Source: a virus. Taken from it: DNA of 58,570 bases. The translations under genes and the position numbers were made by a program. The notes beneath the pieces are model-generated. The model searched no databases, was not told the origin of the DNA, and saw only the letters and a list, made by a program, of their open reading frames with translations. The first letter of the stretch is position 1; the number at the start of each line of letters is the position of its first letter. Below, one piece after another: positions 1 to 58,570 of this stretch. The stretch lies in the IMG/VR virus record IMGVR_UViG_3300006153_000019, positions 1 through 58,570 of that record, one strand, 5' to 3'.

Positions 1-25
1 ATGTCGCGCCCATTTCCTAATGCCT
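1..25. repeat. 25-bp terminal direct repeat identical to 58546..58570 (circular-contig overlap or short DTR)
   Basis: atgtcgcgcccatttcctaatgcct is present at both window ends; a promoter at 37..70 points across the junction. Confidence 0.9.
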
Positions 26-36
26 TTTATGCTTAT

Positions 37-70
37 ATTGTACCGCAGTTTGGCGGGGTAGTTGTACCAA
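37..70 (-). promoter_or_regulatory. TGGTACAA-N19-TACAAT promoter firing across the circular junction toward 58434..58080
   Basis: minus strand reads TTGGTACAA, 19 nt, TACAAT; same architecture as 10 other sites. Confidence 0.5.
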
Positions 71-78
71 GTTAAAGA

Positions 79-249
79 CTATTCTTCCTTATACGGACAA
101 CTTTCTTTTCCTTCATATTCCCGACAGCACTTAAAGTGCATATCTTCCTCTTCTGCTTTCTCGTTGTGGCAAATACAACCATCATTAAAACTTTCTCCTT
201 CTATATCGTCAGAAAAAGTTTCATGATATTTACAATCAAAACATTCCAT
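79..249 (-). CDS. small acidic Cys-rich protein (zinc-ribbon-like), hypothetical
   Basis: ORF 79..342 trimmed to the ATG 8 nt after GGGAGG; the upstream part of the ORF overlaps the tRNA-like element. Confidence 0.5.
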   Translation of the reverse strand: MECFDCKYHETFSDDIEGESFNDGCICHNEKAEEEDMHFKCCREYEGKESCPYKEE

Positions 250-307
250 TTCCATATCCTCCCTTTTGTGGTTTCCGACAGGGGAAAACTCCCCTATCAG
301 AGTTAAA

Positions 308-421
308 TGGATAGGCAGGAATCGAACCTGCATATTAGGCACACTATAGCCACGGAGATTTGCACTCCTTTTCGTTTCGGATTGCCTCCTACTCCGGCTC
401 TTCCAATTAAGCTACTATCCA
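308..421 (-). ncRNA. 113-nt tRNA-like element with extra hairpins, not a canonical tRNA
   Basis: 7-bp acceptor TGGATAG/CTATCCA, D arm GCTT-AATTGGAA-GAGC, T arm GCAGG-TTCGATT-CCTGC (315..331); about 35 nt too long, no clean anticodon arm. Confidence 0.45.
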
Positions 422-806
422 CTTATGCACCGAATAGTCCCACACAGCTCACGGTGCTATGGTCTGCTTCCTTATTGTCGCTTTCGCTTGCCGCCGCAGT
501 CATACTATGTATGCCGTTCTTTCAGACCTCTTCCACTTTGTCCATTTTCTGTCTGCAAGGACTGTGCAATTTATGCGTTTCTTAAAAACTCCCCGACACT
601 CCTTTTGAGCCGCACTTATTCACTCCGAAACGCTATCAGACCGCTTGTATATGCCCACAACATAGCCGCCGTATCGTCATGCTGTTTCGTACTTGCTGCC
701 ATCTGATAAGTTTTTTCTGACACTATTACGGTAGGTAATCAGCCTTTAGAAGATTCTCACAATACCCAACGCCCTTACTATGATAGTGTTTGGTTTTTGT
801 GGTATT
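422..806 (-). ncRNA. about 385-nt ORF-free, relatively GC-rich transcript segment between a promoter and the tRNA-like element; candidate structured RNA
   Basis: no plausible minus-strand ORF; the plus-strand ORFs 307..585 and 425..706 look like shadow ORFs; lies downstream of promoter 813..845. Confidence 0.3.
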
Positions 807-812
807 GTAATT

Positions 813-845
813 ATGATACCATAAGTTTTAATAAATTTGTACCAA
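813..845 (-). promoter_or_regulatory. TGGTACAA-type promoter (18-nt spacer, TATCAT) for the non-coding region and tRNA-like element
   Basis: minus strand reads TTGGTACAA ATTTATTAAAACTTATGG TATCAT. Confidence 0.45.
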
Positions 846-866
846 GTTATACGCAAAAGAGCAGCA

Positions 867-1067
867 TCACTGCCGCCCCTTGTCGTGGGAGATTTTTTCA
901 TCAACGCACATCTCGATAAAAGCAGATAAAGACATTCCAGCTTCTTTAGCCGCCGTCTGATACTCTACTTTCTTTCCTTTGCTCGCCATAACTGTAATTC
1001 TATCATACTTTTCTTTTTGATACTCATTGATATACGCAAAAGCCGCCTTTTTATCTGCAAAAGCCAT
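867..1067 (-). CDS. ribbon-helix-helix (CopG/Arc-like) DNA-binding protein
   Basis: 66 aa; KYDRITVMASKG strand followed by two helices; divergent from promoter 1150..1178, which carries direct repeats agcatatttaaact. Confidence 0.55.
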   Translation of the reverse strand: MAFADKKAAFAYINEYQKEKYDRITVMASKGKKVEYQTAAKEAGMSLSAFIEMCVDEKISHDKGRQ

Positions 1068-1149
1068 ACCTCCTTACCTCCTGTCAAAATTTATAATATC
1101 ACTTCAAAGAAAAGATTTCAAGCATATTTAAACTTTTTTAAAAATATTC

Positions 1150-1178
1150 TTGACAGCATATTTAAACTATGCTAATAT
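1150..1178 (+). promoter_or_regulatory. sigma-70-like promoter (TTGACA, 17 nt, TAATAT) with flanking direct repeats
   Basis: TTGACA at 1150..1155 and TAATAT at 1173..1178; agcatatttaaact is repeated at about 1121 and 1155. Confidence 0.55.
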
Positions 1179-1248
1179 AGACTTATCAAAGGAACGGAGG
1201 ATATGGGAAACGGCAAAAACATTATGGGAAACATTTGAAAGTGCATAT

Positions 1249-1410
1249 TTGAGCGCAACTCGCATTCCTTGGAGAATATACGGAAACCATTCTCACAAAC
1301 TAATCTGTGCTGATTATGGCTCTCTCAAAGATGATGATACTCTTGACGATTTGGAAGTTGTCAAATGCACCAAGAAAAACGGATACTGGCGAATAGTGGT
1401 AGCTGATTAA
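1249..1410 (+). CDS. hypothetical small protein, start uncertain (ORF has no ATG; TTG at 1249)
   Basis: the 5' end of ORF 1150..1410 is occupied by the promoter; an 11-codon uORF MGNGKNIMGNI (1203..1238) has the only good SD. Confidence 0.25.
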   Translation: MSATRIPWRIYGNHSHKLICADYGSLKDDDTLDDLEVVKCTKKNGYWRIVVAD

Positions 1411-1453
1411 CCACCCACCCGGCGGGGTTGCGCCGGGAGAAAGAAGGGAAGAT

Positions 1454-1693
1454 ATGTATAATGCAAATAACATTAGAACATTAAGAAAAGTAGTTAAGGA
1501 AATGAAAAAAGATGAAACACTATATATCAATGCTATCTGCCTTACCACTAATGCAATTGAACAGCTTCGGAACTATATAAAAGAAAACATCCTTTTGCCG
1601 GACGAATCAGAGGTCGAACAGCTTTACAGTGATATACAAGCAGTTATGAGTGGGAAAACTATACTTCCCCAAATGACATACATTAGGCAGTAA
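1454..1693 (+). CDS. hypothetical protein
   Basis: 79-aa ORF, ATG 16 nt after a GC hairpin and AGAAAG-SD element. Confidence 0.55.
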   Translation: MYNANNIRTLRKVVKEMKKDETLYINAICLTTNAIEQLRNYIKENILLPDESEVEQLYSDIQAVMSGKTILPQMTYIRQ

Positions 1694-1739
1694 TTTCCCC
1701 CATCCCTGCCGGGTAATGCAGGGAGAAAGCGAGAAGGAT

Positions 1740-2021
1740 ATGACAATAATTTATGATGTAATTGCAAAAAGACATAGTAATTGCAGTCGCCCAGACGTTA
1801 TTCTCTTTTATGACGAAGATAGAGAAACAGCAATAAAATTCATGGGAGATTATGACAAGAAAAACGGTTTCACCATTTATGAAAAGGATGGAAGATTTAC
1901 AATAGCTGATATAATCTTACGCGAGAGAACACTCACCGGGGAGGAAATAAGCCGGAAACCCTATATTAAAATTTTTGACGAATGTGGTAGAAGGAGAAAA
2001 GAAGAACAGGCGGTAGGATAA
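1740..2021 (+). CDS. hypothetical protein
   Basis: ORF 1716..2021 trimmed to the ATG 16 nt after the second hairpin and AGAAAG-SD element. Confidence 0.55.
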   Translation: MTIIYDVIAKRHSNCSRPDVILFYDEDRETAIKFMGDYDKKNGFTIYEKDGRFTIADIILRERTLTGEEISRKPYIKIFDECGRRRKEEQAVG

Positions 2022-2039
2022 CACCTACCGCCCTTTTTC
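2009..2039 (+). terminator. rho-independent terminator
   Basis: ggcggtagg-ataaca-cctaccgcc followed by ctttttc. Confidence 0.7.
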
Positions 2040-2582
2040 TTACATTTCCGCAATTTCCCTTGCGTATTTTTTCACGATTTCCCTTTCTTCCCGGCAGTCA
2101 GCGTCGCGGCAAATCTGCTTTACCATAGACGATACGCCGCACATAAAGTCCTCTAATGCGTCGAGCATACGTCCTTTGCTCCCTTCGTCCCGGCTGTTGG
2201 AATATTCCATCTTCCGGCTCCTGTACTCGTCCATATCGGTATCATCACCGGACAGACGGGAATAGTGGCTCGGGCGGTGCATATATTCCCCGGTGCGCTG
2301 GTTGCGTCCTCTGCGGTATGAATTGCCGTTGTCGTAGTTATCACGGGAATACCCGCGGTCACGGCTGTTACCGCCGCCATAACCACCATCACGGCTGTAA
2401 TCCTCCATGTCCCGGCTATATCCGTCCCTGGAATACTCGCCGCCATCCTGCATCATGTTGATTTTGTCCACGCCTTTCATAATCTCCACCAGCTTATAGG
2501 CATTGTCAAGGTTGGAAGAAGTCAAGCCTTTTTCCTCAATCGCTTTTAACTCTTTTTCTGCGTTTTCTCTCAATTTATGCAT
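2040..2582 (-). CDS. low-complexity protein with YSRD/GYSRD repeats, hypothetical
   Basis: 180-aa ORF, SD AGGGAGG; repeats DGYSRD, DYSRDGG, RGYSRDNY; the overlapping ORFs 2153..2446 and 2156..2461 are repeat shadows. Confidence 0.6.
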   Translation of the reverse strand: MHKLRENAEKELKAIEEKGLTSSNLDNAYKLVEIMKGVDKINMMQDGGEYSRDGYSRDMEDYSRDGGYGGGNSRDRGYSRDNYDNGNSYRRGRNQRTGEYMHRPSHYSRLSGDDTDMDEYRSRKMEYSNSRDEGSKGRMLDALEDFMCGVSSMVKQICRDADCREEREIVKKYAREIAEM

Positions 2583-2585
2583 AGC

Positions 2586-3011
2586 TTAGCCCTCCCTGTT
2601 AATCGTGATGTTTGCGTTCTGCATATCAATCGCCTGTGTGGAGGTGTTTTTGATTGATACCTGCACGCAGCAACCCTTCGGAATCCATACATCTGTAGCC
2701 ATAGCCACATTGAAGTAATCGCCAACTGCTGCCGGGGTTACGATTGCATTTGTGGATAAGTCTGCCTCTCCGTTGATTGCGATTGCAACAGATATCGGGC
2801 CAGCCGTTCCTCCATTCGCAACAGCGATATTGCCAGAAAAGATTACCCTGTATTTTGCTCTGCAATTCTGCGTACACCCACGAACTGTAAACTGTCCGCT
2901 TCCTGTTCTATGTAAGACAAGACCTTTATTGCAGCATGATGTTTCCCCAGAAAACAAAGCGTTCTGATTTTCCTGTATTGTCTGTACAGGAACATTTACA
3001 AATTCTGCCAT
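2586..3011 (-). CDS. beta-jellyroll protein resembling BclA-C-terminal / DUF3992 (exosporium or spore-appendage type) domains, with paired cysteines
   Basis: 141 aa from the ATG after GGAGGAAAATAAC; pattern YRVIFSGNIAV..GPISVAIAINGE..VSIKNTS..NANITI; CC pairs near both ends. Confidence 0.4.
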   Translation of the reverse strand: MAEFVNVPVQTIQENQNALFSGETSCCNKGLVLHRTGSGQFTVRGCTQNCRAKYRVIFSGNIAVANGGTAGPISVAIAINGEADLSTNAIVTPAAVGDYFNVAMATDVWIPKGCCVQVSIKNTSTQAIDMQNANITINREG

Positions 3012-3072
3012 GTTATTTTCCTCCAAATAAAAAACTACCAACTGTTTATAGCTGATAGTTTCTGAATTTCTG

Positions 3073-3807
3073 TTATTTTCTTAGTTCTGCTGGAAACTCT
3101 TGTATGAGTGGTTCTTCCCATATCTCCGTAAGACTGGATTTCATAAAGAGGGGAATATCTGATTTTCTACACTCATTCACAATATCTTCAATCCACTTTC
3201 GTTCCGGCACAACCTTATCTTTTCTCCGTCCGGTTTCTGCTCCTATAATTACCCAATCAATCCCTCTAATGTGAAATTCTTTGAACGGTTCTAATAATGG
3301 TTCGATACTAATAAAAGTTTTGATAGAATGATGTGTTGAAAAGTCACATTTATTTCCCATAGGACCAGTCTGTGACCAACCAAACCACATATTCGGCGGC
3401 ATATATCGGTCAAGTATCTTTTCATACCTCTTTGGATTTTTCGTAAGAAAGATATAATTGTGCTGTGGTGCTTTCTCGCAAGCCTTAAATACTTCCTGAA
3501 TCCAACTATCCGGCACCCAATCACCGAACAAATCCGCCATAGAGCAGACAAATATGTTTCTTCCTTGCTTTCCTATGTAATCATTCAAGCGATATCTGTG
3601 GAATGTAGGACTAAAACTGTGCGGATATGCAAGTGCTTTTCCGTCACTTCCTTTTATCGGCTCTGATTCATCAAAAACATTTGCATATTTCTGTTTTCCT
3701 CCGAATCTTTCAGCAATACCTCTTGCATAGCAGTATTCGCAACCATGCAGACACCCAGTAACCGGATTCCATGTGCTGTCGCACCAATCAATCTTTGTTT
3801 TGTTCAT
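3073..3807 (-). CDS. phage Gp37/Gp68 family protein (DUF5131)
   Basis: N-terminus KIDWCDSTWNPVTGCLHGCEYCYA is the family signature; ATG after GGAGGG. Confidence 0.8.
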   Translation of the reverse strand: MNKTKIDWCDSTWNPVTGCLHGCEYCYARGIAERFGGKQKYANVFDESEPIKGSDGKALAYPHSFSPTFHRYRLNDYIGKQGRNIFVCSMADLFGDWVPDSWIQEVFKACEKAPQHNYIFLTKNPKRYEKILDRYMPPNMWFGWSQTGPMGNKCDFSTHHSIKTFISIEPLLEPFKEFHIRGIDWVIIGAETGRRKDKVVPERKWIEDIVNECRKSDIPLFMKSSLTEIWEEPLIQEFPAELRK

Positions 3808-3840
3808 GTAAATTCCCTCCACAATTTATTTGATATGTAT

Positions 3841-3874
3841 ATTTTATCATGGAAAGAACTTGCATTTGTACCAA
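3841..3874 (-). promoter_or_regulatory. TGGTACAA-N19-TAAAAT promoter for 3807..2040
   Basis: minus strand reads TTGGTACAA, 19 nt, TAAAAT. Confidence 0.5.
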
Positions 3875-4036
3875 GATAACAGCCACAGAAACCCACAAAC
3901 TATCAGCTATATTCAGTTGTCAATGTCCAGTTAATCGCAAAAGGACAGAATCCATGTTCTGCCCTCCCACGTTGTAATAACGGCTCATGCCGAACATTTC
4001 CGATGTTTCACGGAAAAGATACTCTTTTTTCAGTTT

Positions 4037-4852
4037 TTAGCAGTTGCCGCACTGATTGCAGTTACCGCCCCAACCGCCTCCGTTGAACTGTCCGCAGCAG
4101 TTTGTCGGGAATGTAACGGGCTGCGGTGGCTGAACAACATAGGCAGGTGTCGGGCAGTCTGCACCAAGTCTGCGGATAAGTTCGGCAGTCTGCGCCTGCT
4201 GATTAGCTGTGATAAATGCGTTCTGTGCCGTCTGGCTTGCCTGGAATGAAAGTTTCTGGTTTTCCAGTTCAAGCGCATGAATACGCTCTGCCTGTCTGTT
4301 AGCTTCCATCTGGTCAAGCCTTGCAATAACCCTGTCAGTGTCATTGTGGGTAGACTGGATAATGTCGCAAGTGTTCTTTGCGCCAGAATACATCAGGTCT
4401 TTAATGTCCCCACGTACATCACAGCAGCACTGCTGTGCGTTGAACATCATGGTTGTAAGCTGCTGCATAAGTGCTGCCTGCTGATTGCACCTGGACAATT
4501 CCGCCTGTGCAAATCCCTGCATTACATTAGTTCCAAGGTTATTTACTGCTCCGGTAACGGCATAAGTGCTGTCACAGATTCCATTGCTGATTCCGTCCAG
4601 CTTAGAGATGATAGACTGCGTGTCAAACCCTCTCTGAAGGTCTGCCTGTGTCGCAAATCCCATCATTGCGCCGCCAGCACCATTACCGCCGAAGCCGCCT
4701 CCCCAGCCGCCGAAGCCTCCCCAGCCGAACATGGAGAACAGGAAGAAAAGCGCAAGCATTCCCAACATGTCTCCACCCCAGCCGCAATTATTGTTTCCGT
4801 TGTTGCCGCTTAACAGAGCAACATCAGAAGCTGATAATCCGTCCGAATTCAT
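4037..4852 (-). CDS. membrane protein with Gly/Trp-rich TM region, coiled coil and Cys-rich C-terminus, hypothetical
   Basis: 271-aa ORF, SD GGAGGT; FGWGGFGGWGGGFGG segment, CCC motif, C-terminal NCCGQFNGGGWGGNCNQCGNC. Confidence 0.6.
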   Translation of the reverse strand: MNSDGLSASDVALLSGNNGNNNCGWGGDMLGMLALFFLFSMFGWGGFGGWGGGFGGNGAGGAMMGFATQADLQRGFDTQSIISKLDGISNGICDSTYAVTGAVNNLGTNVMQGFAQAELSRCNQQAALMQQLTTMMFNAQQCCCDVRGDIKDLMYSGAKNTCDIIQSTHNDTDRVIARLDQMEANRQAERIHALELENQKLSFQASQTAQNAFITANQQAQTAELIRRLGADCPTPAYVVQPPQPVTFPTNCCGQFNGGGWGGNCNQCGNC

Positions 4853-4911
4853 GTAACATATACCTCCATATGTGATTTATTTACAAAACCGTCAAGCGGT
4901 TATGTAGCGAT

Positions 4912-5157
4912 TTAAAACATTCCCTTAAATAACCCCTGCGCCATTTGTGCCATTTGATTAGCCTGTTCAATCTGCTGCTGATTGACTTTGCCGGAGCGCA
5001 AAAGCTCATTCATTTTATCCTGTGGGTTTACACCCTGCATTTCCTGCCGGAACCGTTTAAACTCATTCATCATCTGGGAGAATTTATTTCCCCCTTGCGC
5101 CGGAAGTCCGCCCTGCGCCTGTTTGTTTCCCATCATTCCCATTAACGGATTCGCCAT
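4912..5157 (-). CDS. Gln/Met-rich small protein, hypothetical
   Basis: 81-aa ORF with strong SD AAGGAGG; its start lies inside the 3' end of the upstream ORF. Confidence 0.55.
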   Translation of the reverse strand: MANPLMGMMGNKQAQGGLPAQGGNKFSQMMNEFKRFRQEMQGVNPQDKMNELLRSGKVNQQQIEQANQMAQMAQGLFKGMF

Positions 5158-5647
5158 TGCTCACAACCTCCTTATTCGCCTTTACAGGCTGTTTTTCCTG
5201 TGCATTGGTAAATTGTTCAATCATTGCCTTTAACTGCTCAAATTCGCCCCTCTGGACGTATTGAGAGAGGTCTATTTGTGGTTGCTCTGTTGGCATTGCC
5301 TGTTGATTGATTTCAGATTCTGAAACTTCCTGCACAAAAAAAGCATGAAATTCAGGGCTTCCAACCTTATTAACAGATTTATGGTAAATGTATGGATTAT
5401 TGTTATCCATCATCCATACTGCATGACCAGGCTGTACAATCTGATTCTTTGCACCCTCAATTCCTGCAACATAAACCCAATTAACATTTTGCGTTGGTGC
5501 CGTTTGCTGTTCTTGTACATTCTGCTGATTCCAACCGTTATTTTGTTGATTATAAAAACTCTGCATAAGCATATTTCGTCGTTGCATATATTCCTGCTCC
5601 AACTGCGCCATTTGCTGATTCAGTGCAGGATTTATTGGTAATGCCAT
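5084..5647 (-). CDS. Gln/Asn-rich protein, hypothetical
   Basis: ORF 5084..5689 trimmed to the ATG after GGAGGG; 74-nt out-of-frame overlap with 4912..5157. Confidence 0.55.
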   Translation of the reverse strand: MALPINPALNQQMAQLEQEYMQRRNMLMQSFYNQQNNGWNQQNVQEQQTAPTQNVNWVYVAGIEGAKNQIVQPGHAVWMMDNNNPYIYHKSVNKVGSPEFHAFFVQEVSESEINQQAMPTEQPQIDLSQYVQRGEFEQLKAMIEQFTNAQEKQPVKANKEVVSNGESVNGNDGKQTGAGRTSGARGK

Positions 5648-5763
5648 CTGAACGCCCTCCGATTTCTTTCTATGGGTAAATTTTTGCATAAAAAATAAGC
5701 CCTTAACAGTATCAAAAAGTACCGTTTTAGGCTTATATAAGTTCTTAAAAAGTTGTCAAAAAG

Positions 5764-6021
5764 TTACTGATTTTGTATCACATTTTTCCAGTATACGTTT
5801 TCAATCCATTCTTCCATGCGTTTTGTATCTGTCATTTTCAAGACTTTCCTGTTCACTCTCTGACTTATTTTCTTAATATCGTCATAGTCTAAAATTTCCG
5901 CACATTTTGCAAGAGGAATGTTCTGCCGCCTAAGTTCAAATACTTCTGCTTCTTTTTCATCAAAATTGCAGAATGTACGAAAATATTCAACTTGCGGCAA
6001 AGTCAAATCATATACTTTCAA
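5764..6021 (-). CDS. sigma-70 region-4-like HTH protein (candidate phage transcription regulator)
   Basis: EAEVFELRRQNIPLAKCAEILDYDDIKKISQRVNRKV resembles a region 4.2 HTH; TTG start after GAGGTAGGG. Confidence 0.45.
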   Translation of the reverse strand: MKVYDLTLPQVEYFRTFCNFDEKEAEVFELRRQNIPLAKCAEILDYDDIKKISQRVNRKVLKMTDTKRMEEWIENVYWKNVIQNQ

Positions 6022-6066
6022 ATTTATCCCTACCTCTTTTTCTTCTTTCTCGCTACGCCTTTAGCT

Positions 6067-6347
6067 TTACCGTTCTTCTTGCTCATTCTCCGGTATTTCT
6101 GCCCCATTCACAACATCTCCTTGCTCGCCAGTGTTGATGTTATTATAGCCGCTTCCGTCCTGCGTATAGCTTTCAAACTCATACTGATTAAGGAAAAAAC
6201 GAATCCTGCAATAGTGGCCGCCCACAATGCCAACACAACAAAGAAAGCAATCATCCACCGTTTAGATTGTCTTTTAATCTCTGACAGAAGCTCCAACACA
6301 AACACTTCTTTTTCTTCTTTTTCCTTCACATTATCCCTATTTTCCAT
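6067..6347 (-). pseudogene. small single-TM protein split over two frames at an A6/T6 run (6194..6199)
   Basis: ORF 6108..6404 (..KRWMIAFFVVLALWAATIAGFVF) continues as FFLNQYEFESYTQDG.. in ORF 6067..6258 after a -1 shift on GTTTTTTCC. Confidence 0.5.
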
Positions 6348-6509
6348 TCCCATACCTCCAGTATGTATTCCCATCATTATAGCAATTTTAGGGAGGGGTT
6401 GCAATCAGTCTTTGTCATATTCTTCATTGTAAATAGCCTGACCGCAATTCTGATAATGCCTTGCGTATGGACTGCACGTCCATTTACACGACGGGCACGC
6501 CCAATCCGC

Positions 6510-6818
6510 CTACCGGCCCGCTTCTGGGTTATGGACTATTTTCATTGGGATTTGTTTTACTTTCGCTTTCCATTCCCGTTCTTCTTTTTCCTGTTCAAAT
6601 TTTAACTTACTCAAATATTGGCTCGCAAGAAGATTAACCTTAGCTTCTAGGGGTCCGTTCTCCAATATGTCAATATATTTTTCCCTAAGTATTTTTTCTG
6701 ATTCAGACAACTTGAGCGTCAACTTTTGCATTTCTTCTGCTCTCCTGGTTTCTTCCCTTAAATAGTCTAAGAAATCTTCCGGATTTTCGTTTTTAATACC
6801 ACAAATGCTATATATCAT
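6510..6818 (-). CDS. coiled-coil protein, hypothetical
   Basis: 102-aa ORF, ATG directly follows the stop of 6819..7190. Confidence 0.55.
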   Translation of the reverse strand: MIYSICGIKNENPEDFLDYLREETRRAEEMQKLTLKLSESEKILREKYIDILENGPLEAKVNLLASQYLSKLKFEQEKEEREWKAKVKQIPMKIVHNPEAGR

Positions 6819-7190
6819 TTATCCCCTCTCCCAAAAATAAATAACATTCTTGCCACCGCTATCCCATGTATCAAAGTATTTTCCGTCCACCACCGTCACC
6901 ACATGCCCATCAAGGCCAAGCACATATGTCCCATGCGGGAAATTGCAGCAGAATTTGTAAACGTCCATAGGGTAATCCGGCTCATAGCGCACATATCCGT
7001 TGTCTGCCAGATATTCGCCCCATACTTTGTTTGCTGACAGAACGTCCTTTTGACGGTATGCAATCTGCACAAGGTCGTCAAATACTTCGTTCCATGTGCG
7101 CCCTGTAGCCTTACAGCACGCGCGAATGGCACAGTCGCCGACTCGCTTACCTGGAATAGGATTAGGATTGTATTTAATCCATACGCTCAT
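6819..7190 (-). CDS. possible papain-fold cysteine peptidase-like protein
   Basis: GDCAIRA (candidate nucleophile Cys) and a later HGTYVLGLDGHVV; weak call. Confidence 0.35.
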   Translation of the reverse strand: MSVWIKYNPNPIPGKRVGDCAIRACCKATGRTWNEVFDDLVQIAYRQKDVLSANKVWGEYLADNGYVRYEPDYPMDVYKFCCNFPHGTYVLGLDGHVVTVVDGKYFDTWDSGGKNVIYFWERG

Positions 7191-7710
7191 TATCATACCC
7201 CCATATATATCCGCCGCCCATTCCTGTTCTGCACCATTCAGAAATTATAGCTTTGGAATATTTTAATAATTCCGATGCAATGCAAGCAGAACGGTATTTT
7301 GCAATCAAAACCCCATCTAACGTTTTCTGATAAATCGGCTTTGATTTTGTATCAATAGCTCTCTTTTTTGCTGTACCGTAATTGTTATTATACTGATATG
7401 TACACCATTCAAGATTGGAAACAATGTTATTAAGTTTGTTTTCATCTTTATGATTTACACATGGCAAGTTTTCGGGATTAGGAATAAAGGTTTCAGCAAC
7501 AAGCCTATGAACTTGAAACTTTCTTCTGGTTCTGTCCTTTAAGTATAATGTCACAGTATGATATCCAGAATTTATCATAGTAGGCTTTAAATAAAACTCT
7601 TTCGGATTACCAAATTTTGAGCTTTCCCGAAAACTCTTTACCCTTCCAAGATTGCTGACCTGATACAATCCCTCATATCCTTTTACATCTTTCCAAATTT
7701 CCTCGCTCAT
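7174..7710 (-). CDS. HNH homing endonuclease with NUMOD4 N-terminal domain
   Basis: WKDVKGYEGLYQVSNLGRVKS (NUMOD4) and VHRLVAETFIPNPENLPCVNHKDENKLNN (HNH_3). Confidence 0.85.
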   Translation of the reverse strand: MSEEIWKDVKGYEGLYQVSNLGRVKSFRESSKFGNPKEFYLKPTMINSGYHTVTLYLKDRTRRKFQVHRLVAETFIPNPENLPCVNHKDENKLNNIVSNLEWCTYQYNNNYGTAKKRAIDTKSKPIYQKTLDGVLIAKYRSACIASELLKYSKAIISEWCRTGMGGGYIWGYDNERMD

Positions 7711-7730
7711 CTTCCCTACCTCCTACCACA

Positions 7731-7764
7731 ATTTTACAACAGATTCGGGCGGGGGTTGTACCAT
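7731..7764 (-). promoter_or_regulatory. TGGTACAA-N19-TAAAAT promoter for the HNH operon
   Basis: minus strand reads ATGGTACAA, 19 nt, TAAAAT, about 25 nt before the SD of 7710. Confidence 0.5.
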
Positions 7765-7805
7765 TTTTTAGACCTCTTTTATGCACAATGCAATGCTCTT
7801 TTCTA

Positions 7806-8050
7806 AATTTGAAGTAAATTTGAAGTAGTAAATAATTTTTAATCTGTTTAAACTGCTTAAAATAAGGTATTTATTGATATTATTAGCACTGTCAAGGGGT
7901 GAGTGCCAAAAATTTGAAAATACTTCCTCAAAGTATGCCAAAGTCTTATTTTTGCGGTAATTTAAAAACCTGTCAAAATTAAAACTACTTCAAATTTTTA
8001 TATACTACCTCATACTTTTTATAAATTTGAAGTAGTAATTGAAGTAGTAA
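7806..8050. repeat. putative attP: arm-type repeats TTGAAGTAGTAA (4 direct, 1 inverted) next to int
   Basis: copies at about 7806, 7818, 8024 and 8039, inverted copy at 7984..7996; immediately 3' of the integrase gene. Confidence 0.6.
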
Positions 8051-9241
8051 TCACCCAATCAATTTAATCTTTTCTAATTTATCCATCTCTTTACGATTAC
8101 GTTGTGCAGAAACATGGTTGTATATTTCCATGGTTACTGAAATTTTGCTATGACCCATGATATATTGCAATACCTTTGCGTCCATGCCTGCTTCTGCCAT
8201 TCTTGTGCAACCAGTATGCCTTAAATTATGTGCTGATATATGGGGAAGTTCTATATCTATATTGTCCATACTGTTATATTTGTTTACAATATTAAGCAAT
8301 AAGTTGTTTATTGCACTTGGCATAATCGGATTATTATTCTTTGTAGAAAATACAAAATCACTATATCCATCAATCACAACATTTGTTCTCCAGCCTTTAA
8401 GCATTTGATTTTGCTTTTGACCTAGTAAGGCTTTATGCACATATGTTGTCATTGGAATTATTCTAACACCAGAATCCGTTTTTGGACTATCTGCATAAAA
8501 CTTGTATCCTGTACCACACTTCTTATATATTAACTGGTGATTTATACTTATTTCCCTGTTTTTAAAGTCTACATCATTCCAAGTTAATCCGATTGCTTCA
8601 CCACACCGAACCGCTGTGCCTATCATAAATACTATCATTGGATAATATGAAGAATATACTTTACTTTGTTGAATAAATTCCATAAATGCCTCTTGCTCTT
8701 GAACCGTTAATGATATTCTTTTATCTGAATCATTACTAAGCTCTGCCAGACAACCTTTACATGGATTTTTTCTTATTATGTCATCATCAACCGCAAGTTC
8801 AAAGCAAGGAGAAATCATAGAGTTAAATGCCTTTATAGTCGAATATTTCAGACCTCTTTCTAAAAGCAAGCTATAAAATCTTAATATATCTGTTTTTTTT
8901 ATATCACATAATCTTTTCTGTCCAAGCTCATTATTTCGCAAATTTCCATTCCACAAATCAATATAATTTTGCCTAGTAGAATTACAAATCTTCGTTTTCA
9001 GTGATATGTACTTATCAAACTGCTGATTTAATGTGATTTCGGCACCAACTGTATCAATATTATCTGCTATATCCCTACTGATTTTCTTCTCTTTTTTCCG
9101 TAAATCTGACAGATTTTTTGCATACACAGACTTTCTTTTACCAGAATTATCATTATATTGATAGACATACAAACCATCTTTTCTCTGACTTTCGCCATTT
9201 TGTAAAACCCGCCCTTTGTTGTCTTTCCGCCGTACCATCAT
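8051..9241 (-). CDS. int: tyrosine integrase (phage integrase family)
   Basis: 396 aa; ..AHNLRHTGCT.. and ..GHSKISVTMEIYNHV.. (H-x-x-R, H, Y); N-terminal arm-binding-like domain. Confidence 0.9.
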   Translation of the reverse strand: MMVRRKDNKGRVLQNGESQRKDGLYVYQYNDNSGKRKSVYAKNLSDLRKKEKKISRDIADNIDTVGAEITLNQQFDKYISLKTKICNSTRQNYIDLWNGNLRNNELGQKRLCDIKKTDILRFYSLLLERGLKYSTIKAFNSMISPCFELAVDDDIIRKNPCKGCLAELSNDSDKRISLTVQEQEAFMEFIQQSKVYSSYYPMIVFMIGTAVRCGEAIGLTWNDVDFKNREISINHQLIYKKCGTGYKFYADSPKTDSGVRIIPMTTYVHKALLGQKQNQMLKGWRTNVVIDGYSDFVFSTKNNNPIMPSAINNLLLNIVNKYNSMDNIDIELPHISAHNLRHTGCTRMAEAGMDAKVLQYIMGHSKISVTMEIYNHVSAQRNRKEMDKLEKIKLIG

Positions 9242-9341
9242 AGCTCCTTTCTAACCAAAAAGAGCATTGCACGTGTATAAAATATAACACAAACAATCCT
9301 CTTTTTCAATTATTTGTAACAGTAGGATAAACTTTAAAACT

Positions 9342-9545
9342 CTAAATAACCTCTTTTCGTAATATGTACTGTTCAAATCTAACCCGTTTTATTAAATAAT
9401 ATGCCCCTTTTCTTAATGCAAAATCACAATCTGGCTCCTCTAATAAATCTCTAATCCTATGTACACCTATGTTACTGTATTCCGCAGCCTCATCAATCGT
9501 AAGTAATAATTTTTGCGGTATGGATACATTTTCTTTTTGTTTCAT
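9342..9545 (-). CDS. xis: excisionase-type HTH protein
   Basis: 67 aa; LLTIDEAAEYSNIGVHRIRDLL matches the excisionase/MerR-like HTH; directly upstream of int. Confidence 0.7.
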   Translation of the reverse strand: MKQKENVSIPQKLLLTIDEAAEYSNIGVHRIRDLLEEPDCDFALRKGAYYLIKRVRFEQYILRKEVI

Positions 9546-9550
9546 TTATT

Positions 9551-9706
9551 TTATTCTCCTTTTTCGATATATGATTTTACTTCATCAAAAGAAAATTGTG
9601 ATTTTATAAGGTCATGGGTATAATATTTCCATGTTGTCTCCAGGTCATTTCTAAGCAATTCAGACATTTCAACCAAAGTATTTGCTACGGTTTCAATTTC
9701 AAACAT
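9551..9706 (-). CDS. small hypothetical protein (51 aa, below the ORF-track cutoff)
   Basis: ATG overlaps the stop of 9699..11027 (ATGTTTGA); open to the TAA at 9551. Confidence 0.35.
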   Translation of the reverse strand: MFEIETVANTLVEMSELLRNDLETTWKYYTHDLIKSQFSFDEVKSYIEKGE

Positions 9707-11027
9707 TTTTATATTCCGTTCCTTTCAGCTTTTTTTGATACCTTGTAGCAGCTCCATTTGCCTTGGCAGATTCCGCACGCTTAAACCCACTCACCTTAAT
9801 ACGCTCATATTGCTTCCTTAAATCGTGAGTTTCAGCGAATTCATTAAATTTCTTATTCTGCTCTCTCAATTTATATGCAAGTTTATCATAGTCATTCTGC
9901 AAAATATTCTTCACATCTATTTCTGCTGTAAGGTCAATTTCTTTCTGTTTTACCAGAAGTTCCCTTTTTGTTTTTCTGATGGCACGCTCCATAGCTCGTA
10001 ATTTCTGTGAGTTAAGATATTGTTGTTTTGATTCTTCACTATCTATAAGGTTTCCTGCTCCATCAATTAAATTACCGTCTTTATCTCGCCAAGGATTACT
10101 TATTCTTTCATCATACGGACCGAAGCTGTGGCGACAATTATAACCATCCAGACCGTTTGGTGTTCCATATCCTGTAGTTTTTATAAAATCTGGATAATTT
10201 CCAGTATTAGGAGAACCGCCTACTTGCTTTCCATTTTCCTCAAATTTCCCCTTTACAGATGTATATTTTTGTAAATCAGCGTCAGAAATATAGAAAATTC
10301 TGCCTTGCCAGCTCATGTGGTTAGCTGGTTCATCTTTATCTGTAAATCTAGCCCCAGTGTGAGCAGAGGTAATAATTAAATTAGTTCCTGCCTGTTTCAC
10401 ATATTCCATGGTAACTTGTCCCGCCATCTGTGCCATACTGCTTCTGATACAACACAGGACAGCGGACTCTAATGTTCTTTTTGTTCCAGTAGGGTATAAT
10501 ACTTCAATGCCTTTTCCTGCATATCTATCAAGTATGTCACATACTGCTGCTGAATAGCTTTGTACCCCAGCCGCAACCTTCATATCAACTTCATCTAGCA
10601 TATTGATAAGGTCTTTCTGTGCCTTATCCATGGTGGAGCGTGTCAGATTTTGTAATTCCCCCAGGCTCCGCTTATACTGTGCGTTCATAATTTCGATTAC
10701 AACAGGATTTTCTAGCGGAGGCGATACCTTTATCCCTAATGCGTCTAAACTGTCTGAATCAGTCCCCCACGAAGTCAGAACGGCATCTTGCAATATCGCC
10801 CGAAGTTCCTTTCGTGTTAATCCGGTCAATTCTGCCAGCTTCTTTTCAATGGCTTCCCGGCTTTCTCCCATCATGCGGATCTTATAAAGCAGGCGGTCAG
10901 CAGTTCCCGACATTTCCCCGGCGGTCAACAAGCGTCCGGCAATATCAGACATGATAAAGTCCTCCAACTGCCTATATAATTCTATTAAACGCTGTTCTTT
11001 CCCCTCGAAATACTCTGGTTTTAACAT
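9699..11027 (-). CDS. minor head / head-morphogenesis protein (SPP1 gp7 / Mu F family)
   Basis: 442 aa; follows the portal region; ..GYNCRHSFGPY.. motif typical of Phage_Mu_F. Confidence 0.8.
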   Translation of the reverse strand: MLKPEYFEGKEQRLIELYRQLEDFIMSDIAGRLLTAGEMSGTADRLLYKIRMMGESREAIEKKLAELTGLTRKELRAILQDAVLTSWGTDSDSLDALGIKVSPPLENPVVIEIMNAQYKRSLGELQNLTRSTMDKAQKDLINMLDEVDMKVAAGVQSYSAAVCDILDRYAGKGIEVLYPTGTKRTLESAVLCCIRSSMAQMAGQVTMEYVKQAGTNLIITSAHTGARFTDKDEPANHMSWQGRIFYISDADLQKYTSVKGKFEENGKQVGGSPNTGNYPDFIKTTGYGTPNGLDGYNCRHSFGPYDERISNPWRDKDGNLIDGAGNLIDSEESKQQYLNSQKLRAMERAIRKTKRELLVKQKEIDLTAEIDVKNILQNDYDKLAYKLREQNKKFNEFAETHDLRKQYERIKVSGFKRAESAKANGAATRYQKKLKGTEYKNV

Positions 11028-11461
11028 CAGCCTTTCCCCACCTCGTCTTTTACTGCCTTAATCCATTCGTTTTTATGTAATCGCTTTGCTTCCTCAAAAA
11101 AGTGGTCTGTTGTCCCTGGTTCATGGTATACAAGCGGTTTTCCAGTCGGGAATTTCTTCTCGTGCTTTTTCGCCCACGAACTTCCGTTTGCCGCAAGATA
11201 TAATTCTCCTTCGTAAATATAGTGGCTATATGGTGCGCCATACTCCAACACTCCGCCATATATCCCTTCCGGAAATGTTGCGCTACCCCTCAATCCTCCG
11301 TTTAAATGCGGTACAAGCGGCTCACAATCCTTTTTTACGGCGGCATTCAAAACAGCTTGTGCGTTTTTCAAATTCCTATCAATACGCTTTGTGTCAATTT
11401 TTATAGACACATTTCCAACTGTTGTATTTATTTTTGCCACATCATCACACCCTTTCAACAT
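11027..11461 (-). CDS. minor capsid / HK97-gp10-like protein
   Basis: 144-aa ORF between portal and gp7-like gene; ..YGAPYSHYIYEGE.. resembles minor capsid families. Confidence 0.45.
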   Translation of the reverse strand: MLKGCDDVAKINTTVGNVSIKIDTKRIDRNLKNAQAVLNAAVKKDCEPLVPHLNGGLRGSATFPEGIYGGVLEYGAPYSHYIYEGELYLAANGSSWAKKHEKKFPTGKPLVYHEPGTTDHFFEEAKRLHKNEWIKAVKDEVGKG

Positions 11462-11490
11462 TCCCTATGTGTTCTCTGATTCTCATAAAA

Positions 11491-11775
11491 TCACCCGAAT
11501 ATGCTTTTCTTCACCACAACGCTTGTCCTTGTGGTATTATTGATAATCTCTTTCTTTGGTGGAATTGGCTGAACCGCATTATCCACCAATTTACAAGAAA
11601 CAAATTTATAGCTTGTCTTTGTCTCTTTCCATGCCATACCCTTTTCTATTGCTGTTTGTGTGTTCATGTATGCCGGATAGCGTCCGGCTATTACTTCTTG
11701 CTTTACTTCCTCATAATTGCATGAGGGGCATTTTTCGACAAGACATTCCTCAAAATTTCTATATGGACACTTCAT
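11491..11775 (-). CDS. Cys-rich (CPxx..CPSC) small protein, hypothetical
   Basis: ATG after GGGGAGGAATAGGAAA; MKCPYRNFEECLVEKCPSCNYE. Confidence 0.5.
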   Translation of the reverse strand: MKCPYRNFEECLVEKCPSCNYEEVKQEVIAGRYPAYMNTQTAIEKGMAWKETKTSYKFVSCKLVDNAVQPIPPKKEIINNTTRTSVVVKKSIFG

Positions 11776-11779
11776 TTTC

Positions 11780-13228
11780 CTATTCCTCCCCAAACAATCG
11801 TTCTTCCTCTGGCTCCTGCTCTGCCTTTGCCTCTGCTACCATTGCAAGAGCTTCTTCTTCGGTATATCCCCTATGTAGGACAAGGAAGCGTGCCTTTGAC
11901 ATATATCCTTGGTTAGCAAGCTGTAAATCTAATAACATATCTTCCTGCTTATTTACTGCAATATCCTCAAAGTCACAGAATAATTCATAATTTCCAAATT
12001 CTGTCGGAATGGTATCACCGTTAATTACAGACATGGAATCAATAATGTAAGCTATATCATGGATTGCCCCGACACGACCATCGCCATTGCTTTCTGGTCT
12101 ATCTAGCAATGCCCTGTAAGATAATACCGTATTAACTGTGCGCCTTTCTGCCGCCTCTATTTGTGTGGCTGTGGTTGCTACTATTCTCTGACCATTAAAT
12201 ACATAATAGCCAATATCCAACCCAACTTTGGCAGCTATGATATTGAGATAAAAATTTATCCCTTCTATTCGACTTGCAACCTGTAGTTGTGGTTGCCACT
12301 GCTCTACGGGCTTGCTATCGTCTGTCAGCCCTAATCCAGTATTAAAAATGAATTTAGGAAGCTTAATCCCATTCATGGTCGCATATTTGATAACAGACTG
12401 GTCAACCATCATCATAGGGGCTGATGTTTCCGTTTCCGTCCCCATAGTTGACATTGCAATATCCAGCCAGCGCAATTCTTCTATACACTCTGAAAAGCAG
12501 GATACCCCGAGGGGGCTGTCTGGGTCTATGGTGTTGCTGTATGGGTTCTTTATGTACACAAACAAAGGGTTTTCAAGGTTTTCTGCTGTAAACTCTGGAA
12601 CAATGTCTGCCCACTTAGTATTCTTAAGAGAGATTTCCCGCCCTATCTGGTCTTGCTGGTCCGACACAAAGGCCTTGTTGGACACTCTATACCTGCGGAC
12701 TGATACCATTTCCCCGGCTTCGCTCTTCTGCGTGCTGTCCTCGTACCTGTGCCACTCTGCCCTGGTATAAAATTTCTTACCCTTCTGGTGAAAAGAGAAG
12801 AATATCACTCCGGTAATATTTTCATTGCTGTCAGAATCTGTGACAAGGAATCTGTCCGGCGGTATGTAGTCTATTCCATCCCCATTCCACTTTGCCATCA
12901 CACCGCCAAGCCGAATCACCTTTTCCATGTTTTTCTGGGCGTTCTTTAGGAAATGGTCATCAATCGCTTTCTGGATTCTCTTGGCAGTTTCCCCAGTTCC
13001 ATATTTTGACTGCACCTTAATGTCAATATTTTGCGTAATCAACTTAGCCAGTTCACGGGCTACGGTGTTTGAAAAGCGGATTGTCCGGGTATCGCCCTTT
13101 ACCCACGGCGGCTTGCCACTCTCCAGCTGCTGCCACAGCTTAATGGCAGCGTCCATTTCCGGCGAAAGGTACGTTTCCACGCCGAAAGCCTTTTCAACTG
13201 CTTCTTCGTATAATTCCTTTATTGTCAT
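11780..13228 (-). CDS. portal protein (SPP1 Gp6-like)
   Basis: 482 aa, position downstream of terL, size and composition typical of SPP1-type portals. Confidence 0.85.
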   Translation of the reverse strand: MTIKELYEEAVEKAFGVETYLSPEMDAAIKLWQQLESGKPPWVKGDTRTIRFSNTVARELAKLITQNIDIKVQSKYGTGETAKRIQKAIDDHFLKNAQKNMEKVIRLGGVMAKWNGDGIDYIPPDRFLVTDSDSNENITGVIFFSFHQKGKKFYTRAEWHRYEDSTQKSEAGEMVSVRRYRVSNKAFVSDQQDQIGREISLKNTKWADIVPEFTAENLENPLFVYIKNPYSNTIDPDSPLGVSCFSECIEELRWLDIAMSTMGTETETSAPMMMVDQSVIKYATMNGIKLPKFIFNTGLGLTDDSKPVEQWQPQLQVASRIEGINFYLNIIAAKVGLDIGYYVFNGQRIVATTATQIEAAERRTVNTVLSYRALLDRPESNGDGRVGAIHDIAYIIDSMSVINGDTIPTEFGNYELFCDFEDIAVNKQEDMLLDLQLANQGYMSKARFLVLHRGYTEEEALAMVAEAKAEQEPEEERLFGEE

Positions 13229-13309
13229 TATCTCTTATCCTTTCTATGGCTTTCGCTCCCCTGTATGGCTTGCGGTGTTCTTTGCCGTGGGTGATGGATT
13301 TGTCAAGGC

Positions 13310-13951
13310 TCATGGTTTCGGCTTCTCCATCCATTTAACGCAATTATACATATACTCATGTTCACTTTCAGCAGAAAAACCAGTTTCGCTTATTTCGTCC
13401 TCAACAATATATCCCAGAATCATCTCTCCATGATTATCACAGCACAAAACTTCTTTATCTGGCAATGTGCCTTGTTCACACAAAATCCAAATACAACTGT
13501 CTAACCTCTTTATATTTTCCGCCTCTAATTCCTCTATGTAATCATCTTTATGGTCACAATTATGGCAGATAATCGTAGACTTTTGCGCAAACGGATTTTT
13601 GATTTTCTCATTGACTTTATCAGTATGCCAGCGTTCTAATTCTTCATTTGCCGCTTGCAGCTTTGCGGATAAGGCTTCTATGGTGTCGGCGGCTTGCCCT
13701 AAAACTCTTCCGAGCCGCTTACCTTCAAAAATTTCAGAAAGTTCCCTCAATTCCTTTACCTGTTCGCTAATCATGCTCATTCTGTCAATCCTCCAATCAC
13801 AGTTTTTCCCGCATTTAACTGAACAATATTCGCACCTTGCTTTTGGACATGGAGCATTTGTATGTTTGCATGTAAACGCAACGACATTCTTTGGAACATG
13901 GCACTCCTTATTCTTTCTGTTTACACATAGAAATTTGTCACATATTTCCAT
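13310..13951 (-). CDS. Cys-rich protein with DUF551-like C-terminus
   Basis: 213 aa; C-terminal ..YMYNCVKWMEKPKP resembles the DUF551 WMPLP ending. Confidence 0.45.
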   Translation of the reverse strand: MEICDKFLCVNRKNKECHVPKNVVAFTCKHTNAPCPKARCEYCSVKCGKNCDWRIDRMSMISEQVKELRELSEIFEGKRLGRVLGQAADTIEALSAKLQAANEELERWHTDKVNEKIKNPFAQKSTIICHNCDHKDDYIEELEAENIKRLDSCIWILCEQGTLPDKEVLCCDNHGEMILGYIVEDEISETGFSAESEHEYMYNCVKWMEKPKP

Positions 13952-13986
13952 TTCCCTATCCTCCCCTTACCACATTGGCAGATGCT

Positions 13987-14211
13987 TTAATCTATACCGC
14001 CTGACTTTAAGATTTCGTCTATTTTTGCATCGCCCTCAACACAATACTTTTCAAAAAGATAATCTTCCAGTCTTTCACCAACTTCATCCACATCATAAGC
14101 AGTGGGAATATTGTCCAAATTTATGATTTTTGTCATTGCGCACCCCATAGGGCTAATTACCGCTTTTGTGATGTGGCAATATTTTAATTCATCCGCATCA
14201 ATTAATCTCAT
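13987..14211 (-). CDS. hypothetical protein
   Basis: 74-aa ORF between terL and 13951. Confidence 0.5.
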   Translation of the reverse strand: MRLIDADELKYCHITKAVISPMGCAMTKIINLDNIPTAYDVDEVGERLEDYLFEKYCVEGDAKIDEILKSGGID

Positions 14212-14239
14212 AGTTTCCCCTTTCTACCACATAGCCACT

Positions 14240-15565
14240 TTAATATTTCCACCTCAACCGCCGCCGCAGGAATGTATAGCAAAAATAGCGGTCGCTATCG
14301 AGACAATGATCGAACTCCTTTATCACAGCATCCTCTGGGCTTTCCATATCCCATGAATACAGCCCGTACTCATTTATGGTCGCTTCGCAATCCTCATGAT
14401 AGCTGATTATCCCTCTGTTTAGGAATGTTGTCTGTACCCGTATTCCGTCCAATACGTCATTTTCTGCGCCTTTGGCAATATACTTTCCGTACTTCTTTAT
14501 GACTTCGATAAAAGTAGCCGCTGACGGGTCTACTATGATAAGCGATACCTTTCTATCCCCAATCAACTTACATATTTCTTGATAATGCGTTTCATCATCT
14601 CTCCGTATTCCGGTTTCCTTGCTGTCATAGTAATATTCATATTCCTTTTGTGCGTGCCGCCCATCAAACGCCCACAAGCCAGCAGCAAACGGATTTACGG
14701 TTCCATGGTCCACAGACACTACCCATTCTTTTTCACCGGTCATGTGTTTGTCTTTGACGTGCTTGTCCTCGTCAAACATTGAGTAGACAAGACCTTCTGC
14801 CACGCACCACAGCCCCTGGATGTACCGCTTAAAGAACACGCCCACATACATTCCACGATAACGGGCTTTAATCCTCTCTGACAGAGATAAATTGTCGTCC
14901 ATAGTGAAATGCAGATATACAAGCCGCTTTTCCTCTGCCTTATCAATCCAGTTGACCTTGAACCAGTGACGGGGGCTGTCCGGATTACAGTTAAACCACA
15001 TCTTAGAACCATCAACAGACAATCGCCCAGTTGCCTGGTTTACAAAGGATTCCGGCATAAGCGCCACTTCATCAAAGAAGAAGCCAGCACAGGTTATACC
15101 TTGCACCAAATCCTGTGACCGTTCATCCTTCCCACCAAACAGATAAAAGTAATTTGTCATATCTCCTTTTGATACTATCAAGAGATTGTCAGAGCGTTTG
15201 TCTATCACAGCATATTTCCGGCTTTTTAGCATCAGTTTCAGCCAAAACAGAACATTTCGCCGGAAGGAACCAATGGTCTTTCCTGCCATACCGAAATTCT
15301 GTTGGTTGAAGCTGTTCATAGCCCACAGCACATATGACAAGGACATGGACAGCGTTTTACCGCTCCTGATTGCCCCGTCTGCTATGATTCCGTCCATGTC
15401 CTTTACTGGGCTGGCCGGACACCACCAAGTAAGGACTTTCTTCTGCTTGTTGGAGAATGGCTTGAACTGGAATCCCTGCTTTTGCACCTTTGCTTTCATT
15501 GCGGCGGCGCGTTTTGCAATGCTTTTGCGGATATTTTCTATGCGTTCATCAATGCTGTTTTTCAT
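14240..15565 (-). CDS. terL: terminase large subunit (PBSX/Terminase_3-like)
   Basis: 441 aa; Walker A DGAIRSGKT; follows terS. Confidence 0.9.
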   Translation of the reverse strand: MKNSIDERIENIRKSIAKRAAAMKAKVQKQGFQFKPFSNKQKKVLTWWCPASPVKDMDGIIADGAIRSGKTLSMSLSYVLWAMNSFNQQNFGMAGKTIGSFRRNVLFWLKLMLKSRKYAVIDKRSDNLLIVSKGDMTNYFYLFGGKDERSQDLVQGITCAGFFFDEVALMPESFVNQATGRLSVDGSKMWFNCNPDSPRHWFKVNWIDKAEEKRLVYLHFTMDDNLSLSERIKARYRGMYVGVFFKRYIQGLWCVAEGLVYSMFDEDKHVKDKHMTGEKEWVVSVDHGTVNPFAAGLWAFDGRHAQKEYEYYYDSKETGIRRDDETHYQEICKLIGDRKVSLIIVDPSAATFIEVIKKYGKYIAKGAENDVLDGIRVQTTFLNRGIISYHEDCEATINEYGLYSWDMESPEDAVIKEFDHCLDSDRYFCYTFLRRRLRWKY

Positions 15566-15738
15566 ATTCTCTTATTCCATACTTCAATCGCTTCTTCTGG
15601 AGAGTTTTCGCCACCTCCCATCATGGCCCCACATTCCTCACATGAACACCAGAATATATCCCCTTCTGAAATATCCATGTCAATATAAGCGCCGGTTTCA
15701 GGGTCAATTACTGGTTCTTCGTGTCCGTTATCATTCAA
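15562..15738 (-). CDS. Lar-like (restriction-alleviation family) small protein, 58 aa, between terS and terL
   Basis: ..FWCSCEECGAMMGGGENSPEEAIEVWNKRI; stop overlaps the terL ATG (ATGA); start TTG or the internal ATG. Confidence 0.45.
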   Translation of the reverse strand: MNDNGHEEPVIDPETGAYIDMDISEGDIFWCSCEECGAMMGGGENSPEEAIEVWNKRI

Positions 15739-16232
15739 GATACCTCACTTTCCTCCCACACTTCTGCCGCCGTTCCGTTCAGCGCGTCCATGAAATTATC
15801 CTCTGCTTCTTCCTCCGGCTGGCTGTCCTTGACCTGGCTTTCCAGTTTCAAGAGTTCGATTTCAAGCTTCTGCTTATCTAACTGGTGTTTCATTGGATTG
15901 TTGATGAACTTATCTATCACAATCCCCATTGCAGTAGCAATTTCCGACAGCTTCGCTGCCTGTATTTTCTCTGGCTTTTTCAGGGCTTCTATGTAAGCGT
16001 CCAAGACATCTTTCGCTTTCTCTTTTCTGGAATCCAGATAATCCAAAATTTCAGCAGTGTTCTGCTGTCTTTTTTCTTCGCACTTTTTCGCAACTTCCGA
16101 ATTTCCAAGTACAATTTTTCTCACGGTGTTGTCTGACACTCCAAATTTTTTCGCTGTTGCTAAATAGCTGCCAGACTCCACATAATCAGCAATTATTTCT
16201 TTTTTCTGTTTATCTGTCAGCCTGGCAGCCAC
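15735..16232 (-). CDS. terS: terminase small subunit
   Basis: 165 aa; N-terminal HTH (YLATAKKFGVSDNTVRKI), acidic C-terminus, immediately upstream of terL. Confidence 0.8.
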   Translation of the reverse strand: MAARLTDKQKKEIIADYVESGSYLATAKKFGVSDNTVRKIVLGNSEVAKKCEEKRQQNTAEILDYLDSRKEKAKDVLDAYIEALKKPEKIQAAKLSEIATAMGIVIDKFINNPMKHQLDKQKLEIELLKLESQVKDSQPEEEAEDNFMDALNGTAAEVWEESEVS

Positions 16233-16362
16233 TTTCTCTCACCTCAATCTACAAATGCTTTCTGCCTGTTATTCATTCCAATTCTCTCCAATGTGTCGGG
16301 GTATAATAAACATACATACTCTCATCTTACCTTCCTCCATTTCTCTACAATCCCCCAATATT

Positions 16363-16396
16363 ATTTTACTATAGATTTAGGGAGAAATTGTACCAA
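16363..16396 (-). promoter_or_regulatory. TGGTACAA-N19-TAAAAT promoter for the packaging/head operon
   Basis: minus strand reads TTGGTACAA, 19 nt, TAAAAT, about 130 nt upstream of terS. Confidence 0.55.
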
Positions 16397-16397
16397 A

Positions 16398-16604
16398 CTA
16401 TTGCTTTTTGATTCCTGACAAATCGTCCATATACTTATCAACTTTAGAAACATTAATAAGATAACTTTTCCCAATATGGATAACCGCGCCAGCAGCTTCA
16501 GCAATCTTCCGCATTGTATTACGACCCACGCCGTACCTAGCACATGCAGCTTCCATTCTAACTGTCTTAACCTCTTTAGATTTTCTAGTTAATATTCTAT
16601 TCAT
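16398..16604 (-). CDS. small HTH DNA-binding protein
   Basis: 68 aa; ACARYGVGRNTMRKIAEAAGAV is HTH-like. Confidence 0.5.
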   Translation of the reverse strand: MNRILTRKSKEVKTVRMEAACARYGVGRNTMRKIAEAAGAVIHIGKSYLINVSKVDKYMDDLSGIKKQ

Positions 16605-17059
16605 TCTTCTATCCTCCTTAACCCCTTGTCAAAAAGACTAAAAAAATATCTCCTATAGCCATAAAAATCTGTTCGACAACAACACATTCTATCAATTCTC
16701 TTTAACTCCCATTGTTTCTGCAATTCGTCATATGACAGATTTTCCATCACAGACATTAAAATATACCATGAAAACATTTCACTAGCTTTCTGAGCCGCTG
16801 AGTGAGCGAGAGAGGCATATTTACCAGACTGTATCATCTGCTTCAACTTCTTGCGATAGTTCCTGTCCTCTAGCCCATACTCTTTCCATGAGGCACGAGG
16901 AGCAGCCATATATCTTGGCTCTGGCGGTTGCTCAAAAATGCACAACTGCTTAAATCCACAGTAATTATCACAAGATTGTTTGTTTCCATTGCAGTCCTTA
17001 CGGTTGCAACAGGTACGTAAACATGTGCTGCATAAGCAGTTGTAACATTTTCTCCGCAT
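16601..17059 (-). CDS. Cys-rich protein, hypothetical (sits where RinA/ArpU-type late regulators lie)
   Basis: 152-aa ORF just upstream of the late promoter; regulator idea rests on position only. Confidence 0.4.
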   Translation of the reverse strand: MRRKCYNCLCSTCLRTCCNRKDCNGNKQSCDNYCGFKQLCIFEQPPEPRYMAAPRASWKEYGLEDRNYRKKLKQMIQSGKYASLAHSAAQKASEMFSWYILMSVMENLSYDELQKQWELKRIDRMCCCRTDFYGYRRYFFSLFDKGLRRIEE

Positions 17060-17063
17060 AGTA

Positions 17064-17621
17064 TCACCCTTCCAATGCCACTTTACCAGAAATTTCCGAA
17101 ATCATTTTTTTTATGTCATTTGGCATTTTTGATATTTCCTTTTTCCTGTTGATAACTAACCTGTAAGTACGCATAAAATTTGACTGTATGACACTTTCTA
17201 CGCTTTCCATATCAGCCAGTGCCCAATTACGAAGCTGTGATGGTGTACCTACCGTTTTTTGAACTAACGGTGGTAATTTTTCAAATTCCTGCTCTGCCCC
17301 ATAATATCCATTTCGTAACGCTTTACTGACCAGTGACCATGCTTCCATTTCCGATAATTCCTCTGGTGTGTTTATCGTATGTAATTTGTCTATAAGCTGT
17401 CCAATGCTAGGAGCAAATCCGCTTGTGTCGGTCGATATGTACGCTTTTAATGCTGTTTTCATTTCGCTGTAGGTATATTCAGAAAGATACTCCGACCATG
17501 TATCTGCAATATACGTAAGGTCTGCCTGTGGCTTCCAGTTTGGATATACTGATGATATGCGCATTAAAAGCTGTTTTGTTTCATCTCGTGTCACTATGCG
17601 TCCCTCCATTTCTTTTCCCAA
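17064..17621 (-). CDS. G39P-like helicase loader/inhibitor family protein
   Basis: ..SSVYPNWKPQADLTYIADTWSEYLSEYTYSEMKTALKAY.. matches the replicative-helicase-inhibitor G39P N-terminal pattern. Confidence 0.55.
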   Translation of the reverse strand: MGKEMEGRIVTRDETKQLLMRISSVYPNWKPQADLTYIADTWSEYLSEYTYSEMKTALKAYISTDTSGFAPSIGQLIDKLHTINTPEELSEMEAWSLVSKALRNGYYGAEQEFEKLPPLVQKTVGTPSQLRNWALADMESVESVIQSNFMRTYRLVINRKKEISKMPNDIKKMISEISGKVALEG

Positions 17622-18415
17622 TCAGAAAGATTATTTGATTTCTGCTTCTCCTCTTTCAGCGGAAACAATCCTTGCCAGCAATTCATTGTGCTTTGCTCTA
17701 AAATCTTAATCGCCGTATCATTGTCCATATTTCCAGAAGATACAGGGGTAGACAACTCTTGTAATTTTTTCATAGCCAATTCAACTGCCCTATCAGTTAA
17801 TGGCTTTTTTATTTTTTTTCTCATTTCAGCATAATCAGAAAATGCCCGATTAAGTTTTTCGTCATTCGGATAGTAAATTTCAGGCTCATTTTTCTTAGGT
17901 GCTTTAGCACCTTCTTTTATCTCTGTTTTACCTTTTTCCTTTTTTTCTTTATTTCCTTCTTTATATTTCTTTCTTTCTTCTATTGTTGTTAATAGGTCGT
18001 TAATAGGTTGTGGACTACTCGCCAATAGATTGTTAATAGGTTGTTGGCTGTTCGTTATCTGTTCGTTATCTTCTTGTGAATTGTTTGTGCTTGTTGATTG
18101 TTCGTTATCTTCTTGATATAAACAATAGTTATTTACTGTAAATACGGTGAATTTTCCATGTGATTTGCTTGTGATTTCATTTGTATGTATCAAATGCTTT
18201 AAAGCTGTCCTTACTTCGTTAACTGTAAGACTTGTTTCATCTGATAATTTACTAACAGAAGAAACAAATGAGCCTTTTGGGATATCTAATCCCTTAAATC
18301 TTCCATCTTTCCAGTTCGCTTTTAACACCATGTAAGTAAATAATCTATAAGTGTTAATGTCAGACCACCATTCCCATTCGAGAATATTACGGTAGATTTT
18401 TATGTATCCTGTCAT
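17594..18415 (-). CDS. phage replisome organizer / DnaD-like replication initiator
   Basis: N-terminus GYIKIYRNILEWEWWSDINTYRLFTYMVLKANW is typical; internal DNA iterons. Confidence 0.75.
   Translation of the reverse strand: MTGYIKIYRNILEWEWWSDINTYRLFTYMVLKANWKDGRFKGLDIPKGSFVSSVSKLSDETSLTVNEVRTALKHLIHTNEITSKSHGKFTVFTVNNYCLYQEDNEQSTSTNNSQEDNEQITNSQQPINNLLASSPQPINDLLTTIEERKKYKEGNKEKKEKGKTEIKEGAKAPKKNEPEIYYPNDEKLNRAFSDYAEMRKKIKKPLTDRAVELAMKKLQELSTPVSSGNMDNDTAIKILEQSTMNCWQGLFPLKEEKQKSNNLSDWEKKWRDA
17987..18115. repeat. iteron cluster inside the replisome-organizer gene (putative origin)
   Basis: 3 copies of gttaatagg(t) and 3 copies of tgttcgttatct within 130 bp. Confidence 0.6.
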
Positions 18416-18430
18416 TATCCCTCTATCCTC

Positions 18431-18814
18431 CTAATACAAAGGTTTGACTTCTCTTATCAATACTTCTATCCTTGGATTAGTTTTATCTACTTCAAATCTG
18501 TCAGAAAAACCAACCACATATTTCCAGCCATCATCTTTTAATACACCACATTTTACTAGGCTATCTTGTATACATTTCCGTCCAAAACTAGATACGTTAT
18601 CACAATCCCGACGTTTATTTTTTTCGTACCATATATAGTGCATTTCTACAGATTTCTCAATTCGTACACCTTTCAAACATTTCCTAATTGCTACAGCAAC
18701 AATATTTTCATTGTCTGCTTTCATCTTAGCCCCTTTGTGACGGTTTGTCCGTTCCGCTAATATATAATCGTTCAAACCGTTTAGTCTTCCTGGAACTATT
18801 AGTAAATATTCCAC
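18431..18814 (-). CDS. rusA: RusA-family Holliday junction resolvase
   Basis: 127 aa; ..RRDCDNVSSFGRKCIQDSLVKCGVLKDDGW.. (D-x-D-N / K / D-D motifs); GTG start. Confidence 0.8.
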   Translation of the reverse strand: MEYLLIVPGRLNGLNDYILAERTNRHKGAKMKADNENIVAVAIRKCLKGVRIEKSVEMHYIWYEKNKRRDCDNVSSFGRKCIQDSLVKCGVLKDDGWKYVVGFSDRFEVDKTNPRIEVLIREVKPLY

Positions 18815-18901
18815 AAATTATCCTTTCTGCCCCTGAAAGGACCAGGGGCAATTTGTTATATTTCAATGGTTACGCTGTGACACATTAACCAAGGAGAACT
18901 A

Positions 18902-19462
18902 TTATGTTATGTGCTGCTCGTATAATCTCATCATGTCATTTATCTGGTCCGGTGTCATAGTCTCAATTCCCAAATCTTTACATTCGCTTGCAATGCCTTC
19001 AATCAGCCTAGACATTTCTTTTGTATCATAACTGCTTGACCCTCGAAGCATTATATAGGTTCGGTACATGATTCCATCTTTGCCTTGCTTTATTTCTGAT
19101 GTAGGCTTAATATGGTATTCTTGAGCCTCATACGCCGTTTTATGGGCTTTGTCTGTATCGGGTATAACAATATATACCATCTGCCCGTCAATGGTCTCTA
19201 TTTGCCCGTATTTGCGTAGCATATCATTATGTACCCATGAATTTGATTGCCCTATCTTATCAGCTAATTGCGTTACCAATGACCAGTAATATGCGTTAGA
19301 ATCAAGACTCCGTTTCTGCCGATATTTCTTTATTTGTACAGAGAGAGGAATATCTTTTAATTTCTCTAGTTCTGCTGTCGGAGCTTCTAACTGCAAGATT
19401 ACTTCTAGTTTTTTAGTACTCCAATTTAGATTCAAACTTTTCAGAATTCCTTGGCAAATCAT
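18902..19462 (-). CDS. NinB/Orf-like recombination mediator domain protein
   Basis: KRSLDSNAYYWSLV resembles the RSLDQN motif of NinB. Confidence 0.45.
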   Translation of the reverse strand: MICQGILKSLNLNWSTKKLEVILQLEAPTAELEKLKDIPLSVQIKKYRQKRSLDSNAYYWSLVTQLADKIGQSNSWVHNDMLRKYGQIETIDGQMVYIVIPDTDKAHKTAYEAQEYHIKPTSEIKQGKDGIMYRTYIMLRGSSSYDTKEMSRLIEGIASECKDLGIETMTPDQINDMMRLYEQHIT

Positions 19463-20064
19463 TTATTATCACCAAACTTATTTTTCAATGAGGCAAGCAT
19501 ATTATCAAGCATATACTCTGTCATTTCTTCCCATTTACAATTATTTCCCTTACAAATAGTTTCTGGTTTCAAATTATATTTTTGGCAAATACTCTCTATC
19601 TCTTTTCTTTTTGCTGCTATACGTTTCTCTTGTTCTTTTTGGCTTTTTTTCTGCCTTTCATTACATTCATTCCTATTTTCATCTGTATCAGAATCTTTTG
19701 TATCATCCAGTAAAAACAAACCATTTAAAGCATATTTACGGGCATATGAGGAAGCTGCACCTGTAATTTGGGAATCGTCCATTCCTTTTTTATCTATGGA
19801 TTCTCTAGCAAATGCTTTACTTGATACTTGTTCTGATGATTCACAATCCATAAGGATTGCTGTAGCTTGTACATATATCCTATCTCCGACAATAGTGATA
19901 TCATCACTGATAATCAATGCAACTTTGTATTCAGATTCAAATGGCTTAAATGCTTCCAGTATGCTTTCTGCATTTCTATAGTTGTATTTCCCGAAGCTGT
20001 TATACATATTTTTAGGAGCCTTGATTTTTTGCTGGATATTAGATAATTTTTCCTTTAACTCCAT
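19459..20064 (-). CDS. erf: ERF-family single-strand annealing protein
   Basis: 201 aa; ..NSFGKYNYRNAESILEAFKP.. and ..ITGAASSYARKYALNGLFLLDD.. are ERF hallmarks. Confidence 0.85.
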   Translation of the reverse strand: MELKEKLSNIQQKIKAPKNMYNSFGKYNYRNAESILEAFKPFESEYKVALIISDDITIVGDRIYVQATAILMDCESSEQVSSKAFARESIDKKGMDDSQITGAASSYARKYALNGLFLLDDTKDSDTDENRNECNERQKKSQKEQEKRIAAKRKEIESICQKYNLKPETICKGNNCKWEEMTEYMLDNMLASLKNKFGDNK

Positions 20065-20075
20065 ACTATGCCCCC

Positions 20076-20570
20076 TTATCTTATAGTAAGATGTTCTCCT
20101 CGCTCTTTCAGCACAGCAAAAGAAAGATTTTCCCCAGCTTCAAGTGCCTTTCTAATTTTTTCATTATCAGGCACTCTTTTCATATACACTTTAGGGATAT
20201 TCTTTTCCTTATCCGTAATCTCCATTGACTGCTTTCCGCCATTACCTCTAATCGAAAAGCTAAACAAATCCGTCTTAAACTTTGTCTTTCCAGTCGCCTT
20301 CATGCTGTCATAAAGGTGCTGTTTAAGCATTTTACTTCGGTTATTGAGGGAATCCCTTCTTGCAGTCATACGCTCGATTTCTGCCTCAAATTTTTTCTTA
20401 TTTGCTTCTAGTTCTTTTAAAACTTTAGCATACCCATCAGCTTTAATCTCAAATTCTCCTTCAATCCCTTCAAGAGTATCTTTAAATATTTGAAGGTCTA
20501 TATCATCATCATTTTCCAGCATTTCCAGCAAGCGGAGGTAATCCCCCGTGATTTCATACAATGTACTCAT
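20076..20570 (-). CDS. Siphovirus Gp157 family protein
   Basis: MSTLYEITGDYLRLLEM..DLQIFKDTLEGIEGEFEIKADGYAKV matches the Gp157 pattern. Confidence 0.75.
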   Translation of the reverse strand: MSTLYEITGDYLRLLEMLENDDDIDLQIFKDTLEGIEGEFEIKADGYAKVLKELEANKKKFEAEIERMTARRDSLNNRSKMLKQHLYDSMKATGKTKFKTDLFSFSIRGNGGKQSMEITDKEKNIPKVYMKRVPDNEKIRKALEAGENLSFAVLKERGEHLTIR

Positions 20571-20692
20571 CTTCTCCTCTTTCCGCCTCTTCATAGGCTT
20601 CTCGCATTCTTTTCAGCCGCTTCCGGTTCCTGTCTGTATCTGGAACACCATATTCAATTTCATTCCAGGGCCATTCTAAAACCATAGGATTT

Positions 20693-20890
20693 TCAATCTC
20701 CTGCATTATCTTTCTCCTGGTCTTTTACCTCAAAGCCTAATAGTTTCCCACACATTTCACGACTTACATAGCCAAGCTGGTCTGATTTAACATAATTCTC
20801 AAACGCTGCTAATGCAGCGCTTGCGTTAAGCAACTCTTTATACTCATCTACAGGTATCTTAATTTTTTTACTCATTGACTTTGCCTCCAT
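20693..20890 (-). CDS. hypothetical protein
   Basis: 65-aa ORF. Confidence 0.5.
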   Translation of the reverse strand: MEAKSMSKKIKIPVDEYKELLNASAALAAFENYVKSDQLGYVSREMCGKLLGFEVKDQEKDNAGD

Positions 20891-21044
20891 CTTTTGATAT
20901 ACTCAAATCAGATAATTTGGTATGTGCCCCATTGGAAACTATTGCTCCCTTGGGGCGTTTCCTTTTTCCGCCATTTCCCCAGCCCCAAGGGTTAATTCCA
21001 AGTATTTGAGCTGCCCTCATGGTTCCATTTCTACGCCTGCTCAT
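20871..21044 (-). CDS. small basic protein (57 aa, below the ORF-track cutoff)
   Basis: ATG after GGAGGTGAGGAC; MSRRRNGTMRAAQILGINPWGWGNGGKRKRPKG.. Confidence 0.4.
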
Positions 21045-21057
21045 GTCCTCACCTCCT

Positions 21058-21285
21058 TTACATTTGTAGCATGGCTGTTATCCAAGCCGCATTACTTCCA
21101 ACCAGTGCCCCTAAAGCAATAATAAACAAGAAAAACCAGCGTCTACTATGCCCTGTATTGTATATAATTTTGACCTCTGGTATTTTCTCACTGTTGGCAA
21201 TAAAACCAGCACACATTTCCGCCATCTGCTCCCAAGACGGGTTCTCTGATAGTGTTTTTCTTATCTTTTCCTTTGTCATTGTCAT
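21058..21285 (-). CDS. small membrane protein
   Basis: 75 aa; TM RRWFFLFIIALGALVGSNAAWI. Confidence 0.5.
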   Translation of the reverse strand: MTMTKEKIRKTLSENPSWEQMAEMCAGFIANSEKIPEVKIIYNTGHSRRWFFLFIIALGALVGSNAAWITAMLQM

Positions 21286-21302
21286 AAACCTTTTCTATTT
21301 TT

Positions 21303-21908
21303 TTAGGATAATGAAGAATTTATCTCCTGCCACGTAAACCGCCCTTTTCCAGAATTTCGCCACTGTCCCATACCGCGTAATTCGCCATAATCCAACCATT
21401 CACGAATAATATCAGCATAGGAATCTACCAGACATTTTACAGTGAATTCTATCGTAGCACCTGCTGGAATTGTTTCACTATTTGCTAATGATACTCGCTC
21501 GCCCTGTGCAGTCTGACCTCTTAATGGTCTTTGGCAGCTCCCAATTTCTCCATCAAATATAATTGGAATTTGCCTTTCATTTACAAAAATAAGCCCATCA
21601 ATTTCCTTTTTGTATGCCTTAATTTTTGATGACTTTGTTCCTGGTACTTTTCGCAACATTCCGCAGGTATCCTTGAAATATCCTTTTATTTGGTAATCCC
21701 ACATGATAGGTTGTCCATCATTGTTTCTAGGAAAAACAGTTTTAGACTTCTCAATTACTTCCTCAACTCCGATAGCTTCAATTTCTTCTTTTCTGCTGGG
21801 AGCGTCTGGGGCATTACTAGCGATAAATTCGCTATGAATTTCTGGGTCATTATTAGCCATTCCCAGAATCTCCTCAAAAAATGTTACTTTCACTTTCAAT
21901 TCTGTCAT
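21303..21908 (-). CDS. hypothetical early protein
   Basis: 201-aa ORF with SD AGGAGGATTGGA. Confidence 0.6.
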   Translation of the reverse strand: MTELKVKVTFFEEILGMANNDPEIHSEFIASNAPDAPSRKEEIEAIGVEEVIEKSKTVFPRNNDGQPIMWDYQIKGYFKDTCGMLRKVPGTKSSKIKAYKKEIDGLIFVNERQIPIIFDGEIGSCQRPLRGQTAQGERVSLANSETIPAGATIEFTVKCLVDSYADIIREWLDYGELRGMGQWRNSGKGRFTWQEINSSLS

Positions 21909-22187
21909 TCCAATCCTCCTAATGATTATTTTTCTATTGCCAATCCTCTGCTATTCTCCTCTATACGCATCCAATCCCTTGCGTTTCAAGCCGTAGCAAC
22001 ACCACTCCATGCAAATCCTTTACAACACCTTATTTTTCTTCTCATAGCTATTCCTTTCCAATGCCTAGCGGTTCTATCCACTGCCCTGCTTTTCATCTCC
22101 CTTGCCATGCTCTGCTTTGCTAGTCTATTCCTTAGCAACTCACTTTTTTCTTGGTGCTCTGACTGCTTATGTAGTAGTTGTCGTACT

Positions 22188-22943
22188 TTACCCTATTTTC
22201 TCAAAACTTATTTGTAAATTTATATCTTCAATCATTTCCTCTAAATATCTTGGAGGTTCATAACAATCAATCAAATCATGAGCGTCAGCCAAATATTTTC
22301 GCTTAAGTGCTTTATAAGACTTTGGTTTACCAGAATCATCATAGATATTAAATTCTCTCTTGATTTGGCTATAAATATCACGATAAACCATTGAGCGAAC
22401 TACTGTATCTTGATATGCTTCGGAATCTTTTCCGCCTAAAACTTGCACGCCTTTGCGTTTAACATGATTAGAAAGTTCATCAGCTTCGGAGCCGTATAAA
22501 GGAATTTCAAATTCCAGTTTGTCCATACGTTTTTCCATCTGGTCTGTTCTGGTATCTAGTAGGAGAATTGCTCTCATTTCTTTTGTCATGTTTGGCATTT
22601 CGTAGTTATTTTTTACTCTGAAATAGTTCTTCACTAGCTGTCGCTGGACTTCCCAAGCTAAATCGTCTGTAAAGGACTTTACTAACATGAGGTAGCCTTG
22701 TTCTGTTATAAGCACTAAACCATTAGGAGCGATAATATCAAACTCCGTTTTGGCTTCCGACGAATTTCGTCGGAAGTAATCTTCACCCTCAATAAAATGC
22801 TTTTTATTCTCTCTGAAATTTCTTCCTGCCGTTCCCTCCGGTCTTTCATGCACGGTATCAATATCCTTGAATGTTATAACTCTCTTTCCATTAAATTCTT
22901 TTACAGCAATTTTTTGATTACCTATCTTAATTAAATTACCCAT
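22188..22943 (-). CDS. antirepressor-like protein (ORF6N + ORF6C domains)
   Basis: ATG after AAGGAGGTAAG; KEFNGKRVITFKDIDTVHERPEGTAGRNFRENKKHFIEGEDYF (ORF6N); C-terminal GGKDSEAYQ..YKALKRKY (ORF6C). Confidence 0.75.
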   Translation of the reverse strand: MGNLIKIGNQKIAVKEFNGKRVITFKDIDTVHERPEGTAGRNFRENKKHFIEGEDYFRRNSSEAKTEFDIIAPNGLVLITEQGYLMLVKSFTDDLAWEVQRQLVKNYFRVKNNYEMPNMTKEMRAILLLDTRTDQMEKRMDKLEFEIPLYGSEADELSNHVKRKGVQVLGGKDSEAYQDTVVRSMVYRDIYSQIKREFNIYDDSGKPKSYKALKRKYLADAHDLIDCYEPPRYLEEMIEDINLQISFEKIG

Positions 22944-22971
22944 CTTACCTCCTTTGCTACGGGGTAGTAAA

Positions 22972-23133
22972 CTACCCCACTTCTTGAAGCTGCCTAGCCT
23001 TGTCTGCAATCTCTTTATCCCTAAGAGCTGATAAATACACAAGAGCCATAGTTTTGCTTTCTTCTGAAATATCCTTGAAAATATTAGCAATCTCTTTTGC
23101 TTCTTTCCGAATATTCTTTTTAGATTCCGACAT
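22972..23133 (-). CDS. small hypothetical protein
   Basis: ORF 22972..23196 trimmed to the internal ATG with an SD. Confidence 0.45.
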   Translation of the reverse strand: MSESKKNIRKEAKEIANIFKDISEESKTMALVYLSALRDKEIADKARQLQEVG

Positions 23134-23223
23134 ATTGATACCCCCCTTCTTTTGAAGTAGGTTTGTGGTATCCTTTCTGTACAGGTGTTGCAGCACCGAG
23201 TACTAAAGAAAGGAGTAGCACAA

Positions 23224-23541
23224 ATGACAACTGAAGAATTATGTAATTTGGTTTCTCGTGAAATAAGCAAGTCTTTTAATTTGTCAAAAGAATTCATTCA
23301 AGAGCAACTTCTTAAGGGAGCAACGGAAGATATGACAGAACAAGAAGTATATGCACATATGTTTTTGCAATCCATACTAATATCCGCAAATCTTTCCGCA
23401 CAAGTTGTAATGAGCACTCTTATTGAAATGGAAGTTATTCCTCCTGACTTGCTTTCATCTCTGAAATTGAAGCCGCAACTGCACCTCGTAAAGTATCCAG
23501 TGGAGAACGCTGATTTGCCTTATAGCAATCAAGAAGAATAG
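23224..23541 (+). CDS. hypothetical protein
   Basis: ATG after AAAGGAG; 105 aa. Confidence 0.5.
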   Translation: MTTEELCNLVSREISKSFNLSKEFIQEQLLKGATEDMTEQEVYAHMFLQSILISANLSAQVVMSTLIEMEVIPPDLLSSLKLKPQLHLVKYPVENADLPYSNQEE

Positions 23542-23596
23542 CTTCGATACGCTTCAAGGTAGAATCAATGCTTTGGAGCGTATTTTCTTTTTCCAT
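23435..23596 (-). CDS. possible small early protein (53 aa) antisense-overlapping 23224..23541
   Basis: strong SD AAGGAGGTGAAAGC-ATG; 107-nt antisense overlap makes it uncertain. Confidence 0.3.
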   Translation of the reverse strand: MEKENTLQSIDSTLKRIEAILLDCYKANQRSPLDTLRGAVAASISEMKASQEE

Positions 23597-23676
23597 GCTT
23601 TCACCTCCTTAGTTGACTTTGTAAATATAGTATATCTAACTTTTTCAATTTTGTCAATATAAAATCATCAAAAAAG

Positions 23677-23705
23677 TTGACTTTTTCAAACTTTTTTGGT
23701 AGGAT
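23677..23705 (+). promoter_or_regulatory. promoter of the XRE repressor gene (TTGACT, 17 nt, TAGGAT) in a divergent switch region
   Basis: agttgacttt is repeated at 23611 and 23675; a divergent strong-SD ORF starts at 23596. Confidence 0.5.
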
Positions 23706-23724
23706 AATCTTAGGAGGTGAAAAA

Positions 23725-24075
23725 ATGAATACTAGAATCACAGAAATAAGAAAAAGCTATAATATGACCCAAGAGCGTTTTGCTGAAGAAATGGGGATTT
23801 CTAAAAATTATGTTAATTTAATAGAAAATGGCAAAAAGAATCCTGGAGATAGGCTTATTTCTGATATTTGCAGAAGATTTAATGTAAATGAAACATGGCT
23901 TCGCACTGGTCAAGGAAATCCAAGCAAAGAGGAAGATATTGACTTTGGCAAAATATGTGCTGATATTGGAGTGAACGACCCAATAGCAAGAGAAGCTATT
24001 GAAAAGTACTATGAGCTATCCCCAGAAGATAAAGAACTGTGGTGGAAGTTTATGGAAAAATTTATACTTAATTAA
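23725..24075 (+). CDS. XRE-family HTH repressor (CI-like candidate)
   Basis: ITEIRKSYNMTQERFAEEMGISKNYVNLIENGKKNP is a classical XRE HTH; only regulator transcribed against the early operon. Confidence 0.8.
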   Translation: MNTRITEIRKSYNMTQERFAEEMGISKNYVNLIENGKKNPGDRLISDICRRFNVNETWLRTGQGNPSKEEDIDFGKICADIGVNDPIAREAIEKYYELSPEDKELWWKFMEKFILN

Positions 24076-24080
24076 AAAAA

Positions 24081-24110
24081 GCGGGTGGATTATCTTCCAC
24101 CTGCTTTATT
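24081..24110 (+). terminator. rho-independent terminator
   Basis: gcgggtgga-ttatct-tccacctgc then tttatt. Confidence 0.6.
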
Positions 24111-24257
24111 ATGTAACTGCATTACAAATCCATAAATCATCTTAATGTTTTTTTCGTTGTTGATTTCCCCTATCATCTCAACAATTTTCTCCTTATAGGA
24201 GTCACCCCCCCCATACTCCGAAATTTGCCCTATACTGGTTATGCTCTGCTTGTCCAT
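24090..24257 (-). CDS. small protein of the ..MIYGFV.. family (55 aa), cassette a
   Basis: ATG after GGAGGTGGAG; ..EINNEKNIKMIYGFVMQLHNKAGGR; 4 paralogs elsewhere. Confidence 0.45.
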   Translation of the reverse strand: MDKQSITSIGQISEYGGGDSYKEKIVEMIGEINNEKNIKMIYGFVMQLHNKAGGR

Positions 24258-24331
24258 TAACTCCACCTCCGATTGTAATTATATTATTATATGCTCAGCG
24301 AAGGGAGAATATGACAGAAATTCTCCCCCAC

Positions 24332-25207
24332 TTAGTGTAAAATGATGGATTGATTTCCCATCTCCTTCTTAGCAGAAACTTCCACACAGTAAGCAATCAT
24401 CATTTCCTTGATAACGCCCACATAGATTTCCTTTAAGCGTTTATCTGCCATGATAACAGTCAGTTTATTGATGTTGTTTTTCTGTGCTTGGGTGCTGCCC
24501 TTTTCCTCCGCCCGTGCAATAGCGTTTCTGACTTTCTGGTCTAGGCAGCAACCAGCTTTTGTTGTTAATCTCTGGTAGCTCTCATTTCTGGCAGCGGCGT
24601 AACGGTTTCCGAAAGCAAAGGTGAAATTGGGGCTTTCTGCTATCTTGGTGATACAGTGATTCACCCATTGGGTAGTTTCCTGTTCGCTGGCTCCTTTGGT
24701 GAATGTTTCTTTCACCGTCTGAATGGTTTCTGCTTGCTGGTCTACTCGTTCTTCTAACTTATTTTGCCGTTCTGTTATACGTTTCTGTTGAAGTTCTGTC
24801 CGTGCAATAGATTCAGTTAATGCTATCAGTGCTTGGGTTTGCGGAGATAACTCTTGACGGTCAATTTCCTGTTGCTTATGGCGATTGTCTACCTCAATGA
24901 AATACTTTCTAACTTGCTTCCCAATTTCATTTCTTTCTAACATTGCCATTTCTTTAGCGGTATCAAGTTTAATCTCATATTCAATACTGTGCTTTGTTCC
25001 AGATATCTGTTCCTCAATTTTGGGGAGCAGGTCATAATCTATTTTTTCTTTAGCATCACATTCGTTTAATCTACGCTTTACCCATGTTGAGAAATCGGTT
25101 CTTACTAATAAGGATTTATGCAAATCTTTACCATATACAATCTTTTCACCAGTATTTGTTTCATAAACTGGAACGAGTCCATTTTCAATTATTCGCATAT
25201 TTTCCAT
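24332..25207 (-). CDS. antirepressor (AntA-type N-domain plus shared C-domain), cassette a
   Basis: ATG after AAAGGAG; N-terminus IIENGLVPVYETNTGEKIVYGKDLH..TDFSTWVKRRL; C-domain shared with 25646..26500. Confidence 0.7.
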   Translation of the reverse strand: MENMRIIENGLVPVYETNTGEKIVYGKDLHKSLLVRTDFSTWVKRRLNECDAKEKIDYDLLPKIEEQISGTKHSIEYEIKLDTAKEMAMLERNEIGKQVRKYFIEVDNRHKQQEIDRQELSPQTQALIALTESIARTELQQKRITERQNKLEERVDQQAETIQTVKETFTKGASEQETTQWVNHCITKIAESPNFTFAFGNRYAAARNESYQRLTTKAGCCLDQKVRNAIARAEEKGSTQAQKNNINKLTVIMADKRLKEIYVGVIKEMMIAYCVEVSAKKEMGNQSIILH

Positions 25208-25332
25208 TAAAAATCTCCTTTCAGTGTTTGACAACAGCACTAAAGAGAGATATAATAGAAATATCAACCGCTTTAGTGCGTTGGTGGATTGAGAAGTTGG
25301 ATACTTTGCACGGTAACAGCTTCTCTTTTTTG

Positions 25333-25509
25333 TTATTCTTTTACTTTTTGATACTCACTTTCAATACCACGGCGGACAACCTCTGCTTTCTTAACATTTA
25401 AGATTTTTGCAGTTTCCTCTAATTTTATGTAGGTTTCTTCATCAATCCGTGTACGAAGCATTATATCCTTGGTATTTTCTTTAATCTTTTGTCCCATTTT
25501 GGGAGACAC
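25333..25509 (-). CDS. RHH (CopG-like) regulator, cassette a
   Basis: GTG after GAAAGGGGTG; VSPKMGQK..MLRTRIDEETYIKLEE..AEVVRRGIE parallels 4 paralogs. Confidence 0.6.
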   Translation of the reverse strand: MSPKMGQKIKENTKDIMLRTRIDEETYIKLEETAKILNVKKAEVVRRGIESEYQKVKE

Positions 25510-25526
25510 TTTATCACCCCTTTCAA

Positions 25527-25582
25527 ATTGTAGCAACATTTTGAAGTATCTATAATATAACATTGTTGCTACAATCTGTCAA
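25527..25582 (-). promoter_or_regulatory. promoter (TTGACA, 17 nt, TATATT) bracketed by the 12-bp inverted repeat attgtagcaaca / tgttgctacaat (operator a)
   Basis: inverted-repeat arms at 25527..25538 and 25564..25575 flank the -10. Confidence 0.6.
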
Positions 25583-25590
25583 CCCCTTTT

Positions 25591-25626
25591 TTAAAAAAAA
25601 TTTAACCAGCCATAAAATAGCTGGTT
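25591..25626 (-). terminator. rho-independent terminator, copy 1 of a repeated about 50-bp terminator-promoter junction
   Basis: aaccagc-N9-gctggtt followed on the minus strand by AAATTTTTTTT; near-identical copy at 29060..29095. Confidence 0.65.
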
Positions 25627-25645
25627 TCCTGCAAAATAGTCTCTC

Positions 25646-26500
25646 TCATACCCTCTCCCCCCTTTTAACAGAGGCTTCCACACAGTAAGCAATCATCATC
25701 TCTTTAAGAACGGTTTCATAGATGGGCTTCAAAGCCTTGTCGCTCTCGATAATAGTCAGCTTGTTAATAGCATTTATCCGTGCGGCACTAGCTCCAGCAT
25801 TTATCGCTCGTCCCTTTTCCGTCTGCACCCGCTGGTCAAGGCGGCAAGGCTTCTTGCGGTTTAAGCGGTCGTAACTTTCAGCGGTCACAGCTTGGTATTT
25901 CTCGGCTCTGGTTCCTAGATAGTGGTAGTTAGGGCTTTCGACTATAGCGGTGATACACTGCTTCACCCACGGGCGGAAGTCTTTAGTTGTTTCACGACTG
26001 AAAGTATCGGTAATGACTTTTTGGGTATTCTCTATCCTATCAACTTTTTCAGATAATTTCTTTCGTTCTATTTGTTCCTGTGCTACAGCCGTGAAAATTT
26101 TATTGAACATCTGTAATTCTGGTGATAAGTCGGAAATAGAAATATTACTTTCTTTAGAACGAAAATAATTGTTTACTAAATCTCGTTGTACACTCCATGC
26201 TAAATCATCAGATAGGGATTTTACAAGCATAAGATATCCGCTTTCAGTAATAACAGTTTTATCCATGTAATCATTATCAGAGATAGGAAACAAGTGGCTT
26301 GTACGAATTTCGTCAGAGCTTACAATAAAATAATCTTCATCTTTAATGAATCTCTTTTTATTAGAATTAAAGTTTCTTCTTGCGGTTCCGTCTACACGTT
26401 CATGTACAGCGTCGATATCGTTAAAAGTTACTATTCGTTGTCCCTTATACTCTTTAAGCAAAATATCTACATTTCCAATCCGTACTAATTTGTTATCCAT
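25646..26500 (-). CDS. antirepressor (ORF6N N-domain plus shared C-domain), cassette b
   Basis: ATG after GAAAGGAG; KEYKGQRIVTFNDIDAVHERVDGTARRNFNSNKKRFIKDEDYF. Confidence 0.7.
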   Translation of the reverse strand: MDNKLVRIGNVDILLKEYKGQRIVTFNDIDAVHERVDGTARRNFNSNKKRFIKDEDYFIVSSDEIRTSHLFPISDNDYMDKTVITESGYLMLVKSLSDDLAWSVQRDLVNNYFRSKESNISISDLSPELQMFNKIFTAVAQEQIERKKLSEKVDRIENTQKVITDTFSRETTKDFRPWVKQCITAIVESPNYHYLGTRAEKYQAVTAESYDRLNRKKPCRLDQRVQTEKGRAINAGASAARINAINKLTIIESDKALKPIYETVLKEMMIAYCVEASVKRGERV

Positions 26501-26626
26501 AAAATAAACTCCTTTCAAAAAATTGTTCTTGAAAGAAGTCCCTCTGCATGTTACAATATTCCATGCAGGGAAACTTCTCTGTGACTGCATAAGAGTAAGC
26601 TCACTCGCCAAAGTAACCGCTTGCTC

Positions 26627-26800
26627 TTATTTTTTTATGTCAGACTTCAACTTTTTAATCCCTCTCCTTGTCGCTTCCATTTTACTGACTTTTTCCTGTT
26701 CGCAATATGCGCTTAATACTTCCTCGCTCTCTTTGTCAAGCCGCACATGGATTGATGTACCTTTAGGATTATCGGTTGGTCTGCCTGTTCGTGGACTCAT
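26627..26800 (-). CDS. RHH regulator, cassette b
   Basis: MSPRTGRPTDNPKGTSIHVRLDKESEEVL..; SD GAGGTGATACAG. Confidence 0.6.
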   Translation of the reverse strand: MSPRTGRPTDNPKGTSIHVRLDKESEEVLSAYCEQEKVSKMEATRRGIKKLKSDIKK

Positions 26801-26820
26801 CTGTATCACCTCACTTTTGA

Positions 26821-26861
26821 AGCCCATAAATATATTATATATTATGTAGCCCAAAAGTCAA
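26821..26861 (-). promoter_or_regulatory. promoter/operator b (TTGACT, direct repeats AGCCCA)
   Basis: conserved aaaagtcaagcactttt box; the stop of 26858..27445 lies inside the -35. Confidence 0.5.
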
Positions 26862-27445
26862 GCACTTTTTTCAAAATAGTTTAAATTTTCTGCTATGGCG
26901 GTGATACAGGACTTCACCCATGGGCGGAAATCTTTAGTACTATCTTTGGAGAATGTGTCTGTTATAACTTTTTGAGTTGCCTTAATAGACTCAATTTCTG
27001 CTGCCTGCCGTTTCTGCTCTAACTCAATCTTAGCTTGGCTTTCAATCAGTGCATAAGCCCTCTGTAATTCGGGGGATAAATTAGAGTAGTCTATCGCTTT
27101 CTGTTTTGCCTTTTCCTCTAGCTGGGTGAAATACTCCCTTGCCTGTTCTGCCTTTGCACTATTACCTTTTACAGACAACTTCTTTGCAAAGTGAGCAGTT
27201 AAATTGTAATCCTCTCTTTCCTTTATTCCAACTCCCGACTCGTACTTAATGACGAACCGTATAAAATCAATGTTTTCCTCTGCAAATTCATTTTCTGAAA
27301 TATTGGTTTTACACCATTTGGAATAATTGCTTGGACTAAGTTCTAAAAACGCATATAACTTACTTGCTGTGGTCATTCCATTTTCATCAACATCTAAAGC
27401 AACTTCAATGGGTGTACGAAAATGAATATTAGTAATTTCTGACAT
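26858..27445 (-). CDS. antirepressor-like protein, C-terminally truncated paralog, cassette c
   Basis: ATG after AGGAGGT; shares ..QKVITDTFSKDSTKDFRPWVKSCITAIAE.. with cassette b, then ends in promoter b. Confidence 0.6.
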   Translation of the reverse strand: MSEITNIHFRTPIEVALDVDENGMTTASKLYAFLELSPSNYSKWCKTNISENEFAEENIDFIRFVIKYESGVGIKEREDYNLTAHFAKKLSVKGNSAKAEQAREYFTQLEEKAKQKAIDYSNLSPELQRAYALIESQAKIELEQKRQAAEIESIKATQKVITDTFSKDSTKDFRPWVKSCITAIAENLNYFEKSA

Positions 27446-27575
27446 AATGATACCTCCTATAGAAAAATATGTTGATTTTCCCATAAGAGGCTGATATAAT
27501 AAATTTGTCAATCTCTTATGGGATTAGATTAGCATTTAATAAGGTAATCGCTTTCTTGGTCGGAACAGGATTGCC

Positions 27576-27758
27576 TTATTTTTTATTGCGTGCCTTTTGA
27601 TACTCACTTTCTATACCATTTCTGACTATTTCAGATTTTGTTATGCCTAATTCTTTTGCTGTAAATTCCAACTTTCTTTCTGTTTTTTGGTCAATACGAA
27701 CTCTAAGCATAGTATCTTTACTATTGTCAGATTTTGGTCTGCCTGTCCTTGGCGACAC
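27576..27758 (-). CDS. RHH regulator, cassette c
   Basis: GTG start; SPRTGRPKSDNSKDTMLRVRIDQKTERKLE..SEIVRNGIE. Confidence 0.6.
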   Translation of the reverse strand: MSPRTGRPKSDNSKDTMLRVRIDQKTERKLEFTAKELGITKSEIVRNGIESEYQKARNKK

Positions 27759-27779
27759 TATCTTTCCTCCTTTCTTTTT

Positions 27780-27820
27780 GTCGCTACATTAAATATAATA
27801 CTGTAGCGACAAAAAGTCAA
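27780..27820 (-). promoter_or_regulatory. promoter/operator c (TTGACT; inverted repeat gtcgctaca / tgtagcgac)
   Basis: inverted-repeat arms 27780..27788 and 27802..27810 bracket the -10. Confidence 0.55.
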
Positions 27821-27885
27821 GCACTTTTTGAAAAAATTTAATGGAGGAGTTTCCGATTCCAAATCGGAAAATAAGTATCTATTTC

Positions 27886-27919
27886 ATTGTAACACAGGTA
27901 AATAAAAAATTTGTACCAT
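27886..27919 (-). promoter_or_regulatory. TGGTACAA-N19-TACAAT promoter, left half of a palindromic divergent pair
   Basis: tttgtaccatttgaaat ... atttcaaaatggtacaaa palindrome at 27910..27953. Confidence 0.5.
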
Positions 27920-27943
27920 TTGAAATATATAGGTAATTTCAAA

Positions 27944-27977
27944 ATGGTACAAACTATTTTTACATATATGATATACT
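27944..27977 (+). promoter_or_regulatory. TGGTACAA-N19-TATACT promoter, right half; transcript would be antisense to the J-domain gene
   Basis: plus strand reads ATGGTACAA, 19 nt, TATACT. Confidence 0.4.
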
Positions 27978-28153
27978 GATATATTTTCAATCAATCTAAT
28001 TATTGTTTACAGTAATTACATTATTTTCATTTGACATATTTGTCAACCCCTAATTTTACAATAGAGTGCATCAAATTTGATGCACCCCTGCCGGTAATAA
28101 CCAGCTTCAAAAGCATATATAATATGTAGTTACTATATAAAAAAATGTAATAA

Positions 28154-28981
28154 CTACACCCCCCAATCATTTTTAAGTCTATTAAGCAACTGCATTTCTT
28201 TTGATGTATCAATATCTGGATTTGCGTCTGGGTGAAATTTCTTTGATAGAACTCTATAAAATCGCTTGAACATTTCCTTATCTTCACTCGTGTAGTTACT
28301 AGAAGAAAATTTGCCATAACTACTTGCATTTCCTCCAAAGAATTTATTGTAGTTACTATAGAAATCTTCTTGATAACTACGGCTTTTTTCTTCGTATTCC
28401 TTACGTTGTTTGTATTCCCTCTTTATTTTTTCAAGGTATTCTGGGTTTCTTAATTTCCCAAATACATCATAGCATTTATCATACTCCTTTTCGTCTACTT
28501 CATATTCTCTTGTAAATTCTGTTTTACGTAGTGCATAAATTGTGGTTATTTTCTCATGTTCTTGATGTACTTTGTATTCTTCGGTCTTTGAAAACTCGTC
28601 TTGTATTTTACTTTCCAAGCCAGATATCTTTGTTTGAATCATATCATAAATTTCATCTACATCAGCAGAAAGTTCTTTTGCAATTTCTTGTATTCTAGTG
28701 TCACACCAATCATACAAACTAAATGTATCTGTTGCAAATTCATAATAATTTGCCGTACATAAAACGAATTGTTTTTTCTTTACTCTACCATTTTCTCTAT
28801 AACTTTGATGTATGCTTATGCGATATGCTTTTTTTATTGGTCGTTCAAAACTTTCTGAACTATATGTCCAGTAATAATAATTACCTAAAAGACTACTGTT
28901 CATTTCTCTTGACAAAAGTTCTTTCGCATAGCCATTTTTATTTGGTTTCTTTGTTTCTATCTCTTGAATAACACAAAACAT
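28154..28981 (-). CDS. protein with C-terminal J-domain (HPD motif)
   Basis: ..MFKRFYRVLSKKFHPDANPDIDTSKEMQLLNRLKNDW at the C-terminus; ATG after GGAGGA. Confidence 0.6.
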   Translation of the reverse strand: MFCVIQEIETKKPNKNGYAKELLSREMNSSLLGNYYYWTYSSESFERPIKKAYRISIHQSYRENGRVKKKQFVLCTANYYEFATDTFSLYDWCDTRIQEIAKELSADVDEIYDMIQTKISGLESKIQDEFSKTEEYKVHQEHEKITTIYALRKTEFTREYEVDEKEYDKCYDVFGKLRNPEYLEKIKREYKQRKEYEEKSRSYQEDFYSNYNKFFGGNASSYGKFSSSNYTSEDKEMFKRFYRVLSKKFHPDANPDIDTSKEMQLLNRLKNDWGV

Positions 28982-29059
28982 AATATCCTCCATGTAGTTA
29001 TTACATTTACTTTTGCAATAACTACATTATATCTTTTAGATACAGAAGTCAACCCCTTT

Positions 29060-29095
29060 TTAAAAAAAATTTAACCAGCCATAAAATAGCTGGTT
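29060..29095 (-). terminator. rho-independent terminator, copy 2 of the repeated junction, followed by TTGACT promoter of the J-domain gene
   Basis: same aaccagc/gctggtt hairpin and T-run as 25591..25626. Confidence 0.6.
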
Positions 29096-29371
29096 TCGGT
29101 CTTTCTTAATAAACTTTCTGGTATGTAATCATCTTTCCCCAACTTGTTGGGGAAACCAAGGATAGATTATGATATTGATGATTGGGAAAGTGATATGTCC
29201 GAGATTTCTAATCAAATATTAAGTGCTGAAAGTGAAGAGGAGATAGATAAGATAGTGGCGGATTATTTGAAAGAAAACAGCAGCAAATAGATTTTGATTT
29301 TTAATATAAATTATTATTTTAAAACTATTTATGCAGAAGAAAACCCCCAAGCACATGCCAGGGGTTTTATC

Positions 29372-30334
29372 TTATTCAAGGCTAATAATAGGTGTTCCAC
29401 TACCGCTTACGGTAGGAACATTGCCCGTCCACTTGTCAATCTTTGTTTTTTCCAACAGTTCATCAGTCAAACTTTCGGAAATCATACGATTAGCATTAGC
29501 TTGGGCTTCTGCATTGATTCTTATTATCTGTGCGTCAGAGTCTGCTTTAATCTTAGCAGCTTGGGCAGCTCCTTCTGCTGCAATCTTGTTCTTTTCAGCT
29601 TCAATTTGAGCCACACTTTTTGCTTTTTCTGCTTCTACTTCTGCTACTTTTTTAGCTGATTCAGCGTTAATCCGTGCTGTTTCTGCTTGTGTCCGTGCTA
29701 ATTCCTGTTCTTGTTGGGCATTAACTTTGGCTTGTATGGCTTCTTCGGTTTTTGGGTCTACTTTGATATCCGTGAAATTAACTGTGTCGATAATTATTCC
29801 ATATTGGTCAAACTTCTGTTTTAAATAAATATCTAACTGATTGTTAATTTCAGTACGCTTATCACCAAATATATCCGTAACCGGATACCGTGCAGTAACT
29901 TCTTGTGTCCAGGCTACGACTTTAGGTTTAATAAAATCATTTTTTACTTTATCTCCGCTTTTACCTTTGAATTCAATAAAAACTTTGTCAAGTCGTTCCC
30001 TATCAAACTTATAAGAAAATTCAAGGTTGACAGTTACTGTTTTTCCGTCTGACGTTGGGGTATTGAAACTTTCGTCATTTTTAGAATCGCCTTTGCTATC
30101 AGAAGTAAGATAACTTTGCTCAATTCCGATAGAGTAGTTTGTTACTTTTTTTGTTGGAGAAACAAGATGAAATCCTTGGTCAAGAATTTCTCCCGCAACT
30201 CCGCCGTTCATATTATACACTACTCCAGCATACCCAGCAGGTATATATTCACTGCAAGTTACAAATCCAATGACGGCGATTATTGCCAATACAATAAAAA
30301 ATATCAATCCCACTATGCCAGTACGTCTTTCCAT
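29372..30334 (-). CDS. SPFH/Band-7 (prohibitin/HflC-like) membrane protein
   Basis: 320 aa; N-terminal TM, ..GYAGVVYNMNGGV..GFHLVSP.. and Ala/Glu/Lys-rich coiled coil. Confidence 0.75.
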   Translation of the reverse strand: MERRTGIVGLIFFIVLAIIAVIGFVTCSEYIPAGYAGVVYNMNGGVAGEILDQGFHLVSPTKKVTNYSIGIEQSYLTSDSKGDSKNDESFNTPTSDGKTVTVNLEFSYKFDRERLDKVFIEFKGKSGDKVKNDFIKPKVVAWTQEVTARYPVTDIFGDKRTEINNQLDIYLKQKFDQYGIIIDTVNFTDIKVDPKTEEAIQAKVNAQQEQELARTQAETARINAESAKKVAEVEAEKAKSVAQIEAEKNKIAAEGAAQAAKIKADSDAQIIRINAEAQANANRMISESLTDELLEKTKIDKWTGNVPTVSGSGTPIISLE

Positions 30335-30364
30335 TCTTACACATCTCCTTTTTTGTTTGATTTA

Positions 30365-30496
30365 TTTGCTTAAAATATCTTTAATATCATTCCAGAGATA
30401 AGCAAAAAATTTGCCTATAGGTCTGAATAAAAAAGATATTGCAGCCAAAATTATGACAAAAACTATAAATATTAGTAAAAAGAAAAACGTATTCAT
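30365..30496 (-). CDS. 43-aa single-TM protein upstream of the SPFH gene
   Basis: ATG after GGGGGATTAT; MNTFFFLLIFIVFVIILAAISFLF.. Confidence 0.4.
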
Positions 30497-30521
30497 ATAA
30501 TCCCCCTTATGTTATGAATCC

Positions 30522-30737
30522 CTATTCTTTTTTCTGTTCCTGTACCGCTGCTGCATCCGTCATGCCCTCACCGATAATATACGCAATCAGCGTTCCGCCT
30601 GCCATGATGATAGCTGTTATCTGAACCGCTGTGTTTTCTGGCACCTGTGCTAATGTCATGATGGGGGTTACAAACCCTACTACAGCCGCCCAGAACTTGC
30701 GACTTGTCAATTTTCTTGCCCAGTCAATCTTTCCCAT
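30522..30737 (-). CDS. putative holin (two TM segments)
   Basis: 71 aa; follows xhlA-like gene; KLTSRKFWAAVVGFVTPIM.. and ..ITAIIMAGGTLIAYIIG. Confidence 0.55.
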   Translation of the reverse strand: MGKIDWARKLTSRKFWAAVVGFVTPIMTLAQVPENTAVQITAIIMAGGTLIAYIIGEGMTDAAAVQEQKKE

Positions 30738-30750
30738 GTCTTTTCTCCTT

Positions 30751-31062
30751 TCATAACAATACTAATACAGCACCAACTACAGCACCAATAACAGCACTGA
30801 TGATTGATGTCACGATTGCCATTTTGATTTGTTTGTGTGCTTCTGCTGGTTCCTTTTCTAACGCTTCCAACCGTTCCCCTTGTTTTTGTTGTTCTACTAA
30901 CATGCTTTCCATATTAGTTGCCATTTTTTCTATTGATGTAGTCAATGCATGAATTTGCTGAACCATCTTTTCCAGTTCGCCAATACGGTTATTTTGTCGG
31001 CGGTTTTCTTCATCTATCCGCTTGGAAAATTCTTCATGTAGTTCTTTTGTAATATATTCCAT
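30751..31062 (-). CDS. xhlA: XhlA-family lysis-associated membrane protein
   Basis: 103 aa; coiled coil plus C-terminal TM, architecture of PBSX XhlA. Confidence 0.6.
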   Translation of the reverse strand: MEYITKELHEEFSKRIDEENRRQNNRIGELEKMVQQIHALTTSIEKMATNMESMLVEQQKQGERLEALEKEPAEAHKQIKMAIVTSIISAVIGAVVGAVLVLL

Positions 31063-31093
31063 CTGTGTATCACTCCCAAAACTTTCTATATTT

Positions 31094-31127
31094 ATAATAC
31101 ACTAAAATTTATAATAGTTTGTACCAT
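31094..31127 (-). promoter_or_regulatory. TGGTACAA-N19-TATTAT promoter for xhlA and the holin
   Basis: minus strand reads ATGGTACAA, 19 nt, TATTAT. Confidence 0.5.
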
Positions 31128-31252
31128 TTAAAAAGCCTGTGGAAGAAAATCCCACAAGCTTCTTAAGATACCTATATTTCATTATTACAATTACTCTACT
31201 TTATCTATCCATTAAATAAAATTTGGTTTTTTTATTTTATAAAGTCGTTTAA

Positions 31253-31286
31253 ATGGTACAAATTTCCCTCTATTCAATGTTACAAT
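31253..31286 (+). promoter_or_regulatory. TGGTACAA-N19-TACAAT promoter for the plus-strand tail operon
   Basis: plus strand reads ATGGTACAA, 19 nt, TACAAT; divergent partner of 31094..31127. Confidence 0.55.
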
Positions 31287-31440
31287 AAAAATACCAGTTT
31301 TTAAACTGGTCATTTTCTATTCCTATCCTCATTCCAGTGATGATACTGGATACCCTTTTGGACGGTGCAGAGCTTACTTATTTGTTATAGGTAGGCTCTG
31401 CAAACACGAAAATTTATTTATTAACATAGCAACGGCAAAA

Positions 31441-31487
31441 GGGTGCTAACGGATACTAATTGTGTCTGTTAGTGCCCTTTATTTTTG
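31441..31487 (+). terminator. intrinsic terminator inside the 5' leader of the tape-measure gene (attenuator candidate)
   Basis: 10-bp stem GGGTGCTAAC / GTTAGTGCCC then TTTATTTTT, ending 5 nt before the SD GGAGGTGAG. Confidence 0.5.
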
Positions 31488-31498
31488 GAGGTGAGTTT

Positions 31499-34400
31499 GT
31501 GGCAGATGGTCGGGTTGTAATTGATACAGAAATTAACACAGATGGTATTGAAATTGGCGAAGCAGATATTGTCAAAGCTATGAAACGACTTACTGTATCT
31601 ATTAACCATCTATCTGACAAAATCCAAGGACTTTTTACTGGAATAGGTATTGCTGCTGAAAAATCATATGGCCAAATTCAGAATACATCAAAAGGTATAA
31701 ATGAAATTTCAAATTCTGCACAATCAGCAGAAGAAAATATTGAAGATTTGCAGAAGCAAATGGAATCAATCACTATAACTGGATTAGATTTTGAACAAAA
31801 AGAGTTTGATTTGGAAGAGGAACCAAGAACTATAACTGTTAAAAATGTTGGTTATGACAAAGCAGCTATAGAATATATTGAGAAATACAGTCAGGAATCA
31901 ACTAAAGCTGCACAAGATGTCAACCAATTACAAAAAGAAATTTCTGAATTGCAAAACAAACTAAAAGAACTTGAAAAATCACATGTTTATTTTGGTGATG
32001 ATGAATATGATGAGGCTTTTATAAAGCTTCAAGACTTAAAACAATCTCTCAAAGAATATAAAGAAAATTTAGTTAGCCCTATTGATACTACCACAATGGA
32101 GGGGGAAATTGAGGCTTTAGTTAGCAAACTTTCTGAATTAAGAAGGGAAGGCCAGGGACTAGGCGATACCGAATATGATGAAACAGTACGTCAACTTGCT
32201 ATAGCTAAAGAGAGAGTAAAGGAATATGCTGCTGAACTTTCAAAAACACCAAAAATGGTTGAAAGAGAAAATCAGCTTTTAGCTGAAAAACAAGCAAAAG
32301 CAGAGGCGGCAGCAAAAAGAGAAGAAGAACAACAGGCTAAAGCACAAGCTCGTGCAGAAGCAGTAGCTCAAAAAGAAGCTCAAAGGCAAGCAAAAGCTGA
32401 AGCGGATGAAGCAAAGAGAGTAGCAGCAGAAGAAAAAATACTTGAAGCAAAAAGAGCTGTAGAAGTTCAAGAGGCAATGGAAGAACAGCGACTTAAAGAG
32501 ATTGCAGAAACAGCCCGTGTATCTTCTGATGAAATAATAAATATGCGGCAGGAGCTTGAAAAATTAAGTTCTAGGCAAGCTGATTTAAAAAAGGCCGGAT
32601 TAGGAGAAGGTTATGAAGAATATGACCAAAATATTATTAGGATAGAAAATATACGAAAAGAAATTGATGAATATAGAAAAACACTTACAGATGTTGAAGA
32701 AAAGGCAAATAGAAATATTTTTTCTGGAATAATAGAACAATTAAAAAAACTATCAAATATAGCCCAGAAGGCATCAACAGCATTAGCAAAAATAACCGGA
32801 CAAAGAATTTTAAATGGTCTAAAAAAAATTACTGCTGGCATTTTTGGGCTAAATAAGACAACAAATAAATCTACATCAGGTTTTAATACATCTTTAAAAA
32901 CACTATTAAGGTACGGAATTGGCATAGAATCATTATTTACCTTAATAAATAAGCTTCGGTCTGCATTAGTGGAAGGTTTTAAAAATTTAGCTCAATATTC
33001 TAATGATACTAATGCTACGATATCTGGCTTAATGGCCTCGCTTGAACAATGTAAAAATGCTTTAGCTACAGCATTTGACCCAATTTTACAAGCAGTAGCC
33101 CCAGCTTTAAATTATTTAATAAATTTGGTAACAGCAGCAGCAACAGCAGTAGCACACTTAATAGCAGCTTTAACCGGAAAAAGTACCTTTATAAAAGCAA
33201 CTAAAGTACAAAAGGATTATGCTAAATCTCTTAAAGGTACAGGTAGTGCAGCTAAATCAGCAGGAGAGGATGCCGAAGGTGCACTTGCTCCATTTGACAA
33301 ACTCAATGTTATGGCTGATGAAGCAACAGGAAAAGGTAGTGGCGGCGGTGGTGGCGGAGCTGGTGGAACACTAGCGGAGGATATGTTTGAAACTGTCCCT
33401 GTAGAGAGTAAATTTAAACAGCTTGCAGATAATCTTAAAAAATTTATTAAATCGGAAGATTGGAAAGGGCTTGGCGCTTATATTGCAAATGGTCTTAATG
33501 CAGGTTTGCAAAAGATTTATGACGTAATAAGTTGGGATAATGTAGGGCCTAAAATTACATACTTTGTCAATGCATTTACAGAAACTTTTAATAGTATTGT
33601 AGATAATCTTGACTGGGATTTGCTTGGCGGAACTATAGGCGCAGGAGTCAATACAGTTGTAAATACTCTCAACCTTTTAATTGAAGGTATTGATTGGGAA
33701 AATATTGGAATCAAACTTTCTGTCGGATTCCGCGGAATGTTAAATGAAATTAACTGGACTAATTTAGGCAATCTTATCGGAAATAAATTCATGATTACAT
33801 GGAATATATTCAAGGGATTTGTTGACGATATGTGGAGAACGAATAACTTCACAGGGTTATCTGGTTGGAATGAGCTTGGAATTTCATTGGCACAGGGATT
33901 TAATGGCGTCTTTGAAAAAATGGATTTTGGCCAAATTGGTACAACTCTAGGTAAAGTAATAACAGGAATATTTCAAGCTGCTATAGATTTTGCAAAAACT
34001 TTTGATTGGAAGGGACTTGGAGAAAATATAGCAAATGGAATAAACCAGTTTTTAGAGAATTTTGACGCTACAACGGTGGCAAAAGGAACTAATGAGGTAA
34101 TAAAAGGATTACTTGACTCTCTGATAGCAGCTATAGAAAAAACTGATTGGCATTTGATGGGGGAAAAACTAGCAGAATTTCTTGAAAATCTTGATTGGAA
34201 TGGAATTGCTGATAGAGTTTTTGAAGCAATAGGCGCTGGTTTTGGAGGCTTTTTTAGTTTCCTTCAGGGACTTATAGGGGACGCTTGGAATGATGTAATA
34301 GATTGGTGGCATGAAAACGCTTATGAAGATGGCGAATTTACTATACAAGGACTTTTTGATGGCATAATAAATAAGTTAAAAGATATTGGTTCATGGATAA

Positions 34401-35224
34401 AAGAACATATATTTGACCCATTTATAAAAGGATTTAAAACAGCTTTTGGGATTCATTCGCCTTCTACAGTAATGCAGGAAATGGGTGGCTACTTAATGGA
34501 CGGTCTGAAAAATGGAATTAGTAATTTTATTCCGAATGTAATTCAAAAATTTGCAGACCTAAAAAATAAAATAATTTCCAAATGGGACGAGGTAAAACAA
34601 AATACTGCTACTAAATGGGAAGAAATTAAAAGTAATTTATCTCAAAAATGGGATAACTTAAAAACTACTGCCGGAACAACATTCAACAGTATAAAACAAA
34701 AAGTATCTGAAATGTGGGGAAATGTTCAGACGGATACATCTTCCAAATGGGGAGATATTAAAAATACTCTATTTGGAGTTTGGGAAAGTCTGAAAGATAA
34801 AGCAGAAAAAATATTTGGCAAAATCAAAGACGCTGTGAAAAATACTTGGGAGAAGATACAAGGTTTTGATGGAGATGTAGGAACTGCTGGACGGTCAGCA
34901 CTTGCAGCAGCTTCAGCAACAGTAAGAACAATGACCCCATCAGCTCAACCAGTGAATCTTCCTCGCCTGGCCTCTGGTACTGTAGTCCCTCCCCGTGCTG
35001 GTGAATTTGCTGCTATTTTAGGTGACAACAACCGTGAATCAGAAGTAGTATCTCCGTTATCTACCATAAAACAAGCGCTTGTAGAAGCTCTTGGGGAATT
35101 TAATGGAATGGGTGGAGATATCAACCTTAATATAAATCTTGACGGAAAAGTTATCTATCAAGATGTGATAAAAAGAAACCGAATGGAAAAAAATCGTACT
35201 GGCAAGAACCTTTTGTTGACATAG
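31499..35224 (+). CDS. tail tape measure protein
   Basis: about 1240 aa from the GTG after GGAGGTGAG; coiled-coil N-terminal part, G-rich segment, hydrophobic repeats; followed by distal-tail genes. Confidence 0.85.
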   Translation: MADGRVVIDTEINTDGIEIGEADIVKAMKRLTVSINHLSDKIQGLFTGIGIAAEKSYGQIQNTSKGINEISNSAQSAEENIEDLQKQMESITITGLDFEQKEFDLEEEPRTITVKNVGYDKAAIEYIEKYSQESTKAAQDVNQLQKEISELQNKLKELEKSHVYFGDDEYDEAFIKLQDLKQSLKEYKENLVSPIDTTTMEGEIEALVSKLSELRREGQGLGDTEYDETVRQLAIAKERVKEYAAELSKTPKMVERENQLLAEKQAKAEAAAKREEEQQAKAQARAEAVAQKEAQRQAKAEADEAKRVAAEEKILEAKRAVEVQEAMEEQRLKEIAETARVSSDEIINMRQELEKLSSRQADLKKAGLGEGYEEYDQNIIRIENIRKEIDEYRKTLTDVEEKANRNIFSGIIEQLKKLSNIAQKASTALAKITGQRILNGLKKITAGIFGLNKTTNKSTSGFNTSLKTLLRYGIGIESLFTLINKLRSALVEGFKNLAQYSNDTNATISGLMASLEQCKNALATAFDPILQAVAPALNYLINLVTAAATAVAHLIAALTGKSTFIKATKVQKDYAKSLKGTGSAAKSAGEDAEGALAPFDKLNVMADEATGKGSGGGGGGAGGTLAEDMFETVPVESKFKQLADNLKKFIKSEDWKGLGAYIANGLNAGLQKIYDVISWDNVGPKITYFVNAFTETFNSIVDNLDWDLLGGTIGAGVNTVVNTLNLLIEGIDWENIGIKLSVGFRGMLNEINWTNLGNLIGNKFMITWNIFKGFVDDMWRTNNFTGLSGWNELGISLAQGFNGVFEKMDFGQIGTTLGKVITGIFQAAIDFAKTFDWKGLGENIANGINQFLENFDATTVAKGTNEVIKGLLDSLIAAIEKTDWHLMGEKLAEFLENLDWNGIADRVFEAIGAGFGGFFSFLQGLIGDAWNDVIDWWHENAYEDGEFTIQGLFDGIINKLKDIGSWIKEHIFDPFIKGFKTAFGIHSPSTVMQEMGGYLMDGLKNGISNFIPNVIQKFADLKNKIISKWDEVKQNTATKWEEIKSNLSQKWDNLKTTAGTTFNSIKQKVSEMWGNVQTDTSSKWGDIKNTLFGVWESLKDKAEKIFGKIKDAVKNTWEKIQGFDGDVGTAGRSALAAASATVRTMTPSAQPVNLPRLASGTVVPPRAGEFAAILGDNNRESEVVSPLSTIKQALVEALGEFNGMGGDINLNINLDGKVIYQDVIKRNRMEKNRTGKNLLLT

Positions 35225-35233
35225 GTGATAAAT

Positions 35234-35647
35234 ATGAGAAGTGATTATCAAGGATATCTAATTAAATTTGGAGATTATCAGTTGCCAAATTCATTCATAA
35301 CTGAATATGCGATTGTCCCTAATCAGCGTATCGAGAAAAAGGCATGGAGGGATAACACGGAGTATTTACAACGTGTTACCTCTCCTAACTTCAAAACCAC
35401 TATTAAACCAGTAGTTAGAAAAATGAATCAAGATGAATTTGATTTATTTATTTCCATCAAAGCCCATGGATTATTAAATATTGACCAACGCAAATACAAT
35501 GTAACCTATTGGAATACAGAAACCATGACTTATGCAACAGGGGAATTTTATGTACCAGATATTGAAAACAAAATAACTCATATTGCAGATAATGACACTG
35601 GGGAAATGTATTATGACGGGTTTACTTGGGAAATGATTCAATATTAA
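35234..35647 (+). CDS. distal tail protein-like small tail component
   Basis: 137 aa directly after the tape measure gene; call by position. Confidence 0.5.
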   Translation: MRSDYQGYLIKFGDYQLPNSFITEYAIVPNQRIEKKAWRDNTEYLQRVTSPNFKTTIKPVVRKMNQDEFDLFISIKAHGLLNIDQRKYNVTYWNTETMTYATGEFYVPDIENKITHIADNDTGEMYYDGFTWEMIQY

Positions 35648-35656
35648 GGTGGCAAC

Positions 35657-38149
35657 ATGATAAATTTAGAACAAAGATTTAAGGATTTATATAATACATA
35701 TGGCGGAAAAAGTGCCCGTCTAGTTTTCTACAAAAAGCAATATCATCATACTGTATATCCTAGAGCTGGGTTATATCCATCATACCAGTTGTATCCCCAT
35801 CAATATGAGGAAGATGTTGTGGATTTTGTTATAGGTGATGACATGATTCACACTGATACACTGGAAATCACGGAAAGTTTGTGTTCAGATGAAAACCTAG
35901 ACTTTGGAGCATGTGAAGCGGCAAAACTTGAGATAGTGGTTTCGGGTGATAAATATATTCGTCCATTATACCCACGTTCTGGGCTGTATCCGCACGCTGA
36001 TTTATATCCTGCTGAAAGCCTAGTAGGACGTGAATTTGCCCTTGTGGAGTCATTTGTCAGCATAGAGGATAGTTATCCACATGTCGGTCTATATCCACAT
36101 GCTGGTCTTGTTCCCTCTAAAAGTATAGTTCGTGGGTTGTTTACTATAGAATCTATTCCGAAAGAAGATGATAGGGATACCCGCCGAATTATTGCATATG
36201 ACCGCATGAACCGTTTTAATATAGACGTATCTGATTGGTATGAAACAATACCATTTCCTATTACATTAAAGCGATTTCGGGCAGCATTATGCAGCTATGT
36301 TGGTATTCCACAGGTCAATACAAATCTGGTAAATGATGATTTGATAATTGAAAAAACATTAGACACAGAAACACTAAATGGACGGGATTTAATTAGGTAT
36401 ATTTGTCAAATTAATGGCGTATTTGGAAATATCAATTACAATGGTGAATTTCGTTATGTAGTGATTCCAAAAAAGGACAGGATTACAGATACAATCACTA
36501 TATATAAATCTGTGGATTCCGAGGAATTCATAGTACCAGCTATTGATAAAGTAAAAATACGCCAAGAAGAAGCGGACATTGGTGGAAGCAGTACAGGCGA
36601 AGGAAATAACTTTTACATAATTGAAGGTAATTTTTTAGTATTTGGAAAAACTACAGCGCAATTAAATCAAATTGCTAATAACATTAAATCTGTTGTAAGC
36701 GAGCTGGAATATCGTCCAGCTACGATTGTAGGTAATGCAGCCCCATGGTATGAAATGGGTGACAGGATACGGATATCAACAAGTGATGGTGATGTTAATA
36801 CTATCATAATGTATCGTACATCTTCTGGTATACAAGGCCCCACAGATACGATTGAAAGCACTGGCAGTACTGAGCTTAACCAAACATTTAATCTTGAATC
36901 ACAGATAATTCAAACAAAAGGATTAGTAGCGAAAGTTAAATTTACAGTTGAGGAAGTTTCAACAGAGCTAATAAATTTTGAGAAAGAAACCTCCACGAAA
37001 TTTACTCAAACGGCTGAAAAGATTGAATTAGAAGCAAAGCGGGCTACTAAAGCTGAGGGAGAGTTATCTGCTAGAATTACCATAACAGCAGAAGCAATAA
37101 CTACCGAAGTTACACGAGCCACTAAAGCAGAGGGGACACTTAACACACGTATTACCCAGACGGCAGAATCTATAACATCAGAAGTCAACAGAGCTAAAGG
37201 CGAGGAATCAAGATTAAATTCTAGGATAAATCAAACTGCTACTGATATTTCCTTAGAAGTAACAAGAGCTACCAAAGCAGAGGGAGAACTGTCTGGAAAG
37301 ATTACCGTACAAGCTGATAGGATTACATCAGAAGTAACAAGAGCTACCAAAGCAGAGGGAAATTTAAGTAGTAAAATTACTCAAACAGCAGACGCAATAA
37401 ATGTTAGAATTGATAATACGAATTATTCATTAGGGTCCGTAAGCATGGATTTATCACTAACGGCCGAAGAACTAAGGTCAGAAGTTAGCAGAGCTAAAGA
37501 AGCTGAAAGCAGTATAATAAGTCAAACTTCAAGTATGATATCGGCAAAAGTAAGCAAAGGTGATGTATGTTCTCAAATTAACCAAGAGGCAGGACAAATA
37601 AAATTAACAGCTAATAGACTTGTTTTTGACTCTAAAAATATCAAACTAGATTCTAGTGGTATCAAAGTTATAGGGGACAAATTTTCCTTTAGCGTTGATT
37701 CCAGTGGCGTATCTCTTGGAGATTTTGAAGTAAGTGATGAATATGGTCGTAATACATTCCAAAGTAAAGACCAAGTAAATGGTATGTCAACAGCAGAAGT
37801 AACAAGCGGAAAGTACTATTTATGGGCTGGATATGGTAGCGGTAGTTATGGCATTGATTCACTGTTTTTGGTAAATACTTCTCAAGTTCATGCCACTCAT
37901 AATTTTTTTCTGCATGGGCCAGATGGTAAAGGAGGTACTAAGGTGATAAATGTATTTGACGCTATTGTAGCGTTGCAAGGTGGTGGAACAGGAGATACTT
38001 GTCCATCTGACAGTAGTTGCAGCTCTTATTCTAGTTGTAGTTCAAAGACCAGTTGCAGTTCAAAAACTAGCTGCCCAGATGATACTGCAAGCGGATGTTC
38101 TATCAAAGGTTGCATAGCCCTTACATGTGGGCCAGATGATGTAAAATGA
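35657..38149 (+). CDS. tail-associated / tail fibre protein (830 aa) with GLYP repeats, 25-aa fibre repeats and a Cys/Ser-rich C-terminal tail
   Basis: YPRAGLYP, YPRSGLYPHADLYP and YPHVGLYPHAGL motifs; 5 copies of VTRATKAEGxL..IT.TAE.ITSE; position after the distal tail protein. Confidence 0.8.
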   Translation: MINLEQRFKDLYNTYGGKSARLVFYKKQYHHTVYPRAGLYPSYQLYPHQYEEDVVDFVIGDDMIHTDTLEITESLCSDENLDFGACEAAKLEIVVSGDKYIRPLYPRSGLYPHADLYPAESLVGREFALVESFVSIEDSYPHVGLYPHAGLVPSKSIVRGLFTIESIPKEDDRDTRRIIAYDRMNRFNIDVSDWYETIPFPITLKRFRAALCSYVGIPQVNTNLVNDDLIIEKTLDTETLNGRDLIRYICQINGVFGNINYNGEFRYVVIPKKDRITDTITIYKSVDSEEFIVPAIDKVKIRQEEADIGGSSTGEGNNFYIIEGNFLVFGKTTAQLNQIANNIKSVVSELEYRPATIVGNAAPWYEMGDRIRISTSDGDVNTIIMYRTSSGIQGPTDTIESTGSTELNQTFNLESQIIQTKGLVAKVKFTVEEVSTELINFEKETSTKFTQTAEKIELEAKRATKAEGELSARITITAEAITTEVTRATKAEGTLNTRITQTAESITSEVNRAKGEESRLNSRINQTATDISLEVTRATKAEGELSGKITVQADRITSEVTRATKAEGNLSSKITQTADAINVRIDNTNYSLGSVSMDLSLTAEELRSEVSRAKEAESSIISQTSSMISAKVSKGDVCSQINQEAGQIKLTANRLVFDSKNIKLDSSGIKVIGDKFSFSVDSSGVSLGDFEVSDEYGRNTFQSKDQVNGMSTAEVTSGKYYLWAGYGSGSYGIDSLFLVNTSQVHATHNFFLHGPDGKGGTKVINVFDAIVALQGGGTGDTCPSDSSCSSYSSCSSKTSCSSKTSCPDDTASGCSIKGCIALTCGPDDVK
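37034..37408 (+). repeat. five tandem 75-bp coding repeats (25-aa fibre repeat)
   Basis: repeated ..RATKAEGELS.KIT.TAD.ITSEV.. units; approximate bounds. Confidence 0.7.
37979..38146 (+). other. 56-aa Cys/Ser-rich C-terminal extension of the fibre (8 Cys; C-x5-C four times, then x7, x4, x4)
   Basis: GGGTGDTCPSDSSCSSYSSCSSKTSCSSKTSCPDDTASGCSIKGCIALTCGPDDVK. Confidence 0.8.
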
Positions 38150-39474
38150 AAAAAATTCTTGAATATTTAAACAGTATTTATAATGTTCTTGGCTTGCAAG
38201 AATATGACCCAAATAAAAAATACAGAATTAGTCCATTTATTATAAAAGAAGAAGTTGCAAACGGATATTTGATTTATAATACATTAACTTGTGAGATGGT
38301 TTTTGCTACAGATGAAGATTTGACAGAAAGCCAAGAATATTTTGTACTTAGATGGTTCCTAATAGATAAAGATATTGACCCATATAGTATGTGTAAAACT
38401 TTCAAGCGAATATGGACACACATGAAAAAAAGAAAGTATATGGGAAAGATTGCACAGTATGTTATTTTTACCACAACAAATTGTAATGCTCGGTGTAAAT
38501 ACTGTTATGAATCTGGATGTTTAAAAGAGGATATGTCTGTAGAAACGGCACAAAAGGTTGCTGAATATATCAATATGACTACAAATGGGAATGTATCAAT
38601 TCAATGGTTCGGTGGAGAACCGTTATACAATGCACAGGCTATAAATATCATATCTGAAAGATTGCGTGAGAGTTTTTTCCCCTATTCCTCTACAATAGTT
38701 TCTAATGGATATTTATTTGACCAGTGTGACATTAAAACGCTAAAAGACCTGTGGAAACTGGACAAAGTGCAGATTACATTAGATGGTACAGAGGACAATT
38801 ATAATGTTGCTAAAGCCTATGTGGAAGCCTGTGAAAATCCATTTGATAAAGTTCTGAACAATATAGAATATCTAGTATCAAATGATATTGGTGTTACTGT
38901 ACGAATGAATCTATCAAATGACAATATAGACGATATGCATAGTCTGATTGATTTGTTGCATGAACGGTTCGGAAAGTATAAAAGATTTTCTGCCTATTCT
39001 CACCCGTTATTTGATGGTGGGAGCTTCCACGGTGCCTGCACCAAAGAAGAACATAGAGAAATTACAGAAGGATACATAGCTATCCAAGAACATTTAAAAC
39101 GCTGTGGTCTATGTGGTGATTATCCTATTGATAAAGTAAGAATTACAGAATATTGCATGGCTAATAGCATGTCAAGTGTTACTATATCGCCAAGTGGCAA
39201 AGTAGGGCTATGTGAGCATTACCCAGATACAGAGCTAATTGGAAATATTCAAACCGATACAGATAAATTTGATAAAAGGGTAGTATCTGCTTGGCAAGAA
39301 CTATATGAAAGTATAGAATGTCGCACATGCCCATTATATCCGCAATGTGCGAAAATAAAAAAATGTCCAACGAGTGAATGTAATGCAGAGTGGCGGGACC
39401 ACCTAGAATTCCAGATACGGGATTCTATGCGAAATACATATAAAAAATACAAGGAGGAGCAGTCAACCAGATGA
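38146..39474 (+). CDS. radical SAM / SPASM-domain peptide-maturase-like enzyme
   Basis: CNARCKYC (CX3CX2C) at about aa 113; C-terminal ..SPSGKVGLCEHY..CRTCPLYPQCAKIKKCPTSEC (SPASM-like); ATG overlaps the fibre stop (ATGA). Confidence 0.8.
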   Translation: MKKILEYLNSIYNVLGLQEYDPNKKYRISPFIIKEEVANGYLIYNTLTCEMVFATDEDLTESQEYFVLRWFLIDKDIDPYSMCKTFKRIWTHMKKRKYMGKIAQYVIFTTTNCNARCKYCYESGCLKEDMSVETAQKVAEYINMTTNGNVSIQWFGGEPLYNAQAINIISERLRESFFPYSSTIVSNGYLFDQCDIKTLKDLWKLDKVQITLDGTEDNYNVAKAYVEACENPFDKVLNNIEYLVSNDIGVTVRMNLSNDNIDDMHSLIDLLHERFGKYKRFSAYSHPLFDGGSFHGACTKEEHREITEGYIAIQEHLKRCGLCGDYPIDKVRITEYCMANSMSSVTISPSGKVGLCEHYPDTELIGNIQTDTDKFDKRVVSAWQELYESIECRTCPLYPQCAKIKKCPTSECNAEWRDHLEFQIRDSMRNTYKKYKEEQSTR

Positions 39475-39647
39475 AAGCAATAGCATATAAACCAGATGAC
39501 CTAGATGAACTTGCTAGGTTATTAGATTTAATTCCAGTCAAAGGCATGAAACGTATTAGGATTATGTCAAGAATTGGCGATATCTTGAATTCTGGAATTC
39601 CTGTAGAAATAAACGATAACAAAGAAAACAATGAAAATAAAAAATAA
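39471..39647 (+). CDS. 58-aa Cys-free small protein translationally coupled to the rSAM gene
   Basis: ATGA overlap with the rSAM stop; MKAIAYKPDDLDELARLLDLIPVKGMKRIRIMSRIGDILNSG.. Confidence 0.45.
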   Translation: MKAIAYKPDDLDELARLLDLIPVKGMKRIRIMSRIGDILNSGIPVEINDNKENNENKK

Positions 39648-39662
39648 AAGGAGAATCTGTAA

Positions 39663-40202
39663 ATGGAAGAGATTTACACCAGTAAGTTAGCGGACGGAAT
39701 TACCAACGAAACACAAGAACAGGAGCCACTTAGCCTAGAGGAGGCACAAATTAACGCTCTGGCAACTTTAGCCGATACAGCGGGAGCACTTTCCCGTGCA
39801 GTATCAAAAATTGCAGCTTATGTACCTACTCAATGGGTGGATAACAGCGAACCTAGTATTACAGCCGCAAGACTCATGCACATTGAAAACGGTATCAGAG
39901 ACGCTACTAATGCGGTTAATAATGCAATCGACAGCATTACTGAGCTAAACGGCAGAATAAAATATATAACTAAAGGAAGTTTTACTATTGAGATATCAAA
40001 TGTACATGAAACTCGTATCACTGTACCAGGTGATTTTAATAATTTGGATAATTATTTTGTAATAATTTTTCCTGGAGGCTCTGAAATTTTAGATAAAACT
40101 TGGAGCTATTATATACGTGAATCAAATAAAAGTTCATTTGTAGCAGGTTTTTCTATATCTAGCCCAGGAAGTTATTTATTTAAGTATATTGTGATTGCAT
40201 GA
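39663..40202 (+). CDS. fibre-like receptor-binding protein: constant 94-aa N-terminus plus currently expressed C-terminal cassette a
   Basis: SD AAAGGAG; ..WVDNSEPSITAARLMHIENGIRDA.. fibre-type motif; crossover site A inside the gene at codons 95-98 (LNGR). Confidence 0.7.
   Translation: MEEIYTSKLADGITNETQEQEPLSLEEAQINALATLADTAGALSRAVSKIAAYVPTQWVDNSEPSITAARLMHIENGIRDATNAVNNAIDSITELNGRIKYITKGSFTIEISNVHETRITVPGDFNNLDNYFVIIFPGGSEILDKTWSYYIRESNKSSFVAGFSISSPGSYLFKYIVIA
39945..39956 (+). repeat. crossover site A (CTAAACGGCAGA)
   Basis: 20-nt identity ctgagctaaacggcagaata (39940..39959) with inverted site D. Confidence 0.75.
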
Positions 40203-40304
40203 ATCTAAGCAAATTTTCTTAATATTTAAGTATGGAAGGAGTAGTCCCTCAGAATGGAAGCAAATCAACTTTGAAACCGAATAAAATTTATTAGAAATAA
40301 TACA

Positions 40305-40814
40305 TTATGTGGCGGAAAAATATCTCCATTCACTCCATTGTTCACTCGCATTTTTTCTTTTAATAGCTATTTTATCAGACCCAAAGCCAAATACAATCAT
40401 TGCACCATATAGAATATTTTCTGTTACCAACTGTAATACAAATGCTGCATTTCCTCCAAGTTCTGGGGGAAGGTTTGTACTACCTGCTATCGCTTGAAAG
40501 ATTGAATATGATGGTGGATTATCTAAATCATATTTTCCTTTTGGGATTCTGCCGAATTGGGAAAATTCTACTGGTTCTGAATAACTGGGAGTATTTCCTG
40601 CACCACGTTCTAAAGTAAACAATTTATTATCTTGAGTTATAACAATAAATTGTGCTGAATTATCAGTTTGTACATTTGCAAATATACGACACCAAACACG
40701 TTCACTTACCATCGATAATAGTTCCGTAAAATCCATTCCACAATACCAACCACTTTTTGTTATAACATTAAGGCTTTGGTGCGTTAAAATTTTAGAAGAA
40801 AATCTGCCGTTTAG
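40305..40814 (-). other. silent C-terminal cassette b (169 aa, opens at LNGR of site B)
   Basis: frame open from the core through the annotated 143-aa ORF 40305..40736; ends ..EQWSEWRYFSAT. Confidence 0.65.
40803..40814 (-). repeat. crossover site B (inverted)
   Basis: tctgccgtttag; in-frame TAG immediately upstream (40815..40817) on the minus strand. Confidence 0.75.
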
Positions 40815-40823
40815 CTAATTAAA

Positions 40824-40854
40824 TCCGTCTATGAACTTCTGTTTCATAGACGGA
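40824..40854. terminator. perfect 12-bp-stem hairpin insulating site B from the endolysin gene
   Basis: tccgtctatgaa-cttctgt-ttcatagacgga. Confidence 0.45.
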
Positions 40855-40953
40855 CTGTAGAAATAATGCTAATGGTTTTAACACATTGTATAAACGCAAA
40901 AACGATAAAATATAACGAGATATTTTAATTTATTAGTAGAAAGGAATAAATTT

Positions 40954-41730
40954 ATGAATCCAAAAGAAAAGGTAATACATATTGCTAGAAAAGAAGTAGG
41001 ATATCTGGAAAAGAAGTCTAATAAAAACCTAGATGATAAAACAGCTAATGCAGGTAGCAACAATTATACTAAATATGCAAGGGACCTATATCCTAGCTTA
41101 CAGGCACAAGCATGGTGTGATATGTTTGTAGATTGGTGCTTTGTTCAAGCTTTCGGGCAGGTCAAGGCTAGACAAATGCTTGGCGGTGGGTTTAGTGCTT
41201 ATACGCCTACTTCTGCTCAATATTATAAAAATAAAGGAAGGTGGAGAGGATTCCCAGAGGTAGGAGACCAGATATTTTTTAAAAATTCTACCCGTATCTG
41301 TCACACCGGAATTGTTACTACTATATCATCAGAACAAGTGTTTACCATTGAAGGGAATACAAGTGGTGCCTCTGGTGTAATTGCTAACGGTGGCGGAGTA
41401 TGTGAGAAATCCTATCCCTTAAACTATGTTAATATTGCTGGATATGGTCGTCCTGATTGGTCACTGGTAGACACTCCTAAATATGATATAGGTTGGAACC
41501 ATGACAATAACGGCTGGTGGTATGCTGATACACAGTCTAGTTATTATAAATCCTGTTGGCAGGTCATCAATGGACACCGATACTATTTTAATGAAGATGG
41601 TTATGCATTAAAAGGCTGGCAAGAAATTGAGGGGAAATGGTACTATTTTGAGCCAAGAGAGGGACACCCACTAGAATGTGGATTGTATGTCACAGATTCT
41701 ACAGGTATGCAGACAGTAGGCGTTTTCTAA
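40954..41730 (+). CDS. endolysin: CHAP domain plus cell-wall-binding (CW_binding_1-type) repeats
   Basis: ..NNYTKYA..QAWCDMFVDWCF..ICHTGIV..EGN.. (CHAP Cys/His); C-terminal GWW/YYF repeats. Confidence 0.85.
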   Translation: MNPKEKVIHIARKEVGYLEKKSNKNLDDKTANAGSNNYTKYARDLYPSLQAQAWCDMFVDWCFVQAFGQVKARQMLGGGFSAYTPTSAQYYKNKGRWRGFPEVGDQIFFKNSTRICHTGIVTTISSEQVFTIEGNTSGASGVIANGGGVCEKSYPLNYVNIAGYGRPDWSLVDTPKYDIGWNHDNNGWWYADTQSSYYKSCWQVINGHRYYFNEDGYALKGWQEIEGKWYYFEPREGHPLECGLYVTDSTGMQTVGVF

Positions 41731-41744
41731 TCACATTAAGAAAA

Positions 41745-41790
41745 AGGTTGATTTGTGATTCTTTCCGAAAAACAAATCAACCTCTTTTTT
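41745..41790 (+). terminator. rho-independent terminator after the endolysin
   Basis: aggttgatttgt-N15-acaaatcaacct then cttttttac. Confidence 0.8.
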
Positions 41791-41891
41791 ACTACTTTCA
41801 CAAATAATTTCAACTCACATATACTTAGTACAGTATAGACTTATTTGTATAATATAATAAAAATAAGATAATGTCAATATTTAATTCTTAC

Positions 41892-41903
41892 CTAAACGGC
41901 AGA
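41892..41903 (+). repeat. crossover site C
   Basis: ctaaacggcagaat shared with sites A and D. Confidence 0.75.
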
Positions 41904-42461
41904 ATTGGTGATATTAGATATACAGGTATTTCTAGTGACTTAAATGTTGCATCTAATAGTATTGTGCAGGTTATGAAATATAACATAGATACTCTTAATA
42001 CTCCTAAAACAGAAGGTATAACTGTTTCTGGTGATGGAATTGTAATATCATATGCTAATAGTAGATATGGTGTACAAATTTGTGCAGCCCAAGCGATTGA
42101 TACGTTATTTGTTCGCCGAAAACTTGATTCTACTTGGAGTGAATGGAATAACTTAGTTGATGTACCATCTAAACTTTTAATTGGTATCGTTTATAATCAA
42201 GACAATGATTCTATTAAAACATTAGTAAACAAACTTGTTAATGATGTTAAAACAAGAGAAAATGGAGTATATTATTACAGTGGTTCATTTAAAAATCATG
42301 CTGGCGGTTATGCTGCAACAGTCAATAGAATTTCATATCCAGAGGGAACCATTCGATATTATGGCACAATCCAAACATTAACAACATCTCCATATATGTT
42401 TATTTATTCCAGTGACGGAATAGAAAAATTATTTCAACTTACCTCAAATGAGATAAACTAG
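41892..42461 (+). other. silent C-terminal cassette c (189 aa from LNGR)
   Basis: ORF 41871..42461 has an ATG 7 codons before the core but no SD; contains ..STWSEWNNL. Confidence 0.6.
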
Positions 42462-42471
42462 ATTTACTAAT

Positions 42472-42945
42472 TTATTCCTTGAATGAGACATTAAACTCTT
42501 TCCAGGAAGCACCTGCCCAGGATTCATTATATTTTGAGCGCATATAATAATGACCTCCTGTTGCTAATGTAAATCCAAATTGAATCGCATAATTAGCATT
42601 ATTATTCAATGGAAATACTATAAATTGAAACCAACCTGTTGTAGGAGCGTTTTTTAAATTCTCACCAGAAAAAAATCCAAATTTATTGAAATCGTTCATA
42701 TCAGCTCCTTCTGGTATGGCTAAATTTACTTGCATTTCTCTGTCAGTAATAATTAGACGTTCGTTATCCCATTTTCCATTAGTAATATTATTTATTCGAT
42801 ATGAATTATCTGATTTGACGTGAGATAAATGCAATGCAGTTTGTACTGTACTGTCATTTCTTTTCAAAAGTTGTAGATAGGTTGAATCCTGATTATCATT
42901 TGCCCATACTTGAACATTATTTCCTGTTTGTATTCTGCCGTTTAG
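42472..42945 (-). other. silent C-terminal cassette d (157 aa from LNGR)
   Basis: ORF 42472..42999 has only a TTG start; ..AELNGRIQTG..; ends ..ASWKEFNVSFKE. Confidence 0.6.
42934..42945 (-). repeat. crossover site D (inverted)
   Basis: 42931..42950 is the exact reverse complement of 39940..39959. Confidence 0.75.
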
Positions 42946-43048
42946 CTCAGCAATATAATTATTCTCCTTTAATATTTCTAGGCATAGAAAATAAACCAAC
43001 CCTTAAATTGGCTTTTCAAATGTATATTTAATATTTATTTATGCATAT

Positions 43049-44071
43049 TTATGCAACACATTTATAGTATGAACTTCTTACATTTTCCTGCCCCACATTA
43101 CAATAAATTAAGGTAGTATCCATTTTTGTATGACCCATCAGCTTCATTAGTTCTTCAATCTTCATTCCTCTATTCATCATATTGGTAGCAAAGGTCCTGC
43201 GAAATCGGTGCGGGTGGACATTTTCTATCCCTGCCTTTTCGCCAATTTTCCGACAAAGCAATTCTATCCCTGGTTTCTGTATGCGGTTAAATGGCTTCTT
43301 CGTACAGATAAATAATGGCTTATGTTTAATTTCCTCTAAGGTGCTATTTTCTATTGTTACCCTCCATTTTAAATAATCCTTTAAGTGAAATGCTGCTACA
43401 TCTGAAAAATACACAATTCTTTCCTTGTTGCCTTTTCCAGTTACCAGGAATTGTTTTTTAACCATGTCGATATCTCCTATATTTAAGGAGCTTAATTCAC
43501 TGACTCGTAATCCAGTTGAATGTAGAAATTCAATCAATGCCCTATCTCGTACATGCGTACAACATTGCCGTATTGCTTCCATATCCTCAGCGGAAAAAGC
43601 TTTTCTGATGGTCTGCTCAACTTTTGGAGTTTCAATCCGTGATACAGGATTACTATTGATTACCCCCTCATTCAGCAGGAAACTATAGAAACTATTCAAA
43701 TAATGGATTTTATTCTGAATTGTAGACATCTTATTACCTCGCTGTTCTTGTAACATTCCTAAATACCAGCGTAAATCCATGGTAGTTATATCCTTAAATG
43801 GTTTGCCTATAGAAGTACGGCAGTAGCGTAATTCACCTATATATTGTTCTAGCGTCCCATCAGCTCGCCCCGCAATGATTTTAGACGCTTTGAACAGTTG
43901 CATTAACCGGATATCTTCATCAGATTCTATAGGAATAATCTCACATTTTTCTTCTACAATAACCTTATCCCGAAAGGTAATGAATAGAACATTTTTAAGT
44001 TTCTCAATCTGTCCAGAATCTAAAACTTCACTCATTATTTGACAGACTTCTAGTAAAATCTTTTCTAACAT
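43049..44071 (-). CDS. XerC/D-Rci-type tyrosine recombinase adjacent to site D (candidate shufflon invertase)
   Basis: ..HPHRFRRTFATN.. and ..LMGHTKMDTTLIYCNV..; ATG after CAGGGGGA; about 100 bp from site D. Confidence 0.8.
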   Translation of the reverse strand: MLEKILLEVCQIMSEVLDSGQIEKLKNVLFITFRDKVIVEEKCEIIPIESDEDIRLMQLFKASKIIAGRADGTLEQYIGELRYCRTSIGKPFKDITTMDLRWYLGMLQEQRGNKMSTIQNKIHYLNSFYSFLLNEGVINSNPVSRIETPKVEQTIRKAFSAEDMEAIRQCCTHVRDRALIEFLHSTGLRVSELSSLNIGDIDMVKKQFLVTGKGNKERIVYFSDVAAFHLKDYLKWRVTIENSTLEEIKHKPLFICTKKPFNRIQKPGIELLCRKIGEKAGIENVHPHRFRRTFATNMMNRGMKIEELMKLMGHTKMDTTLIYCNVGQENVRSSYYKCVA

Positions 44072-44097
44072 AAAAATCCCCCTGTTTTGCATGATAT

Positions 44098-44123
44098 AGA
44101 AAAAACGCCCCTCACGGAGCGTT
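44098..44123 (-). terminator. rho-independent terminator upstream of the recombinase gene
   Basis: minus strand reads AACGCTCC-GTGA-GGGGCGTT then TTTTTT. Confidence 0.55.
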
Positions 44124-44166
44124 CTTCCTACTTGCTAATATTCACAATAAATCTATGTATCTGCCG

Positions 44167-44280
44167 TCATGCAGATTCTCCTTTATGCCTTAATCCTTTC
44201 ATATATCCAAAATAAAAGGCAATTTTAATCATATCAAACATATTCCCTAGAGCTGCAATTTCATTCATATCCTTGGACAT
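44167..44280 (-). CDS. small protein (37 aa), ..MIYGFV..-family paralog
   Basis: MSKDMNEIAALGNMFDMIKIAFYFGYMKGLRHKGESA. Confidence 0.35.
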   Translation of the reverse strand: MSKDMNEIAALGNMFDMIKIAFYFGYMKGLRHKGESA

Positions 44281-44357
44281 TAGACTAATGCTTTGAGGGT
44301 TTTTTTGCTTGAAATTCCTGTACTCGCTCTATAACACTTCTATACTTTCTCATATAA

Positions 44358-44468
44358 TTACCCCTCCTGCTTGTACAACGTAGAAACGAATCCATAAATC
44401 ATCTCAAGGAAGCGTTTTGTTTTTATCTTGGAAATCATGTCAATGACCTGCTGCCTGTAGTCTATCAT
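44358..44468 (-). CDS. small protein (36 aa), ..MIYGFV..-family paralog
   Basis: MIDYRQQVIDMISKIKTKRFLEMIYGFVSTLYKQEG. Confidence 0.4.
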   Translation of the reverse strand: MIDYRQQVIDMISKIKTKRFLEMIYGFVSTLYKQEG

Positions 44469-44479
44469 ACCCTCTCCCC

Positions 44480-45286
44480 CTATTCCATACCCTGGAATTT
44501 CTGCTGTGCGTTCTCATTGTCAATCCTGTCCTGCAACATTACAGGAGCTTTGTAATCATTGATTATTTCAATCGCCTTATCAGTTTGGCAGCGTTTTAAT
44601 GCCTTGTATGACTTAATCTCAAAATTCCTGTAAATCTGACCATAGATATCGCAATATACTGCTTGAACAATGCTTCTGTTGTGGTAGGCATTAGACGCTT
44701 TACCGCCCATAATATGTACTCCCTTAGCTTTTACAGCATTGGTTATTTTCTCTGCTTCAATGGGAAGAATCGGTAAATCATTTTTGAGAGTTTCTAACTC
44801 ATTTTTCACGCTGTCAACACTTTTTTCAACTGCCCCGACTTTCTCATATAATTCGGTCGTTCCCTGTGCTAATAACCTTATCTGTCCCTGTATATCTCCT
44901 GTACTCTCCTGCTTAGGGAGAAATGCTGCCGCTAGTATGTCCTTGGCTTGTAACTGGTAATCAAGCAGCTTCTTGGCAAGACCAGGATTATCTTGTTTTG
45001 TTTTATCTGTTATCTGTATTTTAGCAAGCCACAGAGGAACAAAGTCAATTCGTAATGCTATTGCTTCGTTTGATGGGTCAAATACCCCTGCTTCTAATCG
45101 GAAGCACCCCTGTTTCAAAACCTCGTCTTTCTGTACTTTCTGTACCTGTTTATCTTTTTGCCCCTTAGTCATTCCAAGGGCATTACAGAAATAGCTTACT
45201 CCTGCAAAGATATTTCCTTTTTCATCTTTTGCCGCCATTATGGAATTTCCTAATACGTTCACTGGTTTCACAATTAAATTTTCCAT
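44480..45286 (-). CDS. antirepressor (P22 Ant N-terminal-like plus ORF6C), cassette d
   Basis: C-terminus GGKASNAYHNRSIVQAVYCDIYGQIYRNFEIKSYKALKR parallels 22188..22943; start ambiguous (45301 or 45286). Confidence 0.65.
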   Translation of the reverse strand: MENLIVKPVNVLGNSIMAAKDEKGNIFAGVSYFCNALGMTKGQKDKQVQKVQKDEVLKQGCFRLEAGVFDPSNEAIALRIDFVPLWLAKIQITDKTKQDNPGLAKKLLDYQLQAKDILAAAFLPKQESTGDIQGQIRLLAQGTTELYEKVGAVEKSVDSVKNELETLKNDLPILPIEAEKITNAVKAKGVHIMGGKASNAYHNRSIVQAVYCDIYGQIYRNFEIKSYKALKRCQTDKAIEIINDYKAPVMLQDRIDNENAQQKFQGME

Positions 45287-45419
45287 ATAAAAAATCTCCA
45301 TTCAACAATTTGTGGTTGCCAAACAGAGGTACACAGTGTATAATATTTGTGTACCTAAGTTGGCTTTGGTCAATTTGGTTCTCATAGAGTGTTGTTTTCG
45401 TTGGTAGCGGTATAACACT

Positions 45420-45593
45420 CTATTTTTTTTCGTTCAAAAGCAAATGAACCCCTTTTCTAATTGCTTCGCCTTTTGTAATTCCCTGTTCTGTGCAATATTG
45501 ATTCAACTTATCATCAGTTTCTTTGTCAAGCCGAACGCTTGTTCTTATATTGATAGGGTTATCTACTTTTGGTCTGCCTGTGCGTGGACTCAT
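45420..45593 (-). CDS. RHH regulator, cassette d (57 aa, below the ORF-track cutoff)
   Basis: MSPRTGRPKVDNPINIRTSVRLDKETDDKLNQYCTEQGITKGEAIRKGV; SD GAGGTGATGA. Confidence 0.6.
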   Translation of the reverse strand: MSPRTGRPKVDNPINIRTSVRLDKETDDKLNQYCTEQGITKGEAIRKGVHLLLNEKK

Positions 45594-45610
45594 TTCATCA
45601 CCTCACTTTT

Positions 45611-45651
45611 GAGCACACATAAATTATACTAAATGCACGCTCAAAAGTCAA
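45611..45651 (-). promoter_or_regulatory. promoter/operator d (TTGACT box, imperfect inverted repeat gagcacacat / atgcacgctc)
   Basis: conserved aaaagtcaagca box as in cassettes b and c. Confidence 0.45.
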
Positions 45652-45658
45652 GCATTTT

Positions 45659-46786
45659 TTATAAAAATTTTTTAATATAGTTTTCATACTTTATTACAAT
45701 ACAGTTCATATAATGCTCAATATCAAAATAAACCTCATTTAGTAAATCGTGAATAACGTCAGCAAGGTCTAATTTGTCAAATATCGTATATGGTAAAATA
45801 TGATAGCCATATATAATATCTAATATATGTTCATTGTAATACTCTTTGAGTTCAACAATTCTGTCTAAATCATGTTTCAAAAATACATCATTGCACGCTA
45901 TTATGTGTTCTTTTTGGTTCTCAATACCATTATACTTAACATGGTCTAAGTCAAACCAATAAGGGTGGCTTGCTAAGTTGGTAGAAAAATACAACCTAAA
46001 CAAAGTATTTTGTAATGCTAAATCATATCTTCCCTCATCATACAAAACCTCACTCAAATTAAAATAAATCATTTCTAGCTTTGAAAACCATTGATTATAT
46101 TGATATGTAAATGCCTTTTCATTAAGTGCTTGAAATATCGTATCATAAAATTTCCTTTTCCTCCCTTGCAAAATGCGGTGTCTGTTAAATTCGTCAAAAG
46201 AAACATCATATGATTTTCTATGATACATAACATAATCTTCATTTTCTTCTAAGAAAGCACGTCCTTTTTCTGTAAGAAACAAATGTTCGCACTCATTCAA
46301 TATTCTTGATTTTTCATCATCACTTATATTGTTGATTACTCTATCAATTAAATCTGGCTTATTTCCACTCTTTTTTAATCCTAAACTTTCTAATATAGTT
46401 TTTAATTCAGTTACTTTGTAAAGACTTAATGCTTCACATAATACAGCTTGCCTTAAATATCCCTGTTCATAAAGCCATTGATGTAATCTATTTATATTTA
46501 CAATTCCATATTGTCCCTCAAAATATAAAGAATATTGATTATTATCCCTTATCTTTGAACCTTTTTGGCTTCCACTTAATAAAATTGCAGCACATAGTTG
46601 AACTTGGGGAACGTCAAGTTTTCCTCCAGTAAATGTAATTTTTGCACAATTATAACTTGGGTGACAATTTTCATCAAATCTATCATGATAGAGAATTTCT
46701 AAATTTGTTTTTTGGTTGATGTTGTCTTTTATCTGCCTTAAATTTTTCGACTTCAAAGTGTCGACTATCCTCCTTATAAACTCCAT
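45659..46786 (-). CDS. SAP-domain protein, AT-rich cargo gene of unknown function
   Basis: ..YKVTELKTILESLGLKKSGNKPDLIDRVINN.. is SAP-motif-like; ATG after GGAGGGAG. Confidence 0.55.
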   Translation of the reverse strand: MEFIRRIVDTLKSKNLRQIKDNINQKTNLEILYHDRFDENCHPSYNCAKITFTGGKLDVPQVQLCAAILLSGSQKGSKIRDNNQYSLYFEGQYGIVNINRLHQWLYEQGYLRQAVLCEALSLYKVTELKTILESLGLKKSGNKPDLIDRVINNISDDEKSRILNECEHLFLTEKGRAFLEENEDYVMYHRKSYDVSFDEFNRHRILQGRKRKFYDTIFQALNEKAFTYQYNQWFSKLEMIYFNLSEVLYDEGRYDLALQNTLFRLYFSTNLASHPYWFDLDHVKYNGIENQKEHIIACNDVFLKHDLDRIVELKEYYNEHILDIIYGYHILPYTIFDKLDLADVIHDLLNEVYFDIEHYMNCIVIKYENYIKKFL

Positions 46787-46975
46787 ACATCTCCCTCCTC
46801 TCCATAACCTACATTCTAGCATACACCGACAAAAAACACTACTATTTACTAGAAAATTCTGTTATAAATGGGGAGAAAGAGAGAAAAAACAGGAGAAAAT
46901 ATTTGCTTGTGCTGGAAAATTATGGTATGATAGGCATTATTATACTTACGAAAGAATTTTAGGAGGGTAAATATT

Positions 46976-47935
46976 ATGAAAAAGAAATTTATTGTTTTAA
47001 TACTAATATCAACTTTAGGTCTATCAGCTTGTGGAAACTCTAATTCTATAGTAGAAACTACCAATCTATCACAATCTTCTACTAATATTGAACAGAATAA
47101 TACATCAACAGAAAGTGAAGATAATACAGAAACAAAGATAGCTGAAACAACAGAGTCACTTGTACCTAGTATCACAGAGTCACCTGCACCTAATATTGAC
47201 TTTGAGGAGATTACTGTTATTGATAATGAAGAATGTACTATCAAAATCACTGGGATTGATTCAGATAATAAGGGCTGTACTTTAAAAGCAGATTTGGAAA
47301 ATAAATCATCTGATAAAACATATATGTTTTCTGTGTTAAATGCTGCTGTAAATGGGGTTGAATCCGACCCTGGATTTGCCACAGAAGTTGCAGCAGGTAA
47401 AAAGGCTAATAAAAATATTGATTTTACCAATAATTATAATATCGGTGATTTTTCAGATATTGAAATATGTTTTCGAGTATATGATACTAACGATTGGCTG
47501 GCGGATAATGTGGCATTAGATACCATTCATATATATCCCTATGGTGAAGAAAATGCTATTACATTTGTAAGAGAACCGCAAGATTCAGATAATATCATTG
47601 CAGATAATGATTATATAACAATTATAGTAACTGGAATTGAACCAGATGGAATATGGGGATACACAGTAAACTTATTTTTAGTAAATAAATCAGATACAGA
47701 AATTATGTTTAGTGTTGACGAGGCTTCTATTAACGGATATATGATAGACCCATTCTATGCCACTTCTGTTATGCCTAATAAATGTAAATTCAGTTCAATG
47801 TCATGGTCTAATAGCTCATTAGAAGAAAACGGAATTTCAGAAGTTGCAGAAATTGAATTTTTGCTTAGGGCATATGATAATTCTAATTGGTCAGGAGATG
47901 ATTTTGTAAACGAAATTATCACATTAAATCCATAA
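46976..47935 (+). CDS. lipoprotein with two repeated beta-rich domains
   Basis: signal peptide with lipobox LGLSAC; internal duplication (..IKITGIDSD..MFSVLNAAVNG.. and ..IIVTGIEPD..MFSVDEASING..). Confidence 0.7.
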   Translation: MKKKFIVLILISTLGLSACGNSNSIVETTNLSQSSTNIEQNNTSTESEDNTETKIAETTESLVPSITESPAPNIDFEEITVIDNEECTIKITGIDSDNKGCTLKADLENKSSDKTYMFSVLNAAVNGVESDPGFATEVAAGKKANKNIDFTNNYNIGDFSDIEICFRVYDTNDWLADNVALDTIHIYPYGEENAITFVREPQDSDNIIADNDYITIIVTGIEPDGIWGYTVNLFLVNKSDTEIMFSVDEASINGYMIDPFYATSVMPNKCKFSSMSWSNSSLEENGISEVAEIEFLLRAYDNSNWSGDDFVNEIITLNP

Positions 47936-47984
47936 AAGTCAACCAGAATGGGGAATGGGTTAAGTAACTTATCCTCTGTGACGT

Positions 47985-48010
47985 GCTCCTACCTTTTAAG
48001 AGGTAGGAGC
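47985..48010 (+). terminator. hairpin terminator after the lipoprotein gene
   Basis: gctcctacct-tttaag-aggtaggagc. Confidence 0.55.
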
Positions 48011-48033
48011 TTCTTACTGCTATTATTTAAAAT

Positions 48034-48067
48034 ATGGTACAAATTTCCATAAAATTTATGGTACAAT
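48034..48067 (+). promoter_or_regulatory. TGGTACAA-N19-TACAAT promoter for 48096..48293
   Basis: plus strand reads ATGGTACAA, 19 nt, TACAAT (the -10 is itself inside a second ATGGTACAAT). Confidence 0.5.
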
Positions 48068-48095
48068 AGGGAAAACAAGAAAGAAAGGTGTAAAT

Positions 48096-48293
48096 ATGCA
48101 GGTGATTAAAGAAAAAGAACTGCCCGAAGGAGAAGAGTTAAACCTTGTTACTGACATTTTGAAAATACTTTGCAAAAAAGGTCTTTCTTTCAGGCAGGCA
48201 TCAGAAATTTTAGATATGGTACAATTAGAAATTCAAAGACTTCCCATTAGTGAAATTAAATGCAGATACACGGACAGACCAGATACTAAGTAA
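48096..48293 (+). CDS. hypothetical small protein
   Basis: 65-aa ORF, SD AAAGGTG. Confidence 0.5.
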   Translation: MQVIKEKELPEGEELNLVTDILKILCKKGLSFRQASEILDMVQLEIQRLPISEIKCRYTDRPDTK

Positions 48294-48561
48294 ATATTTG
48301 CTCTTTAATTATGTCCCAGTCTGTTTCTTTCAATCGACCATTATAATTGTCATTGACTTCTACAACAAACAATGTGTCGTTTCCGTCAAGATGTTGCGTG
48401 ATGGCATCGTTTATCTGTTTTGCAGTCATGTTGGATTTAATCAGATAAGAAGATTTCCATGCAGAATACCATGTAATGGAACAACTTTTTATAGTTTCAA
48501 TGACTTTTTCATAATTCTGACCTTGTGCATTAAGGTCATATGTAACCATATAAGCAGACAT
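48286..48561 (-). CDS. hypothetical protein
   Basis: 91-aa ORF; begins MSAYMVTYDLNAQGQNYEKV.. Confidence 0.5.
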   Translation of the reverse strand: MSAYMVTYDLNAQGQNYEKVIETIKSCSITWYSAWKSSYLIKSNMTAKQINDAITQHLDGNDTLFVVEVNDNYNGRLKETDWDIIKEQIFT

Positions 48562-48629
48562 GCTTTTTTTCCTTTCTTCCCATACTTGGCTTACCAGAGC
48601 CTGTGTATAGAGTATAGCATAAAATATAG

Positions 48630-48664
48630 AAAACGGGCAAAGAATCTTCTTCTCTACCCGTTTT
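48630..48664 (-). terminator. terminator ending the minus-strand head/tail operon after the Gp15-family gene
   Basis: minus strand reads AAAACGGG-N19-CCCGTTTT then CTATATTTTAT. Confidence 0.5.
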
Positions 48665-48687
48665 TAAGAGTATTTATGTACTCTTTC

Positions 48688-49242
48688 CTAAAGCCACTTT
48701 AAAATATTGTCTTTCTCCTCTCGCTGCTCTTTACTCTCTTTCTTCTCCAACTTTACTAATGCTATATTATTCCGTTCAAATTCCTTTTCCCACTTTTCCA
48801 GCTTCTTGCCTTTAGCCTTTTTTTGCCGGATAGCTAATACCTGTGAAAACATGCCGTCCTCAATCTCCATAAAATAGCCTAGAAATGTCCACCAATGCAG
48901 GTATTGGACAGCTCTAACCTCTTTTCCAGCTACTTTATTAACTGCTGGTATAATAATAGAAGCGTCTTGCTGCCAGTCCATTGTACGGGGTTTCGGACGG
49001 CTATCCGATACAGTATAATCAATAAATTCCACGGCTTTTTCACAGGCTTCCTTATATTCACTTACTGGGATTAGCTGCCAGTCTGGATATAGAATCCGAT
49101 ACATGACTTCTTGTTTCTCCCAAGCTTCCATATCTGGGTCAGACATAGATATTAAAATGTTCAAGATATCTCGGAAATCTGAGCGAATGGAATAATTTAT
49201 TGTCCCTATATTTAATTCTGTAGGTAATTCGTATGCGTTCAT
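48688..49242 (-). CDS. Gp15-family tail protein (normally precedes the tape measure gene)
   Basis: 184 aa; ..LNIGTINYSIRSDFRDILNILISMSDPDM..WWTFLGYF.. resembles Phage_Gp15. Confidence 0.65.
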   Translation of the reverse strand: MNAYELPTELNIGTINYSIRSDFRDILNILISMSDPDMEAWEKQEVMYRILYPDWQLIPVSEYKEACEKAVEFIDYTVSDSRPKPRTMDWQQDASIIIPAVNKVAGKEVRAVQYLHWWTFLGYFMEIEDGMFSQVLAIRQKKAKGKKLEKWEKEFERNNIALVKLEKKESKEQREEKDNILKWL

Positions 49243-49649
49243 TTATTATATTTTGCCGTATATTTTTCAATATTTGCCGTTGTCTTTTTCATTCTGATAT
49301 TCAGTTCGGATTCAATGAATGATATCAACTGTTTCAAAACATATTCTGCAAATAAGGAACCATCTTCCCGTGGGGAAAGGGGATTAGCATATTTAAAAAG
49401 GGTTTCGGAAGCACCAGGGGAAATCAAGTAATCAAACTGCTGCTTAATAGTATCTGACAAAGCAAAAAGAGTTTCTGTTGTGTCCTCTTTTTCTGGTACT
49501 TTCATATTTTCAAAGAAGTCCATTACCTTTTCACAGCGTTTCACAATATCAAGGTCTGATGGATTCCACCAAAACCAGCCAGTTACTTCTTCATCTGAAT
49601 TAACTATCTCTATTTTTTCTCTATCATCAAGTGTGATTTGTCTTGCCAT
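49239..49649 (-). CDS. tail assembly chaperone
   Basis: 136 aa, acidic, between the major tail and Gp15 genes. Confidence 0.55.
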   Translation of the reverse strand: MARQITLDDREKIEIVNSDEEVTGWFWWNPSDLDIVKRCEKVMDFFENMKVPEKEDTTETLFALSDTIKQQFDYLISPGASETLFKYANPLSPREDGSLFAEYVLKQLISFIESELNIRMKKTTANIEKYTAKYNK

Positions 49650-49658
49650 ATGTACTCC

Positions 49659-50198
49659 TTAATCGCTCAAACTGTTAGTATGACTAGCAGTACTTGCTGT
49701 ACCTGCTGTAAATTTCTTTGTTTCTAAGTTGAATGTTCCTTTAACTCGGTTTCCTGCTTTATATACAGTAAAGGGAATTTGTATTCCAGATGTATCACCA
49801 CCTGCACTGTTTGGAATTGCATAGACATCTTCACGATATGCCCATATTACAGTAGGTGGGTTATTTTCTGGGTCATCTGCATCCGGCTTTAACAATACAT
49901 CTACCATAGAGGTTTTACATTTATCTCCGGTTGCCCTAGTATTTATCAATTCAAACATCTTGTTAGACAGAGGGTCATCATAATCTTTGTAGTAATAAGG
50001 GTCAATATCTCCTTGCACTTCATAGCCGCTATGTCTTACAGATTGTTCGCCAAGAATATTTTTAGACACTTCTACATCTGGATTAAGTTCTTCATTGTAT
50101 TCCTCAAGGTCTTTTCCTATCCTAATATAACTTGTATTAGAATAATCTTTGCTAAAAGCTGCATCTAAAAAATGTGCATAGTATTTCCGTTCAATCAT
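49659..50198 (-). CDS. major tail protein
   Basis: 179 aa; position and composition typical of siphovirus major tail proteins. Confidence 0.6.
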   Translation of the reverse strand: MIERKYYAHFLDAAFSKDYSNTSYIRIGKDLEEYNEELNPDVEVSKNILGEQSVRHSGYEVQGDIDPYYYKDYDDPLSNKMFELINTRATGDKCKTSMVDVLLKPDADDPENNPPTVIWAYREDVYAIPNSAGGDTSGIQIPFTVYKAGNRVKGTFNLETKKFTAGTASTASHTNSLSD

Positions 50199-50250
50199 AA
50201 ATATCTCCTTCTGCCTATTCCATCATAGGCGCTCAAATAATGCTAAATTA

Positions 50251-50709
50251 TTACCATACTTCTTCTTTTTCGTATTCCATTGTAATGTTTGAGGCAAACA
50301 CTGTTGCCCTGTCCCCCTCCACTTCCTCAACATCTGGGAAGCTGCCGGAAGCGGTTATTTTCGTTACTTTTCGGTTTTTCGTCAATGATGGGAGGTTTTC
50401 CACATCTTCCAGCCAGCTTGTGATATTATCCACAACTGCTTGTGCATTTATCATCTGTCCGTTACCTCGTGGGAAACTCTGATAAGCTACTTGTATATTG
50501 ATTTCAGCAGTAAATCCGCCTAGTACATTCCGCTTTTTAATGCTGCCTCCGATAGTGAATATGTATACACACTTACCCACATCTTTTGAGTTGTATTTAA
50601 TCGTTGCACCGTTTGGAATATATGGACACTCCGCAATCAGTTCCAGCAGCATTTCCCCGACTTTATCATATTCCGTTTTGGACAGGCGTTCTTTGATTTC
50701 TTCGGGCAT
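50251..50709 (-). CDS. tail-completion / head-tail joining protein
   Basis: 152-aa ORF upstream of the major tail gene. Confidence 0.5.
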   Translation of the reverse strand: MPEEIKERLSKTEYDKVGEMLLELIAECPYIPNGATIKYNSKDVGKCVYIFTIGGSIKKRNVLGGFTAEINIQVAYQSFPRGNGQMINAQAVVDNITSWLEDVENLPSLTKNRKVTKITASGSFPDVEEVEGDRATVFASNITMEYEKEEVW

Positions 50710-50712
50710 AGG

Positions 50713-50961
50713 CTATACCAATTTCTCACCGCAGAAAGGGCAATAATGAATTGGAATCGCCATTCCGTAACTTCTTCCTGTGCTTTGGATTTCCACTTCC
50801 TGTTTGATGAATGCATACGGAGTCCCATCATCTTCGTGATTCACTTCCATAAACCCATGAAAGTAATTTACGTCAAAAGCGTTCTCTCTTTCATCAAACA
50901 ACATTGTTTTTGCTTTCCTGTCCTTTGGAACGTTCAATAATTCCTTGCATTTATCACACAT
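50713..50961 (-). CDS. zinc-ribbon small protein inserted in the head-tail module
   Basis: MCDKCKELL...HYCPFCGEKLV; SD GGAGGAAG. Confidence 0.5.
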   Translation of the reverse strand: MCDKCKELLNVPKDRKAKTMLFDERENAFDVNYFHGFMEVNHEDDGTPYAFIKQEVEIQSTGRSYGMAIPIHYCPFCGEKLV

Positions 50962-50965
50962 TGTT

Positions 50966-51412
50966 TTATCTTCCTCCAATCTCAAACCTCGGTATCAGCG
51001 TATAAACGTCCACCGTATCAATGCTGAACGCATAGCCGTACTTGGTTTTGATATGCTCAAAAAATCCGCCAGGGTACTTGGTTTCGTCTTGGTCTATCAG
51101 TCCGACAGGCACATCAATGTCTATGCCTAACTCCGATTTTTTTACAACGACGAAGAAATTCTTTCCTTCGGTGTCCAGTGTGAAACTTTCCAGCATTTCA
51201 TCAGTCGTTAGGTCGTTCCACACTTCCGGCGCTTTGTACGGCTTTGGCAGATTGACATTCGGGATTTTAACCACGCACACACTGGCATTTTCCATGCCGC
51301 TTGCTTTCTGGTTTGCCCCCTGCGTCAGCTCCACCCGCACATTGTCAAACCGTGTGCCGAAATATGTTTCTGTTTCCATCAGCCCGTTTATGTAGCGATT
51401 ATAGACAACCAC
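50966..51412 (-). CDS. head-tail joining / minor capsid family protein
   Basis: 148-aa ORF in the connector region. Confidence 0.5.
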   Translation of the reverse strand: MVVYNRYINGLMETETYFGTRFDNVRVELTQGANQKASGMENASVCVVKIPNVNLPKPYKAPEVWNDLTTDEMLESFTLDTEGKNFFVVVKKSELGIDIDVPVGLIDQDETKYPGGFFEHIKTKYGYAFSIDTVDVYTLIPRFEIGGR

Positions 51413-51513
51413 GCTGTCAACATAGCCTATCCCATATCAACCACCCCATTTCTGACATAAAAAGAAACTACCAACTGGATAGCTGATAGTTTCTATGTTT
51501 GAAAATATTCAAT

Positions 51514-51750
51514 TCATGTGTCTTTCGTGGCTTTTACTCCCATATCAAATCCGAAAAGAAATGCTGTGTGTTCTGATTCTTTTATCTGCTCCACAATGAT
51601 TTGGATTAACTTGTCATTGTCTGGCTGATTCAGTGGCAAAGCATTTATAAAATCGCTCAATTCGTTCGCAATTTCAGCAAACCTCTCCGACCTCGGAATT
51701 TTGATTTTCTTCTCTGGCTGTTCATTGCGAAAATCAACTATGTTCCCCAT
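51514..51750 (-). CDS. hypothetical protein
   Basis: 78-aa ORF. Confidence 0.5.
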   Translation of the reverse strand: MGNIVDFRNEQPEKKIKIPRSERFAEIANELSDFINALPLNQPDNDKLIQIIVEQIKESEHTAFLFGFDMGVKATKDT

Positions 51751-51761
51751 TTCATACCCTC

Positions 51762-52562
51762 CTATGCCGCTTTCTCTATCATGGGATAGATGTCATGCTT
51801 TTTTAATTCTTCATAAAGGAACAATCTTCCCTTCTGCGTCCATTCCGTCTGCATTCTCACGTCTGGCTGTCCGTTGGAGCGTACAATGTCAATCGTCTTG
51901 CTATGAACATATCCCCTGCCCTGGTATTTTGCGTACAGTATCCACTGACCGCCCACCTTGCGCTGTATCCCCAGTTCTGCCAGTTTCTTGTTAAATGCCT
52001 TTGCGGACATTCCGTAATCCTGCGCTATCTGCGTTGTGAGTACGGTTGCCGTACTTTTTAGAATAAGGTCAACATAATTCGCCTTTGGTTCAAGTTCGGA
52101 GATTTTCTTGTCCATCTCGATTGTTTCCTGCTCCAAGGCTTTCTTTTCTTGCTCCAAACGCTTGTTTTTTTCTCTTTCCTCTTTTAACGCCGTAAATGCC
52201 TTGATAGCAATATCGGGGTTTTCGAGAAGTTCATCAACCGCATACATACCATGCTTGCGGATAGCGGGGAGGACTTCTCTTGTTACCCACCGTTTGAATT
52301 TTCTTGCGGACGGAATTTTACTCCCTAAAACAGCGTCATACAGGCCACTCTCGTTAATAATGGTCATATTCTGCTCTCCGCTAGGGGTACTCACTGAGTG
52401 CGTACCCTTATCTTCATCTTCAAGCCTGCGTGTCAAATCGCTTGCCATTCTGTAACCTAAAGCTTTTGCAATGTCGCTCGCCACAAACCACGGTTCATTG
52501 TCAATTACTACTGTCCGCACACTTCCAAACTCGGAATTTTCAAAAATCTGTAATTCATTCAT
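51762..52562 (-). CDS. antirepressor (BRO-N plus KilAC-type C-domain), cassette e, embedded in the structural operon
   Basis: [37 protein letters not shown] (BRO-N); C-terminal ..[24 protein letters not shown].. Confidence 0.8.
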
Positions 52563-52584
52563 TCGCCTTACCTCCTATGACTCC

Positions 52585-52618
52585 ATTTTACCAGAAATTT
52601 AATAAAAATTTGTGCCAT
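52585..52618 (-). promoter_or_regulatory. variant TGGCACAA-N19-TAAAAT promoter for the BRO antirepressor
   Basis: minus strand reads ATGGCACAA, 19 nt, TAAAAT, just before the SD. Confidence 0.45.
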
Positions 52619-52625
52619 TCTTATA

Positions 52626-52754
52626 TCATGCAGACTGTCCTTTTTTCTGAATATGTAGTTTTAATATTATCCGTATCTGGTTAAGGAATTTTTCATCATT
52701 GATATTTTCTAACATAAGGGTAATGTCTTTTTTATAGGATTTTTTCTTCATCAT
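52626..52754 (-). CDS. small protein (42 aa), ..MIYGFV..-family paralog
   Basis: MMKKKSYKKDITLMLENINDEKFLNQIRIILKLHIQKKGQSA. Confidence 0.35.
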   Translation of the reverse strand: MMKKKSYKKDITLMLENINDEKFLNQIRIILKLHIQKKGQSA

Positions 52755-52773
52755 CTTTATGTAAAATCGCCTT

Positions 52774-52902
52774 TCATGCCTTGTTATCATCAGCCTCTGC
52801 CAATACCTTTACAAATCCATAAATCATCTTGAGCCATTTTACATTATGAATAATGAACAATTTTTCTAAAATACTATCTAAATATAATTTTTCTTCGCTC
52901 AT
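52774..52902 (-). CDS. small protein (42 aa), ..MIYGFV..-family paralog
   Basis: MSEEKLYLDSILEKLFIIHNVKWLKMIYGFVKVLAEADDNKA. Confidence 0.4.
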   Translation of the reverse strand: MSEEKLYLDSILEKLFIIHNVKWLKMIYGFVKVLAEADDNKA

Positions 52903-53013
52903 ATCATTCTCCTTATACTTGAATTTCCCTAAAGAAGATGATATGATGTATTTATCATTCCTTTAGGGATTGGTGTTGATAGGGGTTGCAAACTTTGGTC
53001 GGGGCGCAACTCC

Positions 53014-53190
53014 TATTCTTTTATGTCCGGCTTCAACTTCTTTATTCCTCTCCTTATGCCCTCTGCTTCTGGTATGGATTCTTGCGTACAGTATTTCTCT
53101 AAAATCTCTTTGCACTCATTATCCAGTCGAACATGAGTAGGCTTTCCTTTAGGGTTAGAAGTCGGTCTGCCAGGCTTTTTATCAGCCACT
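53014..53190 (-). CDS. RHH regulator, cassette e (58 aa, GTG start)
   Basis: VADKKPGRPTSNPKGKPTHVRLDNECKEILEKYCTQESIPEAEGIRRGIKKL; SD GGAGGTGGAAAA. Confidence 0.55.
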
Positions 53191-53207
53191 TTTCCACCTC
53201 CTTATTT

Positions 53208-53250
53208 TGTAGCACATAATTATGATATATTATGTAGCACAAAATGTCAA
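53208..53250 (-). promoter_or_regulatory. promoter/operator e (TTGACA; direct repeats tgtagcaca, two copies)
   Basis: tgtagcaca at 53208..53216 and 53233..53241. Confidence 0.45.
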
Positions 53251-53346
53251 GAGGGAAAATGATATTTTTTCAAATACACAAACTATCAGCTATTCAGTTT
53301 TCAAGGTACACTATTATTTAATGCTTTCTCTGATATGTTGCACACA

Positions 53347-53559
53347 TCATCTTATCTTTGATAAGACTTTTTCTTCAAACTGTTCAAAATCTGTATCTGC
53401 AATTTCTTTATTGGAGATATATAAATCTACATTAGGAATATTTTTACTAATGTATAATGCAGTTCCATTTGTAAAAGAAGCGTTCATATCTATCAGTATA
53501 TTCCCATCACTATCCCTGCTCTGTGCGCTGAAATTTAAGGTTTCGTTCATATTTATCAT
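53347..53559 (-). CDS. hypothetical protein
   Basis: 70-aa ORF. Confidence 0.45.
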   Translation of the reverse strand: MINMNETLNFSAQSRDSDGNILIDMNASFTNGTALYISKNIPNVDLYISNKEIADTDFEQFEEKVLSKIR

Positions 53560-53577
53560 TACTTTCCTCCAACATTT

Positions 53578-54012
53578 CTAATCTGTTGTTTTTGTATACC
53601 GAATTATTACAACGGCTGATACTGTGCTTTTATCCTCGCTGGTTTCAATAAATATATCTTGTTTTGTAACTGTAGTCCGCCAATCATATGATGAATTTTC
53701 ACCAGGAAGATTTTGAAATTTTGAGGGGACATTTAATGGATAGGAACCATTATTATCAAATGCATATCCACCATGTAACCATATATCTGCTACACTTCCT
53801 GCCCCATGCGGAACGCTTTTAGTATTCTTATTTGGTAATATTCCAAAATCTACAGTTCTTTCATACAATGGTTTTCCGTCAACCCATGTGCCAACCTGTC
53901 TTTCTTCATAGCTGTATTTTTCACCCTCATAGATAGGCGTATCTGGTACATCAGGAGATTGCATTTCTTGTATTTTTTTATTTAGTACTGTAAATACTTT
54001 ATCTACTTTCAT
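53578..54012 (-). CDS. hypothetical structural-module protein
   Basis: 144-aa ORF; ..ERQVGTWVDGKPLYERTV.. motif common in phage fibre-like small proteins. Confidence 0.5.
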   Translation of the reverse strand: MKVDKVFTVLNKKIQEMQSPDVPDTPIYEGEKYSYEERQVGTWVDGKPLYERTVDFGILPNKNTKSVPHGAGSVADIWLHGGYAFDNNGSYPLNVPSKFQNLPGENSSYDWRTTVTKQDIFIETSEDKSTVSAVVIIRYTKTTD

Positions 54013-54020
54013 GCTTCCTC

Positions 54021-54278
54021 CTATGCTAATTTATACCAGGTATCAGTTGCCTTGTGATATTCGTAATAACTATTATTATCCAAACAAAAGGCAGTACTTC
54101 CAGATTCTACATAATGGGGAAGTTTAGAAACATCTTTAGATAGTCCGTGATAATGTCGTATTTTTCCATTTGCCTCTGTGGGTGGAACACATACAAAACT
54201 ACCCAAATCCCATATTTCTTCCCCTGGTTGATACCATTGTCCGTCTATGTATGATAATGTTTCTGCAATCATTTCCAT
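54021..54278 (-). CDS. hypothetical protein
   Basis: 85-aa ORF. Confidence 0.5.
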   Translation of the reverse strand: MEMIAETLSYIDGQWYQPGEEIWDLGSFVCVPPTEANGKIRHYHGLSKDVSKLPHYVESGSTAFCLDNNSYYEYHKATDTWYKLA

Positions 54279-54772
54279 ACCTCCTGCTTTCCTGGATATG
54301 AACCAGCATATAACAAGTTTATTCCGTTTGCGTCTGGGACAAATGCAAGATATTCTTGTATCGTATCCATATACAGCCTATCCTGTGCTGACTTATCTGA
54401 TAAAACAACATCAATCAAAGTGCTGCCACTTTCTCCTTTTGCGCTGAAAGAAATTGATTCACTTCCAGAGGTTTTACTTGTGATTGTTTTTCCAACCATT
54501 AGCCCTGTTGATTCGTCAATAGTATATCCCTGCCCCTCTGACACCCTTTTGTTTGCAGCTTCAATCTGATACGCAATCTCAATCAGCTTGCAGACGCACC
54601 GCTTCACAGCTTCCGAGGAATCCTCGTCAGTTGGGAATGCGAATTTCAGCTTGTTCAGCGTGAGAGTGTCCACTTTCCGGCAAGCCTCCCACGACAGCCG
54701 GTTAAAGTCGGTTTCCGGCATGGATTCCTCGCCGTATATGCTTTTGTAGTAGTCGTAGGTTACATATCCCAT
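54269..54772 (-). CDS. head-tail connector (gp6-like adaptor) protein
   Basis: 167 aa directly after the major capsid gene; N-terminus YVTYDYYKSIYGEESMPETDFNRL.. typical of adaptors. Confidence 0.6.
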   Translation of the reverse strand: MGYVTYDYYKSIYGEESMPETDFNRLSWEACRKVDTLTLNKLKFAFPTDEDSSEAVKRCVCKLIEIAYQIEAANKRVSEGQGYTIDESTGLMVGKTITSKTSGSESISFSAKGESGSTLIDVVLSDKSAQDRLYMDTIQEYLAFVPDANGINLLYAGSYPGKQEVWK

Positions 54773-54785
54773 GCCGGTTTGCTCC

Positions 54786-55748
54786 TTATGACAGCTTCGT
54801 ACTCTTTGCCCTTGTCGTACCGCCAGATTCCGCGCCGTTTTCGCTTGCCCCAGACGCTCCAGGCTTCTTGCTAAAGAAAATCAGGTCAGGCATAACAACC
54901 TTGCAGCCGTAGTGAAAGAACATACCGATTGCGTAAGCGTTGGAAAGTTCGATTTGCTTCGCCTGATATTCGTCTGCCATAACCGGCTCTGCAATCGCCC
55001 CAGTACACATAACGATAATTTCAATTCCTTCTGGCTGGTGAACATTGGAGTAAATCCATGCGCCGTGATACCGCCCAAACTCCGCCACATCCGTTTTGAC
55101 ATTAGCGTTTCCTTTGGTATCGATATAGTCTCGCATTTCCTCATACGCTTCAGGAGACAAAACTACATGAATGTCCTCTTTTTCGATTCCATCTACAAAT
55201 TCATTTTTTGCAGTATGTAACTTCATCACTATCGCCGTTACACGTTCTTTAATAGTATCGCCAGATACTGTTACTTCTGTGCCACCTGCAACCGTTCCAA
55301 TAGTTCCATCACTTTCTTTACGTTTTCCGACAGCCACCAAGAAAAAATTCTCGTCCAATTCTCGAACCATAGCTCTTGTAATAGCGGTTCTTCTTTCAGA
55401 TAAAAGTCCAGGTACACCACCTAGTCTAATATCCTTTTCCTCGTATTCTTCCATGATTTCTTTGTCGATATCAATATCAACGGAAACATTCATTCCCCTG
55501 CCAGGCTTTCCTTTTCCGGCTGCTCTTGCTGTACCGTATTCCTCGGATTTCGCCGCAGCAAATCTTTTCGCTACTAATGTACCAGCCTGGGGGTCGCCAG
55601 AAAGTCTAGTATTCTTAAAAAGACTGGAAATTGTTCGTCTGCCGACATTATCAATAATGCCTTTATATTCCTCTGCCAGAAGCATTTTTCCTTCTTCTGT
55701 GCCGGATAAGTCTTTCAAATTGGTAATATTTAATGATTCAATAGCCAT
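54786..55748 (-). CDS. major capsid protein
   Basis: 320 aa, follows the scaffold gene. Confidence 0.8.
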   Translation of the reverse strand: MAIESLNITNLKDLSGTEEGKMLLAEEYKGIIDNVGRRTISSLFKNTRLSGDPQAGTLVAKRFAAAKSEEYGTARAAGKGKPGRGMNVSVDIDIDKEIMEEYEEKDIRLGGVPGLLSERRTAITRAMVRELDENFFLVAVGKRKESDGTIGTVAGGTEVTVSGDTIKERVTAIVMKLHTAKNEFVDGIEKEDIHVVLSPEAYEEMRDYIDTKGNANVKTDVAEFGRYHGAWIYSNVHQPEGIEIIVMCTGAIAEPVMADEYQAKQIELSNAYAIGMFFHYGCKVVMPDLIFFSKKPGASGASENGAESGGTTRAKSTKLS

Positions 55749-55794
55749 TCGTTCTCCTTCTGCCTATGCCATCATAGGCGATTAAAGTATAGAT

Positions 55795-56403
55795 TTAGAA
55801 AATTACAGGAACTGGGCTTGTATCCTTTGAGGGGGCCTGTTTCGGTTCTGATTTTTCTGTAAACTTCGGTGCACTTCCAGCAGCTTTTTCCTTTGCTTCA
55901 GCCTCTGCTTTTTCCTCTGCCGTTTGGTAGAAGTGGTCTTTCTCATTTTCCCTAGAAAGATAGTCAGACAGTCCCATAAATGCACCATCTTTCCACTTCA
56001 AACCGTCCTCGCCCATAATTTCACGCATGAGCGAATCCCTGACACGTCCCGATTCGATTTTCAGCTTATCGAACTCGCCTTTCAGGTAGTCCCTCTGGTC
56101 ACGCTCCAAAATCTGCTTCGCGGCCATGTCCTGCGCTTCTTTTGCTGCCTGCTTATACTTCTGGATTTCCTCTGCCTGCTTCTCCGGGTCAATATCCTTA
56201 AACTTTTCCAGGGTTTCATTTGCCGTGTCGAGCTGACCTTTGTAATTGTCCCGGTCTGCTTCCGCCGCCGTCAGCTTCTTAGTCTGCTTGTCAAACTCGG
56301 CAATGGTCTTGTAGTTCTCCGTCACCGCCGCATTGACCGTCGCTTTCTGCTCGTCCGTAACCTCAATTCCTGCTTCTTTCAAAATCTGTTCAATGTTTTT
56401 CAT
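55795..56403 (-). CDS. scaffolding protein
   Basis: 202 aa, highly charged coiled coil, immediately upstream of the capsid gene. Confidence 0.75.
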   Translation of the reverse strand: MKNIEQILKEAGIEVTDEQKATVNAAVTENYKTIAEFDKQTKKLTAAEADRDNYKGQLDTANETLEKFKDIDPEKQAEEIQKYKQAAKEAQDMAAKQILERDQRDYLKGEFDKLKIESGRVRDSLMREIMGEDGLKWKDGAFMGLSDYLSRENEKDHFYQTAEEKAEAEAKEKAAGSAPKFTEKSEPKQAPSKDTSPVPVIF

Positions 56404-56624
56404 GTGTCATTATCCTCCTAACATGGTTTTTAACAGCGTGTCCGCTGTATGGATTTAGGCAGATGAACCTCTGCCAGGGTAGCGCCCAAGCAAGGAGTCG
56501 AACCTTGCCGTCCATGGGTCTCATACAGTTTGCAAAGCTGAATCTCCCATAGCCAACACAGCCGTTGCTACTTTCCCTCTGTATGCGCACTTCTTCGGGA
56601 TTTCACAAGTGTTGCAGGCATAAT

Positions 56625-56700
56625 CGGAATGGATGGATTTGAACCACCAACAACGCGCCAGTTCATGTGTACGCCCGTTCTACCGTTGAACTACATTCCG
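56625..56700 (-). tRNA. 76-nt tRNA-like gene with canonical acceptor, D and T arms but no convincing anticodon stem
   Basis: CGGAATG-TA-GTTC AACGGTA GAAC ... GGTGG TTCAAAT CCATC-CATTCCG; the middle 27 nt do not fold into a 5-bp/7-nt anticodon arm. Confidence 0.45.
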
Positions 56701-56747
56701 TGGGAGCGCGCCCGCCCACAAGGGGCAGACGCTTGATAGGGAAATGT

Positions 56748-56811
56748 TGCACCCGTGCCATAGACCACCTGCAAGCAGACAGCATAACCACAAGCGCAAA
56801 TGCACCCGTGC
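56748..56811. repeat. 11-bp direct repeat tgcacccgtgc (56748..56758 and 56801..56811); the second copy is the acceptor 3' strand of a T-arm module
   Basis: exact duplication 53 bp apart. Confidence 0.6.
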
Positions 56812-56882
56812 GGAATCGAACCGCCTTTACAGCACCATTACTGCCGGATGCACCCTCTTAGGAGGGTAGGATTTATCGAAAA

Positions 56883-57626
56883 TTAGATAATGTCAGGGTT
56901 TATTTGTGCCATAGCTTCATTTATGCGGTTTTGTGCAGTTTCAAAGTATTGTTCTAAAAGCTCCATTCCAATAAAACTTCTTCCAGTATTCACACAAGCC
57001 ACACCAGTAGAACCGCTACCCATAAAGCAATCCATAACCGTTCCGCCTTCTGGCACAATCGCAACCAATTTTTCCAAAAGCTCTATTGGCTTTTCTGTTT
57101 GATGGTGCTTTTCTCTGGCATTCATTCCTGCGATGTGATAGCAGCCAGCACCTACAAATGTTCCAGCTTCATACTTTGTTTCACGTCTCCCGTTTGTTCC
57201 CCACACAACATATTCACAGTCATTACGAAATCTGTTTGGAATCGGTCTACTATTTCCCTTATCCCACACAACTATTCCGCGATAAACCCACCCTGCCGCC
57301 TGCAAAGCGTCCGTCATTGACGGAAGCTGTCGCCAGTCCGTAAAAACCGCACATATGCCAGCCGGCTTTGTTTTCTTTCGACATTTAGCTAAAACCATGC
57401 GCATAAACTCAGTAAAAGAACGCTGGTCCATGTTATCGCCGCTGAAGTCGGGAAATCGTGACGCTCCGCTGTAATTGCTGTCCGTATATTTACTTGATGT
57501 TTTCTTTTTCCTATCTCCCGCAAATAATCCGCCAGATGAATATGGCGGGTCTGTAAATACCATATCCACCAACACATCAATACCTTCTAATAAATCAAGG
57601 CAATCGCCCTGTTTTAAATTAACCAT
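56883..57626 (-). CDS. DNA methyltransferase (N6-A/N4-C, DPPY motif), orphan
   Basis: ..VFTDPPYSSGG.. and C-terminal ..VMDCFMGSGSTGVAC.. (SAM binding); no adjacent restriction gene. Confidence 0.85.
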   Translation of the reverse strand: MVNLKQGDCLDLLEGIDVLVDMVFTDPPYSSGGLFAGDRKKKTSSKYTDSNYSGASRFPDFSGDNMDQRSFTEFMRMVLAKCRKKTKPAGICAVFTDWRQLPSMTDALQAAGWVYRGIVVWDKGNSRPIPNRFRNDCEYVVWGTNGRRETKYEAGTFVGAGCYHIAGMNAREKHHQTEKPIELLEKLVAIVPEGGTVMDCFMGSGSTGVACVNTGRSFIGMELLEQYFETAQNRINEAMAQINPDII

Positions 57627-57708
57627 TATTTTTTCCTTTCAAAATAAAAATGCCAGCAAACACGATTTCTCGTATCTACTGGCACTGAAACTTTGTTACT
57701 GGCACTAA

Positions 57709-58083
57709 TCAATATTTTATTCTTGAAATATGTCTGCCTATCAGTTCTCCGTCTATGTATTTATTGCATATCTCAACGCTGATAAAATCACCTTCCAATT
57801 TATTAAAGAAACTTGGACGGTTAAACGCTCCATTTGCCCATGAGTTTTCGGTAAATTCTAAATCATATGGCTCATAATATACTTCTATGCTCCATTCGTA
57901 TCTGTGCGTTCCGGCAAACCAATGTCTCGTATCTATTTTTGTTATGGTTGCCTCAACATCTTCGCATGTATACGTCAATCGCCCCTCTTGTCTTGCTTGA
58001 TATTCTTTCTCGGTCAAATTTCCACAGCCAAACAAGCTAAACATTACCATAAACAAGGATAGGATAAAATATGCTTTCTTCAT
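57709..58083 (-). CDS. lipoprotein
   Basis: MKKAYFILSLFMVMFSLFGCGN: signal peptide plus lipobox. Confidence 0.7.
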   Translation of the reverse strand: MKKAYFILSLFMVMFSLFGCGNLTEKEYQARQEGRLTYTCEDVEATITKIDTRHWFAGTHRYEWSIEVYYEPYDLEFTENSWANGAFNRPSFFNKLEGDFISVEICNKYIDGELIGRHISRIKY

Positions 58084-58241
58084 ACTTCTACCGCCTTACT
58101 CTCCATATCCTTTATATCCACCACGCTCTCCCTCTTGCACTTCGGGCAGAACACAATGAGGTTTTTCGCCTCGGTGTCCGGTCTGATTTTCGTTCGGGTT
58201 TTTCCTCCGCAGATGGGGCAGAGTACCCATGTATCATTCAT
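58080..58241 (-). CDS. cysteine-rich KTR-domain protein
   Basis: VLCPICGGKTRTKIRPDTEAKNLIVFCPKCKRES matches the Cys_rich_KTR pattern; ATG overlaps the upstream stop. Confidence 0.65.
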   Translation of the reverse strand: MNDTWVLCPICGGKTRTKIRPDTEAKNLIVFCPKCKRESVVDIKDMESKAVEV

Positions 58242-58434
58242 CTTCTTCGTCCTCATAAGATTCTTCTGTCCGCCCTCCGTCATTCTCTCCAAACTCATAA
58301 TCATTACAGTATTGTCCGTCATGCATACAGAATACACAATTATCTGCCTGGCAATACCAACATTCTCCTTTTGAGCTATTTACTACTGTAAGTCGACTGT
58401 AATGTTTGCACGTTTTGCACTTATTTTCTCTCAT
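58234..58434 (-). CDS. small Cys-rich acidic protein
   Basis: ATG after GGGAGGGATAGGGAA; CKTCKHY..ECWYCQADNCVFCMHDGQYC. Confidence 0.5.
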   Translation of the reverse strand: MRENKCKTCKHYSRLTVVNSSKGECWYCQADNCVFCMHDGQYCNDYEFGENDGGRTEESYEDEEDE

Positions 58435-58545
58435 TTCCCTATCCCTCCCGATTTCCATTTATAAAAAGCATTAGTACCGCAGAAAACGCTTCACATTTGT
58501 TCCTGTCTTTGATTACATTCAGTGCCTACATATCGGTCTTACCTT

Positions 58546-58570
58546 ATGTCGCGCCCATTTCCTAATGCCT
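58546..58570. repeat. terminal repeat copy (equals 1..25)
   Basis: exact 25-bp identity with the window start. Confidence 0.9.

Follow-up and report, generated by a model that had tools for sequence, protein, structure and literature searches.

The window, that is, the whole 58,570-nucleotide stretch analysed here, belongs to a temperate, Lachnospiraceae-type phage of a gut bacterium and carries five cassettes (a to e), all on the minus strand. A preliminary description had located them correctly and had given their order as promoter, gene for a small ribbon-helix-helix (RHH) protein, and gene for an antirepressor-type protein, here termed the cargo. The order holds overall, except in cassette e, where two small open reading frames (ORFs) separate the RHH gene from the Bro-N gene. 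The predicted promoters and the RHH genes are the following.

25527..25582, minus strand: cassette a promoter/operator, TTGACA-17-TATATT, inverted repeat ATTGTAGCAACA (25575..25564) / TGTTGCTACAAT (25538..25527)
25333..25509, minus strand: RHH a, 58 aa, GTG start, N-arm VSPKMGQK without the GRP motif, beta-strand IMLRTRID
26818..26861, minus strand: cassette b promoter/operator, TTGACT, -10 TATAAT, direct repeats GGGCTACA (26852..26845) and GGGCTTCA (26825..26818)
26627..26800, minus strand: RHH b, 57 aa, beta-strand TSIHVRLD
27780..27820, minus strand: cassette c promoter/operator, TTGACT-17-TATATT, inverted repeat GTCGCTACA (27810..27802) / TGTAGCGAC (27788..27780) around the -10
27576..27758, minus strand: RHH c, 60 aa, GTG start, beginning MSPRTGRPKSDN, beta-strand TMLRVRID
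45611..45651, minus strand: cassette d promoter/operator, TTGACT-17-TATAAT, imperfect inverted repeat GAGCGTGCAT (45642..45633) / ATGTGTGCTC (45620..45611)
45420..45593, minus strand: RHH d, 57 aa, beta-strand IRTSVRLD, Pfam RHH_1 match
53208..53250, minus strand: cassette e promoter/operator, TTGACA-17-TATCAT, direct repeats TGTGCTACA (53241..53233 and 53216..53208)
53013..53189, minus strand: RHH e, 58 aa, GTG start, ..KPGRPTSNPKG.., beta-strand KPTHVRLD

The five small proteins (57-60 aa) are paralogues with 29-59% identity and, judged from sequence comparison, form an unannotated RHH family. The assignment is supported by the match of protein d to Pfam RHH_1 above the cut-off (6e-5), by a search of the family profile against PDB that matched RHH structures only (e.g., SvtR, ParG, and CopG), and by an hhalign comparison with CopG (83.5% probability, E 8e-6). 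The proteins consist of the DNA-binding fold and a short N-arm. The start (M/V)SP(R/K)TGRP, previously assigned to a through d, does not apply to RHH a. Two variable positions in the beta-strand align with Arc Q9/N11 and CopG R4/T6, and an invariant arginine aligns with Arc R13 and CopG T8, all residues of established role in those two repressors. An HMM search of the genome returned these five RHH genes only.

The RHH promoters are among the top predicted sigma-70 matches of their regions, and each has two half-sites around the -10, as first described. The repeats are direct in b and e, inverted in a and c, and imperfectly inverted in d (7/10). A TGTAG core, thought to be common to all, is present in four of the five and missing from d, and the shared 'box' at these promoters is real but amounts to the -35 together with a T-tract, features that occur family-wide. 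Within the 58.5-kb genome the half-site words occur at their own promoters, plus only two single copies in coding DNA. Among 124 distinct homologous promoters, 83% have a repeat of at least 8 bp flanking the -10, versus 1.7% after shuffling. Specificity appears truly diversified, because half-site sequence tracks the two variable DNA-facing residues across >230 related cassettes: an operator 7-mer is held in common by 72-75% of cassette pairs with the same outward residues and by 1-8% of those with different residues. The link persists where the remaining RHH protein is at least 70% identical, and in a permutation test the observed value was 165, the permuted sets averaging 18 and never exceeding 40. 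Homologues of the same RHH type are found with direct or inverted sites. The earlier proposal of autoregulated cassettes with diversified operators is thus well supported by comparison, and cassettes of the same type, with many apparent DNA specificities, are widespread among Clostridia phages.

The preliminary description went further and read the five as mutually orthogonal modules under protein-only control by their RHH proteins, each antirepressor being directed against a different repressor or answering a different induction signal. The five distinct cargo architectures and the operators, which differ among cassettes and are confined to their own promoters, would fit, as would the trans-acting antirepressors of Gifsy phages, which are known to cross-induce prophages (PMC3121763). 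However, RHH a and c match in their outward residues (M and R, along with the invariant Arg) and both have the core TGTAGC(A/G)AC, while RHH b and e have a histidine in common (S,H and P,H) and sites of the form G(G/T)GCT(A/T)CA. Both half-site variants of each pair co-occur in single homologue promoters, and therefore about three specificity groups (a+c, b+e, and d) would be a better estimate than five. In addition, a signal-sensing domain is missing, and a LexA box was seen at none of the cassette promoters. The orthogonal scheme is unlikely as a whole, although its diversified operators stand.

The cargo genes, the small ORFs, and their surroundings are given below.

24332..25207, minus strand: cargo a, 291 aa, AntA (1.8e-18) plus a C-terminal domain common with cargo b
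24084..24266, minus strand: small ORF ending cassette a, 58 aa, ..KMIYGFV..
25646..26503, minus strand: cargo b, ORF6N (2.1e-15) plus the C-terminal domain common with cargo a (no Pfam family)
26858..27448, minus strand: cargo c, AntA (8e-13), C-terminally truncated, 196 aa
44358..45301, minus strand: cargo d region, with a P22_AR_N (1.4e-11) plus ORF6C (2e-28) protein at 44480..45301
44358..44468, minus strand: small ORF downstream of cargo d, 36 aa, ..EMIYGFV..
51463..52902, minus strand: cargo e region, with a Bro-N (1e-24) plus ANT/KilAC (2e-32) protein at 51762..52562
52774..52902 (..KMIYGFV..) and 52626..52790, minus strand: small ORFs between RHH e and the Bro-N gene
51514..51750, minus strand: 78-aa ORF in the cargo region of cassette e
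51494..51463, minus strand: predicted terminator in the cargo region of cassette e
23725..24075, plus strand: XRE/HTH_3 repressor candidate, convergent with cassette a
22188..22943, minus strand: sixth Ant-like protein, ORF6N plus ORF6C, with no RHH gene and no antisense unit
55795..56403: scaffold (head) gene flanking cassette e
50251..51412: connector/tail-completion genes flanking cassette e

Pfam upholds the N-domains first named for the cargo, with the amendment that c is also AntA and is truncated. Its stop codon falls within the -35 of the cassette b promoter. Predicted intrinsic terminators lie downstream of cargo b (25626..25604) and after the small ORF of cassette a (24101..24084), the latter just beyond the point where the convergent XRE gene ends. 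The HTH_3/XRE assignment of that gene and the ORF6N/ORF6C assignment of the partnerless gene were borne out; the switch promoter 23657..23629 lies upstream of the partnerless gene, which is of the early class. Cassette e is indeed embedded in the structural operon, with head genes on one side and connector/tail-completion genes on the other. Because cargo c is truncated and RHH a has lost its GRP arm, not all five cassettes need be functional.

About 75 of 96 representative downstream proteins in related cassettes carry Bro-N, Rha, ORF6N, AntA, or P22_AR_N. All PHROG families matched by the cargo are annotated as anti-repressor, and the word 'antirepressor' is used here as an annotation. Contrary to a simple antirepressor role, the characterised Firmicute homologue AriS (AntA plus KilAC) is not a classical antirepressor; its KilAC domain inhibits the SOS response, and its N-domain serves to regulate the phage that encodes it (PMC9043618). 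Accordingly, the circuit could be the same while the cargo are KilA-N/Bro/Rha-class regulators that bind DNA or act on the host, such as AriS-like SOS inhibitors or phage transcription regulators, pulsed at infection. The N-domains of AriS-like proteins show precisely the AntA, Bro-N, and Rha variation met here (PMC9043618), they are predicted DNA-binding modules according to Iyer et al. (2002) as cited in PMC9043618, and the cargo domains are shuffled within this genome. Cargo d nevertheless bears the P22 antirepressor N-domain, the annotations point the other way, and both location and circuit resemble those of the P22 ant moron, which encodes a genuine antirepressor, Ant (PMC2629481). This tentative reading is somewhat improbable.

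The RHH-first, bicistronic, autoregulated layout also recalls toxin-antitoxin or abortive-infection modules, in which the RHH protein would be antitoxin and regulator, an antisense RNA a type-I-like antidote, and a Kil/Bro-type cargo the growth-inhibiting toxin. Xre-Bro pairs have been proposed to be toxin-antitoxin-like and some Ant-domain proteins are toxic (PMC2701414), and related cassettes are found as morons and small chromosomal islands. Such a function is highly improbable, since the RHH proteins have no C-terminal toxin-binding extension, PADLOC returned no matches, no known toxin domains occur among the cargo, and RHH units in relatives are often stacked with no cargo in between, which fits a trans-repressor better than an antitoxin.

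The earlier inventory had overlooked the recurrent small 'MIYGFV' ORF as well as an antisense promoter and terminator. Each interval between RHH gene and cargo holds a convergent near-consensus promoter and an intrinsic terminator, which together predict an antisense RNA of about 70-80 nt.

25228..25331, plus strand: cassette a antisense unit, perfect consensus TTGACA-17-TATAAT (25228..25256), predicted RNA of about 69 nt (25263..25331)
26529..26636, plus strand: cassette b antisense unit, TTGAAA-17-TACAAT (26529..26557), predicted RNA of about 73 nt (26564..26636)
27472..27584, plus strand: cassette c antisense unit, TTGATT-17-TATAAT (27472..27500), predicted RNA of about 78 nt (27507..27584)
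45316..45430, plus strand: cassette d antisense unit, TTGCCA-17-TATAAT (45316..45344), predicted RNA of about 80 nt (45351..45430)
52919..53022, plus strand: cassette e antisense unit, TTGAAT-17-TATGAT (52919..52947), predicted RNA of about 69 nt (52954..53022)

The predicted RNA of cassette c ends in a terminator hairpin and U-run reaching the 3' end of the RHH gene. In a discovery set of 156 cassettes, an antisense promoter with a score of at least 10/12 was found in 71%, versus 19% for the sense strand and 2-3% for coding controls, with the -35 91-104 nt past the RHH stop codon. The result was replicated in 79 bacterial-genome loci (74% versus 22%; median position 97 nt). The terminator stem has 11 pairs, with compensatory changes at all of them. 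A covariance model built from viral loci and the five window copies, with the 79 genome loci kept out of building, gave 43 matches in those loci at E <= 0.01, all 43 antisense and 37 directly at the 3' end of the locus-defining RHH match. Rfam contained no match for the element. By these comparisons the antisense element is conserved family-wide with a covarying stem, and such a conserved RNA layer speaks against protein-only control.

Folding and duplex calculations indicate a further possible pairing of the sense leader, with the ribosome-binding site (RBS) of the cargo gene. Computed duplexes between cognate 5' and 3' leader arms average -17.2 kcal/mol versus -9.0 for non-cognate ones, and those between the 3' arm and the RBS average -12.5 versus -9.2 (permutation sd 0.28). 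When the antisense target is blocked in the folding prediction, the Shine-Dalgarno region closes in e (0.63 to 0.01) and d (0.53 to 0.32). An RNA switch is supported at equilibrium only for these two, because the Shine-Dalgarno region of a, b, and c is predicted to be paired either way. The inverted repeats at the antisense -10 might instead be operators of a second DNA-binding protein, either a cargo N-domain or the phage repressor, and the antisense promoter would then form a regulated switch with the RHH promoter. Their geometry is that of the RHH operators, with one arm in the spacer and one past the -10, and the cargo N-domains are predicted to bind DNA. Yet in two examples worked through, window b and L023, positions at which the arms mismatch turn into G.U pairs at the level of the sense RNA, and the complementarity of the same arm to the downstream RBS, with its cognate-specific stability, would be needless for a pure DNA operator, which leaves this alternative very unlikely.

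The reading preferred here, held as moderately probable, is that the cassette is a portable dual-control expression unit with the logic of pMV158 copG-rnaII-repB and of the P22 arc-sar-ant 'ant moron'. A strong sigma-A promoter would drive the RHH protein, with read-through into the cargo gene. RHH dimers would bind two half-sites of 8-12 bp, the base-contacting beta-strand residues deciding which is read, and would thereby shut the cassette's own promoter, because one half-site lies in the -35/-10 spacer and the other just downstream of the -10. Transcription from the second promoter, which lies about 95 nt beyond the stop codon of the RHH gene, would run back toward that gene. The resulting RNA would carry one hairpin at its 5' end and another as terminator, and would be antisense to the RHH-cargo leader immediately ahead of the cargo translation signals. 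The leader segment complementary to the antisense -35 region would have two possible partners, an upstream arm and the Shine-Dalgarno region of the cargo gene, and in b and d pairing with the second would be followed by a U-run. Antisense RNA and convergent transcription may together drive the leader into a closed, attenuated form. The likely role is a brief pulse of cargo when DNA enters a naive cell holding neither cognate RHH protein nor RNA, followed by tight silence afterward and in the lysogen; incoming cassettes of the same specificity would be silenced in trans. The phage would thus have five distinct Ant-like effectors controlled by roughly three RHH specificities.

Several known systems share parts of this design. 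Gifsy-type Salmonella prophages carry several antirepressor genes per lysogen, able to act on non-cognate repressors (PMC3121763), which is the functional idea behind the orthogonal scheme; the Gifsy genes are LexA-controlled and have neither an RHH gene nor an antisense unit, whereas the cassettes have no LexA box. AriS of Listeria phi10403S and the AriS-like proteins of Firmicute prophages combine an AntA, Bro-N, or Rha N-domain with a KilAC C-domain (PMC9043618). Cargo e, and partly a and c, belong to this family; AriS itself is described as an SOS inhibitor and phage regulator, with no RHH/antisense control cassette reported for it. In pMV158, a small RHH autorepressor gene comes first, is cotranscribed with the effector gene, and has its operator over the promoter, and a short intergenic countertranscript, made from a separate promoter and ended by an intrinsic terminator, is complementary to the leader immediately before the effector translation signals (PMC4485353). 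Pre-existing CopG blocks plasmid establishment of the cognate element only (PMC5717011). The cassettes match pMV158/pLS1 (Pcr-copG-rnaII-repB) in this arrangement and differ in a phage host element, an Ant/Bro-family effector instead of a Rep initiator, an additional conserved RHH N-arm (SPRTGRPxxDNPK) with only remote sequence similarity to CopG, two separated half-sites around the -10 instead of one pseudosymmetric site at the -35, a longer RNA (60-100 nt, two hairpins), and an RBS-pairing alternative in the leader. In the immunity I region of P22, the ant operon begins with the gene for the RHH repressor Arc, which regulates this operon of its own, a small antisense RNA restrains production of the antirepressor, and the ant moron lies inside the late/structural operon (PMC2629481). 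Compared with the P22 moron (mnt, Pant-arc-sar-ant), this genome has no Mnt-like second repressor by HMM search, the RNA, with no Rfam match, is not homologous to sar and leaves the RBS itself uncovered, there are five copies per genome in a phage of a Gram-positive host, and most of the Ant N- and C-domains are of other types. The likeness lies in the RHH gene placed first, autoregulation, a small antisense RNA, the P22_AR_N domain of cargo d, and the placement of cassette e, seen also in the relative L161. Overall, the antisense RNA layer alters the best understanding of the cassette, which would follow the logic of pMV158 CopG/RNAII or P22 arc/sar.

All five cassettes (a to e) proposed in the preliminary description were found and are arranged as it had described: a promoter with embedded operator repeats, a gene for a small ribbon-helix-helix (RHH) protein and a downstream cargo gene of the Ant/Bro type, all on the minus strand. 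The component missed in that first reading is a predicted convergent small RNA gene between the RHH gene and the cargo gene. Gene order and promoter-embedded repeats are the same in 5/5 window cassettes. Prophages of Lachnospiraceae, Oscillospiraceae, Ruminococcus and related gut Clostridia very often carry the unit, and each query gave >500 viral-contig matches. For comparison, 160 viral loci were collected by searching with RHH b and c, and 79 bacterial-genome loci by searching with RHH d (L-numbers below).

An exact 25-nt direct repeat is present at the two window ends (1..25 and 58546..58570), and the window is a circular assembly of a complete element of ~58.5 kb. The phage is temperate and of the siphovirus type, and its relatives have been located in Lachnospiraceae and other Clostridia. 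A Megablast search of 50,697 phage records with 22000..30000 gave 0 matches; thus the phage has no annotated close relative in that collection.

Genes and gene blocks around the cassettes
23725..24075, plus strand: XRE/HTH_3 gene (repressor candidate), diverging from the early operon
Behind the XRE gene: cassettes c, b and a, with transcription heading towards XRE
22188..22943, minus strand: ORF6N/ORF6C protein, in the early operon together with Erf and a DnaD-like loader
Next in minus-strand order: terminase, portal and minor head protein
8051..9241: Tn916-type integrase (Integrase_DNA + Phage_integrase), between the minor head protein and the methyltransferase/scaffold genes
Past the circular junction, minus-strand order: methyltransferase, scaffold, probable capsid, cassette e, connector/tail-completion genes
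56624..56700, minus strand: tRNA gene, between the methyltransferase and scaffold genes
After the connector/tail-completion genes, minus-strand order: cassette d, then a second tyrosine recombinase at 43049..44092
31460..42461, plus strand: tape-measure, tail and lysis block
38146..39474, plus strand: radical-SAM protein, within the tail gene block

The odd placement of the Tn916-type integrase recurs in the relatives L161, L162 and L165. The tape-measure/tail/lysis block lies on the strand opposite to the head and connector genes, whereas the tape-measure gene of L161 runs in the same direction as its connector genes; the strand switch could reflect an inversion or another type of genome organisation. 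A repeat of ~17–27 nt with the core GAGCTAAACGGCAGAAT occurs in four copies of alternating orientation (39936-39962, 40803-40832, 41882-41905 and 42928-42954). These copies bracket short ORFs on alternating strands (39663..40202 plus, 40305..40736 minus, 41871..42461 plus and 42472..42999 minus), the third of which has a weak tail-fibre match, and the tyrosine recombinase at 43049..44092 adjoins the repeat region (39927..42955). Together, the repeats, alternating ORFs and recombinase resemble a shufflon of the Rci type or a system for inverting tail-fibre tips.

The five RHH proteins are paralogues with 29–59% identity, the nearest pairs being a-c and b-e. Only RHH d reaches the Pfam RHH_1 model (23.2 bits, cut-off 20.5); the family has no Pfam model of its own, and its homologues are all labelled 'hypothetical'. 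A 42-sequence family profile searched against PDB returned mostly RHH matches with weak E-values (SvtR, ParG, MazE7, CopG), and hhalign of this profile with CopG gave 83.5% probability (E 8e-6) with the beta-strand in register. With an N-terminal beta-strand of alternating polar and hydrophobic residues, two helices within ~45 aa and profile similarity to known RHH proteins, the small proteins belong to the ribbon-helix-helix (CopG/Arc/MetJ) superfamily. In the family profile alignment, the two outward variable beta-strand positions align with Arc Q9/N11 and CopG R4/T6, and the invariant Arg of the family with Arc R13; these reference residues contact bases. The N-terminal arm, SPRTGRPxxDNPK, is nearly invariant in the family (G6 invariant, R7 and P8 at least 90%), an example being encoded at 27740..27758. 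RHH a has lost this motif and does not start with the TGRP that had been claimed for it. The GRP core is AT-hook-like and TT(T/A)T precedes each half-site; minor-groove contact by the arm is possible.

The order of promoter elements is constant in the family: after TTGACT come a run rich in T, the first half-site, an AT-rich -10 and the second half-site, and then AAAAGTGAGGTGA and the start codon. A repeat of at least 8 bp around the -10 was found in 83% of 124 distinct promoters, as against 1.7% after shuffling of the core, and among homologous promoters the flanking repeats are direct in 55 and inverted in 48. A given RHH type occurs with direct as well as inverted arrangement, which points to constraint on the half-site itself. 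The half-site sequence varies with the beta-strand of the RHH protein. This covariation, at the residues aligned with Arc Q9/N11, is indirect support for dimers that would insert their paired beta-strands into the major groove of the repeated half-sites.

Beta-strand types and their half-sites in the homologous loci
xPIHVRLD: GGGCTACA
RIT(I/V)RLD: TGGCAGACA
NK(I/L)SIRIS: TGCC(A/C)GACA
DIQLKIRAD: GTGTACAC
ND(V/L)KVRLD: GAGTTCC / GGAACTC
DTM(L/F)RVR(I/L)D: TGTAGCGAC / TTGCTACA

Cassette pairs with identical outward residues have an operator 7-mer in common in 72–75% of cases, whereas pairs with different outward residues do so in 1–8%. Where the outward residues differ and the remaining sequence is at least 70% identical, 2/24 pairs have a common 7-mer. 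The same residue/half-site code is reproduced by the 79 genome loci. The preliminary description had proposed five orthogonal modules with diversified operators. Diversification is borne out, as half-sites track the outward residues (permutation test: 165 observed, permuted mean 18, permuted maximum 40). Orthogonality of all five is not: a and c have the same residues and half-site, b and e have the His and a half-site in common, and only d stands alone.

Outward residues and half-sites of the window proteins
RHH a and c: M,R; TGTAGC(A/G)AC
RHH b (S,H) and RHH e (P,H): G(G/T)GCT(A/T)CA
RHH d: R,S; stands alone

Both half-site variants of each pair are also combined inside a single homologous promoter (L081, L029/L031). 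Because of these matches and combinations, cross-recognition within a/c and within b/e appears likely. As pairs, the half-site words are absent from the rest of the genome, and none occurs at the XRE/early switch. The -35 'box' shared by the RHH promoters was considered as an XRE operator, and two copies of GTTGACTTT are indeed present in the XRE/early-promoter region. This candidate was rejected: TTGACTTTT is kept in this promoter family across unrelated phages, and the box is therefore a promoter feature. From the operator embedded in the promoter, we infer that the RHH proteins repress their own transcription.

The antisense unit was recognized by its promoter, taken as the best score within 280 nt past the RHH stop codon with a threshold of at least 10/12. 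In the window, all five promoters are near-consensus and lie on the plus strand.

Antisense promoters of the window cassettes (plus strand)
Cassette a: TTGACA-17-TATAAT (12/12)
Cassette b: TTGAAA-17-TACAAT
Cassette c: TTGATT-17-TATAAT
Cassette d: TTGCCA-17-TATAAT
Cassette e: TTGAAT-17-TATGAT

Such a promoter was found in 71% of 156 cassettes, compared with 19% on the sense strand and 2–3% in coding controls, and its -35 sits 91–104 nt past the RHH stop codon in this discovery set. Independent genome loci replicated the result (antisense 74% vs 22%; median position 97 nt). On the 3' side of the promoter, a short 5' hairpin is followed by a long hairpin and a U-run reaching the RHH stop codon, and the predicted RNAs of the window are 69–80 nt long. 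RNAalifold on 77 diverse copies gave a terminator stem of 11 pairs with compensatory changes at every pair. A covariance model built from the viral loci and the five window copies recovered the five expected copies in the window and nothing else significant, a result that is not independent because these copies were in the training set. Among the 79 genome loci outside the training set, it gave 43 matches at E <= 0.01; 43/43 are antisense, and 37/43 directly adjoin the 3' end of the RHH match by which the locus was defined. Rfam searches returned no antisense-RNA family, either for the whole window at gathering thresholds or for 24000..27900 at E-value thresholds, the only hits being sub-threshold noise (L20 leader, sok, SpR10).

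The terminator stems differ wholly between cassettes, yet the apical loop recurs: it is often UUGGUC (YUNR-like), as at 27550..27565 and 52990..53000, and is replaced by the complementary CGCCAA in ~1/4 of cassettes, including window b. Stacked RHH units (see below) prompted a reading of the hairpin after the RHH gene as an integron-like attC site. This was set aside: with a U-run on its 3' side and a near-consensus promoter at a fixed distance before it, the hairpin is more simply read as a terminator.

The antisense promoter lies inside a long imperfect palindrome. In two hand-worked examples (window b and L023), its mismatched positions form G.U pairs at the level of the sense RNA. The 3' arm of the leader consists of the complement of the antisense -35 with its adjoining bases, and it is complementary to the Shine-Dalgarno region of the cargo gene as well. 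Among 80 representatives, the duplex of 5' arm and 3' arm has -17.2 kcal/mol for cognate against -9.0 for non-cognate combinations, and that of 3' arm and RBS region -12.5 against -9.2 kcal/mol (permutation sd 0.28). The RBS hairpins of b and d have a U-run behind them and appeared terminator-like in the scan. When the antisense target was blocked in equilibrium folds, the probability that the Shine-Dalgarno is unpaired went from 0.63 to 0.01 in e and from 0.53 to 0.32 in d; in a, b and c it was mostly paired with or without the block. On these folds, RBS sequestration is predicted to be general, and toggling of the leader by the antisense RNA is backed only in part, being supported for d and e and not for a to c.

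The N-domains first assigned to the cargo proteins were confirmed by Pfam in four cases (AntA in a, ORF6N in b, P22_AR_N in d, Bro-N in e), with ORF6C as a further domain in d and KilAC in e, and cargo c, earlier called 'another Ant/Rha-like', is AntA too. PHROGs places all five in 'anti-repressor' families, and on domain annotation they may act as antirepressors. Cargo c is truncated; its homology to the C-terminal domain of b stops where the promoter of b begins, and its stop codon lies inside the -35 of cassette b. A terminator follows cargo b (25626..25604), and two small ORFs lie between the RHH gene and the Bro-N gene of cassette e. Domains have been shuffled, as the C-domains of a and b are 40% identical and the N-domains of c and a 32%, and the ORF6N of b and the ORF6C of d match the ORF6N/ORF6C protein at 22188..22943, which has no RHH partner, with 52% and 37%. 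No Pfam family covers the C-terminal domain of ~170 aa in a and b (24332..24900 and 25646..26200), of which truncated c has the start; the PHROG matches of this domain are only unknown or 'anti-repressor' (phrog_29672, phrog_17477). One of five domains, Bro-N (30), Rha (21), ORF6N (14), AntA (9) or P22_AR_N (1), is present in about 75 of 96 representative cargo proteins. In the relatives L161-L166, an RHH protein 93% identical to b precedes a P22_AR_N and not an ORF6N protein, just before the tape-measure gene. Three paralogous small ORFs of 36–58 aa share ..(K/E)MIYGFV...

Paralogous 'MIYGFV' ORFs
24090..24266: cassette a
44358..44468: cassette d
52774..52902: cassette e

They have no Pfam or PHROG family. 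As only one further copy (L021) is present in the 160 viral loci, the ORF was rejected as a general third component of the cassette. The RBS/start context of these ORFs, ggggagagggtATGa, also occurs after cargo b, where it is followed only by a 15-codon ORF.

At least two RHH units occur within +/-4 kb in 29/160 viral loci and within +/-6 kb in 20/79 genome loci. Units are often stacked without intervening cargo, such units making up 24/198 in the viral and 28/110 in the genome loci. Five tandem units, ~300–450 bp apart, were found in L187 (5200..7000, an Oscillospiraceae MAG) and in L225 (4400..6000). In L187, every unit comes with a separate operator promoter and an element resembling the antisense promoter, and cargo genes are absent between units; housekeeping genes (rsmI-like, nucleoside-phosphorylase-like) lie on either side of the array, with no phage genes nearby. 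Because RHH units stack without cargo, a trans-acting 'immunity' role of the RHH/RNA unit is suggested. RHH autorepression, antisense RNA and convergent transcription would together damp cargo expression, so that entry into a naive cell could give a pulse of cargo followed by silence in the lysogen, and incoming cognate cassettes may be silenced in trans. The anatomy, conservation and covariation of the cassettes are directly observed. It is conceivable, although we consider it rather doubtful, that the RHH and antisense unit is a specificity-diversified 'immunity group' determinant, like plasmid incompatibility determinants, in a phage-phage arms race. Incoming phages would then fire a pulse of Ant-like effectors, and resident prophages, even host chromosomes, would build up stacks of RHH/RNA units that lack cargo and differ widely in specificity, silencing such pulses in trans. 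If this were true, the family would amount to a natural library of >20 orthogonal RHH-operator pairs, whose code could be read from the beta-strand. Phages with several cassettes, and RHH arrays without cargo, suggest as a hypothesis that contests over superinfection and anti-immunity in the gut run partly via cassette units. The covariation of residues and half-sites offers small repressor/operator pairs, likely orthogonal, as possible genetic tools for anaerobic Firmicutes. The absence of the RHH family from Pfam and of the antisense RNA from Rfam, despite their wide occurrence, is an annotation gap.

Several known systems were compared with the cassettes. Control by LexA, as for the Gifsy antirepressors (PMC3121763), was rejected, as CGAACN4GTTCG with <=1 mismatch has two matches, none at cassette promoters, and the cassettes have no LexA box. 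Xre-Bro pairs have been discussed as toxin-antitoxin-like modules (PMC2701414); a type II toxin-antitoxin reading does not fit here, where the RHH proteins (57–60 aa) lack a C-terminal extension and the cargo proteins lack toxin domains. A known defence system was likewise rejected, with no significant PADLOC match. AriS (AntA+KilAC) has been reported to inhibit the SOS response and to regulate its own phage (PMC9043618).

The anatomy matches that of plasmid pMV158, in which the RHH autorepressor CopG is cotranscribed with repB, and the intergenic countertranscript RNAII has its complement in the leader immediately before the translation signals of repB (PMC4485353). CopG already present in a cell blocks establishment of the cognate plasmid only (PMC5717011). 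The cassettes also have the RHH gene first in the effector operon, with the operator at its own promoter, and a predicted intergenic countertranscript with its own promoter and rho-independent terminator, complementary to leader sequence that precedes the translation start of the cargo. The effector of pMV158, however, is a replication initiator, whereas the cassette cargo consists of AntA, ORF6N, P22_AR_N, Bro-N, KilAC and ORF6C proteins. P22 immI is a moron in the late operon in which ant is under the control of mnt, arc and the antisense RNA sar (PMC2629481), and here too the RHH gene lies upstream in an ant-type operon with the antisense unit between. P22 differs in having a divergent maintenance repressor of the Mnt type on the same promoter, which is absent here; an HMM search of the window found only the five cassette RHH genes, none divergent from a cassette promoter. 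An Rfam search found no sequence homology to sar in the cassette RNAs. A literature search found no RHH-Bro/Ant cassette with antisense RNA described for Gram-positive phages. A circuit of the CopG/RNAII or Arc/sar type would explain how potentially harmful Ant, Bro and Rha proteins are silent in the lysogen with a pulse at infection, and one solution would thus serve plasmid copy control, P22 immunity I and Gram-positive phage morons. Overall, with Ant-like cargo, no Mnt equivalent, two separated half-sites, a longer RNA and non-homologous sequences, the cassette is a novel form of an established regulatory circuit rather than a new category, and it is richer than first described.

Follow-up and report, generated by a model that had tools for sequence, protein, structure and literature searches.

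A cysteine-rich fibre tail and an adjoining radical-SAM/SPASM maturase in gut phages: a probable case of RiPP chemistry on a virion protein

CteB, the ranthipeptide-type thioether maturase of SCIFF (PDB 5WGG/5WHY), combines an RRE-like N-terminal domain, a radical-SAM (rSAM) core and a seven-cysteine SPASM region, and acts on a Cys-rich free peptide of about 45 amino acids. TIGR04463 ('rSAM_vs_C_rich'), Clo7bot, CefB ('Cys-every-fifth') and PapB are families of rSAM/SPASM maturases whose partner precursors are Cys-rich. Both PapB and QhpD make Cys-Asp thioethers; QhpD, also an rSAM/SPASM enzyme, forms several Cys-to-Asp/Glu thioethers in QhpC, the small subunit of quinohemoprotein amine dehydrogenase (periplasmic, about 100 amino acids, encoded in a bacterial operon), which remains in a functional complex and is not secreted. 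A different kind of C-terminal modular add-on, the self-cleaving chaperone domain Peptidase_S74, serves in fibre maturation. No published description of a fibre tail paired with an rSAM enzyme was found.

The locus described here lies in the window, a viral DNA stretch of 58,570 nucleotides. Its rSAM enzyme is predicted to have the domain composition of CteB, and its proposed substrate is likewise Cys-rich, but the two enzymes are only about 14-16% identical, the gene is phage-encoded in a tail module without a SCIFF-type precursor, and the proposed target is the C-terminus of an 830-amino-acid virion protein instead of a free peptide. The relevant features are:

31460..35224, tape measure protein (phrog_1535 at 7e-108)
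35225..35647, DUF6711 distal-tail protein (DUF6711 match at 4.9e-31)
35657..38149, + strand, tail-tip fibre of 830 amino acids, the proposed substrate protein (open reading frame; Pfam Gp58-like; phrog_18190 at 6.7e-130)
37979..38146, + strand, 56-residue C-terminal tail of the fibre, rich in Cys, Ser, Gly and Asp; proposed core peptide
37958..39301, + strand, divergent cassette (tail and most of the rSAM gene) relative to the near-identical phage locus L002 (DNA identity profile)
38146..39474, + strand, radical-SAM/SPASM peptide maturase of 442 amino acids, the proposed modifying enzyme
38146..38430, + strand, predicted RRE-like N-terminal domain, approximately residues 1-95 (AF2 model)
38482..38505, + strand, CX3CX2C motif CNARCKYC, residues 113-120, expected from sequence to bind the SAM-cleaving [4Fe-4S] cluster
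39154..39381, + strand, SPASM-type auxiliary-cluster region (invariant columns in 28 homologues)
39471..39647, + strand, Cys-free 58-residue open reading frame, small and conserved, belonging to the fibre module (weak phrog_18977 match)

By gene order and by homology to phage tail proteins the fibre occupies the Tal position, immediately 3' of the tape measure gene and the DUF6711 (Dit-like) distal-tail gene, an order kept in 12 related loci, including L001, L002, L004 and L146-L153. The element in the window carries two integrases, and its tail module begins abruptly at the tape measure gene, so that expression in a working virion is not assured for this copy; judged by its gene content, the element looks mosaic or possibly defective.

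The last 56 amino acids of the fibre (GGGTGDTCPSDSSCSSYSSCSSKTSCSSKTSCPDDTASGCSIKGCIALTCGPDDVK) hold 8 of its 13 cysteines, with only five in the remaining 774 residues (binomial P = 4e-7 for at least eight of 13 within a given 56-residue stretch). These cysteines, at fibre residues 782, 788, 794, 800, 806, 814, 819 and 824 (first codon at 38000), are spaced x5, x5, x5, x5, x7, x4 and x4, exactly as the sequence-only reading had described them. The four C-x5 units, which include a duplicated CSSKTS hexapeptide, are reminiscent of the CefA and freyrasin cores of repeat type; the last residues of the tail are CGPDD. Comparable tails were collected from 41 distinct fibres (C 19.7%, G 19.4%, D 16.6%, S 13.6%), 29 of which have a GP[GDLAM] motif inside the last 14 residues. 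Across these tails the spacing of the cysteines varies (modes x4, x5, x1 and x3), and variable spacing together with placement on large proteins sets them apart from the substrates of the TIGR04463, Clo7bot, CefB and PapB families. Asp is enriched at positions +1 and +3 after Cys, which fits the Cys-Asp thioethers of PapB and QhpD. The Cys- and Asp-rich tails are compatible with QhpD-like chemistry, but QhpC is a small enzyme subunit, whereas the target here would be the C-terminal appendage of a large structural protein of the phage; QhpD is absent among the 25 NCBIfam matches listed for the window enzyme. When rSAM-linked fibres were compared with rSAM-less ones, no recognition sequence of leader type distinguished the former, and the helix preceding the tail occurs in rSAM-less fibres too. 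The AF2 model of the fibre C-terminus is too poor to tell whether the tail is exposed.

The 442-residue protein encoded next to the fibre belongs to the radical SAM superfamily by its CX3CX2C motif, in which C113, C117 and C120 are invariant across 28 homologues, and by a Pfam Radical_SAM match (PF04055, 61.4 bits against a gathering threshold of 29.5), with Fer4_12 also matched. SPASM regions have seven or eight conserved C-terminal cysteines (CX9-15GX4C ... CX2CX5CX3C ... C) and two auxiliary [4Fe-4S] clusters; the corresponding region of this protein reads CX13GX4C...CX2CX5CX5CX4C, with the last element spaced x5 instead of x3, and C337, G351, C356, C392, C395, C401, C407 and C412, seven cysteines among them, are invariant in the same 28 homologues. 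Both Cys motifs had been recognized in the sequence-only reading, which also proposed profile searches for radical SAM, SPASM and RRE domains. Of these only the first gave a match above cut-off: the full-length protein has no match to Pfam SPASM (PF13186) at E <= 0.1, the isolated C-terminus scores below threshold (18.1 bits against 21.5, E 0.0034), as does the L146 homologue (E 0.061), and the N-terminal domain has no Pfam match, PqqD included. In profile comparison the SPASM region aligns to that of CteB, and in the model it corresponds to the folds of CteB, SuiB and anSME.

The top NCBIfam matches are all maturases of Cys-rich peptides: TIGR04463 (1e-36), Clo7bot (4e-31), CefB (8e-25) and PapB (7e-21), and also geopeptide. 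These four named families are matched with 75-127 bits against cut-offs of 340-600 bits, and no equivalog cut-off was reached among TIGR04463, Clo7bot, CefB, PapB, CteB/SCIFF and AlbA (126.7/525 at best, then 108/600, 87.6/600, 74.9/340 and 38.2/850). The enzyme is accordingly left outside all of these named thioether-maturase families, and with scores so far below the cut-offs no characterized enzyme fixes its chemistry. CteB is the closest PDB sequence match (E 1e-20) and also the top Foldseek match of the AF2 model (pLDDT 87.4, pTM 0.86), over the full length (437-465 alignment columns) at E 4e-17 and TM 0.61-0.66; the best fold matches are CteB, SkfB, TigE and SuiB, with anSME ranking lower. 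The N-terminal extension of about 95 residues, which lies where peptide maturases place an RRE, is modelled at pLDDT of about 90 or more as three strands (32-37, 40-45, 50-54) followed by three helices (56-61, 63-68, 79-94). These are the elements of a PqqD-like winged helix-turn-helix, compared with CteB by full-length alignment, and the domain is accordingly predicted to be RRE-like. By sequence and predicted fold, the enzyme is a CteB-like peptide-modifying rSAM/SPASM maturase, not a cofactor or sulfatase enzyme, in keeping with its initial assignment to the peptide maturases.

The distribution of tail and enzyme bears out the expectation that they occur together. A Cys/Gly/Asp/Ser-rich C-terminal tail was found in 24 of 24 loci in which a related rSAM gene stands beside a large tail protein (20 reached from the rSAM side and 4/4 from the fibre side), in each case immediately upstream of the rSAM, and the fibre C-terminal domains that bear such tails are of at least three unrelated kinds. 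In nine lineages of homologous fibres that have no rSAM, the tails lack Cys, and the last 60 residues hold 0-2 cysteines; the two cysteines of the L143 fibre both precede its acidic tail, and some of these fibres keep tails that are rich in Gly, Asp and Ser but free of Cys. The same module exists without (L150) and with (L147) tail and rSAM. Presence and absence of the two thus agree completely among 24 positive and nine negative loci or lineages, which are not phylogenetically independent. Bacterial relatives from gut and rumen, with enzymes 34-40% identical, adjoin ordinary short precursor peptides (L052, L055, L065, L067, L070, L071, L079, L103, L107, L115, L116 and L121), which have leader-like N-termini, lie upstream of the rSAM and contain Cys in all relatives; tandem rSAM paralogues are often present. 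In the phylogeny, the fibre-linked enzymes form two exclusively fibre-linked clades, separate from those with short precursors.

Tail and enzyme are also replaced together. Compared with L002, the window has 97-100% DNA identity over 35675..36874, 48-68% over 37958..39301 and 98-100% over 39452..39901, so that a cassette of tail and rSAM has been exchanged between near-identical flanks. The ATGA overlap, in contrast, is not conserved: in the window the TGA of the fibre overlaps the ATG of the rSAM gene, as had been noted, but in relatives the fibre-rSAM gaps are usually -10 to +17 nucleotides. The conserved trait is therefore tight adjacency, not coupling as such; in L148 an IS605-type element lies between the two genes, yet the rSAM is retained. 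The rSAM stop overlaps the ATG of the 58-residue open reading frame in the same way, and this small gene is indeed Cys-free, but it does not belong to the rSAM system: homologues of 55-74 residues follow the fibre directly in rSAM-less loci (L142, L143, L150-L153) as well as the rSAM in others (L001, L002, L013, L049, L146-L149). The cassette ends, on its right-hand side, at this small gene.

The explanation we favour, and consider probable, is that the rSAM is a CteB-like maturase with an RRE-like domain and acts on the Cys-rich extension at the C-terminus of the adjoining upstream fibre. From the sequences compared here we strongly infer the tail to be its substrate; a thioether product is suggested with moderate confidence by analogy to related enzymes. 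Expressed late in a strictly anaerobic host, the enzyme would bind the exposed, flexible fibre tail and reductively cleave SAM at the CX3CX2C cluster; the 5'-deoxyadenosyl radical would take a hydrogen atom from acceptor residues of the tail, likely Asp, Ser or Thr, and several covalent cross-links would then arise from the tail cysteines. The most probable links are thioethers like those of sactipeptides or ranthipeptides, in which the Cys sulfur is bonded to an alpha-, beta- or gamma-carbon (-2 Da per link). The modified tail would remain on the virion protein, giving a covalently stabilized, highly variable fibre tip with links within one chain or between fibre chains. The tip might thereby become the protease-resistant knot envisaged in the sequence-only reading.

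The least probable alternative is that the adjacency is meaningless, the tail being a knot that binds metal or is held by disulfides, and the rSAM an accessory gene of unrelated function, directed for example at a small molecule or a host component. Stretches rich in Cys, Asp and Gly are able to bind metals, and accessory genes are common at the module borders of phage late regions; nevertheless, the complete agreement of presence and absence in 24 positive and nine negative loci or lineages, the joint replacement of tail and rSAM, the separate clades of the fibre-linked enzymes and the dedication of the enzyme family to Cys-containing peptides leave this reading strongly disfavoured and its probability slight. 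If the rSAM does act on the tail, its chemistry might be other than thioether formation, as SPASM enzymes also catalyse conversion of Cys or Ser to formylglycine (anSME-like), epimerization, C-C cross-linking and C-methylation, the good fold matches include anSME, TigE and SuiB, and no equivalog cut-off decides the matter. We regard this as unlikely, given that Cys is the sole feature that tracks the enzyme (acidic tails without an rSAM are Cys-free, and all short precursors of the relatives contain Cys) and that the top sequence and fold matches are the thioether formers CteB, SkfB and the PapB family. An anSME identity in particular was rejected: the tail lacks the anSME target motif (C/S)-x-(P/A)-x-R, containing neither CxPxR nor SxPxR, anSME has no counterpart of the predicted RRE-like domain of about 95 residues, and it is not among the top NCBIfam matches.

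It is also improbable that the tail serves as a genuine RiPP precursor, first modified and then cleaved from the fibre to act elsewhere, for instance as a bacteriocin or a signal, with the fibre as a giant leader, or that it acts like a self-cleaving C-terminal chaperone and is absent from the mature virion. In favour of this reading, Peptidase_S74 occupies the same C-terminal position in homologous fibres; the domain is autocatalytic, needing neither a separate enzyme nor radical chemistry, and has no sequence similarity to the Cys-rich tails. Many tails also have a Gly-Gly run ahead of the Cys region, similar to the site at which double-glycine leaders are cleaved, yet Gly runs precede the acidic tails of rSAM-less fibres as well. 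A processing peptidase might be sought in the CHAP-like (papain-fold) open reading frame 3' of the rSAM in one sublineage (weak matches in L147, E 4e-5, and L149, 1e-4; no match in L146), or in the CHAP domain fused to the rSAM C-terminus in other relatives; phage CHAP domains, however, are usually cell-wall hydrolases, no protease or exporter adjoins the rSAM in the window, where the only CHAP protein is an endolysin with choline-binding repeats, and in every phage-type locus the tails are on virion proteins, never free-standing.

The Cys-rich tail is always accompanied by its own peptide-modifying rSAM, and these gut phages therefore probably turn the chemistry of antibiotic peptides (RiPPs) on a component of their own virion, modifying it and most likely cross-linking it. 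What cross-linking would do for the phage is speculative; such links would last under reducing conditions, in which disulfides would come apart. Tentatively, and with rather less assurance than the enzyme-substrate pairing, we suggest that in phages whose hosts are strict anaerobes of gut and rumen a dedicated rSAM may place several thioether bridges, possibly interchain, in the fibre tip as a reduction-proof substitute for disulfides. If true, a structural protein of a virus would for the first time be seen to undergo radical-SAM post-translational modification, and RiPP core peptides would be shown to evolve as exchangeable, hypervariable units joined to receptor-binding proteins.

The Cys-rich tail that the sequence-only reading had assigned to the fibre is identical, letter for letter, to the last 56 residues of the 830-aa protein in the window, and both of the stop-start overlaps that it described (fibre with radical-SAM gene, radical-SAM gene with 58-aa ORF) are present. 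The fibre is assigned to the tail-tip (Tal) position because it comes third, after the tape measure and DUF6711 proteins, in the following arrangement:

8054..9241, first integrase
31460..35224, + strand, tape measure protein (TMP; phrog_1535 at 7e-108)
35225..35647, + strand, DUF6711 distal-tail-type protein (DUF6711 at 4.9e-31)
35657..38149, + strand, fibre, 830 aa (Gp58-like/phrog_18190)
37979..38146, + strand, Cys-rich tail of the fibre, 56 residues (from sequence)
38146..39474, + strand, radical-SAM ORF (rSAM), 442 aa, its start ATG overlapped by the fibre stop codon
39471..39647, + strand, 58-aa ORF, its start ATG overlapped by the rSAM stop
43052..44092, second integrase, after the lysis genes

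At 9.7-15.6 kb (9702..15565), the opposite (-) strand encodes terminase, portal and minor head proteins, and an integrase follows; the tail module begins abruptly, with no tube or head genes in the window upstream of the tape measure gene (31460). Such a layout is unusual for one phage. Given the two integrases and this abrupt start, the present copy is possibly rearranged, defective or chimeric: the mosaic window may represent a prophage that is rearranged or defective, two elements lying side by side, or a chimeric assembly join. The arrangement of fibre tail and rSAM recurs on many independent contigs.

Eight Cys fall within the tail (fibre residues 782, 788, 794, 800, 806, 814, 819 and 824; spacings 5, 5, 5, 5, 7, 4 and 4) and only five within the remaining 774 residues, and the chance of finding at least 8 of the 13 Cys inside one given 56-residue stretch is 4e-7. 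The isolated tail has no Pfam match, and the AlphaFold2 (AF2) model of the C-terminal 200 aa of the fibre is too poor (pLDDT 37.8) to be used for the structure or exposure of the tail. A tandem 18-nt duplication encoding CSSKTS lies within the tail (window 38036..38071, tgcagttcaaagaccagt / tgcagttcaaaaactagc); the close relatives P0121 (a fibre homologue) and L001 (a related locus) have one unit fewer, and thus tail length changes through gain and loss of repeats.

The 442-aa protein is a member of the radical-SAM superfamily (Pfam Radical_SAM, 61.4 bits against a threshold of 29.5, with Fer4_12 also matched); its placement in the SPASM subgroup is judged from Cys pattern and fold, the Pfam SPASM model giving only a sub-threshold score. 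Its top NCBIfam matches are all maturases for Cys-rich ribosomal peptides (TIGR04463 'rSAM_vs_C_rich', 1e-36; Clo7bot, 4e-31; CefB 'Cys-every-fifth', 8e-25; PapB, 7e-21), with FlmE/OhkG and geopeptide also among the best. It falls far under every equivalog cut-off (best 126.7 versus 525), and therefore belongs to the broad peptide-maturase group and not to any named family. In an alignment of 28 homologues (36-79% identity), C113/C117/C120 are invariant, as are C337, G351, C356, C392, C395, C401, C407 and C412, which make up a seven-Cys SPASM-type pattern. The profile of this alignment, compared with solved structures, matched CteB best (SCIFF thioether maturase, 5WGG; E 1e-20 over residues 109-399) and SkfB next. 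Foldseek with the AF2 model (pLDDT 87.4, pTM 0.86) likewise placed CteB first, over the full length (E 4e-17, TM 0.61-0.66, 437-465 aligned columns), followed by SkfB, TigE, SuiB and anSME. The expectation that the enzyme would fall among peptide maturases was thus borne out by HMM and by fold, with CteB nearest and cofactor enzymes like MoaA and NirJ scoring much lower in NCBIfam.

The RiPP recognition element (RRE) is a winged helix-turn-helix motif of three helices and three beta elements, according to a statement quoted in PMC10352776. Residues 1-95 of the rSAM are modelled as three strands followed by three helices, and this N-terminal domain is likely, but not proven, to be RRE-like because no PqqD/RRE sequence model matched it; in isolation it also had no Pfam match.

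With 2974 proteins at E <= 1e-5, the rSAM family is a large one. For each rSAM-side locus the ORF ending just upstream of the enzyme was inspected; an alignment-based scan of IMG/VR gave matches, a single-protein scan none. Two genomic settings were identified, and all of the related loci derive from gut, rumen or faecal anaerobes. The bacterial setting (Prevotella, Bacteroidales, Oscillospiraceae, Lachnospiraceae and others) is the ordinary RiPP arrangement: just upstream of the enzyme stand short ORFs, about 40-130 aa long, with leader-like N-termini (e.g. KKKFEKPxMEVVxL, ...DDLDxxxGG) and Cys-containing C-termini, and the rSAM is often present as two or three tandem paralogues. Five loci of Oscillospiraceae and Lachnospiraceae (L066, L092, L103, L121, L125) have two to three tandem paralogous rSAMs behind one short precursor, e.g. 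MKEAYENPMVEIVEIDGG..., as multi-maturase RiPP clusters. Seven others (L073, L089, L096, L099, L106, L118, L120) have, upstream of related rSAMs, a 245-280-aa protein ending '...LYRLGCNMEPEAA...', a neighbour distinct from both fibres and short precursors. The phage setting comprises 20 loci, the window among them. Here the protein encoded just upstream of the enzyme is large (276-1073 aa), and Cys makes up 0-1.4% of its body and 7-21% of its last 25-80 residues. L049, L056, L062 and L095 derive from MAGs of Lachnospiraceae or Oscillospiraceae lineages. The fibre-linked rSAMs form two clades of exclusively fibre-linked members in a neighbour-joining tree, separate from the short-precursor enzymes.

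Among GenBank phages there is no nucleotide relative of window 35000..41000, and phage proteins are at most 29% identical to the rSAM. The best GenBank match, the unverified fragment 'Enterococcus phage IME_EF3', was set aside as an ordinary cluster of short precursor, rSAM and transporter with no fibre. Large IMG/VR contigs, of 67 kb and 254 kb, encode related rSAMs (506-528 aa) next to extremely Cys-rich proteins (L005:3310-4904, with 238 aa containing 43 Cys and 285 aa containing 68 Cys upstream; L007:6514-9372, with 952 aa containing 139 Cys downstream), where entire proteins may be substrates.

The Cys-rich tail and the rSAM occur strictly together: as the sequence-only reading had anticipated, the tail accompanies the enzyme in 24 of 24 loci, and none of nine rSAM-less cases has one. 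This naive count (Fisher ~3e-8) is only indicative because the loci, a modest and partly related sample, are not independent. Fibre-side loci were sought with a five-sequence fibre alignment, which gave only two loci in the metagenome scan, and homologous proteins with the full-length fibre. Fibres with the window-type domain and no downstream rSAM (L129, the L130-L140 lineage, L141, L142 and L143) end right after the final helix or bear acidic Gly/Asp/Ser tails. Their last 60 residues contain 0-2 Cys, none of them inside an acidic tail region, the two in L143 preceding its acidic tail. Since Cys-free acidic tails occur without the enzyme, it is the cysteines that track it, and a low-complexity acidic tail as such is ruled out as the correlate; a fibre-specific leader before the tail is also ruled out, the preceding helix being present in rSAM-less fibres. 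Among the best 120 full-length fibre homologues, 24 have at least four Cys in the last 60 residues, and the terminus of the others is a Peptidase_S74 chaperone domain, a 'YLERHYK' domain or the helix. Neighbourhoods were checked for eight of the 120: a Radical_SAM gene lies downstream of all four Cys-tailed fibres (P0138, P0142, P0195, P0135) and of none of the four tail-less ones (P0131, P0223, P0206, P0183). In L148, an IS605-type element (resolvase-like TnpA and OrfB/TnpB-like gene, L148:5784-7545) splits the Cys-tailed fibre from the rSAM, which is still kept 2 kb downstream.

The tail and the enzyme also move together. In the fibre gene, L002 matches window DNA at 97-100% identity for the first two-thirds; identity is again 98-100% for a stretch that takes in the final ~100 nt of the rSAM gene, the 58-aa ORF and part of the next gene. 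Across tail and rSAM (37958..39301) it is only 48-68%; the rSAM proteins are 53% identical and the tails are not alignable. Both have therefore been exchanged together between phages that are otherwise near-identical, which, as read from these sequences, is what an enzyme-substrate pair would be expected to show. L150 and L147 share one module (923-aa TMP, DUF6711, fibre, ~61-aa ORF, ~257-aa ORF), and only L147 has an insert of Cys tail, rSAM and CHAP-like ORF. In L001, L002, L013, L049 and L146-L149, homologues of the 58-aa ORF (55-74 aa, pattern ...Y.Y......LL....V.G........I..ILDSG...) stand behind the rSAM; in L142, L143 and L150-L153, which lack an rSAM, they come straight after the fibre. 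Judging by this gene order, the small ORF is a conserved part of the tail module, with the rSAM inserted between it and the fibre; its presence behind rSAM-less fibres rules it out as a partner of the enzyme, and its ATGA overlap with the rSAM in the window is no evidence for shared function. The next ORF (179 aa, 39663..40202) begins with a stretch identical to the start of a 283-aa protein of L002 and L001; beyond it (39902..40202) the sequences differ and the window ORF ends early. Either a further recombination breakpoint or truncation of the window copy may account for this.

The fibre family (window and P0121-P0240) combines a conserved N-terminal 60% with interchangeable C-terminal modules: Peptidase_S74 self-cleaving chaperone, 'YLERHYK' domain, bare terminal helix, acidic Cys-free tail, or Cys-rich tail with rSAM. 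Cys-rich tails are found on at least three unrelated C-terminal domains, of the window type ('GDFEVxDxYGR...YLWAGY...FLVN'), a second type ('FKALWLDDxWYEG...HLWDVxEVLQWLD') and a third ('WKGWGVLETVxxLWDYVHGGGW'), and further carriers include an FN3-like 355-aa protein. The composition of 41 distinct tails is 19.7% C, 19.4% G, 16.6% D and 13.6% S, with Asp enriched at +1 and +3 from Cys. In 29 of the 41, on unrelated fibre domains, the last 14 residues contain GP[GDLAM] (typically CGPGD or EGPGC, also WGPGW; CGPDD in the window, 38126..38140). This Gly-Pro-Gly/Asp motif, found in none of the short bacterial precursors inspected, could be where the maturase docks, as a C-terminal 'follower' signal.

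The fibre tail is very probably the substrate of the adjacent rSAM. That the two are neighbours by mere chance is very unlikely in view of the neighbour survey, the rSAM-less negative controls and the cassette exchange with L002. The reaction itself is, with moderate confidence, the formation of Cys-to-carbon thioethers, because Cys is the tracked feature, Cys is present in all short precursors of relatives, thioethers are what the nearest characterised enzymes (CteB, SkfB and the PapB family) form, and the Asp-rich context of the tail recalls the Cys-Asp links that PapB and QhpD form. A less likely rival is other chemistry, such as formylglycine formation, epimerisation or C-C linkage. A further rival, also less likely, is that the modified tail is released from the fibre, by analogy with the self-cleaving S74 domain and in keeping with Gly-Gly runs and with CHAP-like ORFs or CHAP fusions in some lineages; against it, neither a protease nor an exporter adjoins the rSAM in the window. 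One fibre-linked sublineage has an ORF of 151-218 aa between rSAM and small ORF (L146:6896-7357, L147:6819-7274, L149:6921-7577), CHAP-like in L147 (E 4e-5) and L149 (1e-4), both under the Pfam cut-off, and with no Pfam match in L146; other relatives have a CHAP domain fused to the rSAM C-terminus (591-614 aa). Such ORFs or fusions (the three above and proteins P0042, P0047 and P0119) could be processing peptidases for the modified tail, or mere lysin modules.

If the tail is cross-linked by thioethers while remaining on the fibre, the bridges would, speculatively, give a reduction-proof, protease-resistant fibre tip, and might staple fibre chains to each other. Radical-SAM enzymes depend on a cytoplasm that is anoxic and reducing, and in the habitats of anaerobes disulfides are unreliable. 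The window endolysin combines CHAP and choline-binding domains, as is typical for Gram-positive hosts. The extreme variability of the tails would fit an exposed part that contacts the receptor or is under immune pressure, although this is speculative.

The proposed system would resemble CteB/SCIFF, PapB/freyrasin and QhpD/QhpC in its way of working, but differs from all three in that a large structural protein of the phage carries the core peptide as a C-terminal fusion and the enzyme is encoded inside a phage tail module. A full-text literature search, with most subscription journals outside its reach, returned no description of such an arrangement, and none is known to us. If the proposal is true, genome miners would be warned that 'ranthipeptide-like' rSAM matches in prophages may not be antibiotic clusters, and RiPP chemists would gain natural enzyme-substrate pairs by the dozen, their cores being very diverse. 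Phages would have co-opted RiPP logic (recognition domain, radical-SAM core, Cys-rich core peptide) for their own particle instead of a secreted peptide, adding a new class of virion post-translational modification beside HK97-type isopeptide cross-links. There would be an explanation for how phages that infect anaerobes might stabilise exposed fibre tips where disulfides cannot be relied on. Tail plus enzyme would form a swappable cassette, probably with an effect on the host range or particle stability of phages in gut and rumen.

Follow-up and report, generated by a model that had tools for sequence, protein, structure and literature searches.

The window, the 58,570 nucleotides of IMG/VR record IMGVR_UViG_3300006153_000019, holds the complete 58.5-kb genome of a temperate phage of low-GC Gram-positive type (37.9% GC); the source phage is a gut phage. 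Its last structural gene, which follows tape-measure-like, DUF6711 and Gp58-like tail genes and precedes the endolysin gene, is a putative tail-fibre/receptor-binding gene whose constant 5' part ends at a short crossover site (Table 1). The switch locus has its sole start codon and ribosome-binding site in this constant part, and the cassettes that could follow it form two convergent pairs, a>/<b and c>/<d.

Table 1. Features of the switch locus and the separate integrase gene
Feature	Position	Strand	Remarks
Putative tail-fibre/receptor-binding gene, constant part	39663..39944	+	94 aa; ORF 39663..40202
Crossover site A	39945..39956	+	within the expressed gene; core CTAAACGGCAGA, encoding LNGR
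Cassette a	39957..40202	+	85 aa from the L of LNGR; in expressed position in the window
Cassette b	40305..40802	-	169 aa; silent in the window
Crossover site B	40803..40814	-	exact core CTAAACGGCAGA
Middle segment X2	40815..41891	+	between sites B and C
Crossover site C	41892..41903	+	exact core CTAAACGGCAGA
Cassette c	41904..42461	+	189 aa; silent in the window; composite, domains c1 + c2
Cassette d	42472..42933	-	157 aa; silent in the window
Crossover site D	42934..42945	-	exact core CTAAACGGCAGA
Xer-like tyrosine recombinase, putative invertase	43049..44071	-	340 aa
Separate Tn916-type integrase	8051..9241		arm-binding domain PF02920

Crossover sites and cassettes

The original prediction described a 12-nt core occurring four times in alternating orientation, and a recount of the whole window indeed returned exactly four copies of CTAAACGGCAGA (+ - + -). 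The sole further near-match in a scan of the window, CCAAACGGCAGA at 55916(-), has one mismatch and lacks the flank consensus, and was therefore taken as a chance match rather than a fifth site. In dinucleotide shuffles of the sequence, 0.16 matches were expected and none of 100 shuffles attained 5. The 20-nt run shared by sites A and D was confirmed and lies within a 27-nt inverted repeat of 93% identity; likewise, all four cores encode L-N-G-R in the frame of the ORF that leaves the site. Across the sites, positions 1-14 are conserved, the left side shares only T at -7, -4 and -3, and the sequence is variable beyond +14. Within any one genome the core allele is the same throughout, position 6 being C in the window and sister lineages and T in L003, L038 and L042. 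The alternating sites that bound invertible segments, of which a shufflon has at least three, thus number four here and six in a sister phage.

The reading frames of the silent cassettes were also as first reported, as were the lengths of all four cassettes. Cassette b has an in-frame TAG immediately upstream of the core and no start codon of its own, cassette c has an ATG 7 codons upstream of the core, and cassette d has only a TTG as start, 18 codons upstream. The organization is hence that expected of a shufflon, a constant 5' part and promoterless 3' cassettes in frame at the site. The cassette pairs are separated by segment X2, which contains a CHAP and choline-binding endolysin gene (40954..41730; Pfam and PHROGs matches) and a terminator-like hairpin (41737-41791). 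This position of the endolysin gene between sites B and C was overlooked in the first reading; because of it, inversions spanning the gene are needed to reach cassettes c or d.

The varied protein and the neighbouring recombinase

The constant N-terminus is conserved in homologues P0004-P0009, whose C-termini differ. Its predicted structure comprises two confident helices (25-53 and 68-98), the latter ending at LNGR, and models of the fibre protein were otherwise of poor quality. The cassettes have a distribution of their own: they are common to unrelated phage backbones, with one homology boundary falling at the core. Cassette a is 98.8-99.2% identical to a cassette that the sister phage carries on an unrelated N-terminus, the homology beginning at the core. 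Long tail-fibre proteins (P0010, P0012 and P0017) bear the C-terminal half of cassette b at their tips, that of cassette d forms the end of the expressed fibre P0004 in a related phage, and cassette c has a weak PHROG tail-fibre match. In L035 and L043, cassette d is swapped for a different cassette, h.

Gene context and domain recurrence point to the varied protein being a small tail-fibre/receptor-binding protein. Alternatively, it might be a head fibre, a decoration protein, or a factor in superinfection or immune evasion, so that switching alters something besides host range. For the constant part, family searches gave a single weak match, to a "head fiber protein" PHROG (E 0.0015), no Pfam match was found for the varied protein, and the structure search was uninformative, all of which would fit such a role. 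However, the gene stands at the end of the tail module, adjoining a lysis gene; domains of the cassettes are found again at the C-terminal ends of fibre-like proteins of 680-714 aa, and in a fibre with Phage_fiber_rpt encoded downstream of baseplate J, Gp48 and tail-fibre genes; and some homologues of the varied protein match "minor tail protein" PHROGs. We therefore regard a role other than receptor binding as unlikely.

The recombinase gene was predicted to sit close to site D, and its stop codon is 103 bp from that site. The protein matches PF00589 (2e-35) and has an N-terminal SAM-like core-binding domain. Its best NCBIfam matches are XerA, XerC and XerD, each below the equivalog cut-off (209.5 vs 220, 182 vs 335 and 172 vs 330 bits, respectively), and among solved structures it is closest to XerC-like, XerD and XerA. 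The protein ends 17 aa past the catalytic Tyr (...TLIYCNVGQENVRSSYYKCVA) and has a roughly 60-aa N-terminal extension. Thus, of the label "XerC/D-Rci-type" the Xer-like part holds and the Rci-like part does not, as no Rci-type C-terminal domain is present. The protein was rejected as a XerC/XerD chromosome-dimer resolvase because those cut-offs are not reached, and as a serine invertase of the Gin/Cin/Hin/Min kind (PF00239) because it belongs to PF00589. Nor is it, in any obvious sense, a lysogeny integrase of the lambda/Tn916 type: Pfam found no arm-binding domain in its 340 aa, and the genome has a Tn916-type integrase gene at another position.

A sister phage with an unrelated fibre N-terminus has the same core at its six sites and a recombinase 82% identical to this one; there, the recombinase gene itself separates the cassette pairs. 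Such conservation suggests that the neighbouring recombinase is the catalyst of the inversions. It is also conceivable that the inversions are real but that the host or another prophage provides the invertase in trans, the 340-aa protein being a second integrase or a phage Xer-type multimer-resolution enzyme. In Clostridium phage phiCp-D, which encodes ParM as well, and in Terrisporobacter phage TPELB_ph1, recombinases 36-38% identical to the 340-aa protein lie between the tail and lysis genes, and no obvious inverted repeats were seen close by. A third lineage (L038) forms alternative fusions at the core CTAAATGGCAGA and has no tyrosine recombinase within about 5 kb of its sites, and one bifidophage inversion locus is without a flanking recombinase (PMC6109161). 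Against this, the recombinase gene and its adjacent site align as one block between the window and the sister phage and are so kept as a unit in two lineages with the same core, a canonical integrase that has an arm-binding domain is already present in the phage, and the recombinase scores far below the XerC/XerD cut-offs. Both supply in trans and another function for the neighbouring protein appear quite improbable.

Arrangements in closely related phages

Public contigs with 99.4-100% identical DNA were found to be rearranged, with breakpoints exactly on the cores. In the window, the constant part and cassette a form a protein of 179 aa. The original prediction that the constant part could be fused to each of the other cassettes was borne out for cassette b (263 aa in L035; 261 aa in the more distant L022) and cassette c (283 aa in L043/L045, the constant part being identical over 98/98 aa in L043), and a constant-d fusion was not seen in any contig examined. 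Contigs with constant-b or constant-c have flanks 99.9-100% identical to one another or to the window. L043/L045 have the junctions A|c, B|h, C|a and D|b and match the window at 100% over 872 nt of the a..b segment and 1525 nt of the recombinase region, whereas L035 has A|b, B|a, C|h and D|c. Between L035 and L045 the flanks are 99.96% and 99.9% identical and the middle segment 100%, and the two segments that hold the cassette pairs have changed places and been inverted. Similarly, L046 and L043, which stem from two assemblies whose ENA accession numbers are neighbours (ERZ13657790 and ERZ13657781), share 7641 nt at 99.99% and differ in arrangement.

Simpler rearrangements were also found. The A-B segment is inverted in L022 (97.1% identity) and the C-D segment in L033/L036 (99.1% identity), where cassette d abuts the C-left flank; P0014 shows the C x D inversion as well, and cassette c lies on the D-left flank in P0014, L033 and L036. 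Breakpoints at sites A and B were thus seen in L022, L035, L043 and L045, and at site C in L033, L036, L035 and L043. The A|c state requires an intermediate in which X2 is flipped, yet none of the contigs examined carries X2 in the flipped orientation. On a backbone that is 99.5-100% identical, the sister phage exists in three arrangements, and the product of its fibre gene accordingly has 194, 196 or 300 aa. The repeats are at most 20-27 nt, below the k-mer assumed for the assemblers of the contig sources (31; the name of L024 carries k127), so that the variants should not be assembly chimeras.

These data bear on whether the locus is a programmed switch at all. The cassettes could be remnants of past horizontal exchange whose rearrangements are rare accidents, for example of homologous recombination on short repeats, the 12-mer being simply a conserved LNG(R) shaft-tip junction. 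LNG-type junctions are common in unrelated fibres (QLNGD in P0010, INGS/LNGS in P0005/P0006), the window, L001 and L002, which are three assemblies of exactly the same genome, all have one arrangement, and cores are mutated in some relatives (L022, and the B site of L003 and L033). However, every breakpoint falls on a core, the 12 nt match base for base although synonymous changes would be possible, the silent cassettes remain open and in frame, and the site is accompanied by a dedicated recombinase. RecA-dependent recombination, moreover, works poorly on repeats of 12-20 nt. Finally, DNA that is 99.4-100% identical carries three arrangements in the sister lineage and no fewer than five in the window lineage, indicating that rearrangement outpaces point mutation. 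Both the accidental origin of the rearrangements and the reading of the 12-mer as a mere junction are thus highly improbable. Compared between contigs, several arrangements on otherwise identical genomes, with breakpoints at the sites, are what a shufflon produces, and near-identical phages of other samples in different switch positions argue that the switch is active. Overall, the locus is very probably an active shufflon-type multiple-inversion system that swaps fibre C-termini.

Relation to known switches and a model for cassette exchange

Gin of Mu, Cin of P1 and Min of p15B are serine invertases that act with an enhancer and Fis. These systems likewise exchange the tail-fibre C-terminus by site-specific inversion, altering host range, with Min acting on multiple segments, but the enzyme here is of tyrosine recombinase family PF00589. 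The original prediction took serine invertases to be the rule among phage fibre switches, which is outdated: tyrosine-recombinase Rin fibre shufflons have been published from Bifidobacterium breve/longum prophages (Mavrich et al. 2018; PMC6109161) and Eggerthella lenta prophages (PMC8778435), so that this contrast overstates the novelty of the locus. Judged by its described features, the locus is the same kind of system as the Rin shufflon of 2018 and 2022. Both are phage-encoded, with an armless tyrosine recombinase (XerD-like in Rin, Xer-like here) flanking the receptor-binding-protein locus and distinct from a canonical integrase elsewhere in the genome; both join a constant N-terminal gene to several promoterless C-terminal cassettes through short asymmetric sites at the fusion point (11 bp in Rin, 12-14 bp here); and in both, the evidence of activity is differing arrangements in related genomes. 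They differ in that Rin hosts are high-GC Actinobacteria, whereas this is a 38%-GC phage with a CHAP/choline-binding endolysin, in the length of the constant part (168 aa in Rin, 94 aa here), and in the division of two convergent pairs by an endolysin segment here and by the recombinase gene in the sister phage. The site sequences, TTCCCTAACCC in Rin and CTAAACGGCAGA here, are unrelated; the window has no exact copy of the former and one 1-mismatch match at 58435, which is at chance level. In the literature searched, this is the first such shufflon found in a low-GC Gram-positive phage.

The R64/IncI shufflon (Rci, sfx, pilV) is also a tyrosine-recombinase multiple-inversion system with convergent partial ORFs and a swapped C-terminus, but it acts on the pilus adhesin of a conjugative plasmid rather than a phage fibre, and Rci carries an additional C-terminal domain (PMC11852207) where the present enzyme has its N-terminal extension. 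The R64 sfx site has a conserved spacer and one conserved arm, the other arm being variable, an asymmetry thought to limit the reaction to inversion (PMC11852207). The sites described here show the same asymmetric pattern, with a sequence unrelated to sfx and a conserved stretch of about 14 nt instead of 19 nt. Inversion of hsdS type I restriction-modification genes (pneumococcal ivr/CreX, "epigenetic invertons"; PMC7672463) shares Xer-like tyrosine recombinases, in-frame half-gene cassettes, short inverted repeats and low-GC Gram-positive bacteria, but varies the DNA-specificity subunit of a cellular defence and not a virion protein.

In the mechanism we propose, the constant 94-aa N-terminus ending in site A would serve as the expression site, and each cassette would be entered through the asymmetric site CTAAACGGCAGA(AT) that precedes it, with LNGR in frame. 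The adjacent armless Xer-like recombinase would act on inverted sites (A x B, C x D, A x D and B x C), flipping the DNA between them and placing another cassette behind the constant part. Strand exchange probably takes place within core positions 3-11, where the spacer would be 6-8 bp long and lie around CTAAAC, with a single conserved arm, GGCAGAAT, coming after it. Like R64 sfx, the site has a variable left arm, a feature that would bias the reaction towards inversion and away from deletion. Virions in a population would then bear differing fibre tips, most likely with differing receptor specificity, and cassette switching may thereby affect the host range of the phage.

Organization of the locus and its crossover sites

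A stretch of ~25 nt, ATGTCGCGCCCATTTCCTAATGCCT, is present at both ends of the window, and this overlap indicates that the window represents a complete genome of ~58.5 kb assembled as a circle (GC content, 37.9%). On the + strand, the genes leading up to the locus encode, in order, a 1254-aa tape-measure-like protein, a DUF6711 protein, an 830-aa Gp58-like tail protein, a radical SAM/SPASM enzyme, a 58-aa ORF and the 179-aa protein whose gene contains site A. The switch itself then consists of the constant part followed by site A, cassette a, cassette b and site B; a middle segment encoding an endolysin (CHAP and choline-binding domains) and carrying a terminator-like hairpin; and site C, cassette c, cassette d and site D, with sites A and C pointing rightwards and sites B and D leftwards. 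A scan for promoters and terminators revealed no enrichment.

Features of the switch locus and of related loci, with their positions
Feature	Record	Position	Strand	Remark
Terminal repeat	window	1-25, 58546-58570		ATGTCGCGCCCATTTCCTAATGCCT
Second recombinase	window	8051..9241	-	Tn916-type arm-binding PF02920 + PF00589
Minor capsid protein 2	window	9699..11027	-	
Terminase	window	14240..15565	-	
Antirepressor-type genes	window	22188-26611, 44480-45301, 51762-52562		ORF6N/ORF6C, AntA, P22_AR_N, Bro-N/KilAC
Gp58-like tail protein with next gene	window	35657-39474	+	maturase gene next
Constant part	window	39663..39944	+	94 aa
Core, site A	window	39945	+	cassette a, 85 aa
Core, site B	window	40803	-	cassette b, 169 aa; TAG directly 5' of core
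Core, site C	window	41892	+	cassette c, 189 aa; ATG 7 codons 5' of core
Cassette c	window	41904-42461		two-domain composite
Core, site D	window	42934	-	cassette d, 157 aa; TTG 18 codons 5' of core
340-aa recombinase	window		-	103 bp from site D
One-mismatch core copy	window	55916	-	rejected as a site
Xer-like recombinase	L017 (Clostridium phage phiCp-D)	4833-5810		annotated integrase
Xer-like recombinase	L018 (Terrisporobacter phage TPELB_ph1)	4827-5822		annotated integrase
Candidate inversion locus	L019 (MT835621.1)	5209-8114		TAAATGATAATTTAGCGGCTTAAC at 5209, 5894, 8084
Third-lineage locus	L038	5054-6200		core allele CTAAATGGCAGA
Third-lineage locus	L042	200-970		core allele CTAAATGGCAGA

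As listed in the table, the 58,570-nt window contains four exact copies of the 12-nt core, CTAAACGGCAGA. Matches with up to one mismatch are expected 0.16 times, and the observed count was reached in 0 of 100 shuffles. A further copy with one mismatch was considered as a fifth site and dismissed as a chance match because its flanks depart from the consensus. All four cores encode L-N-G-R in the frame of the outgoing ORF, and sites A and D have an identical run of 20 nt in common. Together with the gap to the recombinase gene, the cassette lengths and the codons upstream of cassettes b, c and d, these features agree with the original prediction. The surroundings of the core are asymmetric: positions 1-14 and a T at -7, -4 and -3 are conserved, and nothing is conserved beyond them on either side. 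In the relatives L003, L038 and L042, a T occupies core position 6 at all sites of each; this uniformity within a relative fits a location of position 6 inside the spacer for strand exchange, since partner sites have to agree there. Further, the mutated cores of the more distant relative L022 place the crossover between core positions 3 and 11.

In a third lineage (L038 and L042), one N-terminus (MRTSRGG...QILSLNGR) carries different C-termini in P0016 and P0017. Within ~5 kb of this locus no tyrosine recombinase was found, and the sole recombinase near it is a large serine recombinase adjoining host genes.

From the position of the gene at the end of the tail module and the recurrence of the cassette domains, we infer that the varied protein is probably a receptor-binding fibre. 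These domains recur as the C-terminal tips of fibre-like proteins 680-714 aa long, and a fibre located after baseplate genes also contains them. In the AlphaFold model of the 179-aa protein (mean pLDDT 56.6), the only confident part comprises two N-terminal helices, the second of which ends at LNGR; the model of cassette c (pLDDT 35.8) was unusable, and neither Foldseek against the PDB nor a profile search of PDB sequences gave a significant match. Cassette c is built from two domains, the first of which (c1) terminates in a tip-like W-S-E-W motif, and the second (c2) is found directly after LNGR in proteins of other phages (P0004, P0010 and P0017). In relatives, c2 is likewise found recombined with the C-terminal halves of cassettes b and d. 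Mosaicism at the level of domains thus exists in addition to site-specific shuffling.

Two other features of the genome deserve mention. The window contains at least five antirepressor-type genes. In addition, the Gp58-like tail protein has a Cys/Ser-rich C-terminus (...CPSDSSCSSYSSCSSKTSCSSKTSCPDDTASGCSIKGCIALTCGPDD), with 8 of its 13 Cys within the last 60 residues, and its gene is followed, with an ATGA overlap, by that of a radical SAM/SPASM RiPP-type maturase, for which the best NCBIfam matches ('rSAM_vs_C_rich' (1e-36), Clo7bot, CefB and PapB) are all under the cut-offs. The pair is kept in the relatives L003, L033 and L043, the Cys-rich tails being variable. This suggests that a phage-encoded peptide maturase introduces thioether-type cross-links into a virion tail protein; we found no published description of such a case in the literature.

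Natural arrangements of the locus

The best explanation of the locus is a shufflon, in which the recombinase, a putative invertase, would pair inversely oriented sites and flip the DNA between them, thereby placing a different cassette behind the constant part. Inversion between A and B would expose cassette b, and inversion between A and D would expose cassette d or, if preceded by inversion between C and D, cassette c. Exact-protein look-ups and homology searches yielded contigs from other samples that belong to this phage or to a nearly identical one. A sister phage is represented by L014, L015 and L023-L029, at least one of which is labelled mouse gut. The arrangements in both phages are given below.

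Arrangements observed in the window lineage and in the sister phage (junctions as left flank/cassette)
Contigs	Junctions	Fibre gene	Remark
Window, L001, L002	A/a, B/b, C/c, D/d	179 aa	
L033, L036	C/d, D/c		C-D segment inverted, 99.1% identical
L035	A/b, B/a, C/h, D/c	263 aa (constant-b)	
L043, L045	A/c, B/h, C/a, D/b	283 aa (constant-c)	
L022 (more distant relative)		261 aa (constant-b)	A-B segment inverted, 97.1% identical
Sister phage, arrangement 1	L1/a, L2/e, L3/f, L4/g	194 aa	
Sister phage, arrangement 2	L1/f, L2/g, L3/a, L4/e	196 aa	
Sister phage, arrangement 3	L1/g, L2/f, L3/e, L4/a	300 aa	

All breakpoints of the variants lie on cores. The recombinase region of L035 is 100% identical to that of the window. 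Similarly, L043 and L045 match the window at 100% over the 872 nt of the a..b segment and over 1525 nt of the recombinase region, with fibre residues 1-98 identical. The junction of cassette c with the left flank of site D corresponds to P0014, a 207-aa ORF. L035 and L045 represent one phage (flanks 99.96% and 99.9% identical, middle segment 100%), and their sole difference is that the two cassette-pair segments are exchanged and inverted. Likewise, L046 and L043, from assemblies with neighbouring ENA accession numbers, are 99.99% identical over 7641 nt and differ in arrangement. Of the fusion proteins that the original prediction foresaw, constant-b and constant-c thus exist in natural contigs; constant-d was found in none of them. 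Assembly artefact was rejected as the source of the variants: the shared repeats measure at most 20-27 nt, below the assembler k-mer, which we assumed to be 31 for the variant sources (the name of L024 carries k127), and the variants should therefore not be chimeric assemblies.

The sister phage has a fibre N-terminus unrelated to that of the window, the same core (six sites) and a recombinase protein 82% identical to that of the window. The gene for this sister recombinase lies between sites 2 and 3, within the middle segment. Its three arrangements occur in backbones that are 99.5-100% identical.

To go from the arrangement of L035 to that of L043, inversion between A and D would have to be followed by inversion between B and C, by way of an intermediate with the endolysin segment flipped. 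However, the middle segment has the same orientation in all ~14 contigs that span it, in both lineages (including L014, L022, L024-L028, L033, L035, L036, L043 and L045), and a flipped middle segment was never seen among them, even though the observed states need flipped intermediates. What the segment contains differs between the lineages: the endolysin in that of the window; the recombinase and a gene of 61 aa in that of the sister phage. Its constant orientation would imply either strong selection or coupled double inversions; the simplest idea is that selection keeps it co-oriented with late transcription.

In a related phage, three independent Logan contigs, L003 (10951), L005 (3521) and L006 (3094), all stop exactly 577 bp past the stop codon of the endolysin gene, at a point within the reverse cassette that lies beyond site C'. 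Their ends look like an assembly-graph branch, possibly reflecting population heterogeneity at the shufflon.

Overall, the anatomy originally described is confirmed and its interpretation as a shufflon is supported, now much more strongly than by anatomy alone.

The recombinase and its relation to known systems

The 340-aa recombinase combines a SAM-like core-binding domain at its N-terminus with a catalytic domain of family PF00589 (E 2e-35), and lacks an arm-binding domain. It had been proposed to be of XerC/D-Rci type. The Xer-like part of this assignment holds, as the best families are XerA, XerC and XerD (all scores under equivalog cut-offs) and the nearest solved structures are XerC-like, XerD and XerA; the Rci part does not, as the Rci-type C-terminal domain is missing. 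A role for this enzyme as the lysogeny integrase was rejected in view of a separate integrase with an arm-binding domain: judging from its domains, the second recombinase is the obvious candidate for that function. The latter adjoins head-morphogenesis genes, which lie on the - strand with the tail genes on the + strand, an unusual layout.

Xer-like recombinases 36-38% identical to that of the window are present in the cultured clostridial phages phiCp-D and TPELB_ph1, where they are flanked by the last tail gene and the holin. No obvious inverted-repeat sites were seen near them, and TPELB_ph1 has another gene annotated as integrase (527 aa) close by. In the human-faecal phage contig MT835621.1, a recombinase with 37% full-length identity is surrounded by inverted copies of TAAATGATAATTTAGCGGCTTAAC, which makes this locus a candidate for a further inversion system.

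The closest known system is the Rin shufflon, reported in 2018 from Bifidobacterium prophages as the first phage-encoded tyrosine invertase. Its invertase is XerD-like and armless, the locus pairs a constant Rc gene with variable Rv cassettes, and the rix sites are asymmetric and 11 bp long (PMC6109161). Prophages of Eggerthella lenta were subsequently shown to carry it as well (PMC8778435). Compared with these published descriptions, the window locus is of the same kind by function and architecture but differs in site sequence (the rix sequence is absent from the window), in host type and in the layout of its cassettes, which form two convergent pairs around a segment bearing real genes. In its working, the window system also resembles the R64 shufflon, which likewise has asymmetric sites and convergent partial ORFs (PMC11852207). 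However, the missing C-terminal domain means that the window system is not an Rci system, and it is not of Gin/Cin/Min type because its enzyme is not a serine recombinase.

A full-text literature search revealed no such system described in phages of Firmicutes, and megablast of the locus against 50,697 GenBank phage records gave no match. When IMG/VR was scanned for exact copies of the constant+core, core+c and core+d junction patterns, 0 matches were returned; GTDB genomes likewise gave 0 for the core+c pattern, and no host was therefore assigned. An alignment search with the N-terminus recovered two distant loci on metagenome contigs and none in viral or genome contigs. We consider the novelty of the window shufflon moderate.

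Possible exchange of cassettes between phages, and implications of the locus

The recombinase gene and its adjacent site align as a single unit between the window and sister lineages. Cassette a is 99% identical in the two phages, with homology starting at the first base of the core, whereas nucleotide identity between the recombinase genes is only 78%. In addition, the block comprising the endolysin and cassettes c and d is 97% identical between the two lineages overall and 100% from ~41500 on, and ends exactly at core D. Finally, d follows the constant flanks in some genomes and h follows the same flanks in others. The identity and boundary of cassette a, the end of the endolysin-c-d block and the d/h swap are hints that the LNGR site and the Xer-like invertase might constitute a portable shared adaptor, with the same 12-14-nt site in unrelated fibre N-termini and backbones and co-resident phages trading cassettes in trans, a reading that we regard as tentative and rather unlikely. 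If it were true, gut phages would share a communal library of fibre tips.

The window locus shows that tyrosine-recombinase fibre shufflons are not limited to actinobacterial prophages but also occur in low-GC Gram-positive gut phages, and the listing of one cassette ORF in 59 blocks of a public assembly collection indicates that the system is common. The asymmetric 14-nt site and the Xer-like putative invertase of 340 aa form a fully specified and apparently active pair, which is a potential compact inversion tool. For virome work, the locus carries the warning that a single phage may look like several 'strains' or yield broken contigs at this position. For host-range studies, it offers a natural set of fibre tips on a single constant anchor.
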